Origin: a virus
Taxonomy: Duplodnaviria; Caudoviricetes
IMG/VR virus record: IMGVR_UViG_3300028805_000091
Location: 1 to 64,000 of that record
DNA: 64,000 bases
Reading direction: 5' to 3' (one strand)
Part shown: positions 1 to 64,000 of the stretch, piece after piece
Layout of the letters: each line of letters opens with the position of its first letter
How positions within the stretch are numbered: the first letter of the stretch is position 1
The notes under the pieces: model-generated
Databases searched by the model: none
Told to the model about the DNA's origin: nothing
The model's input: the letters and a program-made list of their open reading frames with translations, nothing else
Position numbers and translations under genes: made by a program

Positions 1-234
1 GTAGTTAAATGCACATCAGATCATAGATTTTTAACAAGAAAAAATAAATGGAAAAGTATAGACACAGGATTAAAATCTAATGAATCTATGATGCCTTATT
101 ATTCAAAAATTAGTGATAAAGGATATAATCATAAAATAATTTCTATAGAATATATAGGCAAGCAACAAGTTTATGATATAACTACGGAAAAAAATCATAA
201 TTTTGCTTTAAATGCAGGTATAATTGCACATAAT
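1..234 (+). mobile_element. Mini-intein (block B through C-terminal splice junction) in terminase
   Basis: Block B TSDHRFLT, block F VYDITTEKNHNF, block G IIAHN followed by +1 Cys (235-237). About 70 aa lie between block B and the terminal Asn, leaving no room for an endonuclease. Confidence 0.9.
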
Positions 235-1851
235 TGCGGAAAGTCAACTATAGCACGTAAAGCTTTTTTATATGTATTATATCGTATTTTATGTTTACGC
301 TATCCACGTGCTGTATTTAATATTGATAGTGATGCTACAATTGCAAACATTATTATTTCTATGACCCTTAAACAAGTATATGAGACTAACTTATTACCGT
401 TTATTAAATTAATGGAAACTATGCCTTGTTTTCAAAAAGTTATGAATATGCGGTCTTTTGAAAACTTTGATTTATCTAATCCTAAATGTCCAATTCCATT
501 TACGGTTGAACGTAGTACTGGTACAATATATTTTCCAGATAACATAATCATAGGTTGTGGTTCTGGAATTACGCATACTATTGGTTTAAATATAGTTAAT
601 AGCTTTTGTGATGAGATCAATGAGAAAGGTGTACAAGAAGCATTAGACTTACTTAATTCAGTAGATAACAGATTTAGCTCTCGCTTTCAGGGAAGTCCAC
701 TTGTATTTCAGTCAGTGGTATCATCTGCTCGTACTGTAAATAGTCCAATAGGGGAGTACATAAAAAGATTACCAAAAAATGATCCATCTATATTAGTATT
801 AAATCCGCGTTTATGGGAAGTTAAAGAAGATCCAGAATTTCTTGGAGATGGTACTACTTTTCCCATACTTGTAGGTAATGGTTCAATTCCATCAAAAATA
901 TTTACAGATCCTGGCGAATTAAAGGCATTAGAAGATGGTAATTATGAACCTCCAGCTGGATGTGAAGTATTAAATGTACCAGCAGTATATCGCAGTAAAT
1001 TTGAATTACAGCTTGAACAATCTATTCAAGATATTGCCGGTATGACTACATCAGATAATAATATGGTATTTAGAGATACTAGTAAATTAGAAGATGAAAA
1101 TTTAATGTCTGAAATAGAATTAGAAGTTAATATTAAAGATAATGTTAGAATTTTAGACTTATTAAATCAATATAATTTATGGACACAAGATATTAACGGA
1201 AAATATTTATTTAAACGTGCACCAAATGCATTAAGATTTTGTCATGTTGACTTAGCTGGATCTGGTTCAGATGGTCAATGTGATGCTGCAGTATGTATAG
1301 GGCATAAAGAATGGCAACAGAATAATGAAACTTTACAAAAAGAAGATGTTTATATAATAGATTTATTATTATTTATTACAGCTAAAAATAAAGTAGATAT
1401 TCATGCTATTCAACAATTTTTAATAGATTTGGTTACTGAGCGTGATATGATTATAGATACAGTTACATCAGATCAATGGAATGGCTTAGTATTTTTACAA
1501 GGTCTTGAAATGTCCGGCTGTTTTAGAGAAGTAAAACAATTATCTGTTGATGCTAAACCAGAACCTTATAGAAATGCTGCTATTTTAATTGAAAAAGGCC
1601 TTGTTAAAATAGGTAATTGTCCAAAATTAAGACGTGAATTAGAGGCATTAACTTATGTAAAGGGTAAAGTAACACGTACAGTAGAATTAAAAGACGGAGC
1701 AGATGTTTTATGTGGATTTTTATATGATGCTCAACTTAACTATATCGATATACCTCGATATGAGTATACAAAAAAAGCCAGTACAGCTATAAAAGATATA
1801 ACATATACTGACTTATTAGATGAAAAAGAAAGTCTTTATAATTTATTCTAA
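1..1851 (+). CDS. terL: Terminase large subunit (5'-partial, intein-containing)
   Basis: Frame 1 is open from base 1. After the intein: Walker A CGKST, Walker B VNSFCDE, and RNase H-like nuclease motifs CHVDLAG, SDQWNG and KDGAD. Confidence 0.85.
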   Translation, partial: VVKCTSDHRFLTRKNKWKSIDTGLKSNESMMPYYSKISDKGYNHKIISIEYIGKQQVYDITTEKNHNFALNAGIIAHNCGKSTIARKAFLYVLYRILCLRYPRAVFNIDSDATIANIIISMTLKQVYETNLLPFIKLMETMPCFQKVMNMRSFENFDLSNPKCPIPFTVERSTGTIYFPDNIIIGCGSGITHTIGLNIVNSFCDEINEKGVQEALDLLNSVDNRFSSRFQGSPLVFQSVVSSARTVNSPIGEYIKRLPKNDPSILVLNPRLWEVKEDPEFLGDGTTFPILVGNGSIPSKIFTDPGELKALEDGNYEPPAGCEVLNVPAVYRSKFELQLEQSIQDIAGMTTSDNNMVFRDTSKLEDENLMSEIELEVNIKDNVRILDLLNQYNLWTQDINGKYLFKRAPNALRFCHVDLAGSGSDGQCDAAVCIGHKEWQQNNETLQKEDVYIIDLLLFITAKNKVDIHAIQQFLIDLVTERDMIIDTVTSDQWNGLVFLQGLEMSGCFREVKQLSVDAKPEPYRNAAILIEKGLVKIGNCPKLRRELEALTYVKGKVTRTVELKDGADVLCGFLYDAQLNYIDIPRYEYTKKASTAIKDITYTDLLDEKESLYNLF

Positions 1852-2052
1852 ATTTGTTGGCTCTGGTAAATCTAAAATAACAACATCATTATTATGATCA
1901 TATACCAAATGTGCTGATGGCTCAAGTACATAAAAGTTTTTCTTTTCTTGTATACATAAGCGTCTAGCTTCTTTAATAGCTTCATCTTTACTATTATGTC
2001 TTTTTAATGGCTTTTCTTGAGCTCTATTATATACGTAATAATATTGCTTCAT
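1843..2052 (-). CDS. Hypothetical protein
   Basis: 69-aa ORF continuing the minus-strand operon after clpP. Confidence 0.6.
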   Translation of the reverse strand: MKQYYYVYNRAQEKPLKRHNSKDEAIKEARRLCIQEKKNFYVLEPSAHLVYDHNNDVVILDLPEPTNLE

Positions 2053-2066
2053 ACTACATACTCCTT

Positions 2067-2654
2067 TTACTCATGAATCTTAATTATTTCATCTACAATA
2101 CCATATTTTACAGCCTGTTCTGCAGACATCCAAAAATCACGTTCACAATCTTTTTTAACTTCCTCTACATCTTTATTAGATGCTTCTGCAATCATATTCA
2201 TTAGCATATCCTGTATGCGTGTTACTTCTTCTAAAGTAATTTTCATATCATGAACATTTGCTTTCATACCACTTGATACAGAATGTAACATATAGCGTGC
2301 ATGAGGCATCATTTTACGTTTACCTTTTGTACCAGATAAAGCAATCATAGCATCCATAGAGGCAACTTCACCAGATACAATTGTTGATACTGGACAAGCC
2401 ACCATATTCATAGTATCAATTATACTTAATCCAGCCGTTACACTTCCGCCTGGTCCTGACACAATTAAAGTAATCGGTTTATCTTTATCTTCAGCTTCAA
2501 GATATAAAAGTTGAGCCGTAACAGATTCAGCCAATTCATCATCTACTTCACCTTGACATAAAATAATACGATCTGATAAAAGTCTTGTTGTAATATCTAC
2601 AGCTCGTTCATTACCTAACTTATCTTTCCATATAACATGAGGTACACTTAACAT
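2067..2654 (-). CDS. clpP: ATP-dependent Clp protease proteolytic subunit
   Basis: RLLSDRII, SGPGGSV, catalytic Ser (VASM), His (MLHS) and Asp (ERDFWMSAEQAVKYGIVD). Confidence 0.95.
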   Translation of the reverse strand: MLSVPHVIWKDKLGNERAVDITTRLLSDRIILCQGEVDDELAESVTAQLLYLEAEDKDKPITLIVSGPGGSVTAGLSIIDTMNMVACPVSTIVSGEVASMDAMIALSGTKGKRKMMPHARYMLHSVSSGMKANVHDMKITLEEVTRIQDMLMNMIAEASNKDVEEVKKDCERDFWMSAEQAVKYGIVDEIIKIHE

Positions 2655-2703
2655 TAATTATTTCCTTTCTTTTAATTAACTATAAAACATATATAGCATA
2701 ATT

Positions 2704-3717
2704 TTATTTATTTGTAAAGCAATTTTTATGTTGTATAACATAATTAAATATTTTTTTAGGACAAGCACAACCAGTTTCATCCCATAAATGTAAACAACAA
2801 TCACCTTTACAATACTTAAATAAATTACAAGTATTACACTTTTCATTTATCTTTTTTTCTTTATCTATCCAATATTGATAATTATTATTCATATAAGTAT
2901 TTGTTTTTAAATCATAAAATGGTTTACTTTGTGTAAATGGGCATTGCGAAATTAAACCATCAGGACCAAAAGTTAATCTAGAGGTTTGACAATTTCTACA
3001 AAAATCCTCATATTCTTCACCTTTTATTATTAAATCTTCTATACCTTTAAAGAAATAAATAATAAAATCTGAATTACTACTTTGATACAGCTTATATAAT
3101 AAATAAACTCCATATAGCCATTCATCTTCATCTCTATTTATAGCTTTAACTATATTCCAAGTGTTATTATTACTTACAGAAGGTGCAATAGTCATTAAAT
3201 CATAAGAATTACAATTCAAAGTTAACATATTTTCAAAAAATATTTTAGGATCAATTTTTACAATATCTTTTGTAACTGAAATTACACAATTAATTAAAAC
3301 ACCTTCTTTTTTTAGTAATTTAACATTTTCTTTCCATAATTTTTTTTGCTGTTGTGTTTTAAATCGTATATTTGGATCATAAGAAACTGTTATCTCTTTA
3401 AATTTTTTAAATAAAAATAAATGTTCTGATGTTATTTTATATACTAAATTAGTACTTATTTCATAATTAACTTTTACTTTTATTAATTCATTTAATTTTT
3501 CCATAAAAGATATAATAATATTTGGATTTAATAATCCAATTTCGCCACCAAGAAAAATAACACTATGATCTTCGTTTGTATGAGTATTAATAACATTAGC
3601 TAAATAATTTAAAGTCAAATCTGTTATTTCATCTGACATATCTAAATTTCTTTTTAATGCAAAACAATGTGTACAATTTAAATTACACCTTTCTGTCATA
3701 TTTATATTAAATATCAT
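2704..3717 (-). CDS. Radical SAM protein with SPASM domain
   Basis: CNLNCTHC (CxxxCxxC), FLGGE, C-terminal CxxC...CP...CxxCxxxxxCxGxC. Start moved to MIFNIN so it does not overlap the upstream gene. Confidence 0.9.
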   Translation of the reverse strand: MIFNINMTERCNLNCTHCFALKRNLDMSDEITDLTLNYLANVINTHTNEDHSVIFLGGEIGLLNPNIIISFMEKLNELIKVKVNYEISTNLVYKITSEHLFLFKKFKEITVSYDPNIRFKTQQQKKLWKENVKLLKKEGVLINCVISVTKDIVKIDPKIFFENMLTLNCNSYDLMTIAPSVSNNNTWNIVKAINRDEDEWLYGVYLLYKLYQSSNSDFIIYFFKGIEDLIIKGEEYEDFCRNCQTSRLTFGPDGLISQCPFTQSKPFYDLKTNTYMNNNYQYWIDKEKKINEKCNTCNLFKYCKGDCCLHLWDETGCACPKKIFNYVIQHKNCFTNK

Positions 3718-3718
3718 T

Positions 3719-4417
3719 TTAATACTCCATAGCAATTAAAGCAAGAGCATTTGTTTTTAATTCAACTTTATCAGCATTTTGTTCCATAATTTTAAATTCT
3801 TCTTCTGTAAATTTATCTCTATCAAAAGTTCGTGCTATTCCATGAGTTTTTAGACATAATAAACTAGTATAAGCATCAAATTTCCGTTTAGCTACAATAT
3901 GATAACCATTCTTTGTTTCAAGAATATGATCAAGATACTCACCACATAATTTTTTTATGACATTTACTACATTATAATCTTTTGTATCTATATCAAATAA
4001 CCACTTTCTAGTATCTTTATCTGAAGATTCATCTTTCATAATATTACTTTGAAGTAAATTATTAAGCATTTTTGGTGAATATTCTGTTTTATTTGTTCCA
4101 ATTGCACAATCTAATTGCTTATTTATATCATTACGTATTGATAACATAGATTTAACATAAGACTTTCGATCTGTACACATATAAAGTCTACATTTATGTA
4201 ATTTAATAACTTCAAGCATTTCAGGAATATAATATCCATAAAAATCACGAAGATCCTTAACAATCCAAGTTTTTATTACTTGACTTTCTTTTATTTGTAA
4301 TTCTGGATGATCTTTTTTGCGTTTAATTGCAATAAAGTAATAAAAAGATTTATTTGGATTAAATTGCATAAGTCTTGTAATGTTTGTATTATGTATTGTA
4401 GTCATGTTATCCCTCAA
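3719..4417 (-). CDS. Hypothetical protein with AEP (primase-polymerase)-like motifs
   Basis: hhhDxD (WLFDID) followed by TxNGxH (ETKNGYH). Confidence 0.4.
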   Translation of the reverse strand: MRDNMTTIHNTNITRLMQFNPNKSFYYFIAIKRKKDHPELQIKESQVIKTWIVKDLRDFYGYYIPEMLEVIKLHKCRLYMCTDRKSYVKSMLSIRNDINKQLDCAIGTNKTEYSPKMLNNLLQSNIMKDESSDKDTRKWLFDIDTKDYNVVNVIKKLCGEYLDHILETKNGYHIVAKRKFDAYTSLLCLKTHGIARTFDRDKFTEEEFKIMEQNADKVELKTNALALIAMEY

Positions 4418-4432
4418 TATTATTATTTATTT

Positions 4433-4461
4433 ATAATAAAATCAATATTATAAAAAGTAAA
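4433..4461 (-). promoter_or_regulatory. sigma70-like promoter
   Basis: TTTACT-17 nt-TATTAT upstream of 3719..4417. Confidence 0.5.
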
Positions 4462-4466
4462 GCCAT

Positions 4467-4502
4467 TAAAAAATGAGATAACCTTTTACAGCTATCTCAT
4501 TT
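4467..4502 (-). terminator. Rho-independent terminator after glyA
   Basis: AAATGAGATA/TATCTCATTT inverted repeat followed by a U-tract on the minus strand. Confidence 0.7.
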
Positions 4503-4526
4503 CTCCTTCACATGGAACTGACTATA

Positions 4527-6038
4527 TTAAGCTAAATCATCTGGAGTAGTCGGATTATTATCTTGTAAAAGTCTCTTCATAGGTTTTGTTTGATAAAAAG
4601 GACCTACTTTTTCTAGCATTTTTTTGACCATAGAACGTATACTTTCGCTTTCAAAGTCAACTACATCATTTTGTTCAACTTGCTTACTACGGAGCAAAAT
4701 ACGAGCTATTAAACGACCTAATTCAAAAGACATATCTTCATCAAATCCGCGTGTAGTGATTGCAGCTGTTCCAATACGTAATCCTGTACAAGTAGAAGGT
4801 TTATCATCACCCGCAATCATATTTTTGTTAGTGATTATGCCGTATGAAGTCAATCTATCTTCAGCTTCTTTACCATTTATACCAGATTTTTTAAGATCAA
4901 GTAAGACAAGATGATTCTCAGAACCTCCAGATACAAAATCGATTCGATTATCAGTATCATATGACTTTATACCGTTAATAAGTGCTTGCATATTATGATA
5001 TACTTGCTCCATATAATCTTTAAATTCTGGTTTAAGAGCTTCAATAAAACATTGGGCTTTTGCTGCTACTAACGCTTCATTTGGGCCACCTTGAATTTTT
5101 GGAAAGCATCCACTATTAATCTTACTACAAAGTTTTTCATCATTCCAAAGGATAATACCTCCTCGAGGACCTCTAAGTGTTTTATGAGTAGTAGAAGTAA
5201 TAACATCACACCATTTGGTTGGATCATATTTATCTTTCCACATATGAGCTGCAATAAACCCCATTACGTGAGCTGAATCAGACATAATTATACATTTATG
5301 CGTATCATAAATATCTTGCTTTGTCATACCTTTTTTAACATTAAAACCAGGGCAAAAAGGCGTATCGGCTGAAACATAATTGTCTGCTGCATAAAATGTA
5401 TATTCGTCTTTCATTACAAAATCATCTGAAAATTTACGATCAACATGATATTTCCAAACCTTTTCATTATATTCATCAACAATTTCTCTAATTCTTTCAT
5501 AATTAATACGTTTAGAATAAGCTGAAGCTCCAACAACTAGCATTTTTGGATTATATTCATATAATTTCTGTTCGATTTCTTTATAATTCAATTCACCATT
5601 CTCATCAAGACCATAATATATAGGATTATATATATGACCTGTAGATGAAGCCTTGGAAAAGTGAGTCAAATGTCCACCATATTCTATACCCATTCCAAGT
5701 ACTGTATCACCAGGTTTAAGAAGTCCTGCGTACACAGCTTGATTAGCTTGAGAACCAGAATGAGGCTGAACACAAGCAAAATCTACACCAAATAATTCTT
5801 TAGCTTTTTCTATAGCATAATTTTCTACTTTATTAATTACTTCGCAACCAGCATAATGACGTCCTTGTTTAGATACTTCATATGAAAATCCTTCTGCATA
5901 TTTTACAGATAAATGACTTCCTAAAAGATCCAAAATATCTTGACTTGGATAGTTTTCTGAAGCAATTAATTCAATCCCGTCATTAAGGCGATTTGTTTCT
6001 TCTTTTTCTAATTCTTGTAAATAGTTATCAATCATCAC
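4527..6038 (-). CDS. glyA: Serine hydroxymethyltransferase with a 57-aa insertion
   Basis: LIASEN, KYAEG, QPHSGSQAN, GGHLTH, PLP-Lys motif STTHKTLRGPRGG, GLRIGTAAITTRG. Confidence 0.97.
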   Translation of the reverse strand: MMIDNYLQELEKEETNRLNDGIELIASENYPSQDILDLLGSHLSVKYAEGFSYEVSKQGRHYAGCEVINKVENYAIEKAKELFGVDFACVQPHSGSQANQAVYAGLLKPGDTVLGMGIEYGGHLTHFSKASSTGHIYNPIYYGLDENGELNYKEIEQKLYEYNPKMLVVGASAYSKRINYERIREIVDEYNEKVWKYHVDRKFSDDFVMKDEYTFYAADNYVSADTPFCPGFNVKKGMTKQDIYDTHKCIIMSDSAHVMGFIAAHMWKDKYDPTKWCDVITSTTHKTLRGPRGGIILWNDEKLCSKINSGCFPKIQGGPNEALVAAKAQCFIEALKPEFKDYMEQVYHNMQALINGIKSYDTDNRIDFVSGGSENHLVLLDLKKSGINGKEAEDRLTSYGIITNKNMIAGDDKPSTCTGLRIGTAAITTRGFDEDMSFELGRLIARILLRSKQVEQNDVVDFESESIRSMVKKMLEKVGPFYQTKPMKRLLQDNNPTTPDDLA

Positions 6039-6210
6039 TTGTTTCCTTTTCTAAATCAATGTTATCGGTTGTTGTTACTTTTACCGTAATATTAAACATT
6101 TTGAACTTTTCATCATTTTCAACTAACTCTTCAATACGTCTAGCAACAGTATATCTACCTTGTCCTAATGCTCCATCTACAATAATGTTTATATTATATT
6201 TTTTAGTCAT
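6028..6210 (-). CDS. Hypothetical protein
   Basis: ORF in a tightly packed operon. Confidence 0.55.
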   Translation of the reverse strand: MTKKYNINIIVDGALGQGRYTVARRIEELVENDEKFKMFNITVKVTTTDNIDLEKETSDD

Positions 6211-6541
6211 TTAAAACTCCATCTTCTATTAAAGTATTTTTTAATTTATTAAGTTCTTGTTTTAGTTCATCTAGAGTTAAATTTTTATCATTAGTCATAT
6301 TAATTCTACCAAGATGCTTATACCAAGTAATTAGCAAACCAATTTCCGTATCTAAAACATAAAAGTCATCATCATATCTAGTTAAAATAAACTTATAACT
6401 ATTATACCCAGATGTTAATAGGTCAAAAAGTTTATCGTATTGTTCATTTGTAAACACTTTATTAAAAACATTGCAAAAATCTTCTCTTTCAAAATGATAT
6501 TGTTCCATACTATCAAACATTATCAATTCCTTTTCATACAT
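6203..6541 (-). CDS. Hypothetical protein
   Basis: ORF with overlapping start/stop junctions. Confidence 0.65.
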   Translation of the reverse strand: MYEKELIMFDSMEQYHFEREDFCNVFNKVFTNEQYDKLFDLLTSGYNSYKFILTRYDDDFYVLDTEIGLLITWYKHLGRINMTNDKNLTLDELKQELNKLKNTLIEDGVLND

Positions 6542-6792
6542 GTTAAATTATTAGGACAATCTGTACAATAGAATTCTTTATGTTGACAATTTTTATTGAT
6601 TTTTTGTTCCATTTTGCTATTACGATATTCTTTTAATTCTATCATAAAATCATATACTACATTATGCCAATTATTAAAATTTTCTTCTACTTGAGATATT
6701 CTTAAATATCCAACATCTTCCAAAGCTGCTTCTATTCGACAAATCATGCTATAACATTCTTCTATAACGTTATCATCAGTTAATTCAGTCAT
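6523..6792 (-). CDS. Hypothetical protein
   Basis: ORF in operon; C-terminal Cys cluster. Confidence 0.6.
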   Translation of the reverse strand: MTELTDDNVIEECYSMICRIEAALEDVGYLRISQVEENFNNWHNVVYDFMIELKEYRNSKMEQKINKNCQHKEFYCTDCPNNLTCMKRN

Positions 6793-7117
6793 TTATATCT
6801 CTTCTTTTATTATCAATTTCATCACATACCACTTCAAAGTTTGCTTTTAACTTTCTAGGTTCTGCGTGTACACTAGATTGACATATATATGTTTTTTTAT
6901 CTTTTTGATATTTTCCAAAAACATTTAAAATATTTTGTGTTAATATCCCTACATTATCATCTACACTACTAAAAGAAGGTAATTTTGCTTGTAAATATTC
7001 TTCTGTATATCGACTAATTAAGTGATTTTTAATTAAATTAAAAATTTCATCATATCTAGCTTTATAAGTTTTTTCAAACTCTCTTGATTGTTCTTCATCT
7101 AAAACTTCAAAATTCAT
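6785..7117 (-). CDS. Hypothetical protein
   Basis: ORF in operon with RBS. Confidence 0.65.
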   Translation of the reverse strand: MNFEVLDEEQSREFEKTYKARYDEIFNLIKNHLISRYTEEYLQAKLPSFSSVDDNVGILTQNILNVFGKYQKDKKTYICQSSVHAEPRKLKANFEVVCDEIDNKRRDIND

Positions 7118-7141
7118 TGTTTTCTTCCTTTTCTATTTTTT

Positions 7142-7639
7142 TTAGTTAAATAAATAAAAATCCATAATTTTAACTTCTGCTTTAATTTTTAATTGCTTTT
7201 GAATTTTATTAATCATAGAAATAATCTCTTTATCATTTTGATAACCGGGTACACTGATTATTTCAACATATTTATAAGAAGCCTTTTTTAGAAATGGAAA
7301 AAACAATTTACTAATATTCTTTTCAGTAAAAGTTGATTCATTTTCTTTTCCAAGCCCGTAGAAATAATTTGAACCTGATTTACCAAATCTCATACAAACT
7401 TCTGTTTCATTCAATGCCGTGTTACATCTTTTAATATAAATTTCAACACCATCTAGTTTATTAAATGGAGTTAGAGTTGCCCACTCAAATCTACTTGGTT
7501 TCAAAGCCTTTATTAATTCACATCTATCTGACGAATTTAAATTTTTACAACATTCAATTAATAAATTCAAATAATTATTATTTTCTGTCATATTTGTTTC
7601 TTTTAATTCCAATTCTTGTAATTTTGAATCAATCATCAT
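7142..7639 (-). CDS. Hypothetical protein
   Basis: 165-aa ORF in operon. Confidence 0.65.
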   Translation of the reverse strand: MMIDSKLQELELKETNMTENNNYLNLLIECCKNLNSSDRCELIKALKPSRFEWATLTPFNKLDGVEIYIKRCNTALNETEVCMRFGKSGSNYFYGLGKENESTFTEKNISKLFFPFLKKASYKYVEIISVPGYQNDKEIISMINKIQKQLKIKAEVKIMDFYLFN

Positions 7640-7653
7640 TTATTTTCCTTTCA

Positions 7654-8373
7654 TTATAAAGCAAAAAATTCCCACTTCTTCTTTTTGCAATGCTCTAACG
7701 CACTGTTATGTAAATCACAAGAAGAACAACTATTACATGGTTTTTTATCAACACAACCTGGAGATTGACAATATGAACAATATTTTAACACTTTATGCTC
7801 ACGTAAATACCACAAAATATATTTCTTTTCAATCCATTCGAATGGCAAATATAAACTAGCATTAGCGTTACTCATTGAGTTTATGGTCTCAAAAAGATTA
7901 TTAAATTTATCCATAAAATGCCATATATCATCATTTTTTATATATCCAAATGAGATTAAACGATTATTACCTCTGATTAAATTAGCCATCATACTTAAAA
8001 ATAATTGTGGCTGACTAATACCTCCTCCATTACAATAATCATTATAATCACAGTTTTCCTTAATTTCAAATATAATATGATTAACGGACATTTTTCGTTT
8101 TTTGAATATTTTAAGTAATTGTTTTTGAGCAATTATATCAACAGAATAGCTTCCAAATCTGTCATAGTGTATAGAAACAAGATTAATAGTTTTATGAAAC
8201 TTTTCCCATAAATATAATACTAAAGCTGTTGAATCACATCCACCACTCCATAAAACAAAAATGTCTGAAATATTTTCTGGTATTTTTATATGATTACCAT
8301 ATTGATCATTTACCCAATTAAAAAACTCTGAGCCAATTATATCTTCTTTTGTATCCATGACTTTCCTATTCAA
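7654..8373 (-). CDS. QueC-like (7-cyano-7-deazaguanine synthase family) PP-loop ATPase
   Basis: N-terminal VLWSGGCDST PP-loop; C-terminal Zn-binding CSYC...PCNSCSSC. Confidence 0.7.
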   Translation of the reverse strand: MNRKVMDTKEDIIGSEFFNWVNDQYGNHIKIPENISDIFVLWSGGCDSTALVLYLWEKFHKTINLVSIHYDRFGSYSVDIIAQKQLLKIFKKRKMSVNHIIFEIKENCDYNDYCNGGGISQPQLFLSMMANLIRGNNRLISFGYIKNDDIWHFMDKFNNLFETINSMSNANASLYLPFEWIEKKYILWYLREHKVLKYCSYCQSPGCVDKKPCNSCSSCDLHNSALEHCKKKKWEFFAL

Positions 8374-8674
8374 TGTGAATTTTTTCTTTTATAAGTTTAT
8401 TACAATCATCAAGTAAATTACAATTATGACATATAAACTTTGATTCATATTTCGGTTTTTTATGGTTTTGAAACACATCTAGAAAATTTGATATTGTTGA
8501 TAAATACCCTAAATTAGTACTATAGCATCTTGGGCATCTATACAAAAAATCTTTTCCCCATATTTCTTTTTTATGTAAACGTTTATATAGATACAGAAAG
8601 ATATATGGAGTTACTGATACAAATAATCCAATCAACAATAGCCATATAAACGTATTCAAATCCATATTATTCAT
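8366..8674 (-). CDS. Membrane-anchored Zn-ribbon protein
   Basis: N-terminal hydrophobic helix, CPRC...CHNC. Confidence 0.6.
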   Translation of the reverse strand: MNNMDLNTFIWLLLIGLFVSVTPYIFLYLYKRLHKKEIWGKDFLYRCPRCYSTNLGYLSTISNFLDVFQNHKKPKYESKFICHNCNLLDDCNKLIKEKIHIE

Positions 8675-8891
8675 CCATATATCTTAAACGATCGTAATCA
8701 ATCCATTTACCATTTTCTTGTTTAACCATACAACCTTGAATTGGTCCATATGACCAATCTAATTCCTGCATAACGGCTTTTGTTCTACATTTATATGTGT
8801 TAAATCCTATAGTAAAAGTAGAAAATATTACTAAGCCTACTACTATAAGAATTGTGATTATCCATTCATCGTTATTCATCTTTTTCTCCAT
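8667..8891 (-). CDS. Small membrane protein
   Basis: One TM helix; ORF in operon. Confidence 0.6.
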   Translation of the reverse strand: MEKKMNNDEWIITILIVVGLVIFSTFTIGFNTYKCRTKAVMQELDWSYGPIQGCMVKQENGKWIDYDRLRYMDE

Positions 8892-9381
8892 TTTTTACGT
8901 ATTCGACTGTAATTATTCTAGAATTTTGTTTTGATTCTTTAAAAACATAATTTTCATCACCACCAAATCTTTTACCAAGTGTTCTGGCAACTTCTTGATA
9001 ATTTTTACCATGTATTTGTCCATTACAATAACCCATATCTTCATCCCATAAACAATACCAATTTTCTGGAATTCGTTCATCAGTAATTGCGATAAATGGA
9101 TATTTTTTATCTACTTGAAACATAGTAATTTCAACTTCATTATCTAAAAGAAATCTACTTATCGCCCCTCTAAAATTTTCATCATTAAAGTTACATACAC
9201 TGAATCCATATTCAGTTCCTTCTTCAGACATAGATTTATTTAAGTTTGGAATTTGATATTCTTTTTCTACGCTCATTGTAAAATAATTACCATATGACAA
9301 AGGGTAATCTTCACCAATGATTCCAACCAAAGAATGTACAGCAATTTCAGCAGGAACTTTTATTTTATGTGTTTTAATCAT
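8872..9381 (-). CDS. Hypothetical protein
   Basis: 169-aa ORF in operon. Confidence 0.7.
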   Translation of the reverse strand: MIKTHKIKVPAEIAVHSLVGIIGEDYPLSYGNYFTMSVEKEYQIPNLNKSMSEEGTEYGFSVCNFNDENFRGAISRFLLDNEVEITMFQVDKKYPFIAITDERIPENWYCLWDEDMGYCNGQIHGKNYQEVARTLGKRFGGDENYVFKESKQNSRIITVEYVKNGEKDE

Positions 9382-9384
9382 TTT

Positions 9385-9627
9385 TCATTCTCCTTTACTT
9401 CTATACCAATCTTCAGGTTTTGTTACAACTTCCCAATCGTCTGCAATGATGTCTTTACAATTTAAAGTTTCAATTTCTTTATATGGGTATCTATCGTAAA
9501 ATTCATCATTTCTAAAATAAATCATTTGTATAATACCCGATTTAATAGTTATAACATATCGCATATAATCTGGTCTTGTTACGGCTTTACCTTTCCTCAT
9601 CTGTTCCAATGCTTCTTCAAATTTCAT
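9385..9627 (-). CDS. DUF2829/Tad2-like protein
   Basis: MKFEEALEQMRKGKAVTR at the N-terminus and DIIADDWEVV at the C-terminus match the family pattern. Confidence 0.6.
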   Translation of the reverse strand: MKFEEALEQMRKGKAVTRPDYMRYVITIKSGIIQMIYFRNDEFYDRYPYKEIETLNCKDIIADDWEVVTKPEDWYRSKGE

Positions 9628-9630
9628 TCT

Positions 9631-9849
9631 TCATTCTCCATTAAATTCTTTACTGTTTACAGCTTCTTGCCAAGTCGAATATTCAGCTAATAACTTAGAA
9701 AATGTAAAATCATTATTTTCATAACTATCAGTTGTATATCCGTCATCATAAATAATACATATTTGACCTTTATAATCTTCTTCTTTAACAGAAGTTACAA
9801 CAACTTTATACTTATTTGTTGTTTCCCAGACTTGTCCGACTTTAATCAT
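9631..9849 (-). CDS. Hypothetical protein
   Basis: ORF with GGAG RBS. Confidence 0.65.
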   Translation of the reverse strand: MIKVGQVWETTNKYKVVVTSVKEEDYKGQICIIYDDGYTTDSYENNDFTFSKLLAEYSTWQEAVNSKEFNGE

Positions 9850-9875
9850 TTTTCATTTTCCCTCAAATAAATCAT

Positions 9876-10154
9876 CTATCTTGATAAACATTTGGCAAAA
9901 CTTAGTTCTTTTTTCTTAATAAGGTAAATATCTTCCTGATTATTACCATCAAAGTTTACAACAATAGGAATATATCCTAGTTTTAAAAACTTAGTTTCAA
10001 TATCAAAATCAGACATAAGAGATGCCTCTTTATCTCCCCATAAATCAACGGCAATTCTTCTTAAACATTTTCTTTGTCCTGCATAACTACAAAAGTTAAA
10101 AGTCTTTCCATTTAAGTACTCTAAATTGTTTTCCATTATTTTACTCATTGGCAT
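9876..10154 (-). CDS. Hypothetical protein
   Basis: ORF in operon. Confidence 0.6.
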   Translation of the reverse strand: MPMSKIMENNLEYLNGKTFNFCSYAGQRKCLRRIAVDLWGDKEASLMSDFDIETKFLKLGYIPIVVNFDGNNQEDIYLIKKKELSFAKCLSR

Positions 10155-10540
10155 AATTTCTCAACCTCTTGTTTCGTTAGTTTACGACAGTGGTCAAAAA
10201 ACGCATAATTGTTAAGTTTGTAATATGTACGTCCTTTATCTCTATCTATAATAGTTAGTTTACCGATAATAATATCTTCGCAACAATTATTCCAGAAACA
10301 ACACCATTTTCCTAAATCTGCTTCAGTAGCTTCAGGCATCGGACGGACGATTTCTTCTGTTTTATCGTGCCAGTTGATTCTTAGCCAACCACATTCAAAT
10401 ACAAAGATTTCATCTTCAAAAAATTTATATGTTTTATCTGTATATCTCATTACTCTATTTATATTATGTGGTAATATGTCCCACAAATCTTGCATATCTT
10501 TTTTATTTTGTGTATCAAATATCCTTTGTACCATCTTCAT
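10145..10540 (-). CDS. Hypothetical protein
   Basis: ORF with GGAG RBS. Confidence 0.65.
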   Translation of the reverse strand: MKMVQRIFDTQNKKDMQDLWDILPHNINRVMRYTDKTYKFFEDEIFVFECGWLRINWHDKTEEIVRPMPEATEADLGKWCCFWNNCCEDIIIGKLTIIDRDKGRTYYKLNNYAFFDHCRKLTKQEVEKLCQ

Positions 10541-10757
10541 TCTCCGATGTTTTTACAATTTCAATCATTGCAACATTTTTAGTGTTAATAAGAATAGTTG
10601 TTTTACCATCTGATTGAGGTAATTCTATTATTTCATTTTTTGATAATGCTTCTTTTAGTGTTTCTACATAATTTTCTTCAAAAACCGAAATTGTATAATA
10701 TTTCATACTTTGTTGACTACTATATACTGTAACACTATAATTTATTGATTTACTCAT
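10515..10757 (-). CDS. Hypothetical protein
   Basis: ORF with GGAG RBS. Confidence 0.6.
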   Translation of the reverse strand: MSKSINYSVTVYSSQQSMKYYTISVFEENYVETLKEALSKNEIIELPQSDGKTTILINTKNVAMIEIVKTSENEDGTKDI

Positions 10758-10779
10758 TCTTCATTCTCCGATGTTTTTA
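10535..10779. repeat. 22-nt direct repeat at gene junctions
   Basis: TCTTCATTCTCCGATGTTTTTA at 10535-10556 and 10758-10779; contains RBS plus ATG on the minus strand. Confidence 0.8.
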
Positions 10780-10802
10780 TAATATTTAAATTTTTAGTGT
10801 TT

Positions 10803-11024
10803 TCATTTTCCATCTACTTCTCTTAAAAAGCAATTTCTTGAGCAGCTTTTTATATTTAAAATCCTATGTGCTAATTTTTCAAAAAATTTAAATGTATCTT
10901 TATCTAAACCTGAGGCATTCTCTTCATCAACTTCATTAATTATTTTCTCGCCTACAAAACTATTGATAGTGTTAATATAACTGTTCAAAATTAAGCTGTT
11001 CACTTTTGATAAATTTGTTGTCAT
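10803..11024 (-). CDS. Hypothetical protein
   Basis: ORF in operon. Confidence 0.55.
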   Translation of the reverse strand: MTTNLSKVNSLILNSYINTINSFVGEKIINEVDEENASGLDKDTFKFFEKLAHRILNIKSCSRNCFLREVDGK

Positions 11025-11045
11025 TTTTCGCCTGCCTTTATTAAA

Positions 11046-11270
11046 TCAGTCATTTCTATACTTCAAGTCTAATTCTTCGCCAATTTCATGCAATCTTTTT
11101 GCCATTTCAAGAGCAACTTCTGTAACAAATCTTATTGGTCTATCTTTTAAAACTTCCCGCTGTTCAGATTCGGTCATATCACTAAAGCATACATTTTCAA
11201 ATTTGCCGTTACGCTCGATTCTAAAGTATATATCGTCAAGATTTCTATTCATTTTATTTTCTCTCCACAT
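11046..11270 (-). CDS. Hypothetical protein
   Basis: ORF in operon; true start may be MNRNLDD. Confidence 0.6.
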   Translation of the reverse strand: MWRENKMNRNLDDIYFRIERNGKFENVCFSDMTESEQREVLKDRPIRFVTEVALEMAKRLHEIGEELDLKYRND

Positions 11271-11494
11271 ATCTGAATTACTTTATCAAAGAAGTCATCT
11301 AAAGATATTGTCCATTTTTTATCGCCTTTTGTTATTTCAAAAACGCACTCATCTCCGACTTCGTATATGATTTTTTGTATTTTCTGTGCTTTTTCCCACT
11401 CTTTTAAATTAATAGAATACTTGGGTGCATCTTTAATATTTACTAACTCACATTGTTTTAGTATTTTTCCATTTATGTGAATAACGTCAGTCAT
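11249..11494 (-). CDS. Hypothetical protein
   Basis: ORF with AAGGAG RBS. Confidence 0.6.
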   Translation of the reverse strand: MTDVIHINGKILKQCELVNIKDAPKYSINLKEWEKAQKIQKIIYEVGDECVFEITKGDKKWTISLDDFFDKVIQICGEKIK

Positions 11495-11658
11495 CTTGTT
11501 TTAACTCCTTTTTTACCTCTTTGGCTATCTCTTTAGCTAATTTCTTTAAAAGTCTTTCATCTTTTTCATCTCTTAGACCACTATAACATATTACACAAAG
11601 AATTATCATTATGAAAAACACAACTTGTATTAAATCAATCATCTTGTTTTAACTCCTT
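11491..11658. repeat. 20-nt direct repeat at gene junctions
   Basis: TCATCTTGTTTTAACTCCTT at 11491-11510 and 11639-11658, flanking a 51-aa membrane ORF below the track cutoff. Confidence 0.8.
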
Positions 11659-11816
11659 ATCAATTTTTGATAAAATTGTCTTAACTTTCTATGCCAGTTT
11701 TTTAATAAATGCCTTTTAAACCGTTTCTTGTTAGTTTGTTTATATTCACAAATAGACCAACCTTTGTCCGGAGGTATTACATGATAACCTTTGTTAGACT
11801 TCATTTTTCACCAGCC

Positions 11817-12098
11817 CTAAATATTCAAGTTTTTCATTATTTCTAACATATTTTCAAAAGGCACATTCATTTCTATTAGTGTGGGGTATTTATCTATATC
11901 ATTATAATCACAGAATATACCATTACATTTTTCATAGAAAGTTAAAGGTATATCTTCATTTGCTAAAAACTCATCATACTTAAATCTAAAGTAATACCAT
12001 TCTTTTCCTTCACACTTTATATCTACCTCTTCTCTAATAGGTGTAATTAAAACCCAACCGTATTTATTAGCTTTTTTAACTAATTCTTCCCAAGTCAT
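11817..12098 (-). CDS. Hypothetical protein
   Basis: ORF; MTWEEL N-terminus resembles that of the neighbouring ORF. Confidence 0.6.
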   Translation of the reverse strand: MTWEELVKKANKYGWVLITPIREEVDIKCEGKEWYYFRFKYDEFLANEDIPLTFYEKCNGIFCDYNDIDKYPTLIEMNVPFENMLEIMKNLNI

Positions 12099-12322
12099 TT
12101 TAACAACCCTTCAATAATTTTAATCATTTGTTCATAAGTTCTATGTTCAGCAATTGTAATATCATACTCATCCATATCATCACTTACTGTTATATCGCCG
12201 TTTTCTTGAAACCTTACTGTATGATTTCCTTCTGATGATACCCATAGATACTTATAACTTGAATCCCAAACATTTGGGTCATAATGTTCTTCCATATAAG
12301 TTAATAAATCATCCCAAGTCAT
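12095..12322 (-). CDS. Hypothetical protein
   Basis: ORF; MTWDDL N-terminus. Confidence 0.6.
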   Translation of the reverse strand: MTWDDLLTYMEEHYDPNVWDSSYKYLWVSSEGNHTVRFQENGDITVSDDMDEYDITIAEHRTYEQMIKIIEGLLK

Positions 12323-12355
12323 TATTTAATCCTTTTAATTTTATTCTCATATTAC

Positions 12356-12586
12356 TTAATCTTCATACCAACAGCCTGTTTCTTCAGCTAATTCTAAAAA
12401 TTTTTTTGTTATTTTTAAAGCCTTTTTTACTTCTAGTACATCATATTCATTAGCTAAAATTTCTTCAGGATGTAGAGATTCTTCTGTTTGATATATCATT
12501 TGCTCAACACTACAAACTTTAAATGGAACAATTTGACCAAGCTCTTCATTATATCCAATATTTTCTTTTAGTTCATATTCTGACAT
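12356..12586 (-). CDS. Hypothetical protein
   Basis: ORF in operon. Confidence 0.6.
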   Translation of the reverse strand: MSEYELKENIGYNEELGQIVPFKVCSVEQMIYQTEESLHPEEILANEYDVLEVKKALKITKKFLELAEETGCWYED

Positions 12587-12861
12587 TATTTTACCTCACA
12601 TGGAATAGGTTTACCGTCAAAATCAAGATTAATTGAAAGACGTAAAGGTCCTTCTATGAATTCTTTGCCATCTATACAAACTCTCCAATATGACTGCTCT
12701 GAATTTTCATTTACATAATTATAATCATCAGAATCTATATCGTCAATGTTTGTATCACAACCTCCTAATGATACAAACATAAAGAAAAAAAGAATAAGAA
12801 TATCATCAAATACTTTCCATCTTAATTTTCTTTTTAATGCTTTTTCATATTCATCAACCAT
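12586..12861 (-). CDS. Putative lipoprotein/membrane protein
   Basis: Hydrophobic stretch ending in LGGC (lipobox-like). Confidence 0.5.
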   Translation of the reverse strand: MVDEYEKALKRKLRWKVFDDILILFFFMFVSLGGCDTNIDDIDSDDYNYVNENSEQSYWRVCIDGKEFIEGPLRLSINLDFDGKPIPCEVK

Positions 12862-12866
12862 TATTT

Positions 12867-13406
12867 TTAATCCTTAGCTAATTCAAATAATTCATGATAA
12901 TGATCATAAATAAACTGTGTTTCTTTGCAGTAATCTTCTACTACCTCTTGAATATCTTTACTATCATTATTTTTCCATATTTTTTTAAAATTTTCTATAA
13001 GTTTTAAATATTGTTCTTTATCAGATAATTTTAAAAAATATTTATTATATCTTTTACTCCATATATATGAATTTAAAATATCATTATTTAATGTATAAAA
13101 AATCGGACAACTTTCATATTCCATATAATAATGATAACAAGTTAAACAAGATTCTAAATACATAAATTGTGCTGGAGTATAATCTTTATTAATTCTAATT
13201 TTATACATAATTTTATTTAAATCGTGGACCATATTATTTAATCCACATAATTGTTTATTATCTTTATCATATTTATATACATTCCAGAAAGTTTTAATAA
13301 ATTTACTTAAACAATTTATATAATTAACTAAATATTTCTTATCGTTATTAATACGAAAAGGATGTTCTTTAACTAATTTATGTAAATCTAATAACTTTTT
13401 ATTCAT
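12867..13406 (-). CDS. Hypothetical protein
   Basis: 179-aa ORF in operon. Confidence 0.65.
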   Translation of the reverse strand: MNKKLLDLHKLVKEHPFRINNDKKYLVNYINCLSKFIKTFWNVYKYDKDNKQLCGLNNMVHDLNKIMYKIRINKDYTPAQFMYLESCLTCYHYYMEYESCPIFYTLNNDILNSYIWSKRYNKYFLKLSDKEQYLKLIENFKKIWKNNDSKDIQEVVEDYCKETQFIYDHYHELFELAKD

Positions 13407-13812
13407 TATCTTCTATTTCTTTTATATTCATATCTTTTTCTGTTAAAATAAAATTAGCTCCATCTTCAGATTCTATTTGTAATACCGCATTTCTAATTCC
13501 ACAAGCTTTACCTAATTTTTGAGGAATTTCATACCACCATTTTTTAATATCTTCACAATCATTTTTATCATAATCACGTAAATCACCCCAGATAGTTACA
13601 ACACGCATATATGCTGCTCCTTCTTCATTGCGATCTATAATTTCTACATCCAAACTGCCTTCAGAACCATAAGGCATATTTCCATTTTTATTAGGATTAT
13701 AATAAGTATCTCTTGTAAAAATTTTTTCTAAGTCCGTTTTATTAGTAGTATTAAGAATAGCCTTATAATCATCTATTCTAATACATCCTGCTACATGTGT
13801 CCATATACTCAT
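13399..13812 (-). CDS. Hypothetical phage protein
   Basis: 137-aa ORF with MSIWTHVAG...PYGSEGSL...GDLRD pattern. Confidence 0.7.
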   Translation of the reverse strand: MSIWTHVAGCIRIDDYKAILNTTNKTDLEKIFTRDTYYNPNKNGNMPYGSEGSLDVEIIDRNEEGAAYMRVVTIWGDLRDYDKNDCEDIKKWWYEIPQKLGKACGIRNAVLQIESEDGANFILTEKDMNIKEIEDNE

Positions 13813-14015
13813 TATTTATACTCCTTCTTTAATTTATTTATCTTTTCAGAAAAATCACAATCATTACAAATAAAATTATCTATATACTTCGGTTTAGCCA
13901 ATTTTAATGCAACTTGTATTGAATTTTTTAAATATGTATAATACTCTAAATTAGTACTATTACATTTGGGACAATGATAAACAATTATTTTCTTTTTAAA
14001 TATGTCTTTAATCAT
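13812..14015 (-). CDS. Zn-ribbon protein
   Basis: CPKC...CNDC; paralogous to the C-terminal part of 8366..8674. Confidence 0.6.
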   Translation of the reverse strand: MIKDIFKKKIIVYHCPKCNSTNLEYYTYLKNSIQVALKLAKPKYIDNFICNDCDFSEKINKLKKEYK

Positions 14016-14343
14016 CTATTTCTCCAGTAAAATGAGCTTGCTCTAAACTAGGAAGAATTTCCCAACTTCTATACATCATTGCTTCTTTATTAAAGCCGTC
14101 TACTTTAGTAACAATATCTTTAGCTATATTAAATTCATATATTGCTCCACCTATCATACCATATACTTTTGTTTTTTGAATAGAAGTATAAATAAAATAG
14201 CCTTTCTTTAACATTTCAAAAGCATCTTCAAAAGAATGAGTACCTATAAATTTAGTCCAAGTATCATTTCCAATTATAATATAATTAAGTATATTAATTA
14301 AAAGTTTAAGCATTTTATTCCTTTCTATGTTAAATTTAAGCAA
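14008..14343 (-). CDS. Hypothetical protein, weak DUF2829-like pattern
   Basis: SFEDAFEMLKKG ... RSWEIL. Confidence 0.5.
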   Translation of the reverse strand: MLKFNIERNKMLKLLINILNYIIIGNDTWTKFIGTHSFEDAFEMLKKGYFIYTSIQKTKVYGMIGGAIYEFNIAKDIVTKVDGFNKEAMMYRSWEILPSLEQAHFTGEIDD

Positions 14344-14849
14344 TCTTCAAATGGCCAATGTTCATCTTTCCAACTTACAATAAATGGATAATTAACTAAC
14401 ATACCAATTCGTAATATAGGAAACTCTTCCTTTAACTTATCAAAAATTACTTGATTCTTTTTATGGATACGGTTCAAATAATTCCACCAATCATCAGGTA
14501 ACCACATAACAGCATTTGGTTGGATCAGTCTTGTGTCATCTTCAAACAAATAATGGTCTCTATCAAAATATAAACCCAAACTATCATATAATATATATCC
14601 TTTAGCATCCTTATAAGGTAACTTTATACAAAGTTCTGGTCTAATATTTGAATATTCTTTTATTGTAACTTTATAATCTTTAATTCTAAACCCATCTAAA
14701 AACCGTTTAATTTGTTCGACTAACAAATGACAAGCCATTCTACGAGCATCTATAATGTGATGTTCTTTCCAATCCCATTCTTCTTGTTTACCTGCATATT
14801 TTAATGCATATTTATATATTTCTTTTGCTACCTCTTCATTATATTTCAT
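14325..14849 (-). CDS. Hypothetical protein
   Basis: 174-aa ORF in operon. Confidence 0.65.
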   Translation of the reverse strand: MKYNEEVAKEIYKYALKYAGKQEEWDWKEHHIIDARRMACHLLVEQIKRFLDGFRIKDYKVTIKEYSNIRPELCIKLPYKDAKGYILYDSLGLYFDRDHYLFEDDTRLIQPNAVMWLPDDWWNYLNRIHKKNQVIFDKLKEEFPILRIGMLVNYPFIVSWKDEHWPFEDCLNLT

Positions 14850-15068
14850 TTATTGTAATCTTTCTTCTATAAATTTATCACAATCTTTTTTCATATGAAA
14901 TTGACTTCTTTTATTAGTTGGTAAATATACAATTTCATTATCTTTCATAACAAACATAATAGTCTTTTCATTTCCTGTTTTAATTTTACCTGTTGGAATA
15001 GCATAATATATTCCATAACCTTCTTTTTCAGTTATTAAAGTAAATATTATTTCTTTTTGATTACTCAT
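14850..15068 (-). CDS. Hypothetical protein
   Basis: First ORF after a sigma70-like promoter. Confidence 0.6.
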   Translation of the reverse strand: MSNQKEIIFTLITEKEGYGIYYAIPTGKIKTGNEKTIMFVMKDNEIVYLPTNKRSQFHMKKDCDKFIEERLQ

Positions 15069-15094
15069 TTAAATTTCCTTTTATTTTATTAAAA

Positions 15095-15123
15095 AATATA
15101 AACTATAAATCATAACTTGTAAA
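15095..15123 (-). promoter_or_regulatory. sigma70-like promoter of the small-ORF array
   Basis: TTTACA-17 nt-TATATT. Confidence 0.7.
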
Positions 15124-15235
15124 GCCAAAAAAAAAATTTAAAATTTAATAATTTTTAATCTGCTGATTTACTGTTCTAATTTAATAGTTAAGTTTCTAAT
15201 TTATTCACATATAATAATCAAAAAAGAATACATAA

Positions 15236-15640
15236 ATGTCAGTAAAACCTAAATTAGATCCGGAGGTTAAGGTTGAACTATTAATAAAATTGGCTTTTGG
15301 AATTCCAATTGATGAATTAGCTAAAGAATATGATCTTACTCGGGCAAAAATAATAAACTTACGTAAAAATAATTATATAATATATAATGACTTTTTAGAG
15401 CATTGGAAAATTGATAAGCAAGTAGCTGCGTTAGATTTAGTACCAAAAATAGAAAGGGCTCTATCAGTTGTAAAAAAATTTTATAAAACAAAAATTAAAA
15501 TTAAATCTAGTGATGAAATATATTTTAATAATCAACCTTGCTCTACTACTGAAATTGTAGAAATGGCAGATAAGATTTTACAAAAAGATGCAATATATGG
15601 ATTCAAAGATATGTCATTATATATAAAAAACAATTATTAA
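15236..15640 (+). CDS. HTH DNA-binding-like protein
   Basis: GIPIDELAKEYDLTRAKIINL helix-turn-helix pattern. Confidence 0.5.
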   Translation: MSVKPKLDPEVKVELLIKLAFGIPIDELAKEYDLTRAKIINLRKNNYIIYNDFLEHWKIDKQVAALDLVPKIERALSVVKKFYKTKIKIKSSDEIYFNNQPCSTTEIVEMADKILQKDAIYGFKDMSLYIKNNY

Positions 15641-15663
15641 AGTCATTAAAAAGGAGAAAATAA

Positions 15664-16080
15664 ATGGCTGTAACTCAAAAAACAATCGATATTTCAAATA
15701 CTGAATATAACTCAGAATTAGAATGGGCATCAGCAAATGGATACTGGTTAAATTTATTAAACGGTATTACATGGGATGAAAAAATTAAAAAATATAGATT
15801 AACTCCTCTTAAATATTCAACTGTTTCATTATATGGTGAAAAAATTCGTTTTGGTGATGGTCAAGAATTTCAAGTTATCTTTTCATGTTTAGCTTCTGAA
15901 TATTTACATAAACAAAAAGTTAAAGATGAATTTAATGATAAAATTCAATGGCTTAAGGACCAATATAATGAGCAAGTTAAATTAAAACGTCATATCGATA
16001 GTAATAACACAGACTTGAAAAAATTACGTGCTGAAGGTGCTTTAGCAAATAAAGAAGATTTAGCAGACGGATTAGATTAA
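15664..16080 (+). CDS. Hypothetical protein
   Basis: ORF with AGGAG RBS. Confidence 0.7.
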   Translation: MAVTQKTIDISNTEYNSELEWASANGYWLNLLNGITWDEKIKKYRLTPLKYSTVSLYGEKIRFGDGQEFQVIFSCLASEYLHKQKVKDEFNDKIQWLKDQYNEQVKLKRHIDSNNTDLKKLRAEGALANKEDLADGLD

Positions 16081-16081
16081 T

Positions 16082-16387
16082 ATGGTACAAACAGCTAGTA
16101 AAGTAAAGTCATTAGCTGAAGATCTTAATTTAAGTGAGTCTAAGGTCTCAGCTGTACTTTACGGTTATCTTACTTATTGTTTACAAGAAGCCTTATTAGA
16201 CGGTGAAAGCAAAACAATCTTCGGTATGCTAAAATTAGATGAAAGTCATCGATTAGTATTAGAAAATGATATTACAGGTTTAATTAGTTTAATAAACAGG
16301 TCTGATCTCAAATTAATTCGTAAAATTGCTGAAGATGGACCTGCCGCTTCTATATTTGGTATATTAGATGAGACTAGAAAAGTATGA
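16082..16387 (+). CDS. HU/IHF-like DNA-binding protein (divergent)
   Basis: LAEDLNLSESKVSAVL...QEALLDGESKTIFG resembles HU helices and first strand. Confidence 0.4.
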   Translation: MVQTASKVKSLAEDLNLSESKVSAVLYGYLTYCLQEALLDGESKTIFGMLKLDESHRLVLENDITGLISLINRSDLKLIRKIAEDGPAASIFGILDETRKV

Positions 16388-16617
16388 TTTATTCTGAATT
16401 TCAAATGGAAGAAGATTTAGCTGATATAATAGAAGATACTTTTGATACATGCTCAAGTAATCGAGAAGAAATATATTGGCTAATTAGTTTTTTACGCGGA
16501 ATTATAGGAATAAAAAATAAAGATAAACGTACTTTACCAGATAATTACAAATTAAATATGTGGCAGTATCAAATGTATCTTATTCTTGATAAATATAAGC
16601 ATAAATGGAATATGTAA
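16384..16617 (+). CDS. Hypothetical protein
   Basis: ORF in operon. Confidence 0.6.
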   Translation: MIYSEFQMEEDLADIIEDTFDTCSSNREEIYWLISFLRGIIGIKNKDKRTLPDNYKLNMWQYQMYLILDKYKHKWNM

Positions 16618-16618
16618 T

Positions 16619-17104
16619 ATGGCTGAAAAGAAAAAGCAAGGGGAATATACATTATCTTATGAAGAATTATCATCTAATGATATGGTATTCTTATTTTTAA
16701 CTATATTAGAAAGTCGTGGATATCATGGTTTTATAGAGATGATGTCAGTATTAGATAATCCAGGACTTGTTATTAAGTTATTATGCTTATTTTATGGTCT
16801 TTCTGTTCAATTTCCTCCTTTGGAAGAAGTAGAAAAATGTTTAAAAGCAACTGAATATATATTTACTGATATGCATAAAAAAATAAATGATAAATTAGTT
16901 GCTAAACCCTTGGATATTCGTAATCATATGAATCTTACGGAAGAAGAAGAACAAGAAATACTTGATATTTTTGACAATTGGACCTTATATATGGCTAAAA
17001 ACGGTCATGATCCACGTTCACTATTTCATATAAACCGGAATAATACTAAAAAACGTATGGAAATGACTATAAAAGGTAAGAAATGGACAGCTAAAAAGTA
17101 TTAA
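16619..17104 (+). CDS. Hypothetical protein
   Basis: Start adjusted to MAEKKK, directly after the upstream stop. Confidence 0.7.
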   Translation: MAEKKKQGEYTLSYEELSSNDMVFLFLTILESRGYHGFIEMMSVLDNPGLVIKLLCLFYGLSVQFPPLEEVEKCLKATEYIFTDMHKKINDKLVAKPLDIRNHMNLTEEEEQEILDIFDNWTLYMAKNGHDPRSLFHINRNNTKKRMEMTIKGKKWTAKKY

Positions 17105-17156
17105 TCATTAGCTAGTTCTAATATATAGTATATAATTAGAAAAGGAATTATATAAA

Positions 17157-17819
17157 ATGAGTATATCTGATACACCAAAAATTTGGATCGATGAAGATGA
17201 ATTAGATACCTATGACAATACTTCTGCTTTAACACCAGTAGAAGAAACATTGCCATTACCAACTGATGAAGAACGTCAGGATATGTTAAAAGCTAGTAAT
17301 GTTTCTAAAGAAAGTAAAGGAATTCTAGAATCTGTCTTAGAATTAAGCCGTTTAGGTAAACTTGTCCAAGAATTGCGTACTCAAGAAGATGCTGAAGCGA
17401 GACGTGGTGTATTAGATATGTTTTGTGAAAATTTTGTATCTAGTCGTATGCGTAACAATATAGTTGCTGAAAAATTAAAAAATGGATTATTACTTAAACT
17501 TCTTAATAATATAGAAAATTTAGACTTAGAATTAGCTGGACGTTTATATGTAGATTTACAAGAAACAAGTACTAATGATTATGTTCAAGCTATTGGTCAA
17601 ATAAATGGTACTCCAACACCTATGCCTGGTCAACCTGGAATTAATCTTACAATTAATAATGCTACTTCAGAAGGTGCAAGCATTACAAATCAGACTTTAA
17701 ATACTACAGGTGATGATTTGCAAAGACTAAAAGAAACAAATCAATTAAATACTATGTTACATAATACTTCCAGGATGCAATTACCACGTCAAGGACAAAT
17801 AACTGTAACCCAGTCTTAA
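17157..17819 (+). CDS. Hypothetical protein (late-type)
   Basis: 220-aa ORF with RBS, preceded by the GTTCTA motif. Confidence 0.7.
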   Translation: MSISDTPKIWIDEDELDTYDNTSALTPVEETLPLPTDEERQDMLKASNVSKESKGILESVLELSRLGKLVQELRTQEDAEARRGVLDMFCENFVSSRMRNNIVAEKLKNGLLLKLLNNIENLDLELAGRLYVDLQETSTNDYVQAIGQINGTPTPMPGQPGINLTINNATSEGASITNQTLNTTGDDLQRLKETNQLNTMLHNTSRMQLPRQGQITVTQS

Positions 17820-17980
17820 TATACTTTATTACCACTTTTTTATTTTTGTTATAAATAAGCCATATATCTTGTATAGTCTAAAAAATAGGGCTTTACAACT
17901 AGTTCTAATATATGTTATTTTTCATTTTTGAAGTCAGTGCAGTTAGCATTAAAGAGGCAAACGAAAGCAGGATTTAAAAT

Positions 17981-18787
17981 ATGATAAAAAACAAAATTTG
18001 GTTATGCTGCTATTTGACAACGTTATTACTGAGTCAAATAACTCCAGCAGAAGCTAAAACAAATTATGATGCCTTACATACAAAACATGATATTGTAGCA
18101 AAATATGAATGTGGCAAGTTAGGGTATCAAGCTATTAGTAGAGATAGTTATGGTGGATATTCATACGGAAAATGGCAAATTTCAACAAAACGTATAAATG
18201 GTAAACCTTCTACATTTGACTTTTTCTTAAATTATTTAAAGGATAACGATAAAAATATATATATAAAACTTATAAAAGCTGGAGGTTATCAAGCTGCCTT
18301 TAAAGGTAATGAAAACTTTATTAAAACTTGGAAATCTTTAGCTAAAACAGAGTCTTTTAAAGTTGTATATGATAAATTTCTTTTAGATACTCAAATTATT
18401 CCAGTATATACACGTATGGATAAAAGTGGTAATGAGAAATTAGATAAAATAACTACATGGGCTTCTGAGAATAATGCTATACAAGCGGCTCTTAAGTCTA
18501 CAATTATACAACATGGTACAAGTGGGGCATATAAAATATTTGTAAATGTATCGAATATGTCTAAAGATATAAATAAAGATACATTTATTAAAAATTTATA
18601 TACATATAGAAAAATACACTATCCAAAATATAAGACTCGTTATAATTCTGAATGTAAAGATATAATAGCATATCTACACTCAGAAAAAACAAACAAAGAA
18701 GTCGTTAAAAAAGATAAAATCGTTATAGCGGCTAAAACGGGGAAAACACTATCTTGGTGGGATAAACTGAAAAAGCTGATTTCTTAA
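17981..18787 (+). CDS. Secreted lysozyme-like protein (VgrG3 C-terminal-like muramidase fold)
   Basis: Signal peptide ending AEA; KYECG...GGYSYGKWQ motif; IQHG. Confidence 0.6.
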   Translation: MIKNKIWLCCYLTTLLLSQITPAEAKTNYDALHTKHDIVAKYECGKLGYQAISRDSYGGYSYGKWQISTKRINGKPSTFDFFLNYLKDNDKNIYIKLIKAGGYQAAFKGNENFIKTWKSLAKTESFKVVYDKFLLDTQIIPVYTRMDKSGNEKLDKITTWASENNAIQAALKSTIIQHGTSGAYKIFVNVSNMSKDINKDTFIKNLYTYRKIHYPKYKTRYNSECKDIIAYLHSEKTNKEVVKKDKIVIAAKTGKTLSWWDKLKKLIS

Positions 18788-18897
18788 TCTAATTTAATTA
18801 AATTCGTTCGCCTCTTTTACTTTTTTATTTATTTTTAAATTTTTTCCTATTATAATATTTTCTAATTATATAAACATTAACAACTAGAGAGTTTATT

Positions 18898-18987
18898 ATG
18901 ATAGAAGAATACCTTTATGGTCTATGTTGCTTAATTATCTTATTTATAAGTTTAAGTGCAATGTTATATTGGGTATTAAGAGAATAA
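18898..18987 (+). CDS. 29-aa single-TM peptide
   Basis: MIEEYLYGLCCLIILFISLSAMLYWVLRE; below the ORF track cutoff; GAGAG RBS-like sequence. Confidence 0.35.
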   Translation: MIEEYLYGLCCLIILFISLSAMLYWVLRE

Positions 18988-19237
18988 AATTTTATTAAAA
19001 AAAACATAAATCAACTATATTTACACATAATTTACCAGTTCTTAATAATTGGGTAAAAAATATAACTTGTCAAAGTTACTGACAGGTTAGGTGTGTAAAA
19101 AATAGGGTAAATCATCCATTACGTTTTCATATAGTTATACGTATTTATTTTAATTTAATCTTTAAAACATTTTACTAGCTTATACACCTTTCCTTGTTAG
19201 TCATAAAGACGTTAAATAACAAAGGATATTTTAACAT

Positions 19238-19516
19238 ATGACAATAAGACGTGGTAATAGCATCATAGCTGGTAATCAAAATTATATATTTGATATTACT
19301 CCAACTTCTGGTTCAACTAATCCTGTGACAAGTAATGGTATTTATGAAATTCTTGAAGATAAGCAAGATATTCTAGTTAGTGGAACAAATATAAAAACTA
19401 TAAACAATGAAAGTATTTTAGGTAGTGGTAACATTACGATTAGTGGTGGTGGATCTGATGTTGAAGAATATTCAATTGCTGAAGTCGAAGCTTTATGGGA
19501 TGGAGAAAGTGAATAA
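19238..19516 (+). CDS. Tail-fibre-associated small protein
   Basis: DITPTSGSTNPVTSNGIY and KQDILVSGTNIKTINNESILGSGNITI repeats typical of phage fibre proteins. Confidence 0.6.
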   Translation: MTIRRGNSIIAGNQNYIFDITPTSGSTNPVTSNGIYEILEDKQDILVSGTNIKTINNESILGSGNITISGGGSDVEEYSIAEVEALWDGESE

Positions 19517-20418
19517 TGGTAAAAGTTCAAGCCGATTCTCAAGGTAAGGTTATAACCTTAAATGGACAAGCATTAGTTTCATTAGATTTAAATCAAAATA
19601 AAACAATAACAGAAAATGGTACATACACTGCAGATTCTGGCTATAATGGTTTAGGCACAGTTACTGTTAATGTACCTAGTACTTCTAGTACTAAATATGG
19701 TATTTCTATAGATAGTATGTTTGGAGATCCAGATGCAAATGGTAAATTATTACCTCCTACTGTATCTTCTCCGAATTTTGTTTTACCTAGTAATATAATT
19801 GATTTAGGAAACAATTCTCTCAAAGAACGATTTGCTAATAACTCCTCAATTAAAACTGCAGTATTTCAAGGAGTTAAAAATATAACAGGTAATAATGCCC
19901 TCAATAAATGTTTTTCTCAATCCACAATACAAACTGTTAGTTTTCCAGAATTAGAAAATGTTACAGGTGATGAAGCTTTATATCAATTGTTTTATTTTTG
20001 TTCATCTATGTCATCTATAACTTTTCCTAAATTGAAAACAATAGGAAAGCCAGTTAGTGGTACCTACGAGAGTAATGGTGGACAGTTTGGATATTGGTAT
20101 AGCACTGGATTATTAACAGAATTATCATTTCCAGAATTAACAACTATTTATTGTACAGGTAGTAGTTATTTTTATGGGACTTTTTATAATTGTACTAGTA
20201 TAAAAAAATTTTATTTTCCAAAATTAACTCAAATAACTTATGGATCAGGTGCTTCATCGAGTAATCAAAGTGCATGTAATTATATTTTTTCTAATTGTAG
20301 TGCATTAACTGAAATACATTTTGGATCAGCTAATCAAGCTGCGATAGAAGCTACTACTGGTTATAGTACAATCTGGGGTCGTGGTGCAGGAAATGCTACA
20401 ATTTATTTTGATTTATAA
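19516..20418 (+). CDS. BspA-like leucine-rich repeat protein (candidate receptor-binding/adhesin)
   Basis: Repeats FPELENV, FPKLKTI, FPELTTI, FPKLTQI. Confidence 0.65.
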   Translation: MVKVQADSQGKVITLNGQALVSLDLNQNKTITENGTYTADSGYNGLGTVTVNVPSTSSTKYGISIDSMFGDPDANGKLLPPTVSSPNFVLPSNIIDLGNNSLKERFANNSSIKTAVFQGVKNITGNNALNKCFSQSTIQTVSFPELENVTGDEALYQLFYFCSSMSSITFPKLKTIGKPVSGTYESNGGQFGYWYSTGLLTELSFPELTTIYCTGSSYFYGTFYNCTSIKKFYFPKLTQITYGSGASSSNQSACNYIFSNCSALTEIHFGSANQAAIEATTGYSTIWGRGAGNATIYFDL

Positions 20419-20432
20419 AGGATTTTAAGATT

Positions 20433-20615
20433 ATGAAACAAACATATTTAGTAATGATAAAAGCAGATGATAATAAAGTTTTAGTAAAAGACAATAACTA
20501 TTGTACATCTGTACTATTAAAAGAAAACGAAAGTCCAGATGATTGGAATGAAATTTCATATGAAGAGTATGAAAAAATAATTGAATCTCAAAAGAAACAA
20601 GACTCTAAGGAGTAG
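20433..20615 (+). CDS. Small tail-fibre chaperone-like protein
   Basis: IKADDNKVL...DDWNEIS pattern; directly follows the fibre gene. Confidence 0.45.
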   Translation: MKQTYLVMIKADDNKVLVKDNNYCTSVLLKENESPDDWNEISYEEYEKIIESQKKQDSKE

Positions 20616-20620
20616 CTATT

Positions 20621-21148
20621 ATGAAAGTTTTATCTACAACTTCACTAACCAAGTTAATAGAATTAATAAAATCTTCTTTTCTCAGTGCTGATAATATAGT
20701 TACAACACAAACAATATCGTGTCCTGCAGATTCAGAAGTTGTGCATAATACTGGAGATGAAACAATTGCTGGTATAAAAACTTTTTCATCTTCACCGGTT
20801 TTACCTACACCAGCGTCTTCTGACAATTCAACAAGTGCTGCTACAACAGCATTTGTAAAAGCTCAAGGATATGCTACAAGTGATACTAAAAATACAGCCG
20901 GATCTACAAATACGAATTCAAAAATCTATTTAGTTGGTGCTACTTCACAAGCAGCTAATCCGCAAACTTATTCTCATGATACAGCTTTTGTTGATACAGC
21001 TGGGTGTCTTAATTCTGATACACCTGCTGTAAATAACAATTCAACAAAAGTTGCTACTACAGCATATATTGAGACTAAATTTAAGGTTGTGAGTGCTTTA
21101 CCTGCATTCCCAGACTCTAATACATACTACTTTATTCCGGAGAGTTAA
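20621..21148 (+). CDS. Tail fibre repeat protein
   Basis: VVHNTGDETIAGIKTFSSSP and two PTP..DNST..ATTA(F/Y)V repeats. Confidence 0.7.
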   Translation: MKVLSTTSLTKLIELIKSSFLSADNIVTTQTISCPADSEVVHNTGDETIAGIKTFSSSPVLPTPASSDNSTSAATTAFVKAQGYATSDTKNTAGSTNTNSKIYLVGATSQAANPQTYSHDTAFVDTAGCLNSDTPAVNNNSTKVATTAYIETKFKVVSALPAFPDSNTYYFIPES

Positions 21149-21152
21149 ACTA

Positions 21153-21845
21153 ATGACTGTATATAAAGGAAATGTTCAGCAAGGTAATTTGAGTAAAGGA
21201 AGTAATACTTTTATTAAAGGGTATAAGGGAAATCAACTTATATATCAAAGTAGCTTACCTAGTGGAACAAAATTATTTGAATCAAGTACTCCAGGAAACT
21301 ATAGTATTAATTTAACAGAAAGTAGAAAGTATAGAATTGTATGTCAAGCAGCCGGAGGCGGTGGAGCCACAATTGGCTATACTAGTTTCTTTACAGATAT
21401 GTCAGCAGCCGGAGGCGGTGGTGGTTCAGGTTTTGATTGCATCATATATTTAGATAGTGGTAATTATGCTATTTCAATAGGTTCTGGAGGAACTAGTTAT
21501 ATAAATACAAGGACAGCCGGTTCTGGTGGAACAGGTGGCAATAGTTCATTTGGAAGTGCAATTTGTTATGGTGGGGAAGGCGGAAAAGCTAATTCTGGTT
21601 CAGTTTCTGGTACAGGAGGAGCTGGGGGAGCCGCGCCATATATACCTTATTCAATTGAGACGGCCCGAGTTAATGCTGCTGGTCAAGCAGGAGACGGAAC
21701 AGTAACAGGCTTTGTTTATGGAGGAATGGCAGCAGTATCTGATAATCCAGTTGGAGCAGGTAAAGGTGGGTCAGCTACATCAACGACTAATACATATGCT
21801 GCTCAGGCTGGAGCCAATGGATATGTTTCAGTTTTAACTGCTTAA
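21153..21845 (+). CDS. Glycine-rich tail fibre domain protein
   Basis: AAGGGG, GSGG, GGTGGNSSFG and AGANGYV motifs; start adjusted to MTVYKG. Confidence 0.7.
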   Translation: MTVYKGNVQQGNLSKGSNTFIKGYKGNQLIYQSSLPSGTKLFESSTPGNYSINLTESRKYRIVCQAAGGGGATIGYTSFFTDMSAAGGGGGSGFDCIIYLDSGNYAISIGSGGTSYINTRTAGSGGTGGNSSFGSAICYGGEGGKANSGSVSGTGGAGGAAPYIPYSIETARVNAAGQAGDGTVTGFVYGGMAAVSDNPVGAGKGGSATSTTNTYAAQAGANGYVSVLTA

Positions 21846-21864
21846 TATAAATGGGAAATTAGAA

Positions 21865-22305
21865 ATGACAGAAGAATTTAACTATGGTGATATTATAGAG
21901 TATATTGACTCTACTCGTGATTTATATTTTGAGGCTGCTCATAAATGGGCGCGTACTCATAATGCTACTTTTGAAGAGTTAATTGATAGGCGTGAAGAAA
22001 AAGACGGTAAACTTTATCGTTATTGGCAAATTTTAAAACGTCCAGAACCAGAGCCTTATGTTCCTACTCCAGAAGAAGAAGCTGAGAGAAAGAGACAAGA
22101 ACGAATTTATAAATTACGTCAATCTTTAGAAGAAACAGATTATGTTGCCCTTAAGTTAACTGAAGTTATTGCTGAGAAAGATGAAGAAGCTTTAACCCAA
22201 ATGCTAGAAGAATATGCTGATGTACTTGCTAACAGAAAAGCATGGAGAGAAGAACTTAGCAAATTATTAATTAACGAATCTGGCTCAGACGAAGACGGAG
22301 AATAA
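21865..22305 (+). CDS. Tail fibre assembly chaperone-like protein
   Basis: PEPEPYVPTPEE, LEETDYVALK...RKAWREE pattern. Confidence 0.55.
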   Translation: MTEEFNYGDIIEYIDSTRDLYFEAAHKWARTHNATFEELIDRREEKDGKLYRYWQILKRPEPEPYVPTPEEEAERKRQERIYKLRQSLEETDYVALKLTEVIAEKDEEALTQMLEEYADVLANRKAWREELSKLLINESGSDEDGE

Positions 22306-22572
22306 AATCACAATTTAAAATGCCTGCTTAAATTTACAAAATTCTTTTGAAATCGAAGACTTACCTTTCCTGAAAATCATAGTTTAATAGGAAAGGTATT
22401 TTAATATAAGTCTTTCATATACCAAGTGGTACAAAACTATTGGAAATTTTTACTTGTTAAATACCACATAAATAGTTTAACACTACTTAGCTATATAATA
22501 CCAGAAAATGGTTATAGTGAATCTTAGGTTCTAATTATATGTTTATATTAAAACTTTTTATGGAGTTGTGAC

Positions 22573-23142
22573 ATGGGTTTAATATTTCGTATTATAGCAG
22601 GAGCTATAGGCGGATTATGGCGTAGATTCTTTGGTGGATATGATTCAAAGTATGATACATTAGAGAAACGAGGTATTCAGATGATATTCTGTATCATCAC
22701 AGTCTTTTTATGGGAATTTTTTGTTAAGCATATGTCATGGTACTTTGCTTTAGCTACCGCTATATTTTTCTATATTTTCTGGTGTAAAGGTCACTTCTAT
22801 TATTTTCAATGTGGGACCGAATCAGATGAATATATAGACCAAGAAGAAGCTAAAGGACGTAAACCAGCTATGAACTGGATTGTAGTTCCCGTTAACAAAT
22901 GGTTAGGATTTGCTCCACGCTCTAAACAATATTGCTTTGTTGGTATGCTTTTACGTTATGGACTATGGTCTTTACCTGTTGCTGCTTTGACTGGATGGGA
23001 ATTTGTTATTTGCGGTCTTGCTATTCCGTTTATCTACAATGCATGCTTCTGGATTGAATTACCTCCATCTAAGTTTGCTAAATCACCTACAAATTATGCA
23101 GAAATTTTTAGCGGAATATTGGCATATTACTTTATATTCTAG
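22573..23142 (+). CDS. Multi-pass membrane protein
   Basis: Several hydrophobic helices. Confidence 0.7.
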   Translation: MGLIFRIIAGAIGGLWRRFFGGYDSKYDTLEKRGIQMIFCIITVFLWEFFVKHMSWYFALATAIFFYIFWCKGHFYYFQCGTESDEYIDQEEAKGRKPAMNWIVVPVNKWLGFAPRSKQYCFVGMLLRYGLWSLPVAALTGWEFVICGLAIPFIYNACFWIELPPSKFAKSPTNYAEIFSGILAYYFIF

Positions 23143-23144
23143 GC

Positions 23145-24080
23145 TTAGTCTACTAAATCGTCTTCATATAGAGCCTGTATGTCACAAAGCATACAGGCTT
23201 TTGAATTACTATAGCATTGATATAGTTTAGAATGTCCACAAGATAAAAATTCAGATCTTTCTTCTAAAAGTTTTGGCTGGTCTGATACGTCATTAAAATA
23301 TTTTGAAAACGGTGAATAACCATTATATTTATATGTCCCAGAATTCATTGTAGATAATATAAAGCTTCTGAATACATCATAATTAACTTCTTTTAAATAA
23401 GCTAAAAATTCAAATAAATCTTCTCTTTTAAAGTTAAAGTCCGATAATGGTGGTAAATTCTTATTAATGGGATGAGGATAAAGAAATTGTAAATTATTAC
23501 CTGGTATATTTTTATTTATAAAATCATTTACTTCAAATTTACCTTCTTTCCACATATCTATAACATATTGAGTCAATATCATTTGAACTCCAACTCTATA
23601 ATCATATCTATCGTGGAATTCTCGGATTGTTTTAAGGACCGTAGAAGCATCCTTTTCATTTTTGAAGCGATATTTAAGATCATAGGAAAAATTCATGTCT
23701 ACGAGCTTTATAGACGATTTATTGACTATTCTATCTACAACTTCATATAAAAAGGTAGGATTATATATTCCATTTGTAACAGTTGAATACCTTCTATTTA
23801 GATTTTGTGATACTTTTAATATTTTTTCTATGATATCGTCAACTAATTGTAAATAAGCTTCTTGTATTTCTCTATCTGTAATAAAGTATATTTCACCACC
23901 AAGTAATGAAATACCAGCCGAAAATTTATCTTTCCAGTCTATATAATCTATATTTTTTCTAATAGCCTCTATAGACTGTAATTGTCTTTGCTTATTTAAT
24001 ATATCTTTATCTTTTATTAAACAAAATTTACAAGCATTACTACAATTAGCCCATAAAGAATATTGTACCATATTAGACAT
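23145..24080 (-). CDS. Radical SAM protein (paralog 6, subtype A)
   Basis: WANCSNACKFC, LLGGE, SYDLKYRF, C-terminal CGH..CY..S..CMLCD. Confidence 0.85.
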   Translation of the reverse strand: MSNMVQYSLWANCSNACKFCLIKDKDILNKQRQLQSIEAIRKNIDYIDWKDKFSAGISLLGGEIYFITDREIQEAYLQLVDDIIEKILKVSQNLNRRYSTVTNGIYNPTFLYEVVDRIVNKSSIKLVDMNFSYDLKYRFKNEKDASTVLKTIREFHDRYDYRVGVQMILTQYVIDMWKEGKFEVNDFINKNIPGNNLQFLYPHPINKNLPPLSDFNFKREDLFEFLAYLKEVNYDVFRSFILSTMNSGTYKYNGYSPFSKYFNDVSDQPKLLEERSEFLSCGHSKLYQCYSNSKACMLCDIQALYEDDLVD

Positions 24081-24987
24081 CTAATTCTGCCTTAAATTTA
24101 GCTATATCATCCCACATTTTAATTTCTGAATCAACATATCCAGATTTATCATATAAACCAAAAGGTAATAATGTCTTATAATTTTTATTAGTAATTCTAT
24201 ATATAGTATTTATATAGATTAAATACATAGTATCAGCTTTTGTTTTACAATCAAATAATCTATTTATATCTATTACTTTATCTTCTATTACCGTTTTATT
24301 TAAAAATTTTAAAAAATCTTCTCTTTTAGGTAAAAAATTAGGTACTAATTGATTAAATTCTTTTTTATCTCTATAATCATATCCGATATGAGGAATATTA
24401 TAATCAACAGAAGTATTATATTTTGTAACAAAGTCTCTTATATCAAAATTTCCACTTAAAACATTTTCTATAAAATTCTGAGTTAATACAATTTGAGTAT
24501 GCATAGTTAACATAGGATATTGAGCATGCAATCCTAAAACATTCATTTCCCATAAATGCTTTTCTTTATTTGTCTTAAATCTACCTTCTATATCATATGA
24601 TGTATTAATACTTAATCTTCTTAAAACTTTAGCATCTATAAATTTCTGGATAAAATAATTAAATTCAGTATTTAAATCAAAAATAAGAGATGTAGCAATA
24701 TAAAATTTATATATTTTATCTTGTTTCATTCTATTTATGATTATATCAATAGCCTCATAAAACTTATCTCTTACTTCTTTTGTATCTAACTGACCACCAA
24801 AGAATTCACCACCAATAAATCCTATTTCATCATATTCTTCAACTTCATCACTATTCAAAACAAATAGTACTTTATCTAAAACAGTTAATTTTTGTTCTGT
24901 ATTAGATAATGGTTGATATTTATTAAAACAAAATTTACATCCAACATGACAATTCTTCCATAATTCAAATTGTAAAAACTTAGTCAT
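24073..24987 (-). CDS. Radical SAM protein (paralog 5, lacks C-terminal Cys motif)
   Basis: WKNCHVGCKFC, FIGGE, TSYDIEGRF. Confidence 0.85.
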   Translation of the reverse strand: MTKFLQFELWKNCHVGCKFCFNKYQPLSNTEQKLTVLDKVLFVLNSDEVEEYDEIGFIGGEFFGGQLDTKEVRDKFYEAIDIIINRMKQDKIYKFYIATSLIFDLNTEFNYFIQKFIDAKVLRRLSINTSYDIEGRFKTNKEKHLWEMNVLGLHAQYPMLTMHTQIVLTQNFIENVLSGNFDIRDFVTKYNTSVDYNIPHIGYDYRDKKEFNQLVPNFLPKREDFLKFLNKTVIEDKVIDINRLFDCKTKADTMYLIYINTIYRITNKNYKTLLPFGLYDKSGYVDSEIKMWDDIAKFKAELDV

Positions 24988-25994
24988 TATTCATCCTCCA
25001 TTTCTTCTAAAACAGAATCTAAAAATTTAATTCCCTTTATAAGTAAATCTGGTCTTTGTAAAAAAGTTGGTGCTCTGAATCTAATTATTCTATTATCATC
25101 TAATTCTATTTCACAAGTTTTTAGATTATTTCTTACATCTGGTGTTAACTTACCATCTATATCAGTAATATGAAAGAAATAAGGAGCGCAATTTTGTTCA
25201 TCATCTGTTTTAAAACCCTCTTTATTTATTAAATCTGAATAATAATGATTCATAACAGTCCTAAACATAAATAACTTCTCTCTACGCTTTAATATTTCTT
25301 GAAGCATATCATAATAAGTCATTCCCCAATTATATATTTTGTCTCCAAAAATCTTATTGTCCCCAATAGTTATTAAAATACCCATATTAAATCTTCTTAC
25401 GATAGCATGAGCTGTACCTATTACATAATCAAATATAGAATAATCCCGTGGTAAAAGAAACATCTCTTGTACATTATCTATTACTATTTTACATTCTATA
25501 TTATTTTTAATACAAAATTCTTTAATTTGTCTAAAAAAATCTTGTGGTGTGCTAAAACTATTTCTAGCGTGGGTACCTATAATATAAACAAATATTTTCT
25601 TATATTTTAAAATTTCATCAAAAGCTGCTTTAGCATTATTCTTTTTTAAATCAGGTTCTTGATATAAAAACACATTATCACATAAATCTAAATTTATATT
25701 AACGGACGGATGTTCAATATGAGAAGATACAACTAATGTATTTTCATCAACATATTCTTCAAAAAGTCTAGAAATAAAAGTTGTAGCGGAATCAGAAAAA
25801 CGAAGTTGTGCATTTTTCAATGTTAAATTACAGCAAGGCATTAAATCAAAATATTTTTCCGCCAGTGTATCAAAATATAATTCATCTATAACTGGTTTAT
25901 TCTTATTAGTATTATTTAAATATTCTAATGTCTTTTCATCGATAGGATCTTGATTTATCCACCAATCTATCATATCTCTATTCTTCATCTTCAA
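24987..25994 (-). CDS. PLP-dependent aminotransferase class V (NifS-like) fold protein, catalytic Lys apparently absent
   Basis: FSDSATTFI, SHIEHPSV, IDNVQ; GTAHA sits where NifS has SxHK. Confidence 0.6.
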   Translation of the reverse strand: MKMKNRDMIDWWINQDPIDEKTLEYLNNTNKNKPVIDELYFDTLAEKYFDLMPCCNLTLKNAQLRFSDSATTFISRLFEEYVDENTLVVSSHIEHPSVNINLDLCDNVFLYQEPDLKKNNAKAAFDEILKYKKIFVYIIGTHARNSFSTPQDFFRQIKEFCIKNNIECKIVIDNVQEMFLLPRDYSIFDYVIGTAHAIVRRFNMGILITIGDNKIFGDKIYNWGMTYYDMLQEILKRREKLFMFRTVMNHYYSDLINKEGFKTDDEQNCAPYFFHITDIDGKLTPDVRNNLKTCEIELDDNRIIRFRAPTFLQRPDLLIKGIKFLDSVLEEMEDE

Positions 25995-26913
25995 ATTCCT
26001 TTACTAATCTATTAATATCACATAACATACAATCATTACTATCTGCATAATGACTGAACCATTCTAAATGTCCACAAGGCATACATTTACCTTCTTCTCT
26101 ATCATCTTGTCTGTCATGATATATTCTTAATGAATCTCCCCCTAAATTTTCATATAAGCATTCAGCTCTATATTCACGATTAAACAAAATATCTAGCTTT
26201 TTATTTTTAATAATCCAAATAACAAAATTTAAAAAATCATTACGCTTAGGAAAAAATGTAGTCAATCCAGTCCTTTTTATAAAGCTATTCATATCTTTAT
26301 CAAGGGAACCTATATCTGGAGCTTTAAAATATATACTTGTCTTATAAGTCTGCTCAAAATTATCAAAAAATTCATTATTTTTATTCCATTCATCAAGTAA
26401 ATCTTGTGTTAATACAAAAGTTGTATTTATTTTTATATTTTGATAATTTTTATGTATATAATCTATATTATTTACCCAGTTAGCTTTTAATTGTTCTGTA
26501 TGAAATCTTCCTTTTAAATCATAAGATGTACAAATCCATACATTATCAAAAGCATTTAATATATTTAATGTATTTTTTAATTCTTCACAAATCGGTTTAG
26601 TAAGAGTAGTAGTAATCCAAAAATGGTCTATTTTATTACTTCGATAAAGGCTTTCTACACATCTTATAATTTCAATAAACTTTTCTTTTAATTTTAATGT
26701 ATCTAATTGTCCTTGAAAAAATTCACCACCAATTAAACCTAATGAATCATATTTAGTCCAAGTATTTTCATCTTTTATAATTTTTAATGTATTTTCTATA
26801 GCTTTTAACTTATATTCTTCTGGTAATTTAAAATTTTCTTCACCAATATAACAAAACTTACAATGCAAATCACATTGTCTCCACAATTCAAGCTGTAACA
26901 TTTTGTTATTCAT
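25978..26913 (-). CDS. Radical SAM protein (paralog 4)
   Basis: WRQCDLHCKFC, LIGGE, TSYDLKGRF, CGH...YADSNDCMLCD. Confidence 0.85.
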   Translation of the reverse strand: MNNKMLQLELWRQCDLHCKFCYIGEENFKLPEEYKLKAIENTLKIIKDENTWTKYDSLGLIGGEFFQGQLDTLKLKEKFIEIIRCVESLYRSNKIDHFWITTTLTKPICEELKNTLNILNAFDNVWICTSYDLKGRFHTEQLKANWVNNIDYIHKNYQNIKINTTFVLTQDLLDEWNKNNEFFDNFEQTYKTSIYFKAPDIGSLDKDMNSFIKRTGLTTFFPKRNDFLNFVIWIIKNKKLDILFNREYRAECLYENLGGDSLRIYHDRQDDREEGKCMPCGHLEWFSHYADSNDCMLCDINRLVKEFEDEE

Positions 26914-27796
26914 CTAATATTTTCCTATGTTTTAATATATCACATATAATACATTCTTTACTATCAGCATAACATTCTCTATATAATTTATCATGTCCAC
27001 ATGATGCTATTTCATCTTGTATTTCTTCTATATATAAAGAATTAAGTCTACTTGTAACCTCTTCAGTAGGTAAAGTATGTATTTCACAAGCTCTTTTTTC
27101 TAAATTAAATAAGTTATTATATAGAATAGGATTTACTACCTTTAATTTGTCTAAAAATTTGAAAAAATTTACTCTTGTTGGAAAAAAATCCTTTAAATTT
27201 TCATTAGAATGACTATAAGACCCAGAAGGACGTATTAAATCAATATCATAATACATTATTTTATCAATAACTTCTTTTTTATTTTCTAAAAATGCTTTTA
27301 TTAAGGCTTCTGTTAAAATAGTTTCATAATGTAGCTCACAGTTATAAGCCATTACTAAATCTACATTATTTTGCCATATTTTTTTATTAACTTCATTAAA
27401 TCTACCTACATAATCCCAAGATGTATTAATAGAAAAACAGTTCATTAATCTATTTTCTCTAAATAATTCTAAAATATCTTGCAAAATATAGTTTTTATTC
27501 AATAAAGCTGTTACCAAATAAAATTTTTTAAGCTTTTTATCTTTAATAAGTTGAATTATCTTTTCTATAAGTTGTAAAAAAGCATTTTTTATATCACCTA
27601 TAATGTCCTCTGTTAATAATTCACCACCAATTAAAGTCATTTCATCAAAATCAGACCAATTTATTGTATCTAATCGTCTAATAGCTTTATTTATAAGCTC
27701 AACTTTATTTAATTTAAATGATTTAAATTCTCTGATAGCACAGAAAGAACAACTATTTGGACAATCTAACCATAATTCAAACTGTAATATCTTCAT
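26906..27796 (-). CDS. Radical SAM protein (paralog 3)
   Basis: WLDCPNSCSFC, LIGGE, TSWDYVGRF, CGH...CYADSKECIICD; start adjusted to MKILQ (GAGG RBS). Confidence 0.85.
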   Translation of the reverse strand: MKILQFELWLDCPNSCSFCAIREFKSFKLNKVELINKAIRRLDTINWSDFDEMTLIGGELLTEDIIGDIKNAFLQLIEKIIQLIKDKKLKKFYLVTALLNKNYILQDILELFRENRLMNCFSINTSWDYVGRFNEVNKKIWQNNVDLVMAYNCELHYETILTEALIKAFLENKKEVIDKIMYYDIDLIRPSGSYSHSNENLKDFFPTRVNFFKFLDKLKVVNPILYNNLFNLEKRACEIHTLPTEEVTSRLNSLYIEEIQDEIASCGHDKLYRECYADSKECIICDILKHRKILDE

Positions 27797-27804
27797 ATTA
27801 AACC

Positions 27805-28710
27805 TCAATAAAAATTTAAAAGGTCACATAACATACATTTATCTGAATCTGAATAACACTGATATAACTTTGAATGTCCACAACTATTATTCTTATGTTC
27901 TTTGTCTGAAGATAATCTTGGTTTTTGTTTAATATTATTTGAATTAGTCTCTAATAAACCTGTATATTTAAATCTAGATGAATTTATTACCGATGAAACA
28001 AATGCTTCAAAGTTTCTTGAATAATTTTCTCGTAAAAATTTACAAACTTCTAATAATGACTCTCTTTTAAAATTAAAATCATTTAATTTAATTCCAGTAG
28101 CAATAGGATGCGGATAAAGAAATGCTAAAACATTACCTGGTACAACGCTATTTTCAAATTCTTCTATTTTAAATATACCATTTAATATCATATCAATTAA
28201 ATACTGTGTTAATATCATTTGTACATTAACTACATAATCATATTTAACATGAAAAGCATTTATATTATCTATTACTCTTTGAGCATCAGATTGTGTTTTA
28301 AAACGATATTTAAGATCATATGAAAAATTTATATCTATTCTACTCTTATCTATACCTTTTTCTAAAAATCTATCAATTACTTTATATAAAAAAGTAGGAT
28401 CATATAATCCATTTGTAACAGTAGAATATACAGTATATTCATTAGGTAACATTACTTTATCTATAATGTCATCTATGAGTAATATAAATTCATCTTGAAG
28501 ATTTTTGTCTGTAATAAAATAAACTTCACCACCAAGTAATGAAATTCCATCTTTAAATTTATCTTGCCAATCTACATAATTGAGATTAGCTCTAATATTT
28601 CTTATACGTTTTATTTGCTTATTTAATGAAATAGGAATTCGTTCTGTACGTAAACAGAATTGACAAGCATTACAACAATTAGGCCAAATGCCATATTGTA
28701 CCATAGACAT
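27805..28710 (-). CDS. Radical SAM protein (paralog 2, subtype A)
   Basis: WPNCCNACQFC, LLGGE, SYDLKYRF, CGHSKLYQCYSDSDKCMLCD. Confidence 0.85.
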   Translation of the reverse strand: MSMVQYGIWPNCCNACQFCLRTERIPISLNKQIKRIRNIRANLNYVDWQDKFKDGISLLGGEVYFITDKNLQDEFILLIDDIIDKVMLPNEYTVYSTVTNGLYDPTFLYKVIDRFLEKGIDKSRIDINFSYDLKYRFKTQSDAQRVIDNINAFHVKYDYVVNVQMILTQYLIDMILNGIFKIEEFENSVVPGNVLAFLYPHPIATGIKLNDFNFKRESLLEVCKFLRENYSRNFEAFVSSVINSSRFKYTGLLETNSNNIKQKPRLSSDKEHKNNSCGHSKLYQCYSDSDKCMLCDLLNFY

Positions 28711-28738
28711 GCTTAATTTCCCCCTTTCAGCAAATAAT

Positions 28739-29461
28739 TTAATCTAATTTCATATAGCCTATAAACATACTAGAGCTACTAGAAGAACTACTCGAACACG
28801 AAGATGAAGATGAACAACATGAAGATGAAGAACTACTAGAATAAGCTGTCATTGTATAAACAATTTGATGTGTTTTAGCTGTATCATTTATAATTTTTTC
28901 TAAGTCTTTTAAAAACTCTTTTACATCAGCTGAAGAAATTAATTCGCCTTCAGGAGGTGTTGTTACAGGTTGATAATCACATACACTTTTATACATTCTG
29001 AGTTTTTTTGTTTCTGGAGTTAAAGTGTCAGTAGGACTAGCTACTCCCCATTTTTGTCCTGTTACAAATAAGATATTACTAGTACAAAAGGCTGCTACAT
29101 TATTCCAAAAATTAATTACACCTCTTGTAGTAATTGGTTTATCAGACTTAGTATCGATACTTCTAGCTTGCATAAAACTATTAAAATCACTAGTAACTTT
29201 ACTTACACTCACAACTGGAACAACAGTACTACTTACAATACTAGCTTTAACTCCACAAGCAGCACTAGTAGCACTACCACTTGGATTAAAAGCATTAACA
29301 GTAGATTTAACTACATCTTTATTTGTCCAGCTACTTTTAAAATATGCTGGAACACTACTACTATAATCACTACCAATATTAGTACAACTAGTTTTTAACC
29401 AATTGAGAAAGGTTGAAGTTAATTCACTATATGTTATAATGTTATTAGGATTGATCGCCAT
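28739..29461 (-). CDS. Protein with Ser/Cys-rich C-terminal tract (candidate radical SAM substrate)
   Basis: Ends Y-S7-CC-S5-C-S9-MFIGYMKLD; start adjusted to MAINPN (GAGG RBS). Confidence 0.8.
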   Translation of the reverse strand: MAINPNNIITYSELTSTFLNWLKTSCTNIGSDYSSSVPAYFKSSWTNKDVVKSTVNAFNPSGSATSAACGVKASIVSSTVVPVVSVSKVTSDFNSFMQARSIDTKSDKPITTRGVINFWNNVAAFCTSNILFVTGQKWGVASPTDTLTPETKKLRMYKSVCDYQPVTTPPEGELISSADVKEFLKDLEKIINDTAKTHQIVYTMTAYSSSSSSSCCSSSSSCSSSSSSSSSMFIGYMKLD

Positions 29462-29939
29462 GACTAATATTATCCTCTTCAAGTAATCTTATGTACATAT
29501 CAAATTGCCTACAAAAAGAATATACTATTTCATAATTATCTGCATATAAAACTTCTTGTCCACAAGGTGTATATTTCTTAAAAAGCTTTCCGATAGTTTG
29601 AAAATCTAATAAGAAAAGTACCTTTTTATATCTATCAAAAATAGTCTTAGTTACTTTTTCATCATGTGTTGTACAATGCATAAAACATGATAAATAAATA
29701 CCTAAAAGGTTATTAACATAATTATCCAATTCTTTTTTAATAGCATCTTTTATGTCTATAAATTCCATGGTAGAATTAAACATTACAGATTCATTACTAA
29801 AAAAATCATCAGTAAAACTATTATTACCCTTTATTAAAAGAAAAACATTTAATGCTATTATTGTGTCAACTTCTTCTTCGTTATTAAAAAAGTCTAAAAA
29901 TAACTTTATTTTTTCTTCTTTTGTAAGCTCTTTATACAT
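29445..29939 (-). CDS. Hypothetical protein, first gene of the radical SAM operon
   Basis: AGGAG RBS; 3' end overlaps the start of the Ser/Cys-tail gene. Confidence 0.7.
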   Translation of the reverse strand: MYKELTKEEKIKLFLDFFNNEEEVDTIIALNVFLLIKGNNSFTDDFFSNESVMFNSTMEFIDIKDAIKKELDNYVNNLLGIYLSCFMHCTTHDEKVTKTIFDRYKKVLFLLDFQTIGKLFKKYTPCGQEVLYADNYEIVYSFCRQFDMYIRLLEEDNISHGDQS

Positions 29940-29962
29940 TTTTTAATTCTCCTTTCTACCTT

Positions 29963-29974
29963 ATAGTATAGAAC
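29963..29974 (-). promoter_or_regulatory. Candidate late promoter (GTTCTA motif)
   Basis: GTTCTATACTAT about 30 nt upstream of the start at 29939; the same hexamer precedes many structural genes. Confidence 0.5.
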
Positions 29975-29989
29975 TTTTATATAAATGTG

Positions 29990-30868
29990 CTAATCCAACA
30001 ATTGTTCTTTTAATCGTTTACAATCACATACAAAACACTCATCAGAATCACTATAACATCGTTTAAAATTCTCTGAATGCCCACATAAACTCTTATCAGA
30101 TGAAACATCATCCAATACACCATTATCACTATCATATTTATGTAATATGATTTTTTGATTTAAAAGAAAATTATTACAATATTTTAATAAATATCCCGGC
30201 ATTTGTTCATTTAATTTAATCAATGTATTAAATACTTTTTCTCTTGTTGGAGCGCCTATTACAGTACCAAATTTTATATATGGAATAGTATTTACCATTA
30301 CTTGATGTCTACTTTCATATGTACTTATATCAAAACTATTATCTAAAACATCATTACAAAAATCATCTATTAAAATAATGTTTACATATATAGGTAAATC
30401 TGGATATTTATGTCGTATTTCGTATAGATTATCATAAAATAACTCATCAGAACTATTAGTACCATCATTTCTAAATCTACCATAATTATCACCAGATGTA
30501 GTAAAATGAATACGCCTAATTAAATCAAATTCTTTTGCTTTATCTAATATTGGTACTAATTGAGTATTTATGTCATATAAAATGTTTGTATTAATATATA
30601 ATTGATCTATTTCATTTCTTTTCATTTTATCAAAAGTCAAATCATATAAATCATTTAAACTTTTAATAATAACTTGATTGGTTTCAGCTAAAGTTTCACC
30701 ACCAACATATAAAACATGTGTATCAAATAAATCTGATACAGTTTCTTTAACTAACATTAATGATTCGAGTTTATGCGCTACCGTTTGTTGCTTTTCTTTT
30801 CTTTGCCAGCAAAATTTACAATCATTATTACAGTTATTCCATAAAATAAATTCATTTATTGGTAGCAT
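29990..30868 (-). CDS. Radical SAM protein (paralog 1)
   Basis: WNNCNNDCKFC, YVGGE, TSGDNYGRF, CGH...CYSDSDECFVCD. Confidence 0.85.
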   Translation of the reverse strand: MLPINEFILWNNCNNDCKFCWQRKEKQQTVAHKLESLMLVKETVSDLFDTHVLYVGGETLAETNQVIIKSLNDLYDLTFDKMKRNEIDQLYINTNILYDINTQLVPILDKAKEFDLIRRIHFTTSGDNYGRFRNDGTNSSDELFYDNLYEIRHKYPDLPIYVNIILIDDFCNDVLDNSFDISTYESRHQVMVNTIPYIKFGTVIGAPTREKVFNTLIKLNEQMPGYLLKYCNNFLLNQKIILHKYDSDNGVLDDVSSDKSLCGHSENFKRCYSDSDECFVCDCKRLKEQLLD

Positions 30869-30876
30869 TTATCCCC

Positions 30877-31344
30877 CTATTTTATTTTAAGTGTAACTGA
30901 TATAGATCCTTTTGCTGAATTTTTTCTAACTGTAACACTTAATTTTTTCATTTCTGAGCGTATAATTTCTTTCCAAAAATCTACAACTATATTAGCACAT
31001 TTATTTGAGCTATATTTTATCGTAAAAGTATGTTTTGTAAAGCCATTTTTCTGCAAACATGTCTCTAAAAGGTCTTTAAACTCATTTGACATTTCTGTTA
31101 TGGTATGTGAACGCCAATCTAAAATTGTTGGTAAAGGACATTTTTGCACTAATTCATTTAATTCTCTATGGATATTATAATCAACAATATATTTAGCCAA
31201 ATCATCTTTATTTGCAATAATTCTATTATTTGCACTCTCTAATTGATTTATTGTATATTGAACAGCTTCCGCTACTTTTTCATACCATTCTTCTGTAAAT
31301 ATCGATTCGCAAATATCTTCATTTTGAAAAGGATTATGCTCCAT
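30877..31344 (-). CDS. Hypothetical protein
   Basis: 155-aa ORF upstream of radical SAM paralog 1. Confidence 0.7.
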   Translation of the reverse strand: MEHNPFQNEDICESIFTEEWYEKVAEAVQYTINQLESANNRIIANKDDLAKYIVDYNIHRELNELVQKCPLPTILDWRSHTITEMSNEFKDLLETCLQKNGFTKHTFTIKYSSNKCANIVVDFWKEIIRSEMKKLSVTVRKNSAKGSISVTLKIK

Positions 31345-31417
31345 AAAAAGTATCTACCCTCTTAATTATTTTTATACTATATTTATTAGAATTCAACTAT
31401 TTCTAAAAAGCAGCAAA

Positions 31418-32227
31418 CTATTTTTCCGTTATTATTGATTTTATTAAATTAAGATTTTTAGTACGATCCTCTATACCGTTTAAACCACCATTAATTCTTT
31501 TAGTAATAGTTTTTATATCATCTTTATCAGCAAATGTATTAAGATTATTTTTATTCCAAAACCAGCATGCTGTTTTTACACATACTTCTGGATCAGATGT
31601 AATTAAATCAGGGTTTTTAACTAAGTCTAAATTAAGATCTTGACCACAAGCTTTATAATTATTAGTACCTGTAAGCTGAATAAGCCCACGACCTCTATAA
31701 CGCCAACCATCACCACTCATTTCATTACCATTTCCCATACGATTAGCATATACTTTGTTAGCTATTTTCTCTGGCTGTCTAGCATAAGCATTAGCTTCGA
31801 CATCAGTCTTAAAATATTTTCCAAATACTGACTTCAAAGCTTTAGCTGAATAATTTAAATTTTCACTTTTATATTTAAAATGTCCAGATTCATGAATAAC
31901 TTGTGCTAAAAAATGACTTATACGTAAAGGTGTATTAATTTCATATTGTGGTAATACCTTATTTAAAGCCTCATAATAATAATCACAATCAGCCCTATTT
32001 ACATTACCATTCATTTTATATAATTCTTCACGTAAGAATAACCAAGCCTCTTTTGACTTTTCTTTTTTATTTTTCTCACTAATATCTACTTTTTGAGATT
32101 GAATGGCCGGTTTTGAAGTATTAATATCTACTTTTTCAACCTTTTCATTCTTTTTTTCTTCTTTTTTCTTAAACCAACCAAACATTATACTCACCAGCCT
32201 ATTAAATATCATTTTATATTTTTCCAA
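31418..32227 (-). CDS. Glycoside hydrolase family 19 endolysin
   Basis: FLAQVIHESG, ENLNYS, YANRMGNG, DGWRYRGRGLIQLTG, TKRINGG. Confidence 0.92.
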   Translation of the reverse strand: MEKYKMIFNRLVSIMFGWFKKKEEKKNEKVEKVDINTSKPAIQSQKVDISEKNKKEKSKEAWLFLREELYKMNGNVNRADCDYYYEALNKVLPQYEINTPLRISHFLAQVIHESGHFKYKSENLNYSAKALKSVFGKYFKTDVEANAYARQPEKIANKVYANRMGNGNEMSGDGWRYRGRGLIQLTGTNNYKACGQDLNLDLVKNPDLITSDPEVCVKTACWFWNKNNLNTFADKDDIKTITKRINGGLNGIEDRTKNLNLIKSIITEK

Positions 32228-32243
32228 ATATTAGGTATTTTAT

Positions 32244-32278
32244 AAAATAAAAGGACCGAACTAATTATCCGATCCTTT
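32244..32278 (-). terminator. Rho-independent terminator
   Basis: GGATCGGA-loop-TTCGGTCC followed by TTTTATTTT. Confidence 0.75.
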
Positions 32279-32309
32279 CATTCGAAGTTTTTATAAGAAA
32301 ATTAAATGA

Positions 32310-33026
32310 TTATTTCTTGAAAGCAGCTATTGCAGCAGCTGTAGCTGACATTGTTCTAACCATTTTCTTCTCAGGTTGAGATTTTTTAACAGCTTCGATC
32401 AAAATCTTATTTAATTTTGTAGAGCTTTCATACATCTTCTGAGCAGTTTTATACATTTTCTCATTCTTAGCAGAAGCTTCTTTCAAAGTATCTTCAAATT
32501 TTTTGCCTTCTTCAATAACAGCTTCAAAAACTTTCTTCATTTCAGCAGCATGACCTTTTTCTAAATCAGCAGCTTGTTTTGCTAAGAAATCTTCACACAA
32601 TTTTTTCATATTTACTAACTGCTTTTTATAATTTTCTTCACGAGCAGCAGCTTCTTTTAATTGTGCAAGTAATTCATTTTGAACTTCACTATTTTCTTCA
32701 ACTTTACGGCTAGAAACATTTAATACATCTTTCATACCGTTATCTTCTTTTTTACGTTCAGCTTCAACTTTACCCGGTTCAAGCTTATCAGAATTACCAC
32801 CATCCTTAGAAATACCATCAGCATTAACAGGAATTACTGGACCTTCATCCTTAGCAACTTCTTTTTCAACAGCTTTCTGAGTAGGTAATTCAGAATCTAA
32901 ACCTTTAACACCAGGAGCTACATTAACACCATCAACTTTTTTTGAATCAATATTAGCAATGGTATCTTCAGCCTTTTTAACTTCATTTGCTTCACGCAAA
33001 AGTTTCAAGAAATCTTCTTTCTTCAT
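32310..33026 (-). CDS. Putative prohead scaffolding/core protein
   Basis: Charged coiled-coil protein directly downstream of the prohead protease (gp22-like position). Confidence 0.45.
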   Translation of the reverse strand: MKKEDFLKLLREANEVKKAEDTIANIDSKKVDGVNVAPGVKGLDSELPTQKAVEKEVAKDEGPVIPVNADGISKDGGNSDKLEPGKVEAERKKEDNGMKDVLNVSSRKVEENSEVQNELLAQLKEAAAREENYKKQLVNMKKLCEDFLAKQAADLEKGHAAEMKKVFEAVIEEGKKFEDTLKEASAKNEKMYKTAQKMYESSTKLNKILIEAVKKSQPEKKMVRTMSATAAAIAAFKK

Positions 33027-33138
33027 GATTTAATTTTCCTCAAAAATCTAGATTTTTAACAAAATACAAAATAAAATTAGTTAACTAATTCTCTAATAAT
33101 AGAACTATTTAATAAAAATAGATTAAGTTATATTTATA

Positions 33139-36100
33139 CTATACCTCTTTAGCCATCATAATTGAAGCATCTAAAATAGGCATAATATACATTTGACTTG
33201 CTTTTGCTAAAATAGCATCGCGTCTGTCAATATTATCTTCAGGTAATTCTTCAGCATCCATTACAAAGTCAATACTATCTGGCAAATCATTTACTTTTGA
33301 AAGGAAATCAGCTAAATCAACTGGATCATCAGCTTCCATATTACTTGTCATATCATCAATATATTTGTCTGAATCCCAATCAATATTTGTTAAAGTAATA
33401 TGATATTTACCTTTTTCTTCATTTAATGGTTTATCAATAAATGGATCAGAAGCTTCACCTGGCTTATTATACATTATTTCTGACATATTATTAGATTCAT
33501 TCTTTATACCATCTATATCTTCTTGACTAATATATTCAACCGATATTTGATCTCTAACATCTGCCAATTCTTTATTTAGTTCTTCTTCTGATTCAAATGG
33601 ACCAGTAATACCAATACCCATAGCACCTGCATACCAACCTGGTTCAATGTCTTCATAATGAGGAGCTTCTTCATCAAATTCAAGTCTACCTTCTCTTGAC
33701 TGAATACCTCTTGCACAATGATTACATAACCAACCTAATTTACTTTCATGTCTCATTTCAGATTTTGGTAATCTATCTCCACACCAAGCACAGATAGCAC
33801 TATTTTCTAAATCATATGATAATGAAGGATTATCTTCATTTTCCCAATTACCTTGATCTATTCCACTATAATGATGATCCCACTCTTCAGTACCTTCATC
33901 TAATTCATAAACATTTCTTTCGAAATCTTTATCTTCCATATCTTTTGAAGTTTCATCCCTTTTCCATACTCTTACAGAATATACATCACCAAAAGTTCCA
34001 ATTCTATTCTCTAATTTCTGAGCAGCCTTATCATTAATAAGTTTATTACCTTCAGGAGTAATAATTAAATTTTCTGGATCATCAACACCTAATTCTTCAG
34101 GATATAAAAATACACGGATAAATTCAGGTTTACCACCATTAAATATTGATTGGCCACTTGTTGGATCGGCATTATTATAAATACCCTCTTCATTACCAAA
34201 GTCTAAATTATTAAATAATACAGCTATTTTCCAATCAGCTTTATTATTAGCTTCTTCGATTGGATCACCATCATACATTATATTTGGGGTATTTTTAATA
34301 ATTTCTTTTCTAAAGACTTCTAATTGATCACAAGCATCTTGAGTTGATAATTTTTCATCACGCCAATCACTGAATATAGACCAAATATTATCCATATCTT
34401 CACTACTTATATGACCACCATTTATAAGAAAATCATGAATACAACTCATATATTGCATTGGATCATTATATCGATTACCATCTTCACTAAGTAATACATC
34501 ACCACCAAATTTACCTTGCTCAATACCAGCTTTAGCAACTGCAGCTTGTTCAGGAGTATCAAATTCTTTTTCTACTTTATTATTATCATCAACTTCCATA
34601 GAAAGTTTATTACCATCTTGCTCTAAATCACCAGCAGCTTCCATTTTAACTGACTGCTGCATTCCATTTGTTTTGAATGATCTACTAGCTGGATCATAAA
34701 TTGATTCCTCTCCTGTAGAAGTATCACGTAATTTAATCATTACTTGAGCTACAGAATCTTGTTTAGATTTCATATCCCATAAGTTAGCTATTTCATTTAA
34801 AATAGATTCTGTCTCAACAGCAGATACTGGTACAGTTTCAGAAGAATGGCCATTTTTACCATCTATTTCAACAATAGCTTCATAACGTGTATTACTACCA
34901 TTTTCTTCTGTCATCGGAGCTGCAATATCACTATTTTCTACTTTAACACCTGCATTTTCGGCAGCTTGAATATTAACATCATCTGGAGCAGATATATCAG
35001 CATTATCTTTTTTATAATATTTTTCTGTTTTTAATATGCCCATAGTTTCAAGAATCTTTTCAATACCAGACAAATGAACTACACCAGACTCTTCTTTACC
35101 TTTAACAAAATGTATAGCATCTTTAGGGTCTTCAACAAAATCTATAGCATTACCATTCATTGCGACAAACTTAGGTTTACTATTCTCATCTGTTTCAGTA
35201 TCTTCTTTAACACGTAATACAAATTGTTTACCTTCTTTAGGATCTTCCTCTTTAGTAGCTTCTGTCATAACTGATTCCTCAACCGGTGCTGTTCTCATAT
35301 ATTCAAGTAAATATTCATATGGAATATTTTCATTTTGTTCACAGAACTTACGACAAGCTTGTTCAAGTGTTAATCCTTCATTCCACATTAAACTGATAAC
35401 TGCATCATGAATCCAATCAACAGATTGCGGAGTAAATTCATGTACATCATATTCAGTATCTTTACTTTCTGACATATTATTACCATTAATATATGCTTCC
35501 AATTTATCTAACATAGCATCTAAAGATTCATCTGTTTTTCTAGGATCTAATACTGCTGCAACATAAGCATCCATCATTTCTTGAGCATCTTCTCTTTCTT
35601 GACCAGAAAGCTTATTGTTATTAATCATATTATCAAGATAATCGTAAACTTTAGCACATCTTTGAGTACGTATATCTGTTGCTTCTTTCATAGAAACAGA
35701 TTCACCCCATAATTTCTTTTGGACTTCAGCTGCAATATCACCTAAAGCAATTTTAGTATCTAATGCACTATTTTCACCACGTTCAAATTTAGCAAAAATA
35801 TTCTCTGCTTGTTGGCGTAAAATATCTGATTCTGGTAAATTACTAATAATGAAATTATATTGTCTTTGTGCCATATTTTCAGCCACTTTTTCAGGACTAC
35901 CGACATGATTTGCGTTATATTCACCAGAAATTGTACCCATAGAATCATTCATTTCAGATTCTGGAATATAATCTTCATTCATATCTTGACCATTTGCATA
36001 ATTTAAATAAGTCTGATCAACTCCAGCATCAACCAAAGACTTATAAGAACGTTGCCATTCCATAGCATTATGATCATCACTATTACGAAGCTCGGCAGAT

Positions 36101-37131
36101 ACTCTCCATAACTCTTTTTCATCAGGACCAGTTATTTCAACACCCTTAATGTCAACTATTTTCTTTAAGCCAAGATTTTTATCATCTTCATTTAAAACAT
36201 CATCTGTATCATTTTCAACTGATTCTTTAGGTTGTTCCTCTTTAACTACTTCAATTGTAACAGAATCAATATCAGCTTTACCATTTAAAATGGCTCTTTT
36301 AGCCATACCCAAAGCTTGATCTAATTCAGAAACTTCATCTTCTGTTTCAGTTTCTAATGTTACCATAGTTGTTTCTGCACCAGTTTTTGGATCAACTTCT
36401 GAATCCAACTTAGTAGATGTTTTTACAACCGAACCAAATTGAGCATCATCTATGTTTTTAGATAACATTAAAGCGTCATCTATATTACGTACTACATTTG
36501 TAGCAGAAGAAGATACAACAAAAGTCTCTGTAAGAGGTTTAGAAGTAATTTCAACTGATTCATTAACCGGTGTAGATAAAAATGTACCACTTGATGGTAA
36601 ACCAACAACATCAGTACCTAGAAATTCATATTCAGTAACAACACCACTATTATCACAAGAACCTAAACCACGTATAGAAATACCTGCTCCAAATCCAGCC
36701 AAAATTAAAGATTGTAATTGAGCTCCTTGTTCACTCTTATCATCTAAAACTTCCCAATCTTCATATAAAACATTATAACGTTCTCTTTTACCTTCAATCT
36801 CAATTTCTACATTTTTAATATAGGCATTTACGACAGCATGAGAAACATCTGAAGGAATGCAAAAACTTGATTCTGGATGGTCTTTACATTGACTTAAGCA
36901 CTGTTTAGTCTTAAACTTAGAAGCTGCTTCAGCAATAGCTTTACGCATAATATCAGTAGGATATATACGTCCATTCTGATTTTTTCTATCTAATACAGTA
37001 CACGGAATGTTTTTAACAACTAAAATACCACCTTTACCGGCAGATAAACGCAATGATTCTTTTAAATCATGGCTTACTTCAAAGCAATTTATAAAATCGC
37101 CTGCTTCAACGAGTAATTTTTTCTCAGACAT
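33139..37131 (-). CDS. Prohead protease (T4 gp21-like) fused to a long acidic extension
   Basis: NQNGRIYP, KDHP, VSH, GISIRGLGS and DVVGLPS in the first ~190 aa; CAWC...CNHC Zn finger near the C-terminus. Confidence 0.8.
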   Translation of the reverse strand: MSEKKLLVEAGDFINCFEVSHDLKESLRLSAGKGGILVVKNIPCTVLDRKNQNGRIYPTDIMRKAIAEAASKFKTKQCLSQCKDHPESSFCIPSDVSHAVVNAYIKNVEIEIEGKRERYNVLYEDWEVLDDKSEQGAQLQSLILAGFGAGISIRGLGSCDNSGVVTEYEFLGTDVVGLPSSGTFLSTPVNESVEITSKPLTETFVVSSSATNVVRNIDDALMLSKNIDDAQFGSVVKTSTKLDSEVDPKTGAETTMVTLETETEDEVSELDQALGMAKRAILNGKADIDSVTIEVVKEEQPKESVENDTDDVLNEDDKNLGLKKIVDIKGVEITGPDEKELWRVSAELRNSDDHNAMEWQRSYKSLVDAGVDQTYLNYANGQDMNEDYIPESEMNDSMGTISGEYNANHVGSPEKVAENMAQRQYNFIISNLPESDILRQQAENIFAKFERGENSALDTKIALGDIAAEVQKKLWGESVSMKEATDIRTQRCAKVYDYLDNMINNNKLSGQEREDAQEMMDAYVAAVLDPRKTDESLDAMLDKLEAYINGNNMSESKDTEYDVHEFTPQSVDWIHDAVISLMWNEGLTLEQACRKFCEQNENIPYEYLLEYMRTAPVEESVMTEATKEEDPKEGKQFVLRVKEDTETDENSKPKFVAMNGNAIDFVEDPKDAIHFVKGKEESGVVHLSGIEKILETMGILKTEKYYKKDNADISAPDDVNIQAAENAGVKVENSDIAAPMTEENGSNTRYEAIVEIDGKNGHSSETVPVSAVETESILNEIANLWDMKSKQDSVAQVMIKLRDTSTGEESIYDPASRSFKTNGMQQSVKMEAAGDLEQDGNKLSMEVDDNNKVEKEFDTPEQAAVAKAGIEQGKFGGDVLLSEDGNRYNDPMQYMSCIHDFLINGGHISSEDMDNIWSIFSDWRDEKLSTQDACDQLEVFRKEIIKNTPNIMYDGDPIEEANNKADWKIAVLFNNLDFGNEEGIYNNADPTSGQSIFNGGKPEFIRVFLYPEELGVDDPENLIITPEGNKLINDKAAQKLENRIGTFGDVYSVRVWKRDETSKDMEDKDFERNVYELDEGTEEWDHHYSGIDQGNWENEDNPSLSYDLENSAICAWCGDRLPKSEMRHESKLGWLCNHCARGIQSREGRLEFDEEAPHYEDIEPGWYAGAMGIGITGPFESEEELNKELADVRDQISVEYISQEDIDGIKNESNNMSEIMYNKPGEASDPFIDKPLNEEKGKYHITLTNIDWDSDKYIDDMTSNMEADDPVDLADFLSKVNDLPDSIDFVMDAEELPEDNIDRRDAILAKASQMYIMPILDASIMMAKEV

Positions 37132-37218
37132 GAAAGGATCCTAAAAAATATAATTTAAACTTAAGTTAATTTATAGAACTTTTATATTTAAGTAAAGAGA
37201 AACCCCTCTGTTTTTATA

Positions 37219-37256
37219 TAAAAGAAAAGAGGTTGTAAATTTCTTTTCAACCTCCT
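37219..37256 (-). terminator. Rho-independent terminator
   Basis: GAGGTTG/CAACCTC stem followed by TTTTCTTTT. Confidence 0.7.
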
Positions 37257-37281
37257 TAATATAATTAATATATCTATCAGA

Positions 37282-38085
37282 TTATGACCAAGTAGCCTGT
37301 TGAGCAACTAAAGCATGATTTTTAACAGAATCGAGTTGTTCATGTAATCTTTCTAATCTTTTTTGTAAAGCATCTGTTGAAATTTTAAAGTCTGCCTCAA
37401 ATTGAACACCATCACGAGCCTGAATAATAGCCTCGATAAATCTGTATGAAATAAACTTAGACAAAATATCAACTTTAGAAAAATCAGCATATTCTGGATC
37501 ATCATAACCAACGGCTACTTGAATTGATAATTGACCTATACCAAAAGGTGGAGTTATAACTAATCTTTGTCTACTATTGTCTAATACATATGAAGGTTGA
37601 CCTGTTGATAAATCATCATACGTATTATTAAGTAAAATTTTCATTGGATCTGTAGCAAATTGAGCAGTAGTCATATTATACCCAAACATTTGCAAGCTCC
37701 ATAATGATGGATTCGAATAGTTACCAAAATATGGTCTTTCCATACGAATTACGCCAAGAAAATATGCATGCTCTAAATCTTCATCAGCAATTGCTGGAAC
37801 TGCACCTGTTAATAAGTCATCGTAATAAATAAAAGTTTCACCATTTTCTACATGTGGAGGAGTAACACCAGTCCAAGAAAAAGTACCAGTAGCATCACCT
37901 GTTGTACTATATGTAGTAACATAATTTAAACGTAATGGAAATGTACGAAAATAATCTAAACAACCTAACTCAATAGCTCTATCACGTAATAAAGATTCTT
38001 TTTCACTAATCTGTAAATTAGGATTAGCTAAATCTAAATCTAAAGCTGAATTTATTAAATGACGCATACGGCCTATCTTAACCAT
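37282..38085 (-). CDS. Putative neck/head-completion protein (gp13-like)
   Basis: Size, location in the head region and general motif resemblance only. Confidence 0.35.
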   Translation of the reverse strand: MVKIGRMRHLINSALDLDLANPNLQISEKESLLRDRAIELGCLDYFRTFPLRLNYVTTYSTTGDATGTFSWTGVTPPHVENGETFIYYDDLLTGAVPAIADEDLEHAYFLGVIRMERPYFGNYSNPSLWSLQMFGYNMTTAQFATDPMKILLNNTYDDLSTGQPSYVLDNSRQRLVITPPFGIGQLSIQVAVGYDDPEYADFSKVDILSKFISYRFIEAIIQARDGVQFEADFKISTDALQKRLERLHEQLDSVKNHALVAQQATWS

Positions 38086-38101
38086 AACTCTATATCCTTG
38101 A

Positions 38102-38887
38102 TTATGCTAAATATACCAAATCACCTTCAAAACGTAATTCATTTGGATCAAAATCTAATAAATCATTATCCACTACAGCATCACTATAGCAATATAATTC
38201 AAAATTCTGACGATCATACTTATCTGGAATAGATACTTGACCAGTTTTATTTAATTGATCTATATAACCATTATATCTAGTTTGATCTTCATTCCACTTA
38301 TCTACTGAAGCTTTGGCCCATTCATTCCATTTGGTATCATCCCAATCAAGTTTTTCTCTTAAAACTTTTTTAACTATAGCCTCAAATTCTGAACCTTCAA
38401 CACTTTCCTTTTCAAATGAAAACTTACTACCATTAATACGTGAATAATATGGTTGATTTGGATCACTATTTAATTTATTTAAATTTACCATATCACCATC
38501 ACCAAAATTAATTAATTCTCTATTTCTATTATATAAACCACTCCTATAATTTGGAGTCTTTAAAAATATACTATCTTGGTCATATTTAGCGCATAAATTA
38601 AACATAAAGTCTTCAAAATCTTTAGTTCTGTTTGGATTACCATTTACAACAAAAAATGAACGCTCTTTTACATCAATTGGTAAACCATCTGCCCCTTCTT
38701 CTGGATAGCCTCCTTGTGTAGTAATAACTTCATAAGGAGAATTCATTAAATCTTGACGTAATTCAGTATTTTTATTTCTTTTATCTTTTCTATTATAACT
38801 AGCCCTTGAAGCACTTATAGCAGCTACATCATAATTTTTAAATTTTTTATAAATATGCGAAAGATTTACTTCTTCTAAAGTTTCCAT
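38102..38887 (-). CDS. DUF3293-like domain protein
   Basis: AAISASR...GGYPE...ERSFFV...LCAKYDQDSI; start adjusted to METLEE. Confidence 0.5.
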   Translation of the reverse strand: METLEEVNLSHIYKKFKNYDVAAISASRASYNRKDKRNKNTELRQDLMNSPYEVITTQGGYPEEGADGLPIDVKERSFFVVNGNPNRTKDFEDFMFNLCAKYDQDSIFLKTPNYRSGLYNRNRELINFGDGDMVNLNKLNSDPNQPYYSRINGSKFSFEKESVEGSEFEAIVKKVLREKLDWDDTKWNEWAKASVDKWNEDQTRYNGYIDQLNKTGQVSIPDKYDRQNFELYCYSDAVVDNDLLDFDPNELRFEGDLVYLA

Positions 38888-38946
38888 TTGCTTAATTCCA
38901 TAGTTAAAATTTAATATAACTATTAGAACCAAAAAATAATTTATTA

Positions 38947-39774
38947 CTATATTTTATAATAAATAGGAGGTTTTGAATAAAGAGACTTTAAAGAATACGT
39001 AAAGCTTTTACCATGAATCCATGAAGCATTATTTCCCTGTTTATCCTTACCTATCAACCGTATTTTATCAAAAGGTGAAAATAATCTAAAAATAGCCTTT
39101 TTACCATCAGTATTACTTACTCTTAATATTTCATATTTATCATTTATAATTTTAAATCTATGTATTCTATTGTCTTGTAAAAATACATTAGCGTCTTTAT
39201 ATACAGAATTTTTCTTATTAGCATCTTCTTTAATTAAAATATAATGTTTATTATCTGTTATTACATGCATTATATTTTCTTCTGGAATTATTGAATAACG
39301 AATAAAATTAACATTCTCTTCTCGAATTAAAAATACTTTACCAGTAGACAAAAACTTATCTAATTCTTTTAAAGCTAAAGGTTTATAATATTCTTCTACT
39401 TTAACAATTAAATCACTAAAAATTCCACCTGCTAAATCTGTATATGTATCAGTAATTTTAAACATATGCTGATAATCCTTATATACAGCAAAGCAAGCTT
39501 CAACCATAAGTTCACGAGTTAACCTACAACCATAAAAAAATAATTCATTTTGTGAAATATTTTTAAATTTAAAAATAATTCCAATATCTCGTTTAAATTC
39601 AATATTTACATTTGGAATTTCTTCAAATATTAAATCTTTATAAAACAAGCAAGCATCAAATGTATTTTCTACACTTGGTACCTGTTTATTATTTATAATT
39701 AAAATACCATCTAATCCAGTTAAATCAACTTTTATAACTACATCAAGAGAAGCAAATACTGATTTAATTAACAT
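38947..39774 (-). CDS. Hypothetical protein
   Basis: ORF with its own sigma70-like promoter; start adjusted to MLIKS. Confidence 0.7.
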   Translation of the reverse strand: MLIKSVFASLDVVIKVDLTGLDGILIINNKQVPSVENTFDACLFYKDLIFEEIPNVNIEFKRDIGIIFKFKNISQNELFFYGCRLTRELMVEACFAVYKDYQHMFKITDTYTDLAGGIFSDLIVKVEEYYKPLALKELDKFLSTGKVFLIREENVNFIRYSIIPEENIMHVITDNKHYILIKEDANKKNSVYKDANVFLQDNRIHRFKIINDKYEILRVSNTDGKKAIFRLFSPFDKIRLIGKDKQGNNASWIHGKSFTYSLKSLYSKPPIYYKI

Positions 39775-39795
39775 ATAAATTCCTTTCAATAAAGA

Positions 39796-39824
39796 ATTAT
39801 AAACTATTTGTTATTAAAAGTAAA
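39796..39824 (-). promoter_or_regulatory. sigma70-like promoter
   Basis: TTTACT-17 nt-TATAAT. Confidence 0.75.
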
Positions 39825-39834
39825 ACGATTTTTA

Positions 39835-39880
39835 TAAAAAAATAAGTCTTATTAGGTTAATTACTCCTTCTAAGACTTAT
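39835..39880 (-). terminator. Rho-independent terminator
   Basis: 10-bp perfect inverted repeat ATAAGTCTTA/TAAGACTTAT followed by a U-tract. Confidence 0.75.
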
Positions 39881-40095
39881 CCTTCTCATTTACTGTAGCA
39901 TAACCCACCAAATCTGAACCAAAGGACTCGAACCTCTTATACCACATTAATTAGCTGTATCTACCTAAGCAATAGGATATTATGTATTTGATCTTAATAC
40001 TTTTACTATCCGCTACCAATACAAAGGTATGATGTTACCTTATTTTAATTAGTGCTGATATCTTTATGGCCATCTCACAGCAACCTCATTAAAAT
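39881..40095 (-). ncRNA. Candidate small non-coding RNA with a tRNA T-arm-like hairpin
   Basis: No substantial ORF; AGAGG-TTCGAGT-CCTTT hairpin; promoter-like TTTACA upstream and terminator downstream; no pairing acceptor stem found. Confidence 0.3.
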
Positions 40096-40135
40096 ATAAT
40101 TTTAATATATTATATTATTGTATTTGTAAAGCAAT

Positions 40136-40390
40136 TTATCTAATAAGATTTAATTTTCTTATAGCTATATTTCTTAAAACCATTAATTGCTCTATTTGAG
40201 TTATATTTTGAGTTTTTTGAATTTCGGTATTTATAAGATTTAACATATTTTGTAATGATTCTTCTGTATGAGACTTACGTAACCAATACGCAATTTCTCT
40301 TTGTGCATTGGCTGGATCAATAGCTTCACTTAATACATCTACACCATATTCTTTAAGTGTATCTTTTACTATACCTTCCCATTCAGACAT
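40136..40390 (-). CDS. Small putative internal head protein
   Basis: Leader WEGIVKDTLKE...VLSEA shared with its neighbour. Confidence 0.6.
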   Translation of the reverse strand: MSEWEGIVKDTLKEYGVDVLSEAIDPANAQREIAYWLRKSHTEESLQNMLNLINTEIQKTQNITQIEQLMVLRNIAIRKLNLIR

Positions 40391-40993
40391 TTATTCATCC
40401 CACTTAGAATCATTACCATAAATATCTCTGTGTCTAGCTTTTTGTTTAAAGTATTCATCTCTATCATATTGTAAAGATTTTGGAGGAAATTTATATTCTT
40501 CATATGTTAAATCTGGATTTTCATACCACTTTAAAAATTCGTCTAAATTAAATAATTCAACGTATTTATATCCTAAATCTTTAGCTATTTTCCTTTTTAA
40601 AGGATCTAATTCTGTCCATGTATATAAAATCTTTTTATAGAAATCGCCTTTTTGACTTTTTAACCATTTAACATCAGATTGACATACTGGATCCTCTGGA
40701 TTATATGGACGTCTACCATGTTTTACATGTTTTTGAATCTGTATCATCATATTTTCAGATGGCACAAATATATCTACTTGCCAAGGTCTATGGTTATCAG
40801 GGTTTCTAAAATCATCAAATGTTTTAGACTTTTCTGCATCTGGCCATTTTTTCTTAATCATATCATAGTAATAATTTTCATCTTCAGATACATTATAACC
40901 TGAATCTTTATCAAATATTTTTTTATCACCTTCTTCAAGGTCATAACCATTTTCTTTTAAAATATGATTAACTATTTCTTGCCAATTATACAT
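40391..40993 (-). CDS. PD-(D/E)xK/Vsr-like nuclease-fold protein with head-protein-like leader
   Basis: VDIFVPSENMMIQIQ..HG..P...W...D..KR..AK..GY.YVE; start adjusted to MYNWQ. Confidence 0.5.
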   Translation of the reverse strand: MYNWQEIVNHILKENGYDLEEGDKKIFDKDSGYNVSEDENYYYDMIKKKWPDAEKSKTFDDFRNPDNHRPWQVDIFVPSENMMIQIQKHVKHGRRPYNPEDPVCQSDVKWLKSQKGDFYKKILYTWTELDPLKRKIAKDLGYKYVELFNLDEFLKWYENPDLTYEEYKFPPKSLQYDRDEYFKQKARHRDIYGNDSKWDE

Positions 40994-40995
40994 AA

Positions 40996-43900
40996 TTAAC
41001 CCCAACGTCTTAAGTCTCTAAGTGGTTGATTTGACTTGAATTTTACTGGTTCTTCTGGCTTTCCACCATATGGAACAAATAATTTATATCCATTAGACAT
41101 ATGTTTAACATACGAAGCAAAATCTGGATCAAAAGCTTTTAAAGCCATAATAACAGCAGGATCATTCGGATTTTGATTATAATATTTAACAAGATTTTCA
41201 AATCTTGGATCTTCTTTTTCCATTATTTTTAAAACTGCTTCAACTTCATCATCACTAAGTGTAATATAAGTACCTCTGCTATCTACTTTGCTAATACGAG
41301 AACGTCCTCTATCTGAAGTTAACTGCATTAAAGCACGTTTTTTCATTCTACTAGGATCATTTAATTTATTATGAGTAGCAGACCAAGCCATAGCAGCTTG
41401 AATAAATCCAGCTGGAACAGGTTCAGCTCTTTTACCTTTAATAGTCTTACCTTTATTATCTGTTTGAGTTATATAAACAGTATTAACATCCTCAGGTTTA
41501 GCTGTTCTTTCAACACCAACAATTACATAATATCTTGTTGGCTCTTTATCTTGTTCACGTTTCCATTTTGAATTATCTGGTTCAACTGCAAAAGGTACTT
41601 GTAAAAGTTTAGGATCTATATGCAAATATCTATCTAATACTGCAGTAACATATCTACCATTTTCACTCGCTTTAACGTAATCTTGTTTTTCTCTTTCGCC
41701 AAAAGCCTCCTCTATTTCTTCAACAGATTCAGTCTTTTTCTTTCCTTTTGTTGGATGATAACCAGGTAATTGTTCTTTTTTCTTTCTACTTCCTTCCCAT
41801 TTCTTTAAAGCTAACTCTGGACGCCAACCATAATGTGCAATATCATGATATAAAGCTACTCTATATCTAGCTGGCAATGTATTTAAATCATATTTATCCC
41901 AATTTTCAATACACCAATTACGATAAGCTTCATTAATATTTCTTGCACGCTCTTCTATTTCGATAAGTAAATCATCTAAATCTGGCTCATTTCTTAAAAT
42001 TTTATCATGCATTTCCTTATTACGAGGATCTTCTGTTACTTTAACAAAATCATAAGTAGGCATTTCAAATCTATCGACAATTGTAGGTCTATATTTACCA
42101 TCATCTGCTTCTACTATATCAATATCATAGCATAATACATTCTGAGGATCATCACCCTCATCAATACCACCTAATTGTAATATACCTTCACTACCATCTT
42201 TTTTGTCATAAGCTAAATAAGGCTTTTTATACTTAAAATCTGGATGAATTCCCATATAAGTTAAAGAAAGCATTTCATCAACTTTAGCTATATCTTTTAA
42301 ATGATTAACATATGATTCTGGTTTTGTACCAGCCGGAGTTTTTTTAGTCCATTCTTTTAAACCACGTAAAGCAGATTCAAAGATAAATTTACATCTATCT
42401 CCAAAACTATTTTTATTACGTAACTCTTCTATAGCCTCAGATATTTGTGGATGTGCTTCACGATAACCATCATCTGCATTTGCTAATACATCTTCAAGTT
42501 TATTTAATGTTTCATCTATATTACCAGCATACTTAGCCATTAATCCATCAATGATTTCGTTTTTTGACTTTTCAAATAAATCATTTTCATCATAGGTAAT
42601 ACTGTCTATACTATCAAATTCACCTTCTTCTAAAGATTCTAATGATAATTCTTCACTTTCGGCATTATAATATGCTTGTTTAAGACGCTCTAAAATACCA
42701 TCAGCTCTTAATTTCTTAAATAAGTTATTCATATAGCCTAATTCACCACCTTCTTCGGCATCTCCATCAGCTAATGCACTCTTACGCATATTCCATACAG
42801 CTTCAATACCATTAGCTAACATATTCTTATCTTTAGAATTAATTATATCATTCAAAGCCGTTTTAACAGCCATATAATAGTCATCTTCTGGCTCGATTAA
42901 TTCTTTACCTGCATTTTCTGGTTCGATAACCCACGAGTCATTTAATACAGAATAAATACCTGAAGTAACTAATGGCTCAGATGTATTTTCTGCACCGACC
43001 TCAACAGGTAAACCCTTTATAGTAATATCATGTTGATTATTAAATACTTTTTTAGCTGTTTGTAAATATTTACTTAATAATTCAGCATTCATACCGGCAT
43101 TTTCAAAGTCATAAACTAAGTGTAAATCTATATCACTATTATCATTATAGTTATAATTTGCTTCACTACCTGTAAAATATATATCAATAGGCTCAATATC
43201 TAATTTAAGATTAGCTTTAAAAGTATTAGCTATATCGAGTAAAGCATCACGAACATCTGATTTTAATGTTTTACCATCAAATAATTCTTGATTTAATTCT
43301 TCATGTGTTTGACCTTCCATAACATAAGATACATTTTGCTTATCCATGTTATCAGTAGAATATTTTAAAGCAGATGCTCCATCATTAACATAAGCTTCCG
43401 TCTGTACAGATTCTTTTTTGAGAATATTTCTTAATTCACGTTCTTTTCTAAAATCACCATTACGTATAGCTTTATTTAATTGAGAATTTAACCAACGATC
43501 TTCTTTTTCTCTCTTATCATGCTTATCTATAAATTCATTTTCTGCACCAGAATTATGAATTGGATTACCATAACTAATAGGCTTAGTTAAATTCCAATGT
43601 TTTTCACGAGCTTTTTCTTTATTAGCTGTTGTATTACCATAAATTGAATTATGATAGTCTGCTTTTTCTTTACGAAAATCTTTTATTTGACTATTTAATT
43701 CTTTTATTTTTGTAAGACGTTCATTATTCCAATTCCAAGCTTCATCTGAGCCTTTTTCAATATTATCTGGTAATGGCTCATTAGCTAATGCACTAATTTT
43801 ATTTCTTAACTCTTTAACTTTCTCTTGATCTTCTGGACTTAATTCAAATTCGTCTGCATCCATTTTAGCTATACGACTTAATGTTGATCTAGATTTAACA

Positions 43901-44934
43901 AAATCTTTTTTAGCTCTATTTAATAAAGCATCATCAACTGGTTCTTCTGAATTACGACTCTGCAACATATTTGAAAGTTGTCTTTTTTGACTTTGATATG
44001 CTGTATTTGCAGTAGAATATGCTGATTTATCAGATTTAATAAAATACTCTGGATCTTGTTGAAATTTTTGTGTAAAAGTAAAATAACGAGTAAATATATC
44101 ATTTTTTACTTCTGGAATAGCATTTGTATAATCATTATCAATAACTATTGCAAATTTATTATATTTTGATAATGGCTCTCTACTATCATTCAATTTAACA
44201 GCTAAACTACGATAAAATAAAGGGTTAAATAATTTATCGCGATTATATTTTAAAATACTTTTATCTGATAACTTTTGAGGAGATAATTCTGGATCAAAAC
44301 TCATTTTACTAGTAAATAATTGAGTTTTTGGAAAATATTCTACATCTTTATGAATTAATTCGCCATTTTCATCAACAGGATATACTTTTACATCATGAGG
44401 TCTAGTTAAACCAGCTTCTTCAGCCTTTGACATTACTTCTTTAATTTTTGGTTCAATCTCTTCAAAACCTTCTGTTAATTCAACGAAACCTTCTACTAAC
44501 ATATCTTCATCATTTTCAGTAGATTCGAAACTAGCTTTCTTACCCATTGTCTGTGGATCTCCCTTACGTCCTTCACGGTTAATATATGGTAAATCATGTA
44601 AAAGTTTTTTATAATACTTTGATAATACATTATTATTCATCCACTTAGATACAGCTGTACTAAGCATTAAATATGCATCAATTGGATTATCCGCATTTTC
44701 TTGAATCCAATCCCAAATTTTTGTTTCATAAGCTCTACGTAAATATTTATCTGCTTTAGTCATTTTATGATACATATCTTTTTTATCACGAAATAGACCT
44801 GTTATGACGCTAAAAGCATTCTTTTTAGTATCAAAAACAATTCCAGTATAACTTTCTAAATTTGACTTAGCTTTTACATCATCTGCTTCTGTAAAAGTAT
44901 CTCTTAACATATTCGGAAATAAAGTAATGGACAT
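40996..44934 (-). CDS. 1312-aa putative virion/internal protein with Pol-beta superfamily nucleotidyltransferase domain
   Basis: DIYFTGSEANYNYNDNSDIDLHL (hGS...DxD) plus a later VEVG strand; many xxE-(S/A/G) motifs. Confidence 0.7.
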   Translation of the reverse strand: MSITLFPNMLRDTFTEADDVKAKSNLESYTGIVFDTKKNAFSVITGLFRDKKDMYHKMTKADKYLRRAYETKIWDWIQENADNPIDAYLMLSTAVSKWMNNNVLSKYYKKLLHDLPYINREGRKGDPQTMGKKASFESTENDEDMLVEGFVELTEGFEEIEPKIKEVMSKAEEAGLTRPHDVKVYPVDENGELIHKDVEYFPKTQLFTSKMSFDPELSPQKLSDKSILKYNRDKLFNPLFYRSLAVKLNDSREPLSKYNKFAIVIDNDYTNAIPEVKNDIFTRYFTFTQKFQQDPEYFIKSDKSAYSTANTAYQSQKRQLSNMLQSRNSEEPVDDALLNRAKKDFVKSRSTLSRIAKMDADEFELSPEDQEKVKELRNKISALANEPLPDNIEKGSDEAWNWNNERLTKIKELNSQIKDFRKEKADYHNSIYGNTTANKEKAREKHWNLTKPISYGNPIHNSGAENEFIDKHDKREKEDRWLNSQLNKAIRNGDFRKERELRNILKKESVQTEAYVNDGASALKYSTDNMDKQNVSYVMEGQTHEELNQELFDGKTLKSDVRDALLDIANTFKANLKLDIEPIDIYFTGSEANYNYNDNSDIDLHLVYDFENAGMNAELLSKYLQTAKKVFNNQHDITIKGLPVEVGAENTSEPLVTSGIYSVLNDSWVIEPENAGKELIEPEDDYYMAVKTALNDIINSKDKNMLANGIEAVWNMRKSALADGDAEEGGELGYMNNLFKKLRADGILERLKQAYYNAESEELSLESLEEGEFDSIDSITYDENDLFEKSKNEIIDGLMAKYAGNIDETLNKLEDVLANADDGYREAHPQISEAIEELRNKNSFGDRCKFIFESALRGLKEWTKKTPAGTKPESYVNHLKDIAKVDEMLSLTYMGIHPDFKYKKPYLAYDKKDGSEGILQLGGIDEGDDPQNVLCYDIDIVEADDGKYRPTIVDRFEMPTYDFVKVTEDPRNKEMHDKILRNEPDLDDLLIEIEERARNINEAYRNWCIENWDKYDLNTLPARYRVALYHDIAHYGWRPELALKKWEGSRKKKEQLPGYHPTKGKKKTESVEEIEEAFGEREKQDYVKASENGRYVTAVLDRYLHIDPKLLQVPFAVEPDNSKWKREQDKEPTRYYVIVGVERTAKPEDVNTVYITQTDNKGKTIKGKRAEPVPAGFIQAAMAWSATHNKLNDPSRMKKRALMQLTSDRGRSRISKVDSRGTYITLSDDEVEAVLKIMEKEDPRFENLVKYYNQNPNDPAVIMALKAFDPDFASYVKHMSNGYKLFVPYGGKPEEPVKFKSNQPLRDLRRWG

Positions 44935-45012
44935 ATCAAAGCCTTAATATTTTTAATAACTTCATATTAGAACTTAAATAGATTTCATTGTTTAATTTTT
45001 ATCAAATAAGGC

Positions 45013-45041
45013 TTTACAAATTAAAAATTAAAGACTATATT
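45013..45041 (+). promoter_or_regulatory. sigma70-like promoter
   Basis: TTTACA-17 nt-TATATT. Confidence 0.75.
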
Positions 45042-45072
45042 AATTTATAATTTAATAATACTGGGAGTATAT

Positions 45073-45297
45073 TTGATGCGTGTAATAAATTTAGATGAAA
45101 CTGGAATTAAAATTATCACATCAGAGAAAAAACAAATGTATTTATCAATAGCTGAAATACGAGACTTTATAGCTAAAAAATATACGTTAATAGATAATAT
45201 TTTAACCATTAACACTAAACAATTACCATTATCTAAAAAAGATGTAGATGAATTTCCTACAATAGTTACATATATAGAAAATAATTTTAAAAATTGA
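45073..45297 (+). CDS. Hypothetical protein
   Basis: GGGAG RBS; follows the promoter. Confidence 0.6.
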   Translation: MMRVINLDETGIKIITSEKKQMYLSIAEIRDFIAKKYTLIDNILTINTKQLPLSKKDVDEFPTIVTYIENNFKN

Positions 45298-45306
45298 GGA
45301 AATTAT

Positions 45307-45525
45307 ATGTTTAATAAGAAAAAACAATCTGAAAATATTGAAATCGATGAAGTTAAGATAAAATCTCTTACTTTATATCAATCTATTCAAGCAAATTTTA
45401 ATGAAATGGGTTATAGTGTTATATATACACGTGTTCCAACTGGTTTAATTAGACTAGTTATTACGCCAGAAGCTATAAATCAAGTTATAATTGAAGTTCC
45501 AGATTCATATTTTGTAATTTCTTAA
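45307..45525 (+). CDS. Hypothetical protein
   Basis: GAGG RBS. Confidence 0.65.
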   Translation: MFNKKKQSENIEIDEVKIKSLTLYQSIQANFNEMGYSVIYTRVPTGLIRLVITPEAINQVIIEVPDSYFVIS

Positions 45526-45899
45526 GCTTGTATTCTAGCTTTTGATAATTCTATTATATAAGCAAGTGGTATACGTAAAATAGCTAAAATAAAAGCTTTC
45601 ACATCTGCTGTTAATCTGTTATTAAAGATATCTTCAACCTGACTTAAAGCTTTATAATCCTCAGGAGTAATATATTTTTCTATATCTTTTAAATATATGT
45701 TATTTAAAGACAAATTACGTAAAGCATCAACAGCTAAAAATTCCAATTTTGTACGCTGCTTTTTCATAATATAACCAAAAACACGATTCCAACTATTAGT
45801 TTCAGCAAATGAATCTGTTTTTACCTTAACTTTTACATTAATTGATATTTTAGGAGTCTTACGTCCATCACCAAAAATATCTAATTTAGTCTTATTCAT
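45522..45899 (-). CDS. Hypothetical protein
   Basis: GGAG RBS. Confidence 0.65.
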   Translation of the reverse strand: MNKTKLDIFGDGRKTPKISINVKVKVKTDSFAETNSWNRVFGYIMKKQRTKLEFLAVDALRNLSLNNIYLKDIEKYITPEDYKALSQVEDIFNNRLTADVKAFILAILRIPLAYIIELSKARIQA

Positions 45900-45918
45900 A
45901 AAATAATCTCCCTTTCAT

Positions 45919-46266
45919 TTAAAAATTAATAAATCGTGAATTTTCAGGATTATCTGTTACTCCATCTAACCAATCTTGAACTGTTTGAGCTTTAAATTCT
46001 TTCGTCATTGATTTTATAAATGGCTCATCTTCTTTAACAATACGTTTAACTACATCCTTATCAAAATCTATTAAAAGTTTTTCACCACAATTTAAAGCTT
46101 CCATTATCTTTTTGATAGTATCTTCATCAAAACTTTGAAATAATGTACCCTCAAATTTAAAATATTCTACGGCTTGTTCAAGTTTGTTAATTTTATCAAT
46201 AAGAAACATGACACCAAATTTCTTTTCTACAATATATACGCCATGAATTATTTTACTATCAACCAA
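45919..46266 (-). CDS. Hypothetical protein
   Basis: ORF downstream of portal. Confidence 0.6.
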   Translation of the reverse strand: MVDSKIIHGVYIVEKKFGVMFLIDKINKLEQAVEYFKFEGTLFQSFDEDTIKKIMEALNCGEKLLIDFDKDVVKRIVKEDEPFIKSMTKEFKAQTVQDWLDGVTDNPENSRFINF

Positions 46267-48085
46267 TTAAAGTCTCCTTTTGTGTATAAATTTTACGTGC
46301 TTCTACTAATGTAAAATTATCTTTATGTTGTGTATCTTCATAAACTTCACGTAATAACTTATACTGATTATAATTTGTAGAATTAAATTCTTTATTACTT
46401 AATGCCATAGAAACAGATTCACCCATACTAGGTACTGGGCCAGCAGTTTCTTCAGTTTCTGACATATCAGGCATAACACTCGCAGTATGAATTTTTTGTC
46501 TATTCAAGAATTTAGCTAATTCTTCAGCAGAACTTAACATATTAACAGAAGTATTGCTGCATACTAATTGTGCAATATCAGAAGGTAATCCCATTTTAAT
46601 TAAAAATTGGAATTTATTGATATTTGTCATATTACCATTTAATTCCATAAATGATTTCATTAACTCACAAATATCATTATATTTACTAATAACATCTGCA
46701 GGAATTTGAATTGGTTCATTAAGACTTACTTCTATATCTAATTTACTAACATCATAACCAGCATGAGTTAATACATTTTCGATTAAACACATCATAGCAT
46801 TTAATGTGGCTCTTTTAAGAGGTAATAAAGCACGTTTTAACTTAAGATCTTGAGCTTCTAATGTTTGAGCTGTTGTAATAACATCTTCACCGACTAAATA
46901 ACCTTTAGGAAGACTTGAATTACGTAAAATTTTATCCAAGAAATATTCAACATCTTCAGTTGAACTTAAATCAATATTAGATTCAATTTTTTCAAATTCA
47001 ACTTTTTTACCGTCATAAGCAACAGGTAATGTTAAAATAGACATAGCACCTGGAAATTTACGTCCAGCTTTAGGAGCATTAGTATCACTAAAAATTGAAT
47101 TAAGATATTGGGCTCTCCATTCATTCATATAAGCATATGAATCACTAACTGCTATTCCATTTGGCATTGGTACATAAAATACTAAGCGTTGAATTTTAGA
47201 AGCACGAGAAATACCTAATAAACCCTCAAGAGTCGTCAATTGATCAAAAGCAGAACGCATTGACCATAAAACAGACTTACCATAAGGCTCCGTTAATTCA
47301 TCATATAATACTGCATGTACAAATTGCCAAGGCTGCCAAATTTTTTTATCTACTTTAGCTGTACTAGATACCGAATTTACATATCCTAAATTTGTTTCTA
47401 CTTCATAATTAATTGGATTATTATACTCATCCGTATTAACTTTAAAATATTTTGGATTTACACATGATATAAGTAAATCTTCTAATACATCTATTTTACG
47501 AAAATCTGCTACATCTTTATCAGTCATCCATTTATCGAGATATGGATAAGAAAGTAAAAATCCATAATTACCATATTTAGCAATTGAACGAACTATATTA
47601 GGTAATCTTTGATAAATTTTATTCTTATATAAAACTTTTTCAATAAATGTTTGTGCATTTTTATTTGAAATTTTAATATTTAATGGATTTTCAACAAAAC
47701 CGGCAGATAATACTTCAGCTGCATATGTATCTAAAATAAGACTAACTTCAGATATATTTTCATCCATAGCATCAAATGTAGCATAAGCAGTTTTAAGTGT
47801 ATCATAATTACGACTAAATAAGGTATATGTATTTAAAAAATCATCATATAATTCAAACATTTCAGATGTATGCTTGAATGACGTAGGAATAGAAATAAAT
47901 TGACCAGATTGTGTTTGACCAATTGTAAAATTATGTTTCTTAGCAAGAGCACGAAGAACCTCAAAACTTATTCCTGGGTTACTGAAAAATAATGATTCAG
48001 TATCAGCATCATAAGCTGAATTTTCAACAATTCTTTTAGCTAAAGTTTTAATCTGTTTATTTGGCATTATATTATTCCCACTCAA
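46259..48085 (-). CDS. Portal protein (T4 gp20-like)
   Basis: WQFVH...PYGKSVL..MRSAFDQL..LE....ISRA...RLVFYV and EDVEYF..KI...SSLPKGYL. Confidence 0.85.
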   Translation of the reverse strand: MSGNNIMPNKQIKTLAKRIVENSAYDADTESLFFSNPGISFEVLRALAKKHNFTIGQTQSGQFISIPTSFKHTSEMFELYDDFLNTYTLFSRNYDTLKTAYATFDAMDENISEVSLILDTYAAEVLSAGFVENPLNIKISNKNAQTFIEKVLYKNKIYQRLPNIVRSIAKYGNYGFLLSYPYLDKWMTDKDVADFRKIDVLEDLLISCVNPKYFKVNTDEYNNPINYEVETNLGYVNSVSSTAKVDKKIWQPWQFVHAVLYDELTEPYGKSVLWSMRSAFDQLTTLEGLLGISRASKIQRLVFYVPMPNGIAVSDSYAYMNEWRAQYLNSIFSDTNAPKAGRKFPGAMSILTLPVAYDGKKVEFEKIESNIDLSSTEDVEYFLDKILRNSSLPKGYLVGEDVITTAQTLEAQDLKLKRALLPLKRATLNAMMCLIENVLTHAGYDVSKLDIEVSLNEPIQIPADVISKYNDICELMKSFMELNGNMTNINKFQFLIKMGLPSDIAQLVCSNTSVNMLSSAEELAKFLNRQKIHTASVMPDMSETEETAGPVPSMGESVSMALSNKEFNSTNYNQYKLLREVYEDTQHKDNFTLVEARKIYTQKETLIG

Positions 48086-48530
48086 GATTTACATATACAT
48101 CAAAATAATTATTAGTTTTTGTATCTACACAACTTATTTTACCTGAACAATAACATAATACTATAAAACCTATTGAAAGATTATTAGAAAGTATTTGTTC
48201 AACAGATTTAAGTATTTGTACTCCACCAGTCGTTGTATATTTAAAATCAGCCCAACGATTATAAATAAGACGTCCACTAATAAAATTTAAAACTGGATAT
48301 TCTTGTTCCCATTCATCAACTAAAAGTGTTTCAATTAAAATACCTGCTGTATTTTCTGTAATACTTTGAATTTCAAGTGAATCCCCTCTAGCAAATGGTT
48401 TATTACATACAATACGAATACATTTACCACGTAACCAAAATTCATAACTATGACGATTATCAAGTCCAGATTTAGAAGAAGCATAGTATGAGATACATCT
48501 CATAGGAAAAGAAAAATTAGATTCAGTCAT
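48072..48530 (-). CDS. Hypothetical structural-region protein
   Basis: ORF in operon. Confidence 0.65.
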   Translation of the reverse strand: MTESNFSFPMRCISYYASSKSGLDNRHSYEFWLRGKCIRIVCNKPFARGDSLEIQSITENTAGILIETLLVDEWEQEYPVLNFISGRLIYNRWADFKYTTTGGVQILKSVEQILSNNLSIGFIVLCYCSGKISCVDTKTNNYFDVYVNLEWE

Positions 48531-48536
48531 TATATA

Positions 48537-48719
48537 TTATCCTAACAATACTTGTTTTATTTTAATTTCGCCTGATTCTGTAATTGTAGCAACAAGTTTC
48601 TTAGTGGCATTTATAGCTTCTACTAATTCTTGTTCTGTTACATCTTCCAAATTAACTGTAATTTCAGATTCTACTATCTTTTTAGTAGATTCAGTCATTA
48701 TAATTTTATTAGTATCCAT
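48537..48719 (-). CDS. Hypothetical protein
   Basis: GGAG RBS. Confidence 0.6.
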   Translation of the reverse strand: MDTNKIIMTESTKKIVESEITVNLEDVTEQELVEAINATKKLVATITESGEIKIKQVLLG

Positions 48720-48734
48720 ATTAGAGTCTCCTTT

Positions 48735-49187
48735 TTATCTATTAGCAAATCTTAATTGAATTGCATTTGCATTTAATGACATTTTCTCACCCATTTTAAC
48801 AGTTTCTTCTGGTATTAATGGTAAAACAGCAATCAATTCATATTTATAAGATTCATCATATTCACTTTTTAAATATCTATAATATAATCCTATATATTTT
48901 ATAGTTTCTCCAGAATTTGTCCAATTTACTTTAGCTTTTTGCCATTCTAAAGCCTCTAAATTACGAATTACCCCATTTAAAGGGTTAGAAAACTTTACTG
49001 GATTTTCTAATATAGTAAAATATTTAGATACCGGTTCTTTTGTAAAAGTAAATGTATCAGCATCAAATTCAATTCCTAATCCAACATAAATATCAGATGT
49101 AGGAAAATCAAATGAAGGAATACCAAAATTATTATTTAATAAGGTATTAATAAAAGATGTTGATAACATAAATCTAGAATTCGACAT
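48735..49187 (-). CDS. Phage tail/baseplate-associated protein (paralog of 49382..49822)
   Basis: IYVGLG...G.I.N...W...I..IG pattern shared with its neighbour. Confidence 0.5.
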   Translation of the reverse strand: MSNSRFMLSTSFINTLLNNNFGIPSFDFPTSDIYVGLGIEFDADTFTFTKEPVSKYFTILENPVKFSNPLNGVIRNLEALEWQKAKVNWTNSGETIKYIGLYYRYLKSEYDESYKYELIAVLPLIPEETVKMGEKMSLNANAIQLRFANR

Positions 49188-49190
49188 TTA

Positions 49191-49370
49191 TTATTCACCT
49201 ACAATATAAGTTTTACCAGATGTTAAAGATATACGATAATACTCTGTATCTTCAATTTTTTCTCTGGTTTCTATATTATTTTCATTAATTTCTAATTTCT
49301 TAACAAAAACATATTCGTCTTTATTTTCAGCTGCTGAATAATTCAATTTATATACATTATATTCTGTCAT
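49191..49370 (-). CDS. Hypothetical 59-aa protein (below track cutoff)
   Basis: MTEYNVYKLNYSAAENK...YIVGE; fills the gap in the operon, with AGGA RBS. Confidence 0.55.
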   Translation of the reverse strand: MTEYNVYKLNYSAAENKDEYVFVKKLEINENNIETREKIEDTEYYRISLTSGKTYIVGE

Positions 49371-49381
49371 TTATCATATCC

Positions 49382-49822
49382 TTAGTAATCTGTTAAACTT
49401 AATTGAATAGTATTTATACCAAAAACACAAGTCTCACCTTTTAAAATTGTTTCTGCTTGAGGTAACTGTAAAACAATTAAAGGTTTATTAACTTCATAGT
49501 CTATTGAATCAAAAATACCTATCATATCAATAGTTTTTCCGTTTACCGTCCAATCTTCAGAAGCCGTATTAAATACTACTTCATTTGCATTTGAAATATA
49601 TCCGTCTACAGCTTTGCCAAAAATAATACGAGCTCTTTGATAATTACCTAATGGACGTCCATCAAATACCTCATCAAAATCTTCCATATTAGCTCTGGAA
49701 CCTTCTTGTGAAAAACCTAATCCTAAATAAATTTCATTAGATTCTAAGTTTGGCAATTTACCGCCAAAATACTCATTTAAGAGTTTATTCATAAAATCTA
49801 CTTGTAAACCATAAATTGCCAT
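49382..49822 (-). CDS. Phage tail/baseplate-associated protein
   Basis: IYLGLG...YQRARIIFG.A..G.ISNANEVVF..A..DW...I..IGIFD pattern. Confidence 0.55.
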   Translation of the reverse strand: MAIYGLQVDFMNKLLNEYFGGKLPNLESNEIYLGLGFSQEGSRANMEDFDEVFDGRPLGNYQRARIIFGKAVDGYISNANEVVFNTASEDWTVNGKTIDMIGIFDSIDYEVNKPLIVLQLPQAETILKGETCVFGINTIQLSLTDY

Positions 49823-49894
49823 TTATTTTAATACCTCATTATACTATATATTAGAATTCTACTTTTATAATAAAACGTTATTATTATTCTTCCA

Positions 49895-51040
49895 TTAACT
49901 TGTAACTGATGCTGAAATAGTTTTTGCTATTAAGGCCGCGTCTAATCTATATGGAACTAAATACTTAGGTTTAGTTATAACATCAGCATTTAACACTTCA
50001 TTATACAAATCACTACCGACATAAATAGATGTTAGCATAATTTTAGCAGGAAATGCCTCATCCTTAACTAACTCTATTTCCATATCACCATCTTCACCTA
50101 ATGGAGTAAATCCCCTTTCTACATTTAATGCAAATTCACAAATACCACCTAAGCTATTAACAGCTTTAACAGTTAAAACTAAAGCTACTTTTTCACCTTT
50201 GTCAGATACTTGTACATAAACAGGATTCCCATTATCATCAAGAATGTCATATTCTTCACCTATATTAAATCCTACACCTGGCTCTATAATATACTTAGGT
50301 CGTGTATCATAAAAAATAGGTATTTCTACTTGCTCAATAATTTCAGGAAATTCTGGCAAACGCTCATAAATTTCTGCTTTAATAGCTCTAATAGATTGTG
50401 TCCTATCAATTGGAATGTTATTAAACCAAATAGTACCTTGAGCTCTAATATCAGTTAATTTATTAAATCCATGTTCATCTACTTTATAATCAAACCAAAT
50501 AGTATTAGGACCATTTAAATCACCTGTATCATAAGTACCTTGTCTTGCTGGTACACAATTGGCAATACGAGAATATGTTTTACCACCACTAAGTTGTTTC
50601 ATTACTGTTGATAGTACAACCCATTCTCTTGCTATACGCTCATCTCTAGAATTATATTCAGTAAATACAATACGAGAATTACGCGGTAAATGCAACTTAG
50701 TTGGAATTAATACTTCTAAGCCAAAAATACCGTCCATATCTGGACCCATACCATTAGCATTTACATTTTCAAGATATTCTTTAAATAAAGGTACTACTGT
50801 TTCAGTTGTATCATTCCATTCAATATCTACAAAATTATTATATTCGTCTACATTATTTTCATTATCTTCAAAACCGATAGCTGGAACTCTTACAAGAGCT
50901 TTAATTCCATAATTACTAAAAATAGCTTCATCCCTAATTGCAGCATGGTATGAAGATAAATCCGTAATATAGGCATCTCTTAAGTTATATTGTGAAAAAG
51001 CTGTTTCTTTCAGCCTTGATTTTGCTACTCTTTTTGCCAT
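49895..51040 (-). CDS. Putative structural protein (neck/tail-completion region)
   Basis: 381-aa ORF preceded by the GTTCTA motif; function not recognised. Confidence 0.5.
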   Translation of the reverse strand: MAKRVAKSRLKETAFSQYNLRDAYITDLSSYHAAIRDEAIFSNYGIKALVRVPAIGFEDNENNVDEYNNFVDIEWNDTTETVVPLFKEYLENVNANGMGPDMDGIFGLEVLIPTKLHLPRNSRIVFTEYNSRDERIAREWVVLSTVMKQLSGGKTYSRIANCVPARQGTYDTGDLNGPNTIWFDYKVDEHGFNKLTDIRAQGTIWFNNIPIDRTQSIRAIKAEIYERLPEFPEIIEQVEIPIFYDTRPKYIIEPGVGFNIGEEYDILDDNGNPVYVQVSDKGEKVALVLTVKAVNSLGGICEFALNVERGFTPLGEDGDMEIELVKDEAFPAKIMLTSIYVGSDLYNEVLNADVITKPKYLVPYRLDAALIAKTISASVTS

Positions 51041-51116
51041 CGATTTAACCTGAAAAATTTCAATATAAACTAGAACTTAAATAAAATCGTTACATTTTTA
51101 TAACTTAACTCTTTAT

Positions 51117-51159
51117 ATAAAAAAGAAAGGACTGAACTTATTATTTTTCAATCCTTTCT
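51117..51159 (-). terminator. Rho-independent terminator after groEL
   Basis: GAAAGGATTGAA-loop-TTCAGTCCTTTC followed by a U-tract. Confidence 0.75.
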
Positions 51160-51181
51160 CACTCCTTTTTATTGTTAAAAA

Positions 51182-52834
51182 TTACATCATTGGCATTCCA
51201 CCCGGTACCATGTTTAATGATACACCTTCTTTTTCTACTGGATCAACTGTTACAACAACATCTGCTGTTAATGCAACAGAAGCAATGGAAGAAGCTGCAT
51301 AAACTGTACCAACAACTACTTTAGTAGGATCAATAATACCATCTTCTAACATATCAGCAACTTTATGAGTGGCTACATTATAACCAACATTCTTATTTGT
51401 ATCTTTTAATACATCTTTAACAATTACATCATAATGTAAACCAGCATTTTCAACAATTGTCTTAAATGGAGCTCTTAAAGCATTAGCAAAAACTTTAACA
51501 CCTGTTGCCATATCTTCATCCTCAGGTAAATCTATTAAAAGTTTATCAGCTAAACGTAATAAAGTAGTACCACCACCAGGTAAATAACCTTCTTCTAAAG
51601 CAGCTTTTACAGCCCATGTAGCATCATCTAAACGATCTTTAAGCTCTTTAATTTCTTCTTCTGAAGAACCACCTACTTGAATTAAAGCCACACCAGTAGT
51701 TAAAGCTGCAAGACGCTTATTAAGAATTTCTAATGTAGAAGAATCATTTTCTTTAGTAGCTTTAATTTCACCTTGTAAAGCTTCAACACGTGCTTTAATC
51801 TTAGCTTCATCACCATGACCACCACGAATAATAGTTTCATCTTTTTTGATAATAATTTTATCGCAAGATCCGAAACTCATCGAAGTCATAGTTTCAAACT
51901 TAATACCAAGTGGATCATCTGCTACTTCAGCTCCAAGATAAATAGCCATATCACGTAAACGATTTAATCTATTATCTCCATAAGACGGAGCTTCTACACA
52001 AGCGATTTTCATTGCACCACCTGTACGAATAATATTCATAGCAAGGGCTTGAGTAACAGAAGTATCAAAACCTTCAGCAATAATTACTAATGGCTGTTGT
52101 CTTTGTAATACATCTTGAATAATATTTGCCAAAGTTTGAAAATTTGAAATTTTAGAATTACACAATAAAATCATAGGCTTATCGAATTCTACAATCTGAT
52201 CTTCTCTATTATTTACAAAGAATTGAGAAGTCCATCCTCTATCAAACGTCATACCTTCTTTAAATTCAAGACGAATATCACGATCTTTTGTTTCTTCAAC
52301 TGTTACAACACCGTCTTTACCAACTTTAAGATAAGCATCCGCAACAACTTTACCTAACTTAGCATCACCATTTGCAGAAACTGTTGCAATATCATAAAGT
52401 TGTTGGTTATCTGTTATTTCAGTTGACCAAGCTTTTAAATCCTTTACAATAGAATTTGTAGCCTTTTCAATACCTTGACGTAATTTAGTACGATTAATTG
52501 TACTATCAGATAACTCTAATTGGCGTACTCCATTATTAACAATAGCTTGTGCAATTACTGTTGCTGTAGTGGTACCATCTCCAACAGAATCAAGTTGTTT
52601 TTGAGCAACAGCGATAGCTAAATCTGAACCAAGCTTAACTTTTTCATCTTTTGGTAAAATTTCTTTAGCTACTGAAACACCATCTTTTGTAATTAATGGA
52701 GTTTTATCTTCACGCTGAATAACTACAGTATTACCTGCATAACCAAGTGTTGTTTTAACTGCATTTGCGACAAGATTAATACCTTTTACTAAAGCATCTC
52801 TTGCTTCTTTATCAAAATGAGCTGATGTACTCAT
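51182..52834 (-). CDS. groL: Chaperonin GroEL
   Basis: ITKDGVSVAKEI, GDGTTTATV, EGMTFDRG, GVALIQVGG, PGGG, IIDPTKV, GGMPMM tail. Confidence 0.97.
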   Translation of the reverse strand: MSTSAHFDKEARDALVKGINLVANAVKTTLGYAGNTVVIQREDKTPLITKDGVSVAKEILPKDEKVKLGSDLAIAVAQKQLDSVGDGTTTATVIAQAIVNNGVRQLELSDSTINRTKLRQGIEKATNSIVKDLKAWSTEITDNQQLYDIATVSANGDAKLGKVVADAYLKVGKDGVVTVEETKDRDIRLEFKEGMTFDRGWTSQFFVNNREDQIVEFDKPMILLCNSKISNFQTLANIIQDVLQRQQPLVIIAEGFDTSVTQALAMNIIRTGGAMKIACVEAPSYGDNRLNRLRDMAIYLGAEVADDPLGIKFETMTSMSFGSCDKIIIKKDETIIRGGHGDEAKIKARVEALQGEIKATKENDSSTLEILNKRLAALTTGVALIQVGGSSEEEIKELKDRLDDATWAVKAALEEGYLPGGGTTLLRLADKLLIDLPEDEDMATGVKVFANALRAPFKTIVENAGLHYDVIVKDVLKDTNKNVGYNVATHKVADMLEDGIIDPTKVVVGTVYAASSIASVALTADVVVTVDPVEKEGVSLNMVPGGMPMM

Positions 52835-52835
52835 A

Positions 52836-53153
52836 TTATTTCCCTTCCTTATCTAAAATTTCACCTTCAACTTCTACAGCAAGTAAATCTTTAGCATCAA
52901 CACAAATAAATGTACGACCACCTAAAGTAATTTTATTGCTAGACGTCTTATAAAAAGCTACAATATCACCAGTCGCTACTGGTATAGTAACAAATGATCC
53001 TTTATCAAAATATCCTGTTGGAGCAGATATTACTTCACCATACATAATATCATCATTAATAGACTCGGGTACAAACAATTCCCCAATTTTAGTTTCCTGT
53101 TTCTTTTCTTCAACAAAAATGTTTGAACCAAGAGCTTGATAAATCTTACTCAT
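52836..53153 (-). CDS. groS: Co-chaperonin GroES
   Basis: LG..IFVE.....KIGELFVP...GEVIS...VATGDIV; adjacent to groEL; start adjusted to MSKIY. Confidence 0.9.
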   Translation of the reverse strand: MSKIYQALGSNIFVEEKKQETKIGELFVPESINDDIMYGEVISAPTGYFDKGSFVTIPVATGDIVAFYKTSSNKITLGGRTFICVDAKDLLAVEVEGEILDKEGK

Positions 53154-53373
53154 TATTATCCTCCTCATCAAAATAGTCTTGAATTGCACCTAAACCAGCA
53201 ATAACTGTATCATCATCTAAAACAAGTGAAGGTGTCTGTTTTAAATCATATTTTTCTACAAAATCTGGATTATCTTCTACATCAACTAAGTCGATTCCAG
53301 TTATATTATTATCTTGTAACCATGTTTTTAATAGCTTACACGGTATACAATTTTTACCAACTGCTAATTGCAT
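53146..53373 (-). CDS. Glutaredoxin/NrdH-like redoxin
   Basis: CIPC motif and QTPSL cis-Pro loop. Confidence 0.8.
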   Translation of the reverse strand: MQLAVGKNCIPCKLLKTWLQDNNITGIDLVDVEDNPDFVEKYDLKQTPSLVLDDDTVIAGLGAIQDYFDEEDNNE

Positions 53374-53395
53374 ACTATACCTTTCAAAAAATTAG

Positions 53396-53665
53396 TTAAA
53401 ACCAAATAATGTTCTTCATTTTAGCAAATAAATTACTAGATTTCTTTTTTTCATCAGTTTTTGCAACAGGATTCCACTTTACTGATGATTCTTTATCATT
53501 TTTATCTGTTTCTTCTACCTTATTTACCTCAACTTCAGTAGTTTCTTTTAATTTTTCACTTTCTAATACAAAAGGTTCATTAAAATCAACTGAATTTTTT
53601 TCAACTTTAGTATTTTTAGTAGTTTTTCTTTTATTTTCAGTGGTTTTTTTAGCTTGTCTTGCCAT
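53396..53665 (-). CDS. Hypothetical charged protein
   Basis: GAGG RBS. Confidence 0.55.
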   Translation of the reverse strand: MARQAKKTTENKRKTTKNTKVEKNSVDFNEPFVLESEKLKETTEVEVNKVEETDKNDKESSVKWNPVAKTDEKKKSSNLFAKMKNIIWF

Positions 53666-53710
53666 TTTATACCTCTAAATTGTTAATGTTGTTATATAGA
53701 ATGCAAATAA

Positions 53711-55210
53711 TTACATAAAAATTAATTGAAAAGTTCCATTTTCATGAATAATTGCATTACAATGCGCCCAAGTAGTCAATCCTTGTTGATTATAACATAA
53801 TTTTAATTTTGATAATGTTCCAACTATTACAGATGACCCAAAAATTTGTGGACTATGTGTATGACCACTTATAATTTTTTCAAAACCCTTATCAAATAAA
53901 CGTGGATTTCCTTTAGCTCCCGAAATACCTGCATCTCCGTGTTCAGCTAATTCAAAACCACATATTCTAAAACTACTATTTTTTGGTAATAATTGTACAT
54001 TTTTAGGTAAATATTCATCTAATATATTACCATTTTCTAAATATTTAGCAAATAACTTAGCACCAATCTTAGCATTTTTAGTATCTCTTATAAATTCACC
54101 TGTATTTAGCCATTTTTCAACAAAAGAATCATGATTACTACTAACTATTTTAAATTCTGTATTTTTATGCTTACTTGTAAATTTAGTTAATTTTTCATTT
54201 ACAGCTTTTAATTCAGCCTCTAAAGAAATTGTATATTTATTTTCATTTTGTATTTTAGTTAAATATTTATATAAGTCATGATGTGAAATACTACCCCAAG
54301 AAGCAACATCATGTATCATTGCCACTTTAGGATTAAGTCTATTAAGTAGACCAGATGTTTTATCTAAAGCCTCTTCATCCTCATCTGGTAAATGTAAATC
54401 ACCAAGTACACATCCAGGAATTTCTTTAATAGTCTTAACACCATTTTTTGTATATAATTTATCTAAATCATGTAACTCATTGTTTTCAAATATTAAATTT
54501 CTAGGAATATATCTTTTTAATTCATCTTGATATTCCAATAAAATTGCTCCAAATGTATGATACTTAGCATCTACACTACCAGGAATAGTATCTTTATAAT
54601 CAGGCATACCAATAGTACCTGTTGTATAAGCTACTCTAAAAGCATCATATTGTTTATAAGGTAATATATTAAGATATTGCTTTGGAGAACCAATTACAAC
54701 TGTTTTATAATTTGTAGTTAATTTATCTACATTCAAAAGAGGATTTTTTAAAGTAGGTGAAACTAGATAATCACGTACTAAGCATTTATCGTCTAATTCA
54801 AATTTAAATTCTGTAGCAAGATTATTTTGAAGCATTTTATAAGTTGATTCTTCTAATGGAGTATTACGTTTAATACTTTTACCCCAAAGAATAGCTAATT
54901 CTGAATTTGTCTGACTACAATAATTCTTTAATGTTAAATAAAAATCTTCATTCAATATAGCTCCATCAGCTATATAAGAAACTACAACTCTTTTTACATT
55001 TTTGTCAAATGTAATTGTTTTATTTGTACGTAAAATATTAAAAGAAATTTCATTTACAAATTTTGTCCAATTACCCCAAATATTTTCAATTAAAGAAGAA
55101 GAATAAAATGGATTTTCTTTTCTATATTCATCTCTGGATAATTTTTTATGTTTTTGTTCACATAGAGACTTAAAATAATCTACAATATCTTCCTTAGAAA
55201 CTTTAGACAT
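53711..55210 (-). CDS. Calcineurin-like metallophosphoesterase with N-terminal helical domain
   Basis: GDLH, HDV, SNHD, HGD and GHTHSP motifs. Confidence 0.8.
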   Translation of the reverse strand: MSKVSKEDIVDYFKSLCEQKHKKLSRDEYRKENPFYSSSLIENIWGNWTKFVNEISFNILRTNKTITFDKNVKRVVVSYIADGAILNEDFYLTLKNYCSQTNSELAILWGKSIKRNTPLEESTYKMLQNNLATEFKFELDDKCLVRDYLVSPTLKNPLLNVDKLTTNYKTVVIGSPKQYLNILPYKQYDAFRVAYTTGTIGMPDYKDTIPGSVDAKYHTFGAILLEYQDELKRYIPRNLIFENNELHDLDKLYTKNGVKTIKEIPGCVLGDLHLPDEDEEALDKTSGLLNRLNPKVAMIHDVASWGSISHHDLYKYLTKIQNENKYTISLEAELKAVNEKLTKFTSKHKNTEFKIVSSNHDSFVEKWLNTGEFIRDTKNAKIGAKLFAKYLENGNILDEYLPKNVQLLPKNSSFRICGFELAEHGDAGISGAKGNPRLFDKGFEKIISGHTHSPQIFGSSVIVGTLSKLKLCYNQQGLTTWAHCNAIIHENGTFQLIFM

Positions 55211-55923
55211 TAGCTATTACCCCTCTTTTTTACTTGTTTACGATTTTGCTTTATTTCTTTATTTTTTTGTTTATAAAAATCATCATATTGATCTTCAAAA
55301 GCATCTCTAATAGAAAGCTCATATTCTTTTTCATCTAATTCATTTTCAATCACAGTATCACATAAACCATATTTTAAACATTGTTGTGCACTTAAATATC
55401 CTCTTTCATCAGCTTGAAAAGTATGTAAATCATCAAGTGTCAACTTTCCTTTACAAGCTTTTAAGTAAAGATTTTCCATTTGTTCTGAATATTCAAGTGT
55501 TTGTTCACAAATCTTTTCGATTTCACTTTTCTTTGTTGTAATTGTATATATTGAACCAAAATGAATAAAATGCGTTGCAAAACGACTCATCATACGCTGA
55601 CTTCCTTGAACAGCTATTAAAGAAGCTGCTGAACCAGCTTGACCTAAAACAAAAGTAAAAATTTCAATATCATAAAGTTTAGCCATGTTAATTAAACCAA
55701 TAATAGTCATCATAACACTAACTTCACCACCAGGACTATTTATGATAAAAAAGATTTTTTTACCCATATTTTCTGGATTTAATATAAAACTTGTTAATTC
55801 ACCAATTAAAAAAGCACAATTATCACTAGTTATTTCATCTAATAAAAATACTTTTTCATTATACATATAATTCTTGTAAAGCATAGAAGGTAACATATTT
55901 TCTTGATTGGTGATACCTTGCAT
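55210..55923 (-). CDS. Second ClpP-family protein (divergent)
   Basis: INSPGGEV, AGSAAS, FIH, YLSAQQCLKYGLCD. Confidence 0.85.
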   Translation of the reverse strand: MQGITNQENMLPSMLYKNYMYNEKVFLLDEITSDNCAFLIGELTSFILNPENMGKKIFFIINSPGGEVSVMMTIIGLINMAKLYDIEIFTFVLGQAGSAASLIAVQGSQRMMSRFATHFIHFGSIYTITTKKSEIEKICEQTLEYSEQMENLYLKACKGKLTLDDLHTFQADERGYLSAQQCLKYGLCDTVIENELDEKEYELSIRDAFEDQYDDFYKQKNKEIKQNRKQVKKRGNS

Positions 55924-56070
55924 ATTGTATTTCCTCCTTTTTTATGCAAAAACAAATATATATATTATTGAACGTATAATAATACTTTGGAATCCGATAA
56001 AATATTTCCGTTATATAATAAAAATGTTCTAATTTATAAATATTTTTCAAATCGATTTAGGAAATATAAC

Positions 56071-56745
56071 ATGACTACAGAAAACACTTTAGAATCCTTA
56101 TTAAATAAGGTTTTAAAAGAACATGTAACCAACGGTTATTTTAAAGAATATATTAATTTTCAACCAGATATGTTAGATAGAACCAACTTACTTAATAAGG
56201 CTGGCCAATTTAATGTTAATGGTGAAAAAGTTGATGTTAAACAAAACGGTGATTCGTATCAATACATTTTTGGTCCTAAAATGGGCGACTATATCAAAAA
56301 GTTATATGATTCTGGTAAAGATGATACAGAAGTAGCTTTAGAATTAGGTAAAATGTATTTAGATGATAATAATGAATTACGTAATATCTTAGATTTAGCT
56401 GATAGATCTGATACCTTAGTGTTTAATACATCTGATGGTGAACCTATTGATGTAAAAGTTGGTGACGTATTTTGGACATTGGCTTATCTTAAGCGTGATC
56501 AAAGATGGAAAGAAGAACATCAAGTAAATGAGGCTTCTGAAGATCGCTGGAAAGAAATTGATTCAGAAGAAGATGATCCATATGCTGATGATGTATATTG
56601 GGCTAAAAAATATCGTGCAGCTAAACAAAATAATATGGAAGATGAAGGCGAAGAAGATTGGTTAGAAATGTGGAAAGATAGTCGAATCGAAGGTTTCGAT
56701 GATGATGAAGATATCAATCCATTAAACTATGTAAGTGGTTATTAA
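56071..56745 (+). CDS. Acidic putative internal head protein
   Basis: Start adjusted to MTTENTLES; GTTCTA motif 40 nt upstream. Confidence 0.6.
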   Translation: MTTENTLESLLNKVLKEHVTNGYFKEYINFQPDMLDRTNLLNKAGQFNVNGEKVDVKQNGDSYQYIFGPKMGDYIKKLYDSGKDDTEVALELGKMYLDDNNELRNILDLADRSDTLVFNTSDGEPIDVKVGDVFWTLAYLKRDQRWKEEHQVNEASEDRWKEIDSEEDDPYADDVYWAKKYRAAKQNNMEDEGEEDWLEMWKDSRIEGFDDDEDINPLNYVSGY

Positions 56746-56766
56746 TAGTAAAAAGAGAAGTAAACT

Positions 56767-59406
56767 ATGCCTAAAAATTTCGTATCAGTATTACAACAAG
56801 ATGAACAATTTAATCCTACAAAAATAAATGCTAATGTATTTGATGATACAAATAGTGTTAAAGAAGATAATGATAAATTAGAAAAAAAGCATGAGTTAAC
56901 TTCTCAAGCTATTGAAAAAATTACACAATCTTTACAAGTATCTGATGAATTACAGTCTATAATAAATCGTATCAATAAACTAAATAAAGATTTAGATACA
57001 AATAAATGGACTAAAAATGAAGAAGATAATACAGCTACATTAAGAAGTAAAGATGCTAGAATATTTAAGCAAAACGATAATTTATGCTTATCCCATGATG
57101 GTAAAATAGAAATATTTAAATCTGTACCTGAATTACATGAATGGTTAAAGAAAAATCATTATCCTTTGCCAGAAAATATTAAATTACATGAAGCCACTGA
57201 AGAAAATACTCCATTTACTGATGATCCAAACGAAGATATGAGTTATATGGATATAAATCGTTCTTTAACTAAAGATTTACGTACTTTATATAGTAGATCA
57301 CGTTGGGCTGATATAATTGGACATAGATGGTCTGAGATTGATAAAAAATATGATTTAGATCCAGAAGCTGAACGTCGTCGTAAAGAAAATTATTGGAAAG
57401 GCTTTAATCCTAATTCAAGACCTATGTGGTCAGATGAAGAAAAATTAGCACGTAGAATGGCTGGTATTGAATTAAAAAGTACAAATACCCCATTTGGAAA
57501 ACAACCAAGTGATTTAACTTCTTACCATGGACGTTGGGCTGATAATGCAAATACTAGAAACGAAATAAATAAAATGTATAAAAAAGAATCAGAAGGAGAT
57601 AGACAATTGAATTCGGATGAAATTTGGTATTTAGAATATCAAAATAAAGGTAATAAAAATTATTTAAATTCAAATTGGGAAACAGAAGATCTTCTGACTG
57701 ATAATTTGGATAATGCAGCTAAATTTATAACACGTGAAGATGCTATATATACATTAAAAGATTTGTATTCTATGCAATCGACCGAGTTTCCTTTTAAGCC
57801 AATTACCTTAAATGATATGGGTGAATGTGGTGTTACCATTGGAGGTTCATTAGGTTCGGCTGTTCAATATCTCGGCAATAAAAAAGAAGAATCTGTATTA
57901 GATGAAGATAGTCAACGCCTTGGAGCTAAAAGATATGCAAATTTAAATAGAAACGTTATTAAAGGCTCAAAAGTAATAGATGATAATGGTGAAATAATTG
58001 GCTATGTAGATAAAACAGTACAAGATCTATATGATAAAAATGATCCAGAAGTTTATGTTTATGGACGTTCTGGTGACTCAATTAATGTAGGTAATCATAT
58101 TTATTCAAATGCTCATGCTACTATGACACGTTATGTTGTTCGTGACTTAGATGGTAAAATTATCGGTTTATTAGCACCTGGCAAAACCACAGCTTATGCT
58201 CCAAATGGTGATATTTTAGGTCATGCAGATATTATTTCAAATGCTGCTGATAAAAACTTTAATTTAGATGATTATACAAAAGATGCTCAAAGTGCTTATC
58301 AAGACCAATTTACTTCAAGAGCAATGGCTCACTTTAAAGGTAAAACAAACAGAATTAATATGTATAATAACAAAGGATTAAAACCACAATTTGCAGATGT
58401 TGCTGGAAATAATCCTGAATTATTAAACAGAATGTTTATGGGTACTTGGAATGATAAAACTGGTGATTTACTTATTTCTCCTGAAGAATTTGAAAATCGT
58501 ATTAAAGAGATAAACGATACTTATGGTATTAATCTTTCTAGTCAATATCCATTATTTAGTATGAGCTCTAAAGATAAAAATAATCCAAATTATCCAGAAT
58601 TCTTAAAATGGAGAGATTCAGAATTTAAACGTATCTTTGATGCTAGTCGTAAAAAAGATACTATTTCTAGTAGAATTTCAAATCAACGTAATGATATTGA
58701 TAATGCTAAAGCTAATCAAGCAGATAGAAATTCTTCAGAAGAAAATCAAAAAATTGCTTTTAATCAAGCTAAAACACAAGCTAAAGATATTGTAGATTCA
58801 TATATGAATGGTGAAAGTAAATCTTCAACTATGCGTAAAGGATTAAAAGATATATTCAATAATGCTAATTATTCAGATAGTATTAAGAAAAATATTGCAA
58901 ATTATGTTAAGGATGCCTTTAAAGATGATCAAGATGAAATAGAAACATTAGATATGTTAATTCCTGGTTATTTTGGCGAAAGCGCTCCAAGAACAGAAAA
59001 ATTCTATAACAAACATAGTTTCTTAGATATTTTACGTTCACATATGCAAGATACATTATTAACAGAAGATGATACTCCTGCTGATTTTGCTGATACTACA
59101 CCAGATAATGTTAATATTGAAACACCTTCAGATACAGCTACAGATACTTCTTCTAATTCATCAACTGATGATTTTGATGGTTATGAATTAGATAGTGATA
59201 GTTCTGATACAGATGCTCCAAGTTTTGGCGATATAAATATCAGTGGTGGTATGGGTCCAGATGAAGAAGCTCCTCAAATTACTTCAGATAAAAAAGTAAT
59301 TGATGTTTTAGCTAATGACGATGATGAATCTGAAATAAAAATAAAAACAAAAGATTTATCATCAGATGAAGTAGAAACTCATGATTTAAGTGAAATTGAC
59401 ATTTAA
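56767..59406 (+). CDS. 879-aa acidic putative internal head protein
   Basis: Long ORF with repeated xxE-(A/S/D) motifs and an acidic low-complexity tail. Confidence 0.65.
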   Translation: MPKNFVSVLQQDEQFNPTKINANVFDDTNSVKEDNDKLEKKHELTSQAIEKITQSLQVSDELQSIINRINKLNKDLDTNKWTKNEEDNTATLRSKDARIFKQNDNLCLSHDGKIEIFKSVPELHEWLKKNHYPLPENIKLHEATEENTPFTDDPNEDMSYMDINRSLTKDLRTLYSRSRWADIIGHRWSEIDKKYDLDPEAERRRKENYWKGFNPNSRPMWSDEEKLARRMAGIELKSTNTPFGKQPSDLTSYHGRWADNANTRNEINKMYKKESEGDRQLNSDEIWYLEYQNKGNKNYLNSNWETEDLLTDNLDNAAKFITREDAIYTLKDLYSMQSTEFPFKPITLNDMGECGVTIGGSLGSAVQYLGNKKEESVLDEDSQRLGAKRYANLNRNVIKGSKVIDDNGEIIGYVDKTVQDLYDKNDPEVYVYGRSGDSINVGNHIYSNAHATMTRYVVRDLDGKIIGLLAPGKTTAYAPNGDILGHADIISNAADKNFNLDDYTKDAQSAYQDQFTSRAMAHFKGKTNRINMYNNKGLKPQFADVAGNNPELLNRMFMGTWNDKTGDLLISPEEFENRIKEINDTYGINLSSQYPLFSMSSKDKNNPNYPEFLKWRDSEFKRIFDASRKKDTISSRISNQRNDIDNAKANQADRNSSEENQKIAFNQAKTQAKDIVDSYMNGESKSSTMRKGLKDIFNNANYSDSIKKNIANYVKDAFKDDQDEIETLDMLIPGYFGESAPRTEKFYNKHSFLDILRSHMQDTLLTEDDTPADFADTTPDNVNIETPSDTATDTSSNSSTDDFDGYELDSDSSDTDAPSFGDINISGGMGPDEEAPQITSDKKVIDVLANDDDESEIKIKTKDLSSDEVETHDLSEIDI

Positions 59407-59446
59407 TGCTTGTTTTTTGACCTCTGGATAGCCGAATTTAAATTTT

Positions 59447-59480
59447 AAGTCCTGATTATCACTTTCAGGACTTTTTCTTT
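59447..59480 (+). terminator. Rho-independent terminator
   Basis: AAGTCCTGA/TCAGGACTT stem followed by TTTCTTT. Confidence 0.75.
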
Positions 59481-59770
59481 TCTATGGTCAATTTTTCAAG
59501 TATTTGGTCATAGACATTAGATAACTGTTTTTCTTTAAACCAAATTTTTTTATTAAATTTAGAATTTATAAATATAATACCTTTAGATCCAGATACTATA
59601 AATGAATTTGTACGCTGCTGTGTTATATGAAATTTATATCTATCAATAGCTTCTCTTAAATCAAATAATTCATCTCTTCCACCTATTAAAAGGCCATAAT
59701 CATTTACTTTTAATTGATAAAAAGAATTACTATTCTTAAAAGTTCCTTCCTCTATTAAAACTTTATCCAT
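59465..59770 (-). CDS. Hypothetical protein
   Basis: GAGG RBS; sigma70-like promoter upstream. Confidence 0.65.
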   Translation of the reverse strand: MDKVLIEEGTFKNSNSFYQLKVNDYGLLIGGRDELFDLREAIDRYKFHITQQRTNSFIVSGSKGIIFINSKFNKKIWFKEKQLSNVYDQILEKLTIEKKKS

Positions 59771-59798
59771 AATGTCCTCTTATATTTTAATTTAACCA

Positions 59799-59827
59799 AA
59801 CATATATTAAAAAAATTTATTTGTAAA
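59799..59827 (-). promoter_or_regulatory. sigma70-like promoter
   Basis: TTTACA-17 nt-TATGTT. Confidence 0.55.
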
Positions 59828-60065
59828 ACCAAAAAATATCTTTTCGTATAAAAATTGCCTCGCGTGCGCACGTATACGCGAAAAATAAAAATAAAAATAT
59901 TTTTATTTTATACGTCTTTTCGTCTAGTCTATCGTCTACAGACAATCCAGACGTCAGACTGTATAATTTTTTTTAAATTTTTAAATTATTTATATATATT
60001 ATATTTATATTATTTAAATATACAGTTTTTTTGTCTAATTTTCATAGAAGTTCTATGTCATATAT

Positions 60066-60614
60066 ATGGTTAAAAAGGAGTTTATAATGGAAATATATGG
60101 TGATCCAAAATATTCAAATAAATTTTATGTTTATTTAGATGATGGAAGTATTTCTTGGGTACCTAGTTTTAGTATAGCTAAAGAAAACGTTTCTAATACA
60201 CGTAATAAAGACTGGTATGATAAACCTTTATATTGTACTACTGAAGAAGTAGCTATTGGATATAATGGTAAAGTTTATATTAAAAGTCAATTACCTGAAG
60301 ATCCAAATAAAATAGAAATATTTGATAATTTAAATAATTTTAAAACTCAAAGTTTACACTATATAGAAGATAAAGTTAATAAATGTATAGAAGAAAATAA
60401 ATTTAAATCTTTGTTTGATGTAATTTCTTGGAAAGATTCTACATTTAAAGACTATAAAGAAAAAGCTGAAAAAGTAATGTTATACAGAGATAAGATATAT
60501 TCATTTTATGAAAATTTTATAAAAGAACATATGTCTGAATTAAATATTTCTGATAAACCTGTTGATTTATCTGATTTATTTGATAAATTTATAAATGATT
60601 GTCCATTAAAGTAG
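60066..60614 (+). CDS. Tail-fibre-assembly (DUF4376-like) protein
   Basis: KVYIKSQLP ... SLFDVISWKDS...KEKAEKV..YRD.IY pattern. Confidence 0.45.
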   Translation: MVKKEFIMEIYGDPKYSNKFYVYLDDGSISWVPSFSIAKENVSNTRNKDWYDKPLYCTTEEVAIGYNGKVYIKSQLPEDPNKIEIFDNLNNFKTQSLHYIEDKVNKCIEENKFKSLFDVISWKDSTFKDYKEKAEKVMLYRDKIYSFYENFIKEHMSELNISDKPVDLSDLFDKFINDCPLK

Positions 60615-60621
60615 GTATTAA

Positions 60622-61530
60622 ATGAAATCTGCTATACGTTTATTTATAATTCCAACATTTAAAGTAAATTATATTTATAATTACTATGAATATAAATCTA
60701 AAGCTAATGAAGATAAAATTTTAGATGTTGTAGAATTAGATCAGAAATTAGCAGAATTACAAAAAATATATGATATAACTCAAATCGATATAACAGGAGG
60801 AGAACCTTCTTTATTATCTGATTTTTACTTTGATATGTTATTTTATTTATTAAAAACCTATTGTAAAAAAGTAAATGTATATACTGATTTTATTAAAATT
60901 CATAAAAGTATTATAAATCATTGTGATATCATAAATGTAAATTTTAATTTTAATGGATATTCTCAAAAAGGACAAGAAGTATTTAATAATATTCAAACAG
61001 CTGTAAATAATGGTAAAATTATAAATTTAAAATCATTAGATATATCCTGTGATAAAAATCAAATAAAGATTATAAAAAGTTTAAATGATTCAGGTATTAA
61101 GTCTTGGGAAATAATACCATATCATCAAAGTATATATACATCATTAAAAGCTAATGATTATTCTTATACAGAAGATGTAATTAGATATTTTTTATTATCT
61201 TATAAACAGATGAAATTTGCATTTCAAAATAAACTTCAAATGGATAGTATTTTACCTATTGATAACTATAATACAAAAATAGTATATATTACTCCATATA
61301 GTAAATATGCTATACAAGAATTTAATAAAAACAAGCAATTTCAATTACTTAATTTAAATAATATAGAAGAATTACAGAAAAAATTAGAAGAAATGGAAAA
61401 AATACGAGATAATTTTTGTGATAAGTGTGATTCTAAATTACTGTGTCTAGCAAATAGACATCTAAATTTAAATTATGACGGTAAAAGTTGTAGTGGATTT
61501 AGAAATCTAATTTATTTTTATAGACATTGA
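60622..61530 (+). CDS. Degenerate radical SAM/SPASM protein lacking CxxxCxxC
   Basis: PTFKVNYIYNYY in place of PT..CN..C.YC; ITGGEPSL and C-terminal CDKC.....C...C are retained. Confidence 0.7.
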   Translation: MKSAIRLFIIPTFKVNYIYNYYEYKSKANEDKILDVVELDQKLAELQKIYDITQIDITGGEPSLLSDFYFDMLFYLLKTYCKKVNVYTDFIKIHKSIINHCDIINVNFNFNGYSQKGQEVFNNIQTAVNNGKIINLKSLDISCDKNQIKIIKSLNDSGIKSWEIIPYHQSIYTSLKANDYSYTEDVIRYFLLSYKQMKFAFQNKLQMDSILPIDNYNTKIVYITPYSKYAIQEFNKNKQFQLLNLNNIEELQKKLEEMEKIRDNFCDKCDSKLLCLANRHLNLNYDGKSCSGFRNLIYFYRH

Positions 61531-62108
61531 CAAGGAAATATAGTATGAATTATATGAGTTTAGTATTAGGCGAAAGAAAAGTACCTGATAATAATAAAAA
61601 CTTAGCAAATAAAATTGATGAATTGAAAGCTTTAGTAAAAAAGAATAAAATAAAGTTTAATAAAACGATTAAAAAGCTTGGAAATACAATGTATAGTGTA
61701 AATGGTTTACCTTATATATCTGTTTCAAGAGATGTATTAAAAAAACCTGATTCTATATGTTCTATTCGTATAAATTGGAAAAAGAAATCTATGGGAGATA
61801 TGACATTAGACGAAGCTATTAAAGAACTTAAAGAACAATGGTGTTGGAATGTTTCAGTTGTAGATGAAGAACACACACGTAATAAATATAAAAATAAAGA
61901 TATTATTTGTGTAGTATTTGATACAAAAGAAGAAGCTGAAAAAAATATGGAAATTTTTAATAAACTTTTTATGACTGCTATTGAACAAGATTGTGTAGAA
62001 GAATATAAAAGATTTAAAGAAAATCCAGATAAAAGACCATTAACCTTTGATAGATTAGTTTCGAATTATGCTGAATTATATCAAGCTGTAGATGACGGTA
62101 TACTTTAA
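61527..62108 (+). CDS. Hypothetical protein
   Basis: ORF in operon; start uncertain (MNYMS likely). Confidence 0.6.
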   Translation: MTRKYSMNYMSLVLGERKVPDNNKNLANKIDELKALVKKNKIKFNKTIKKLGNTMYSVNGLPYISVSRDVLKKPDSICSIRINWKKKSMGDMTLDEAIKELKEQWCWNVSVVDEEHTRNKYKNKDIICVVFDTKEEAEKNMEIFNKLFMTAIEQDCVEEYKRFKENPDKRPLTFDRLVSNYAELYQAVDDGIL

Positions 62109-62120
62109 AGGAGAAAACAT

Positions 62121-62450
62121 ATGAGTGAAGGACGTAAAACAATTAAACTTTTTGTAAAAGGTAAGATGGGAGTAGGTAAAACAACTCTTATTACTACTTT
62201 ACATGATATTCTTAAAAGAAATAAAAAGTTTAAAGAAAGTTTTAATGGTTATGATATTGAAATTTTTGAATATGCTGAATGTGATGAAGGTGAAATTCAG
62301 TCAGCACATAATAAAAGATGGTCAATTGATGACGGTAAACTTGAAGAAATTGAATTTTTAAGTGTTACATATCATAAATCTTTTATTGATTTAATTTGGA
62401 AAATTATTAAATGGCCATTTGTTAAACTTTTCAAATTAATCAGAAAATAA
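62121..62450 (+). CDS. Small protein with Walker A-like motif
   Basis: GKMGVGKTT near the N-terminus; amphipathic C-terminus. Confidence 0.5.
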   Translation: MSEGRKTIKLFVKGKMGVGKTTLITTLHDILKRNKKFKESFNGYDIEIFEYAECDEGEIQSAHNKRWSIDDGKLEEIEFLSVTYHKSFIDLIWKIIKWPFVKLFKLIRK

Positions 62451-62531
62451 ACTATTTGGAAATTTAAATTAGTAGAAATTGTCAATTATAAGACTTCTAT
62501 ATTGTGTAGTACAATTGGAGGTCTTTTTTAT

Positions 62532-64000
62532 ATGAGGTTTAATATACGCCAAATAGATATTGAAAACTTTAGAAGTGTACAGTCTAAAGTTAAATTTATG
62601 ATTAAACCAGGTTTGTATTCCATAGAAGGTACGAATAGTGATGAGAAAACAAATAATGGTGCTGGTAAATCTACAATTGTTTCAGCTCTATATTGGTGCT
62701 TAACCGGCAATGCATTGACAAATGAAGTTTTAGCTGATGATGTTGTAAATATTAAAGCTGGAAAAAATTGTCGTGTAACAGTTTATATTGACTCTGATCA
62801 AGGTGATATAAAGATTAGCCGTGTAAGAAAAGACTCTGAGTTAGGTAATAACTTATTTCTTGAAATTTGTGGTCAAGATTTAACTTGTCATAAAGTAGCG
62901 GATACTCAAGTTAGAATTAACCAACTCTTTAGAATTCCGTTTGATTTATTACGTAGTACTATATTAATGACTCATGACATGAAGTCTGCGTTTTCTGAAC
63001 TAACACCACAGATGCGTGTACAAACCCTTGAAAGTATTCGAGACTATTCTGTGTGGGATAAAGTTAGAGATGAAGCTAATAAGGACATAAAGAGCTATAA
63101 TAAGGATATTCAAAGTCTTAATATGGATTTAAGTAGTGTTATAGGAAGTTGTGACACGTATAAGAAATTATCGCAAAGCACAGCGGAGACCTATACTACT
63201 CTTCAAAAATCTTTCAGCTTAGATGAAATAACTAATAAAATCAATAAGTTATCTGATGAAAATAATACTTTAATGGAACAAAGTACAAAAATTTTAACAG
63301 ATATGCATACATTTGAAAATCAGTTAAATCAGTACGAAAGCAATGACTTACAAAAGCAGCTTAATGAGATAGTCGATTCTGCAAACAATATTAAACTTAA
63401 TCTTCAGAGTACGGAATACGAGCGGAAAGATTTAGTCAATGATATTGAATTAATCGATGCTTGGTTTAAAAATGATAGATGTCCTACTTGTGGTCACTTG
63501 TTAGAAAGAACAGAAGAAGAAAAAACATCTAAAACAAACAATCGTGAGAAATTAAAAGAGTCTTTAAAGTCTTTAGATGATAAAACAAAAAAGTTAAATG
63601 ATGATATATTAGTTAAAAGAAAAGAATGGTCTGAAGTTAATATAAAATTACAAACTATTGATAAGTCAAAAAAAGAGATTAAAGATAAAATAAATGAATT
63701 GTTTAATCAAGATAAACAAATTCAAAGAAAAGTAGCAGATAATAAGATTTCAATAGCTCAATTACAAAATGAAAGAGATTCACATAATTCACGCCTTACT
63801 AAATTAGATGAAGATATGAAAAACTATACTTCTGAAATAGGTAAGCTAGAAGAAAAACAAAAAGATATATCTACACAGATTAAAGTATTAGAAGAAAAAC
63901 GTCAGTTATCTGATTATTTCTATAAATTGCTTGGTAGTAAAGGTGAATTAAGACCATATTTATTAAAAAGTGATATTATGTACTTAAATCAATGTATGCA
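62532..64000 (+). CDS. SbcC/Rad50/gp46-like recombination ATPase (3'-partial)
   Basis: MRFNIRQIDIENFRSV..., Walker A NGAGKST, coiled coil, Zn-hook CPTCG; open to the window end, so absent from the ORF track. Confidence 0.9.
   Translation, partial: MRFNIRQIDIENFRSVQSKVKFMIKPGLYSIEGTNSDEKTNNGAGKSTIVSALYWCLTGNALTNEVLADDVVNIKAGKNCRVTVYIDSDQGDIKISRVRKDSELGNNLFLEICGQDLTCHKVADTQVRINQLFRIPFDLLRSTILMTHDMKSAFSELTPQMRVQTLESIRDYSVWDKVRDEANKDIKSYNKDIQSLNMDLSSVIGSCDTYKKLSQSTAETYTTLQKSFSLDEITNKINKLSDENNTLMEQSTKILTDMHTFENQLNQYESNDLQKQLNEIVDSANNIKLNLQSTEYERKDLVNDIELIDAWFKNDRCPTCGHLLERTEEEKTSKTNNREKLKESLKSLDDKTKKLNDDILVKRKEWSEVNIKLQTIDKSKKEIKDKINELFNQDKQIQRKVADNKISIAQLQNERDSHNSRLTKLDEDMKNYTSEIGKLEEKQKDISTQIKVLEEKRQLSDYFYKLLGSKGELRPYLLKSDIMYLNQCM

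Follow-up and report, generated by a model that had tools for sequence, protein, structure and literature searches.

A conserved phage cassette of radical-SAM enzymes and a protein with a Ser/Cys-only tail

Why would a phage carry six related radical-SAM (rSAM) enzyme genes packed around a single protein whose C-terminus is made almost entirely of serine and cysteine? We addressed this question in an uncultured gut or rumen jumbo phage, using a 64,000-nucleotide stretch of DNA (positions 1 to 64,000 of IMG/VR record IMGVR_UViG_3300028805_000091; hereafter the window). An earlier note, made from the sequence alone, had described the cluster as a candidate new system in which several rSAM maturases modify the tail of a probably virion-associated protein. 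The observation itself is confirmed. We found ten tightly packed genes on the minus strand, listed here in the order of transcription.

Table. Positions in the window of the cluster genes and their sequence features.
Feature	Coordinates	Strand	Description
orf155	30877-31344	-	155-aa ORF of unknown function, not part of the conserved core
rSAM1	29990-30868	-	orthogroup OG1; Cx3Cx2C, GGE and C-terminal Cys/His knot
GTTCTA	29969-29974	-	promoter-like motif, 35 nt upstream of orf164
orf164	29445-29939	-	164-aa conserved helper of unknown fold; overlaps the start of the tailed gene by 17 nt
Tailed protein	28739-29461	-	240 aa; roughly 206-aa N-domain of unknown fold, Ser/Cys tract, hydrophobic end
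Ser/Cys-only tract	28769-28840	-	S7-CC-S5-C-S9, 24 residues; proposed site of modification
C-terminal end	28742-28768	-	MFIGYMKLD, conserved and hydrophobic; proposed docking or recognition element
rSAM2	27805-28710	-	orthogroup OG2/6
rSAM3	26906-27808	-	rare branch, sister to OG2/6; knot present
rSAM4	25978-26913	-	orthogroup OG4; second knot Cys replaced by His
PLP-fold protein	24987-25994	-	predicted class-V aminotransferase or cysteine-desulfurase fold, no Schiff-base lysine; accessory gene
rSAM5	24073-24987	-	orthogroup OG5; Cx3Cx2C and GGE, no C-terminal knot
rSAM6	23145-24080	-	orthogroup OG2/6, best-conserved member; the protein modelled

From orf164 to rSAM6 the gene junctions are -17, +28, -4, -8, -17, -1 and -8 nt, and no terminator-like site lies inside the cluster. 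The tailed gene begins with ATG, and an in-frame TTG lies at 29482. An alignment of the six rSAMs confirmed the motifs that the note had described: (L/I)W..C-x3-C-x-F-C, GGE, [TF]S.D...RF and [KT]R in all six, and a C-terminal C-G-H...[C/H]-Y-x-[DN]-S-x2-C-x2-C-D motif in all but rSAM5. The Ser/Cys tract is encoded by TCT, TCA, TCG, AGT and AGC serine codons, drawn from both codon boxes, and is the only Ser/Cys run longer than 6 residues in any of the six frames of the window.

Four corrections apply. The note placed the GTTCTA motif ahead of the whole operon, whereas the motif lies inside the cluster, after rSAM1 and not ahead of orf155 and rSAM1. The motif itself looks real: of its 18 copies in the window, 10 lie 16-79 nt upstream of ORFs of at least 120 aa on the same strand, including virion genes (33139-37131, 40996-44934 and 49895-51040 are among these ORFs). 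The label "NifS-like" rests only on a predicted-structure match, in which the ESM Atlas structure gives TM 0.73-0.75 over about 310 residues; Pfam and a PDB sequence profile find nothing. The note also mentioned multi-rSAM clusters in Campylobacter phages, but tblastn found no sequence link to Campylobacter or any other GenBank phage, and this remark is not supported by sequence. Finally, all six rSAMs score below the gathering score of Pfam's Radical_SAM family (15-28 bits against 29.5). We found no paper and no GenBank phage record describing this system, which fits no described pathway.

To determine if the rSAM genes and the tailed gene belong together, we examined related loci, since the note had named rSAM arrays without a Ser/Cys-rich partner as evidence that would count against it. 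Of 26 IMG/VR phage loci found with the OG2/6 rSAM profile, 25 carry at least one Ser/Cys-tailed gene and an orf164 homologue within 10 kb; the exception is a truncated contig, cut about 600 nt upstream. All 6 loci found with the tail profile carry 4-8 rSAMs. Of 10 MAG loci, seven carry a tail nearby, two of the other three have tail-family genes elsewhere in their genomes, and the third is a short fragment. The one array that seemed to lack a tail (locus L055 in our numbering) has tail-family genes elsewhere in its genome, which, if they lie on the same contig, would be about 5 kb past the stretch examined. Gene order varies between lineages, yet tails, helper and rSAMs stay contiguous, and in loci L017/L040 and L020/L041 tail genes are interspersed among duplicated rSAM sets. 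The co-occurrence predicted by the note therefore holds. An orf164 homologue lies next to the tailed gene in 33 of 37 non-redundant loci, whereas the PLP-fold protein is present in 19 of 37. Homologues of orf155 were found only in the closest relatives (L015/L046 and L016/L035), and it gave no family hit. Portal proteins 36-72% identical show that the module is a hallmark of one clade of 227-314-kb phages.

The tail shows signs of selection. The tailed family comprises 364 representative clusters at 50% identity (E<=1e-10). In 114 diverged homologues from different clusters the tract contains 1944 Ser, 393 Cys and only 11 other residues (99.5% Ser/Cys). It is 9-34 residues long, and 112 of the 114 tracts have at least one Cys. 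Cys is enriched at tract positions 1-4 (27-38%) and depleted in the last five (6-10%), with preferred spacings of 1, 2, 4 and 5. The tract is followed by a near-fixed end, with the family consensus hydrophobic-F-I-A-Y-M-x-[IL], in which position 5 is limited to Y/F/H/W. An AF2 model of the tailed protein was only moderate (pLDDT 64) and gave no fold match. For orf164 there is no Pfam, PHROG or PDB match, and the Atlas model has low confidence.

The enzymes are old. In a tree of 134 family rSAMs representing 28 loci, all but one OG3 member keep Cx3Cx2C, and GGE is invariant. There are four orthogroups, found in 21 to 28 of the 28 loci, with support 97-100. OG1 has 25 leaves from 25 loci (support 100), OG4 has 41 leaves from 27 loci (support 97) and OG5 has 25 leaves from 21 loci (support 97), while the rSAM3 branch has only 3 leaves (support 92-93). 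rSAM2 and rSAM6 share the OG2/6 clade and are 51% identical, but rSAM2 has its own closest partner in another locus. A homologue search with rSAM4 gave 154 metagenomic hits. The knot is absent from OG5 as a whole (present in 0 of 25, with a median of 1 Cys in the last 45 residues), and most OG5 members have an extra conserved Cys in the C-T-S-x-D strand. The AF2 model of rSAM6 is confident (pLDDT 93.1, pTM 0.90) and matches protein and peptide maturases over its full length. However, anSME, SuiB, viperin, ChlB and SkfB tie in the fold search (Z 13.4-14.0; ChlB 13.6), so that the chemistry stays open and nucleotide chemistry is not structurally excluded. In the PLP-fold protein, D-x-x-Q ... T-[ACS]-H-A is invariant in 4 homologues where desulfurases such as IscS have S-x-H-K.

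The cluster sits between tail-fibre-type genes (BppL_N, Gly_rich_2) and the endolysin, scaffold and protease genes, and the N-domain of the tail family occurs fused to the tail-fibre-type domain Gly_rich_2. These results support the placement among late and tail-fibre genes proposed in the note, although the evidence for virion association is indirect.

Taken together, we think it more likely than not, though far from certain, that this is a phage-encoded, late-expressed system for maturation of the tail of a tail-fibre-associated protein. In this view the GTTCTA motif, shared with virion genes, would drive orf164, the tailed protein and the downstream enzymes as one tightly coupled unit. The hydrophobic octapeptide, probably helped by orf164, would dock the tail onto the maturases. 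The rSAMs, of four ancient orthogroups, each with an intact SAM-cluster site and three with a small Cys/His metal knot, would abstract hydrogen atoms from the C-alpha or C-beta of Ser and Cys and install several different modifications along the tract. Tentatively, the most likely chemistry within this reading is the formation of Cys-sulfur-to-carbon thioether rings at the CSC, CSSSC and CSSSSC motifs, with a second reaction on the serines, either epimerisation or oxidation, giving a rigid, protease-resistant appendage. The lysine-less PLP-fold protein would be an accessory and not a core enzyme. The gene set, its motifs, its conservation and linkage across the clade, the rSAM fold and the purity of the tract are established by our analysis, whereas the pairing of enzymes with substrate, the roles of orf164 and the octapeptide, the late timing, the virion association and all of the chemistry, including whether the tract is modified at all, are inferred. 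The interpretation in the note is thus partly supported; its suggested end products (adhesin, armour or metal-binding fibre) remain inference. Several features argue for caution. The enzymes have no RRE domain and no full SPASM motif, both of which most RiPP rSAM maturases carry. A Ser-rich tract could simply be a flexible linker, the linkage could reflect co-assembly instead of catalysis, and the model does not explain why four or more different rSAMs would be needed for a two-letter substrate.

Other explanations are possible but appear unlikely. The roughly 200-aa N-domain could serve as a large leader, as in the proteusins, with the modified tract and hydrophobic end cut off and released as a small bioactive peptide, for example one that acts on membranes during lysis or against competitors. 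Large leaders combined with several rSAM maturases have a precedent in polytheonamide, the core-like region is C-terminal and ends in a hydrophobic segment, and in the window the cluster lies directly downstream of the endolysin gene (31418-32227). However, no conserved protease or exporter lies in the module in 37 loci, and a poly-Ser core is hydrophilic. The N-domain also has tailless paralogues next door, which, with the Gly-rich fusions, points to a structural protein and not a leader. We consider it equally unlikely that the array acts on a non-protein substrate, such as a nucleotide, DNA base, cofactor or lipid, with the tailed protein only a co-regulated structural neighbour or a scaffold for that chemistry. 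Viperin is the commonest weak NCBIfam and PADLOC hit (its N-terminal region, in 20 of 44 members), phage DNA hypermodification pathways are reported to use rSAM and PLP enzymes (PMC5889632, PMC8989533), and some related loci hold a carbamoyltransferase, a MiaB-like enzyme or a PAPS reductase. On the other hand, no nucleotide-metabolism gene is conserved in the module, the viperin sequence matches cover only the generic N-terminal cluster region, and the near-absolute linkage of rSAMs to tailed genes and orf164, which survives rearrangement, is hard to explain in this way, as is the co-duplication of tails with rSAM sets.

Least likely, in our view, the tail is functional as encoded, as a flexible Ser linker with Cys ligands for a metal or Fe-S site or as a strand-complementation anchor, and the rSAMs, the helper and the PLP-fold protein use it as a partner or cluster carrier without modifying it. 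The clustering of Cys at the domain-proximal start of the tract, the frequent presence of a predicted cysteine-desulfurase-like fold in the module, and a hydrophobic end that looks like a beta-strand able to dock into another protein would fit this. However, natural linkers mix Gly, Thr, Pro, Ala and Asn, whereas 99.5% of the 2348 tract residues are Ser or Cys. The PLP-fold protein lacks the catalytic Lys and a conserved Cys loop and is absent from about half the loci, and four conserved, apparently active rSAM types are not needed for cluster delivery.

Of the systems already described, the anaerobic sulfatase-maturing enzyme (anSMEcpe/AtsB; PDB 4k36-4k39) is the top structural match of the rSAM6 model (Z 14.0, 280 residues aligned over 1-311; Foldseek E 6e-7). 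It acts on a folded protein or on peptides and accepts either Ser or Cys at the target site. However, it is a single enzyme with a full SPASM domain holding two auxiliary clusters, and it targets one residue in a (C/S)-x-(P/A)-x-R motif, whereas here four to six paralogues with at most a 4-Cys/His knot accompany a Ser/Cys homopolymer without that motif. Identity is 14%, and there is no NCBIfam hit to the family. The epipeptide enzyme YydG/EpeE, acting on YydF/EpeX in Bacillus subtilis (PDB 8ai1-8ai6), is likewise a small (about 320-aa) rSAM without an RRE, which abstracts C-alpha hydrogens of a ribosomal peptide; it gives a structural match (Z 11.9) and weak TIGR04078 hits in 2 of 44 members. 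It ranks below anSME, SuiB, viperin and ChlB and is a one-enzyme, one-short-peptide system. The hydrogen-donor Cys of EpeE could not be mapped here, and OG2/6 has no conserved Cys outside the two metal motifs.

The sactipeptide and ranthipeptide maturases (CteB/SCIFF 5wgg, SkfB 6efn, PapB/freyrasin) form thioether rings in Cys-containing low-complexity cores with short Cys spacings, and the CSSSC and CSSSSC spacings of the tails recall C-x3-D type repeats. They give structural matches of Z 13.2-13.4 (CteB 13.2) and weak PapB, StsB and CcpM hits. However, those enzymes have an N-terminal RRE and a full SPASM domain, one enzyme installs all the links, and their substrates are short leader-core peptides and not the tail of a 200-aa folded protein. 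Viperin and the prokaryotic viperins (PDB 5vsl, 6q2p) are similar in size, lack an RRE and match the fold with Z 13.6, but they act on nucleoside triphosphates, occur as single genes and have no protein partner; sequence scores are about 20 bits against a cut-off of 180, and the match covers only 1-274 of the model, not the C-terminal knot. In the proteusins (polytheonamide: PoyA with the rSAMs PoyB, PoyC and PoyD), a large N-terminal region and a C-terminal core are combined with several different rSAM enzymes that install many modifications on one ribosomal product. The Poy rSAMs, however, include B12-dependent methylases and a distinct epimerase family, no sequence relationship to them was detected here, and their leader is NHLP-type and is cleaved off.

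The ten genes of the cluster lie on the minus strand in the transcription order orf155, rSAM1, orf164, the Ser/Cys-tailed protein, rSAM2, rSAM3, rSAM4, a 335-aa protein, rSAM5 and rSAM6. From orf164 onward the genes overlap or abut, with junctions of -17, +28, -4, -8, -17, -1 and -8 nt, and no terminator-like site was found inside. The window is the first 64 kb of an 84.9-kb IMG/VR record, which CheckV rates about 35% complete and whose G+C content is about 27%. Phage genes surround the cluster, including those for a portal, the phage's own GroEL-type chaperonin, an endolysin and two giant late proteins, one of which carries a fused protease domain. On the opposite strand, converging on the cluster, are genes with BppL_N, tail-fibre and Gly_rich_2 signatures. 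Features of the window and of related loci for which positions are cited are collected in the table.

Positions of features in the window and in two related loci (L055, L009)
Feature	Location	Strand	Remark
Region with ClpP gene, distant rSAM and 232-aa ORF	window 2067-4417	-	232-aa ORF of no assigned function
ClpP protease gene	window 2067-2654	-	
Distant rSAM, SPASM-like Cys-rich C-terminus	window 2704-3735	-	between the ClpP gene and the 232-aa ORF
Gene of the tail-fibre region	window 21153-21845		carries Gly_rich_2 (PF21722)
Ser/Cys-tailed protein	window 28739-29461	-	
Endolysin	window 31418-32227		
Giant late protein, 1330 aa	window 33139-37131	-	N-terminal prohead-protease domain; protease-scaffold gene
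Giant late protein, 1312 aa	window 40996-44934	-	
381-aa gene	window 49895-51040		
GroEL-type chaperonin	window 51182-52834	-	
Degenerate rSAM-like gene	window 60622-61530	+	GTTCTA lies 16 nt upstream of the preceding ORF (60066)
GTTCTA motif, examples among 18 sites	window 29974, 37179, 44973, 51076	-	
GTTCTA motif, examples among 18 sites	window 15173, 17115, 17902, 22528, 60050	+	
NodU/CmcH-type carbamoyltransferase	L055 5347-6972		also in five other loci
MiaB-like methylthiotransferase or PAPS-reductase-like gene	L009 8395-10014 and 19327-20118		

The gene array and the motifs described in the earlier note are real. All six rSAMs share (L/I)W..C-x3-C-x-F-C, GGE, [TF]S.D...RF and a [KT]R motif, and five of them end in C-G-H-x5-[C/H]-Y-x-[DN]-S-x2-C-x2-C-D, which rSAM5 lacks. 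The tract S7-CC-S5-C-S9 of the tailed protein is encoded by five different Ser codons drawn from both codon boxes and is the only long Ser/Cys run in any frame of the window; it is therefore not a slippage repeat. The window also holds two more distant relatives of the rSAMs. The SPASM-like rSAM next to the ClpP gene passes the Pfam threshold (30.8 bits), and its homologues sit inside the rSAM arrays of other phage loci (L017, L021, L028, L047-L049). The other is a degenerate copy that keeps GGE but has lost the cysteines of Cx3Cx2C; short homologues of it lie next to the arrays in L012, L021, L024, L025, L048 and L050.

The earlier note had placed a late-type GTTCTA motif ahead of the operon. 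The motif lies 35 nt upstream of orf164, so that it sits inside the cluster, after rSAM1, and not at its head. Of its 18 copies in the window, 10 lie 16-79 nt upstream of ORFs of at least 120 aa, including the protease-scaffold gene, the 1312-aa gene and the 381-aa gene. It looks like a phage promoter element, and its placement supports the idea of shared late regulation. A sigma-70 promoter scan found fewer sites than in shuffled sequence.

A search with rSAM4 found 154 homologues, all of them metagenomic and several on 200-240-kb contigs. The first two contexts examined already showed an orf164 homologue, one or two proteins ending in a Ser/Cys tract plus a FIAYFN-type end, and five or six rSAMs. 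We then tested the linkage from both sides. From the tail side, a tail-family profile retrieved 6 IMG/VR loci, all of which have orf164 and 4-8 rSAMs. From the rSAM side, a profile of OG2/6, the best-conserved rSAM orthogroup, retrieved 26 IMG/VR loci, and in 25 of them at least one tailed gene and an orf164 homologue lie within 10 kb; the exception is a contig cut about 600 nt upstream of the array. Among species-representative genomes the same profile found 10 loci, all in gut, rumen, chicken or rabbit MAGs of inconsistent taxonomy, the habitat being inferred only from MAG titles. Several of these contigs are 245-283 kb long; those of L047, L050 and L055 are filed in GTDB as MAGs of Bacilli or "uncultured bacterium" and are probably jumbo-phage genomes binned as bacteria. 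Seven of the 10 loci have tails nearby. Of the other three, L055 was considered as a counter-example and rejected, because two tail-family genes occur elsewhere in its genome (if they lie on the same contig, they are about 5 kb beyond the stretch examined); a second has tail-family genes on other fragments; and the third is a short fragment. The occurrence of homologous rSAM arrays without any Ser/Cys-rich partner, which would have counted against the interpretation in the earlier note, was thus looked for and not found.

In 37 non-redundant loci, the rSAM family (201 genes) occurs in 37, the orf164 family in 33, the tail family (by BLAST clustering) in 30, the PLP-fold protein in 19, a tail-fibre IMC/Peptidase_G2 domain gene in 13 and a carbamoyltransferase in 6. 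Some related modules also add a MiaB-like methylthiotransferase or a PAPS-reductase-like gene; neither these nor the carbamoyltransferase is in this window. Portal proteins of four module-bearing genomes, rated 95-100% complete and 227-314 kb long, are 36-72% identical to the window's portal. The module is therefore a hallmark of one broad jumbo-phage clade.

An exhaustive profile search for the tail family found 364 representative clusters at E<=1e-10, and among the best 150 of these, 114 carry a full tail. Their tracts contain 1944 Ser, 393 Cys and only 11 other residues, are 9-34 residues long (median 20), and have a median of 3 Cys, with only two tracts having none. The C-terminal end is usually eight residues, with the consensus hydrophobic-F-I-A-Y-M-x-[IL], and position 5 is limited to Y/F/H/W. 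Cys is enriched at the first four tract positions (27-38%) and depleted in the last five (6-10%), and spacings of 1, 2, 4 and 5 are preferred. A plain flexible linker would not be held to two residue types across proteins whose N-domains share about 20-40% identity. Within-genome tail paralogues share their C-terminal end slightly more than between-genome pairs of equal N-domain divergence (0.71 against 0.59, one-sided p 0.02); however, the pairs are not independent and the difference is too weak to carry weight.

Many loci also have a tailless paralogue next door. In some family members (P0186, P0236 and P0143) the N-domain is fused to, or interrupted by, a tail-fibre-type Gly_rich_2 domain, which takes the place of the tail in P0186 and is inserted in the N-domain, with the tail kept, in P0236. 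The same domain occurs in a neighbouring gene of the window's tail-fibre region. This is the best evidence available here that the protein belongs to the tail-fibre apparatus, and it is indirect. The AF2 model of the N-domain is moderate (pLDDT 64) and matches no solved or viral predicted fold: Foldseek against PDB and BFVD gave no hit at E<=0.001, and the best VIA-wide score was Z 5.3 over 58 residues. Given the quality of the model, we do not claim that the fold is new. PDB sequence profiles for the tail family, the PLP-fold family, the orf164 family and OG2/6 gave nothing beyond low-complexity noise.

A FastTree of 134 rSAM family members resolves four orthogroups: OG1 (25 leaves from 25 loci, support 100), OG2/6 (32 leaves from 28 loci, support 100), OG5 (25 leaves from 21 loci, support 97) and OG4 (41 leaves from 27 loci, support 97). 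The window has one OG1 member (rSAM1), one OG4 (rSAM4), one OG5 (rSAM5) and two OG2/6 members (rSAM2 and rSAM6, 51% identical), as well as rSAM3, a rare sister branch of OG2/6. The Cx3Cx2C motif that binds the SAM [4Fe-4S] cluster is kept in all 134 members except one OG3 member, and hence in every member of the four main orthogroups, and the SAM-binding motif GGE is invariant. In P0031, a 484-aa homologue of rSAM4 belonging to OG4, a mini-intein of about 137 aa (weak Intein_splicing and Hint hits) is inserted directly after the third Cys of Cx3Cx2C; inteins usually sit in essential, conserved sites.

The six proteins score 15.2-28.4 bits against Pfam's Radical_SAM model (PF04055), below its gathering threshold of 29.5 bits. 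The family is too diverged for the curated model, so its membership of the superfamily rests on motifs and fold. The AF2 model of rSAM6 is confident (pLDDT 93.1, pTM 0.90) and aligns to 38 solved chains, almost all rSAM enzymes, at Z>=8, in keeping with the partial (beta/alpha)6 TIM-barrel fold of the superfamily. Its best matches tie within one Z unit: anSMEcpe at 14.0 (280 residues, full length), SuiB at 13.9, viperin at 13.6, ChlB at 13.6, SkfB at 13.4, CteB at 13.2 and MoaA at 12.8, with EpeE lower, at 11.9. This places the family in the SPASM/twitch/viperin neighbourhood, but does not discriminate peptide chemistry from nucleotide chemistry.

The 335-aa protein has no Pfam or PDB sequence match. 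The ESM Atlas model of this very sequence, on which the fold assignment relies, superposes on cysteine-desulfurase (IscS) and Aminotran_5 (PF00266) clusters at TM 0.73-0.75 over about 310 residues, consistent with a type I PLP fold, although this compares a predicted structure with predicted structures. About 22 residues after a D-x-x-Q motif, all four homologues have T-[ACS]-H-A where desulfurases have S-x-H-K with its Schiff-base lysine, and no C-terminal Cys is conserved that could form a persulfide loop. It is thus a lysine-less protein with a predicted PLP fold and, being present in only about half the loci, an accessory. For orf164, the Atlas model has a pLDDT of 0.43 and gave no usable neighbours.

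Four lines of evidence point to the same reading: the linkage survives rearrangement, tails are co-duplicated with rSAM sets (in the locus pairs L017/L040 and L020/L041), the tract is almost purely Ser and Cys, and four conserved, apparently active rSAM types recur, each in 21 to 28 of the 28 loci represented in the tree. The best reading is that the enzymes act on the tail, with the hydrophobic octapeptide, and probably orf164, providing recognition. The interpretation offered in the earlier note is thus supported in part. Gene content, motifs, linkage, tract composition and the predicted rSAM fold come directly from the analysis, while modification of the tail, the recognition roles, late timing, association with the virion and the chemistry are inferred from sequence and models alone. 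We lean towards thioether ring formation from the Cys residues plus a second reaction on the serines (epimerisation or oxidation), since Cys is nearly always present and sits at preferred short spacings, and since the closest structural relatives include thioether-forming and Ser/Cys-oxidising enzymes. Even within the main reading, however, we regard this specific chemistry as less likely than not.

Three alternatives remain: that a proteusin-like peptide is released, that the enzymes act on a non-protein substrate, and that the tail is an unmodified metal-binding element or linker. A bolder possibility, which we regard as less likely than not, is that the four orthogroups together turn a genetically encoded Ser/Cys homopolymer, at the end of a tail-fibre-associated virion protein, into a kind of post-translational structure not yet described, for example a ladder of thioether or ether rings with D-residues or aldehydes. 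In this view gut jumbo phages would use it as a protease-proof or covalently reactive tether during assembly or adsorption.

Maturation of ribosomal peptides and proteins by rSAM enzymes is established in bacteria, but a conserved multi-enzyme version in viruses, acting on one of the phage's own folded and probably structural proteins, has not been described in the papers that could be searched. The putative substrate is unusually simple, with only two residue types and a fixed eight-residue cap, and the enzymes are small and fall into four distinct types. This makes the system easy to test by co-expression and mass spectrometry, and it may yield new radical chemistry on Ser and Cys. The module also marks a whole clade of 227-314-kb gut and rumen phages with no cultured member, whose biology, including how they build or protect their host-recognition apparatus in an anaerobic, protease-rich habitat, is otherwise unknown. 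Full-text literature searches found no description of the system, and none of the recent gut jumbo-phage papers listed mentions radical SAM; the rSAM of Fusobacterium phage FNU1 is a single unrelated gene. Megablast of the cluster against 50,697 GenBank phage records, and tblastn of rSAM4, rSAM6 and the tail N-domain, gave no match, and the link to multi-rSAM clusters of Campylobacter phages suggested in the earlier note was therefore dropped.

The system works like an rSAM maturase-substrate pair of the anSME, sactipeptide and ranthipeptide, epipeptide or proteusin type, but it lacks the defining features of each family. Searches of PHROGs, NCBIfam and PADLOC gave only weak hits to the generic rSAM N-terminal region, with scores far below every curated family cut-off. 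Against the viperin family (NF038283), for which a full-length match above 180 bits including the C-terminal nucleotide-binding extension is expected, scores are about 16-22 bits, mostly over the first 60-100 residues. Only 2 of 44 members hit the YydG/EpeE peptide epimerases (TIGR04078) at all, with a best E of 1.7e-4, far below the cut-off, and the EpeE fold match ranks below five other families. The rSAM motif starts at residue 13, so there is no fused N-terminal PqqD-like RRE; for the adjacent orf164, with only its low-confidence model, a role as a discrete PqqD-like partner is neither supported nor excluded. In place of the (C/S)-x-(P/A)-x-R motif targeted by anSME/AtsB, the tail offers only Ser and Cys and then a hydrophobic octapeptide, without any Pro/Ala-x-Arg context. 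Finally, where the SPASM maturases (anSME, CteB, SuiB, PqqE) carry a C-terminal seven-Cys motif (CX9-15GX4C ... CX2CX5CX3C ... C) binding two auxiliary [4Fe-4S] clusters, five of the six paralogues have only C-x-H-x5-[C/H]-x6-C-x2-C, a compact knot of four Cys or His ligands that may be either a one-cluster twitch-like site or a zinc knuckle, and rSAM5 and the rest of OG5 have nothing in its place.
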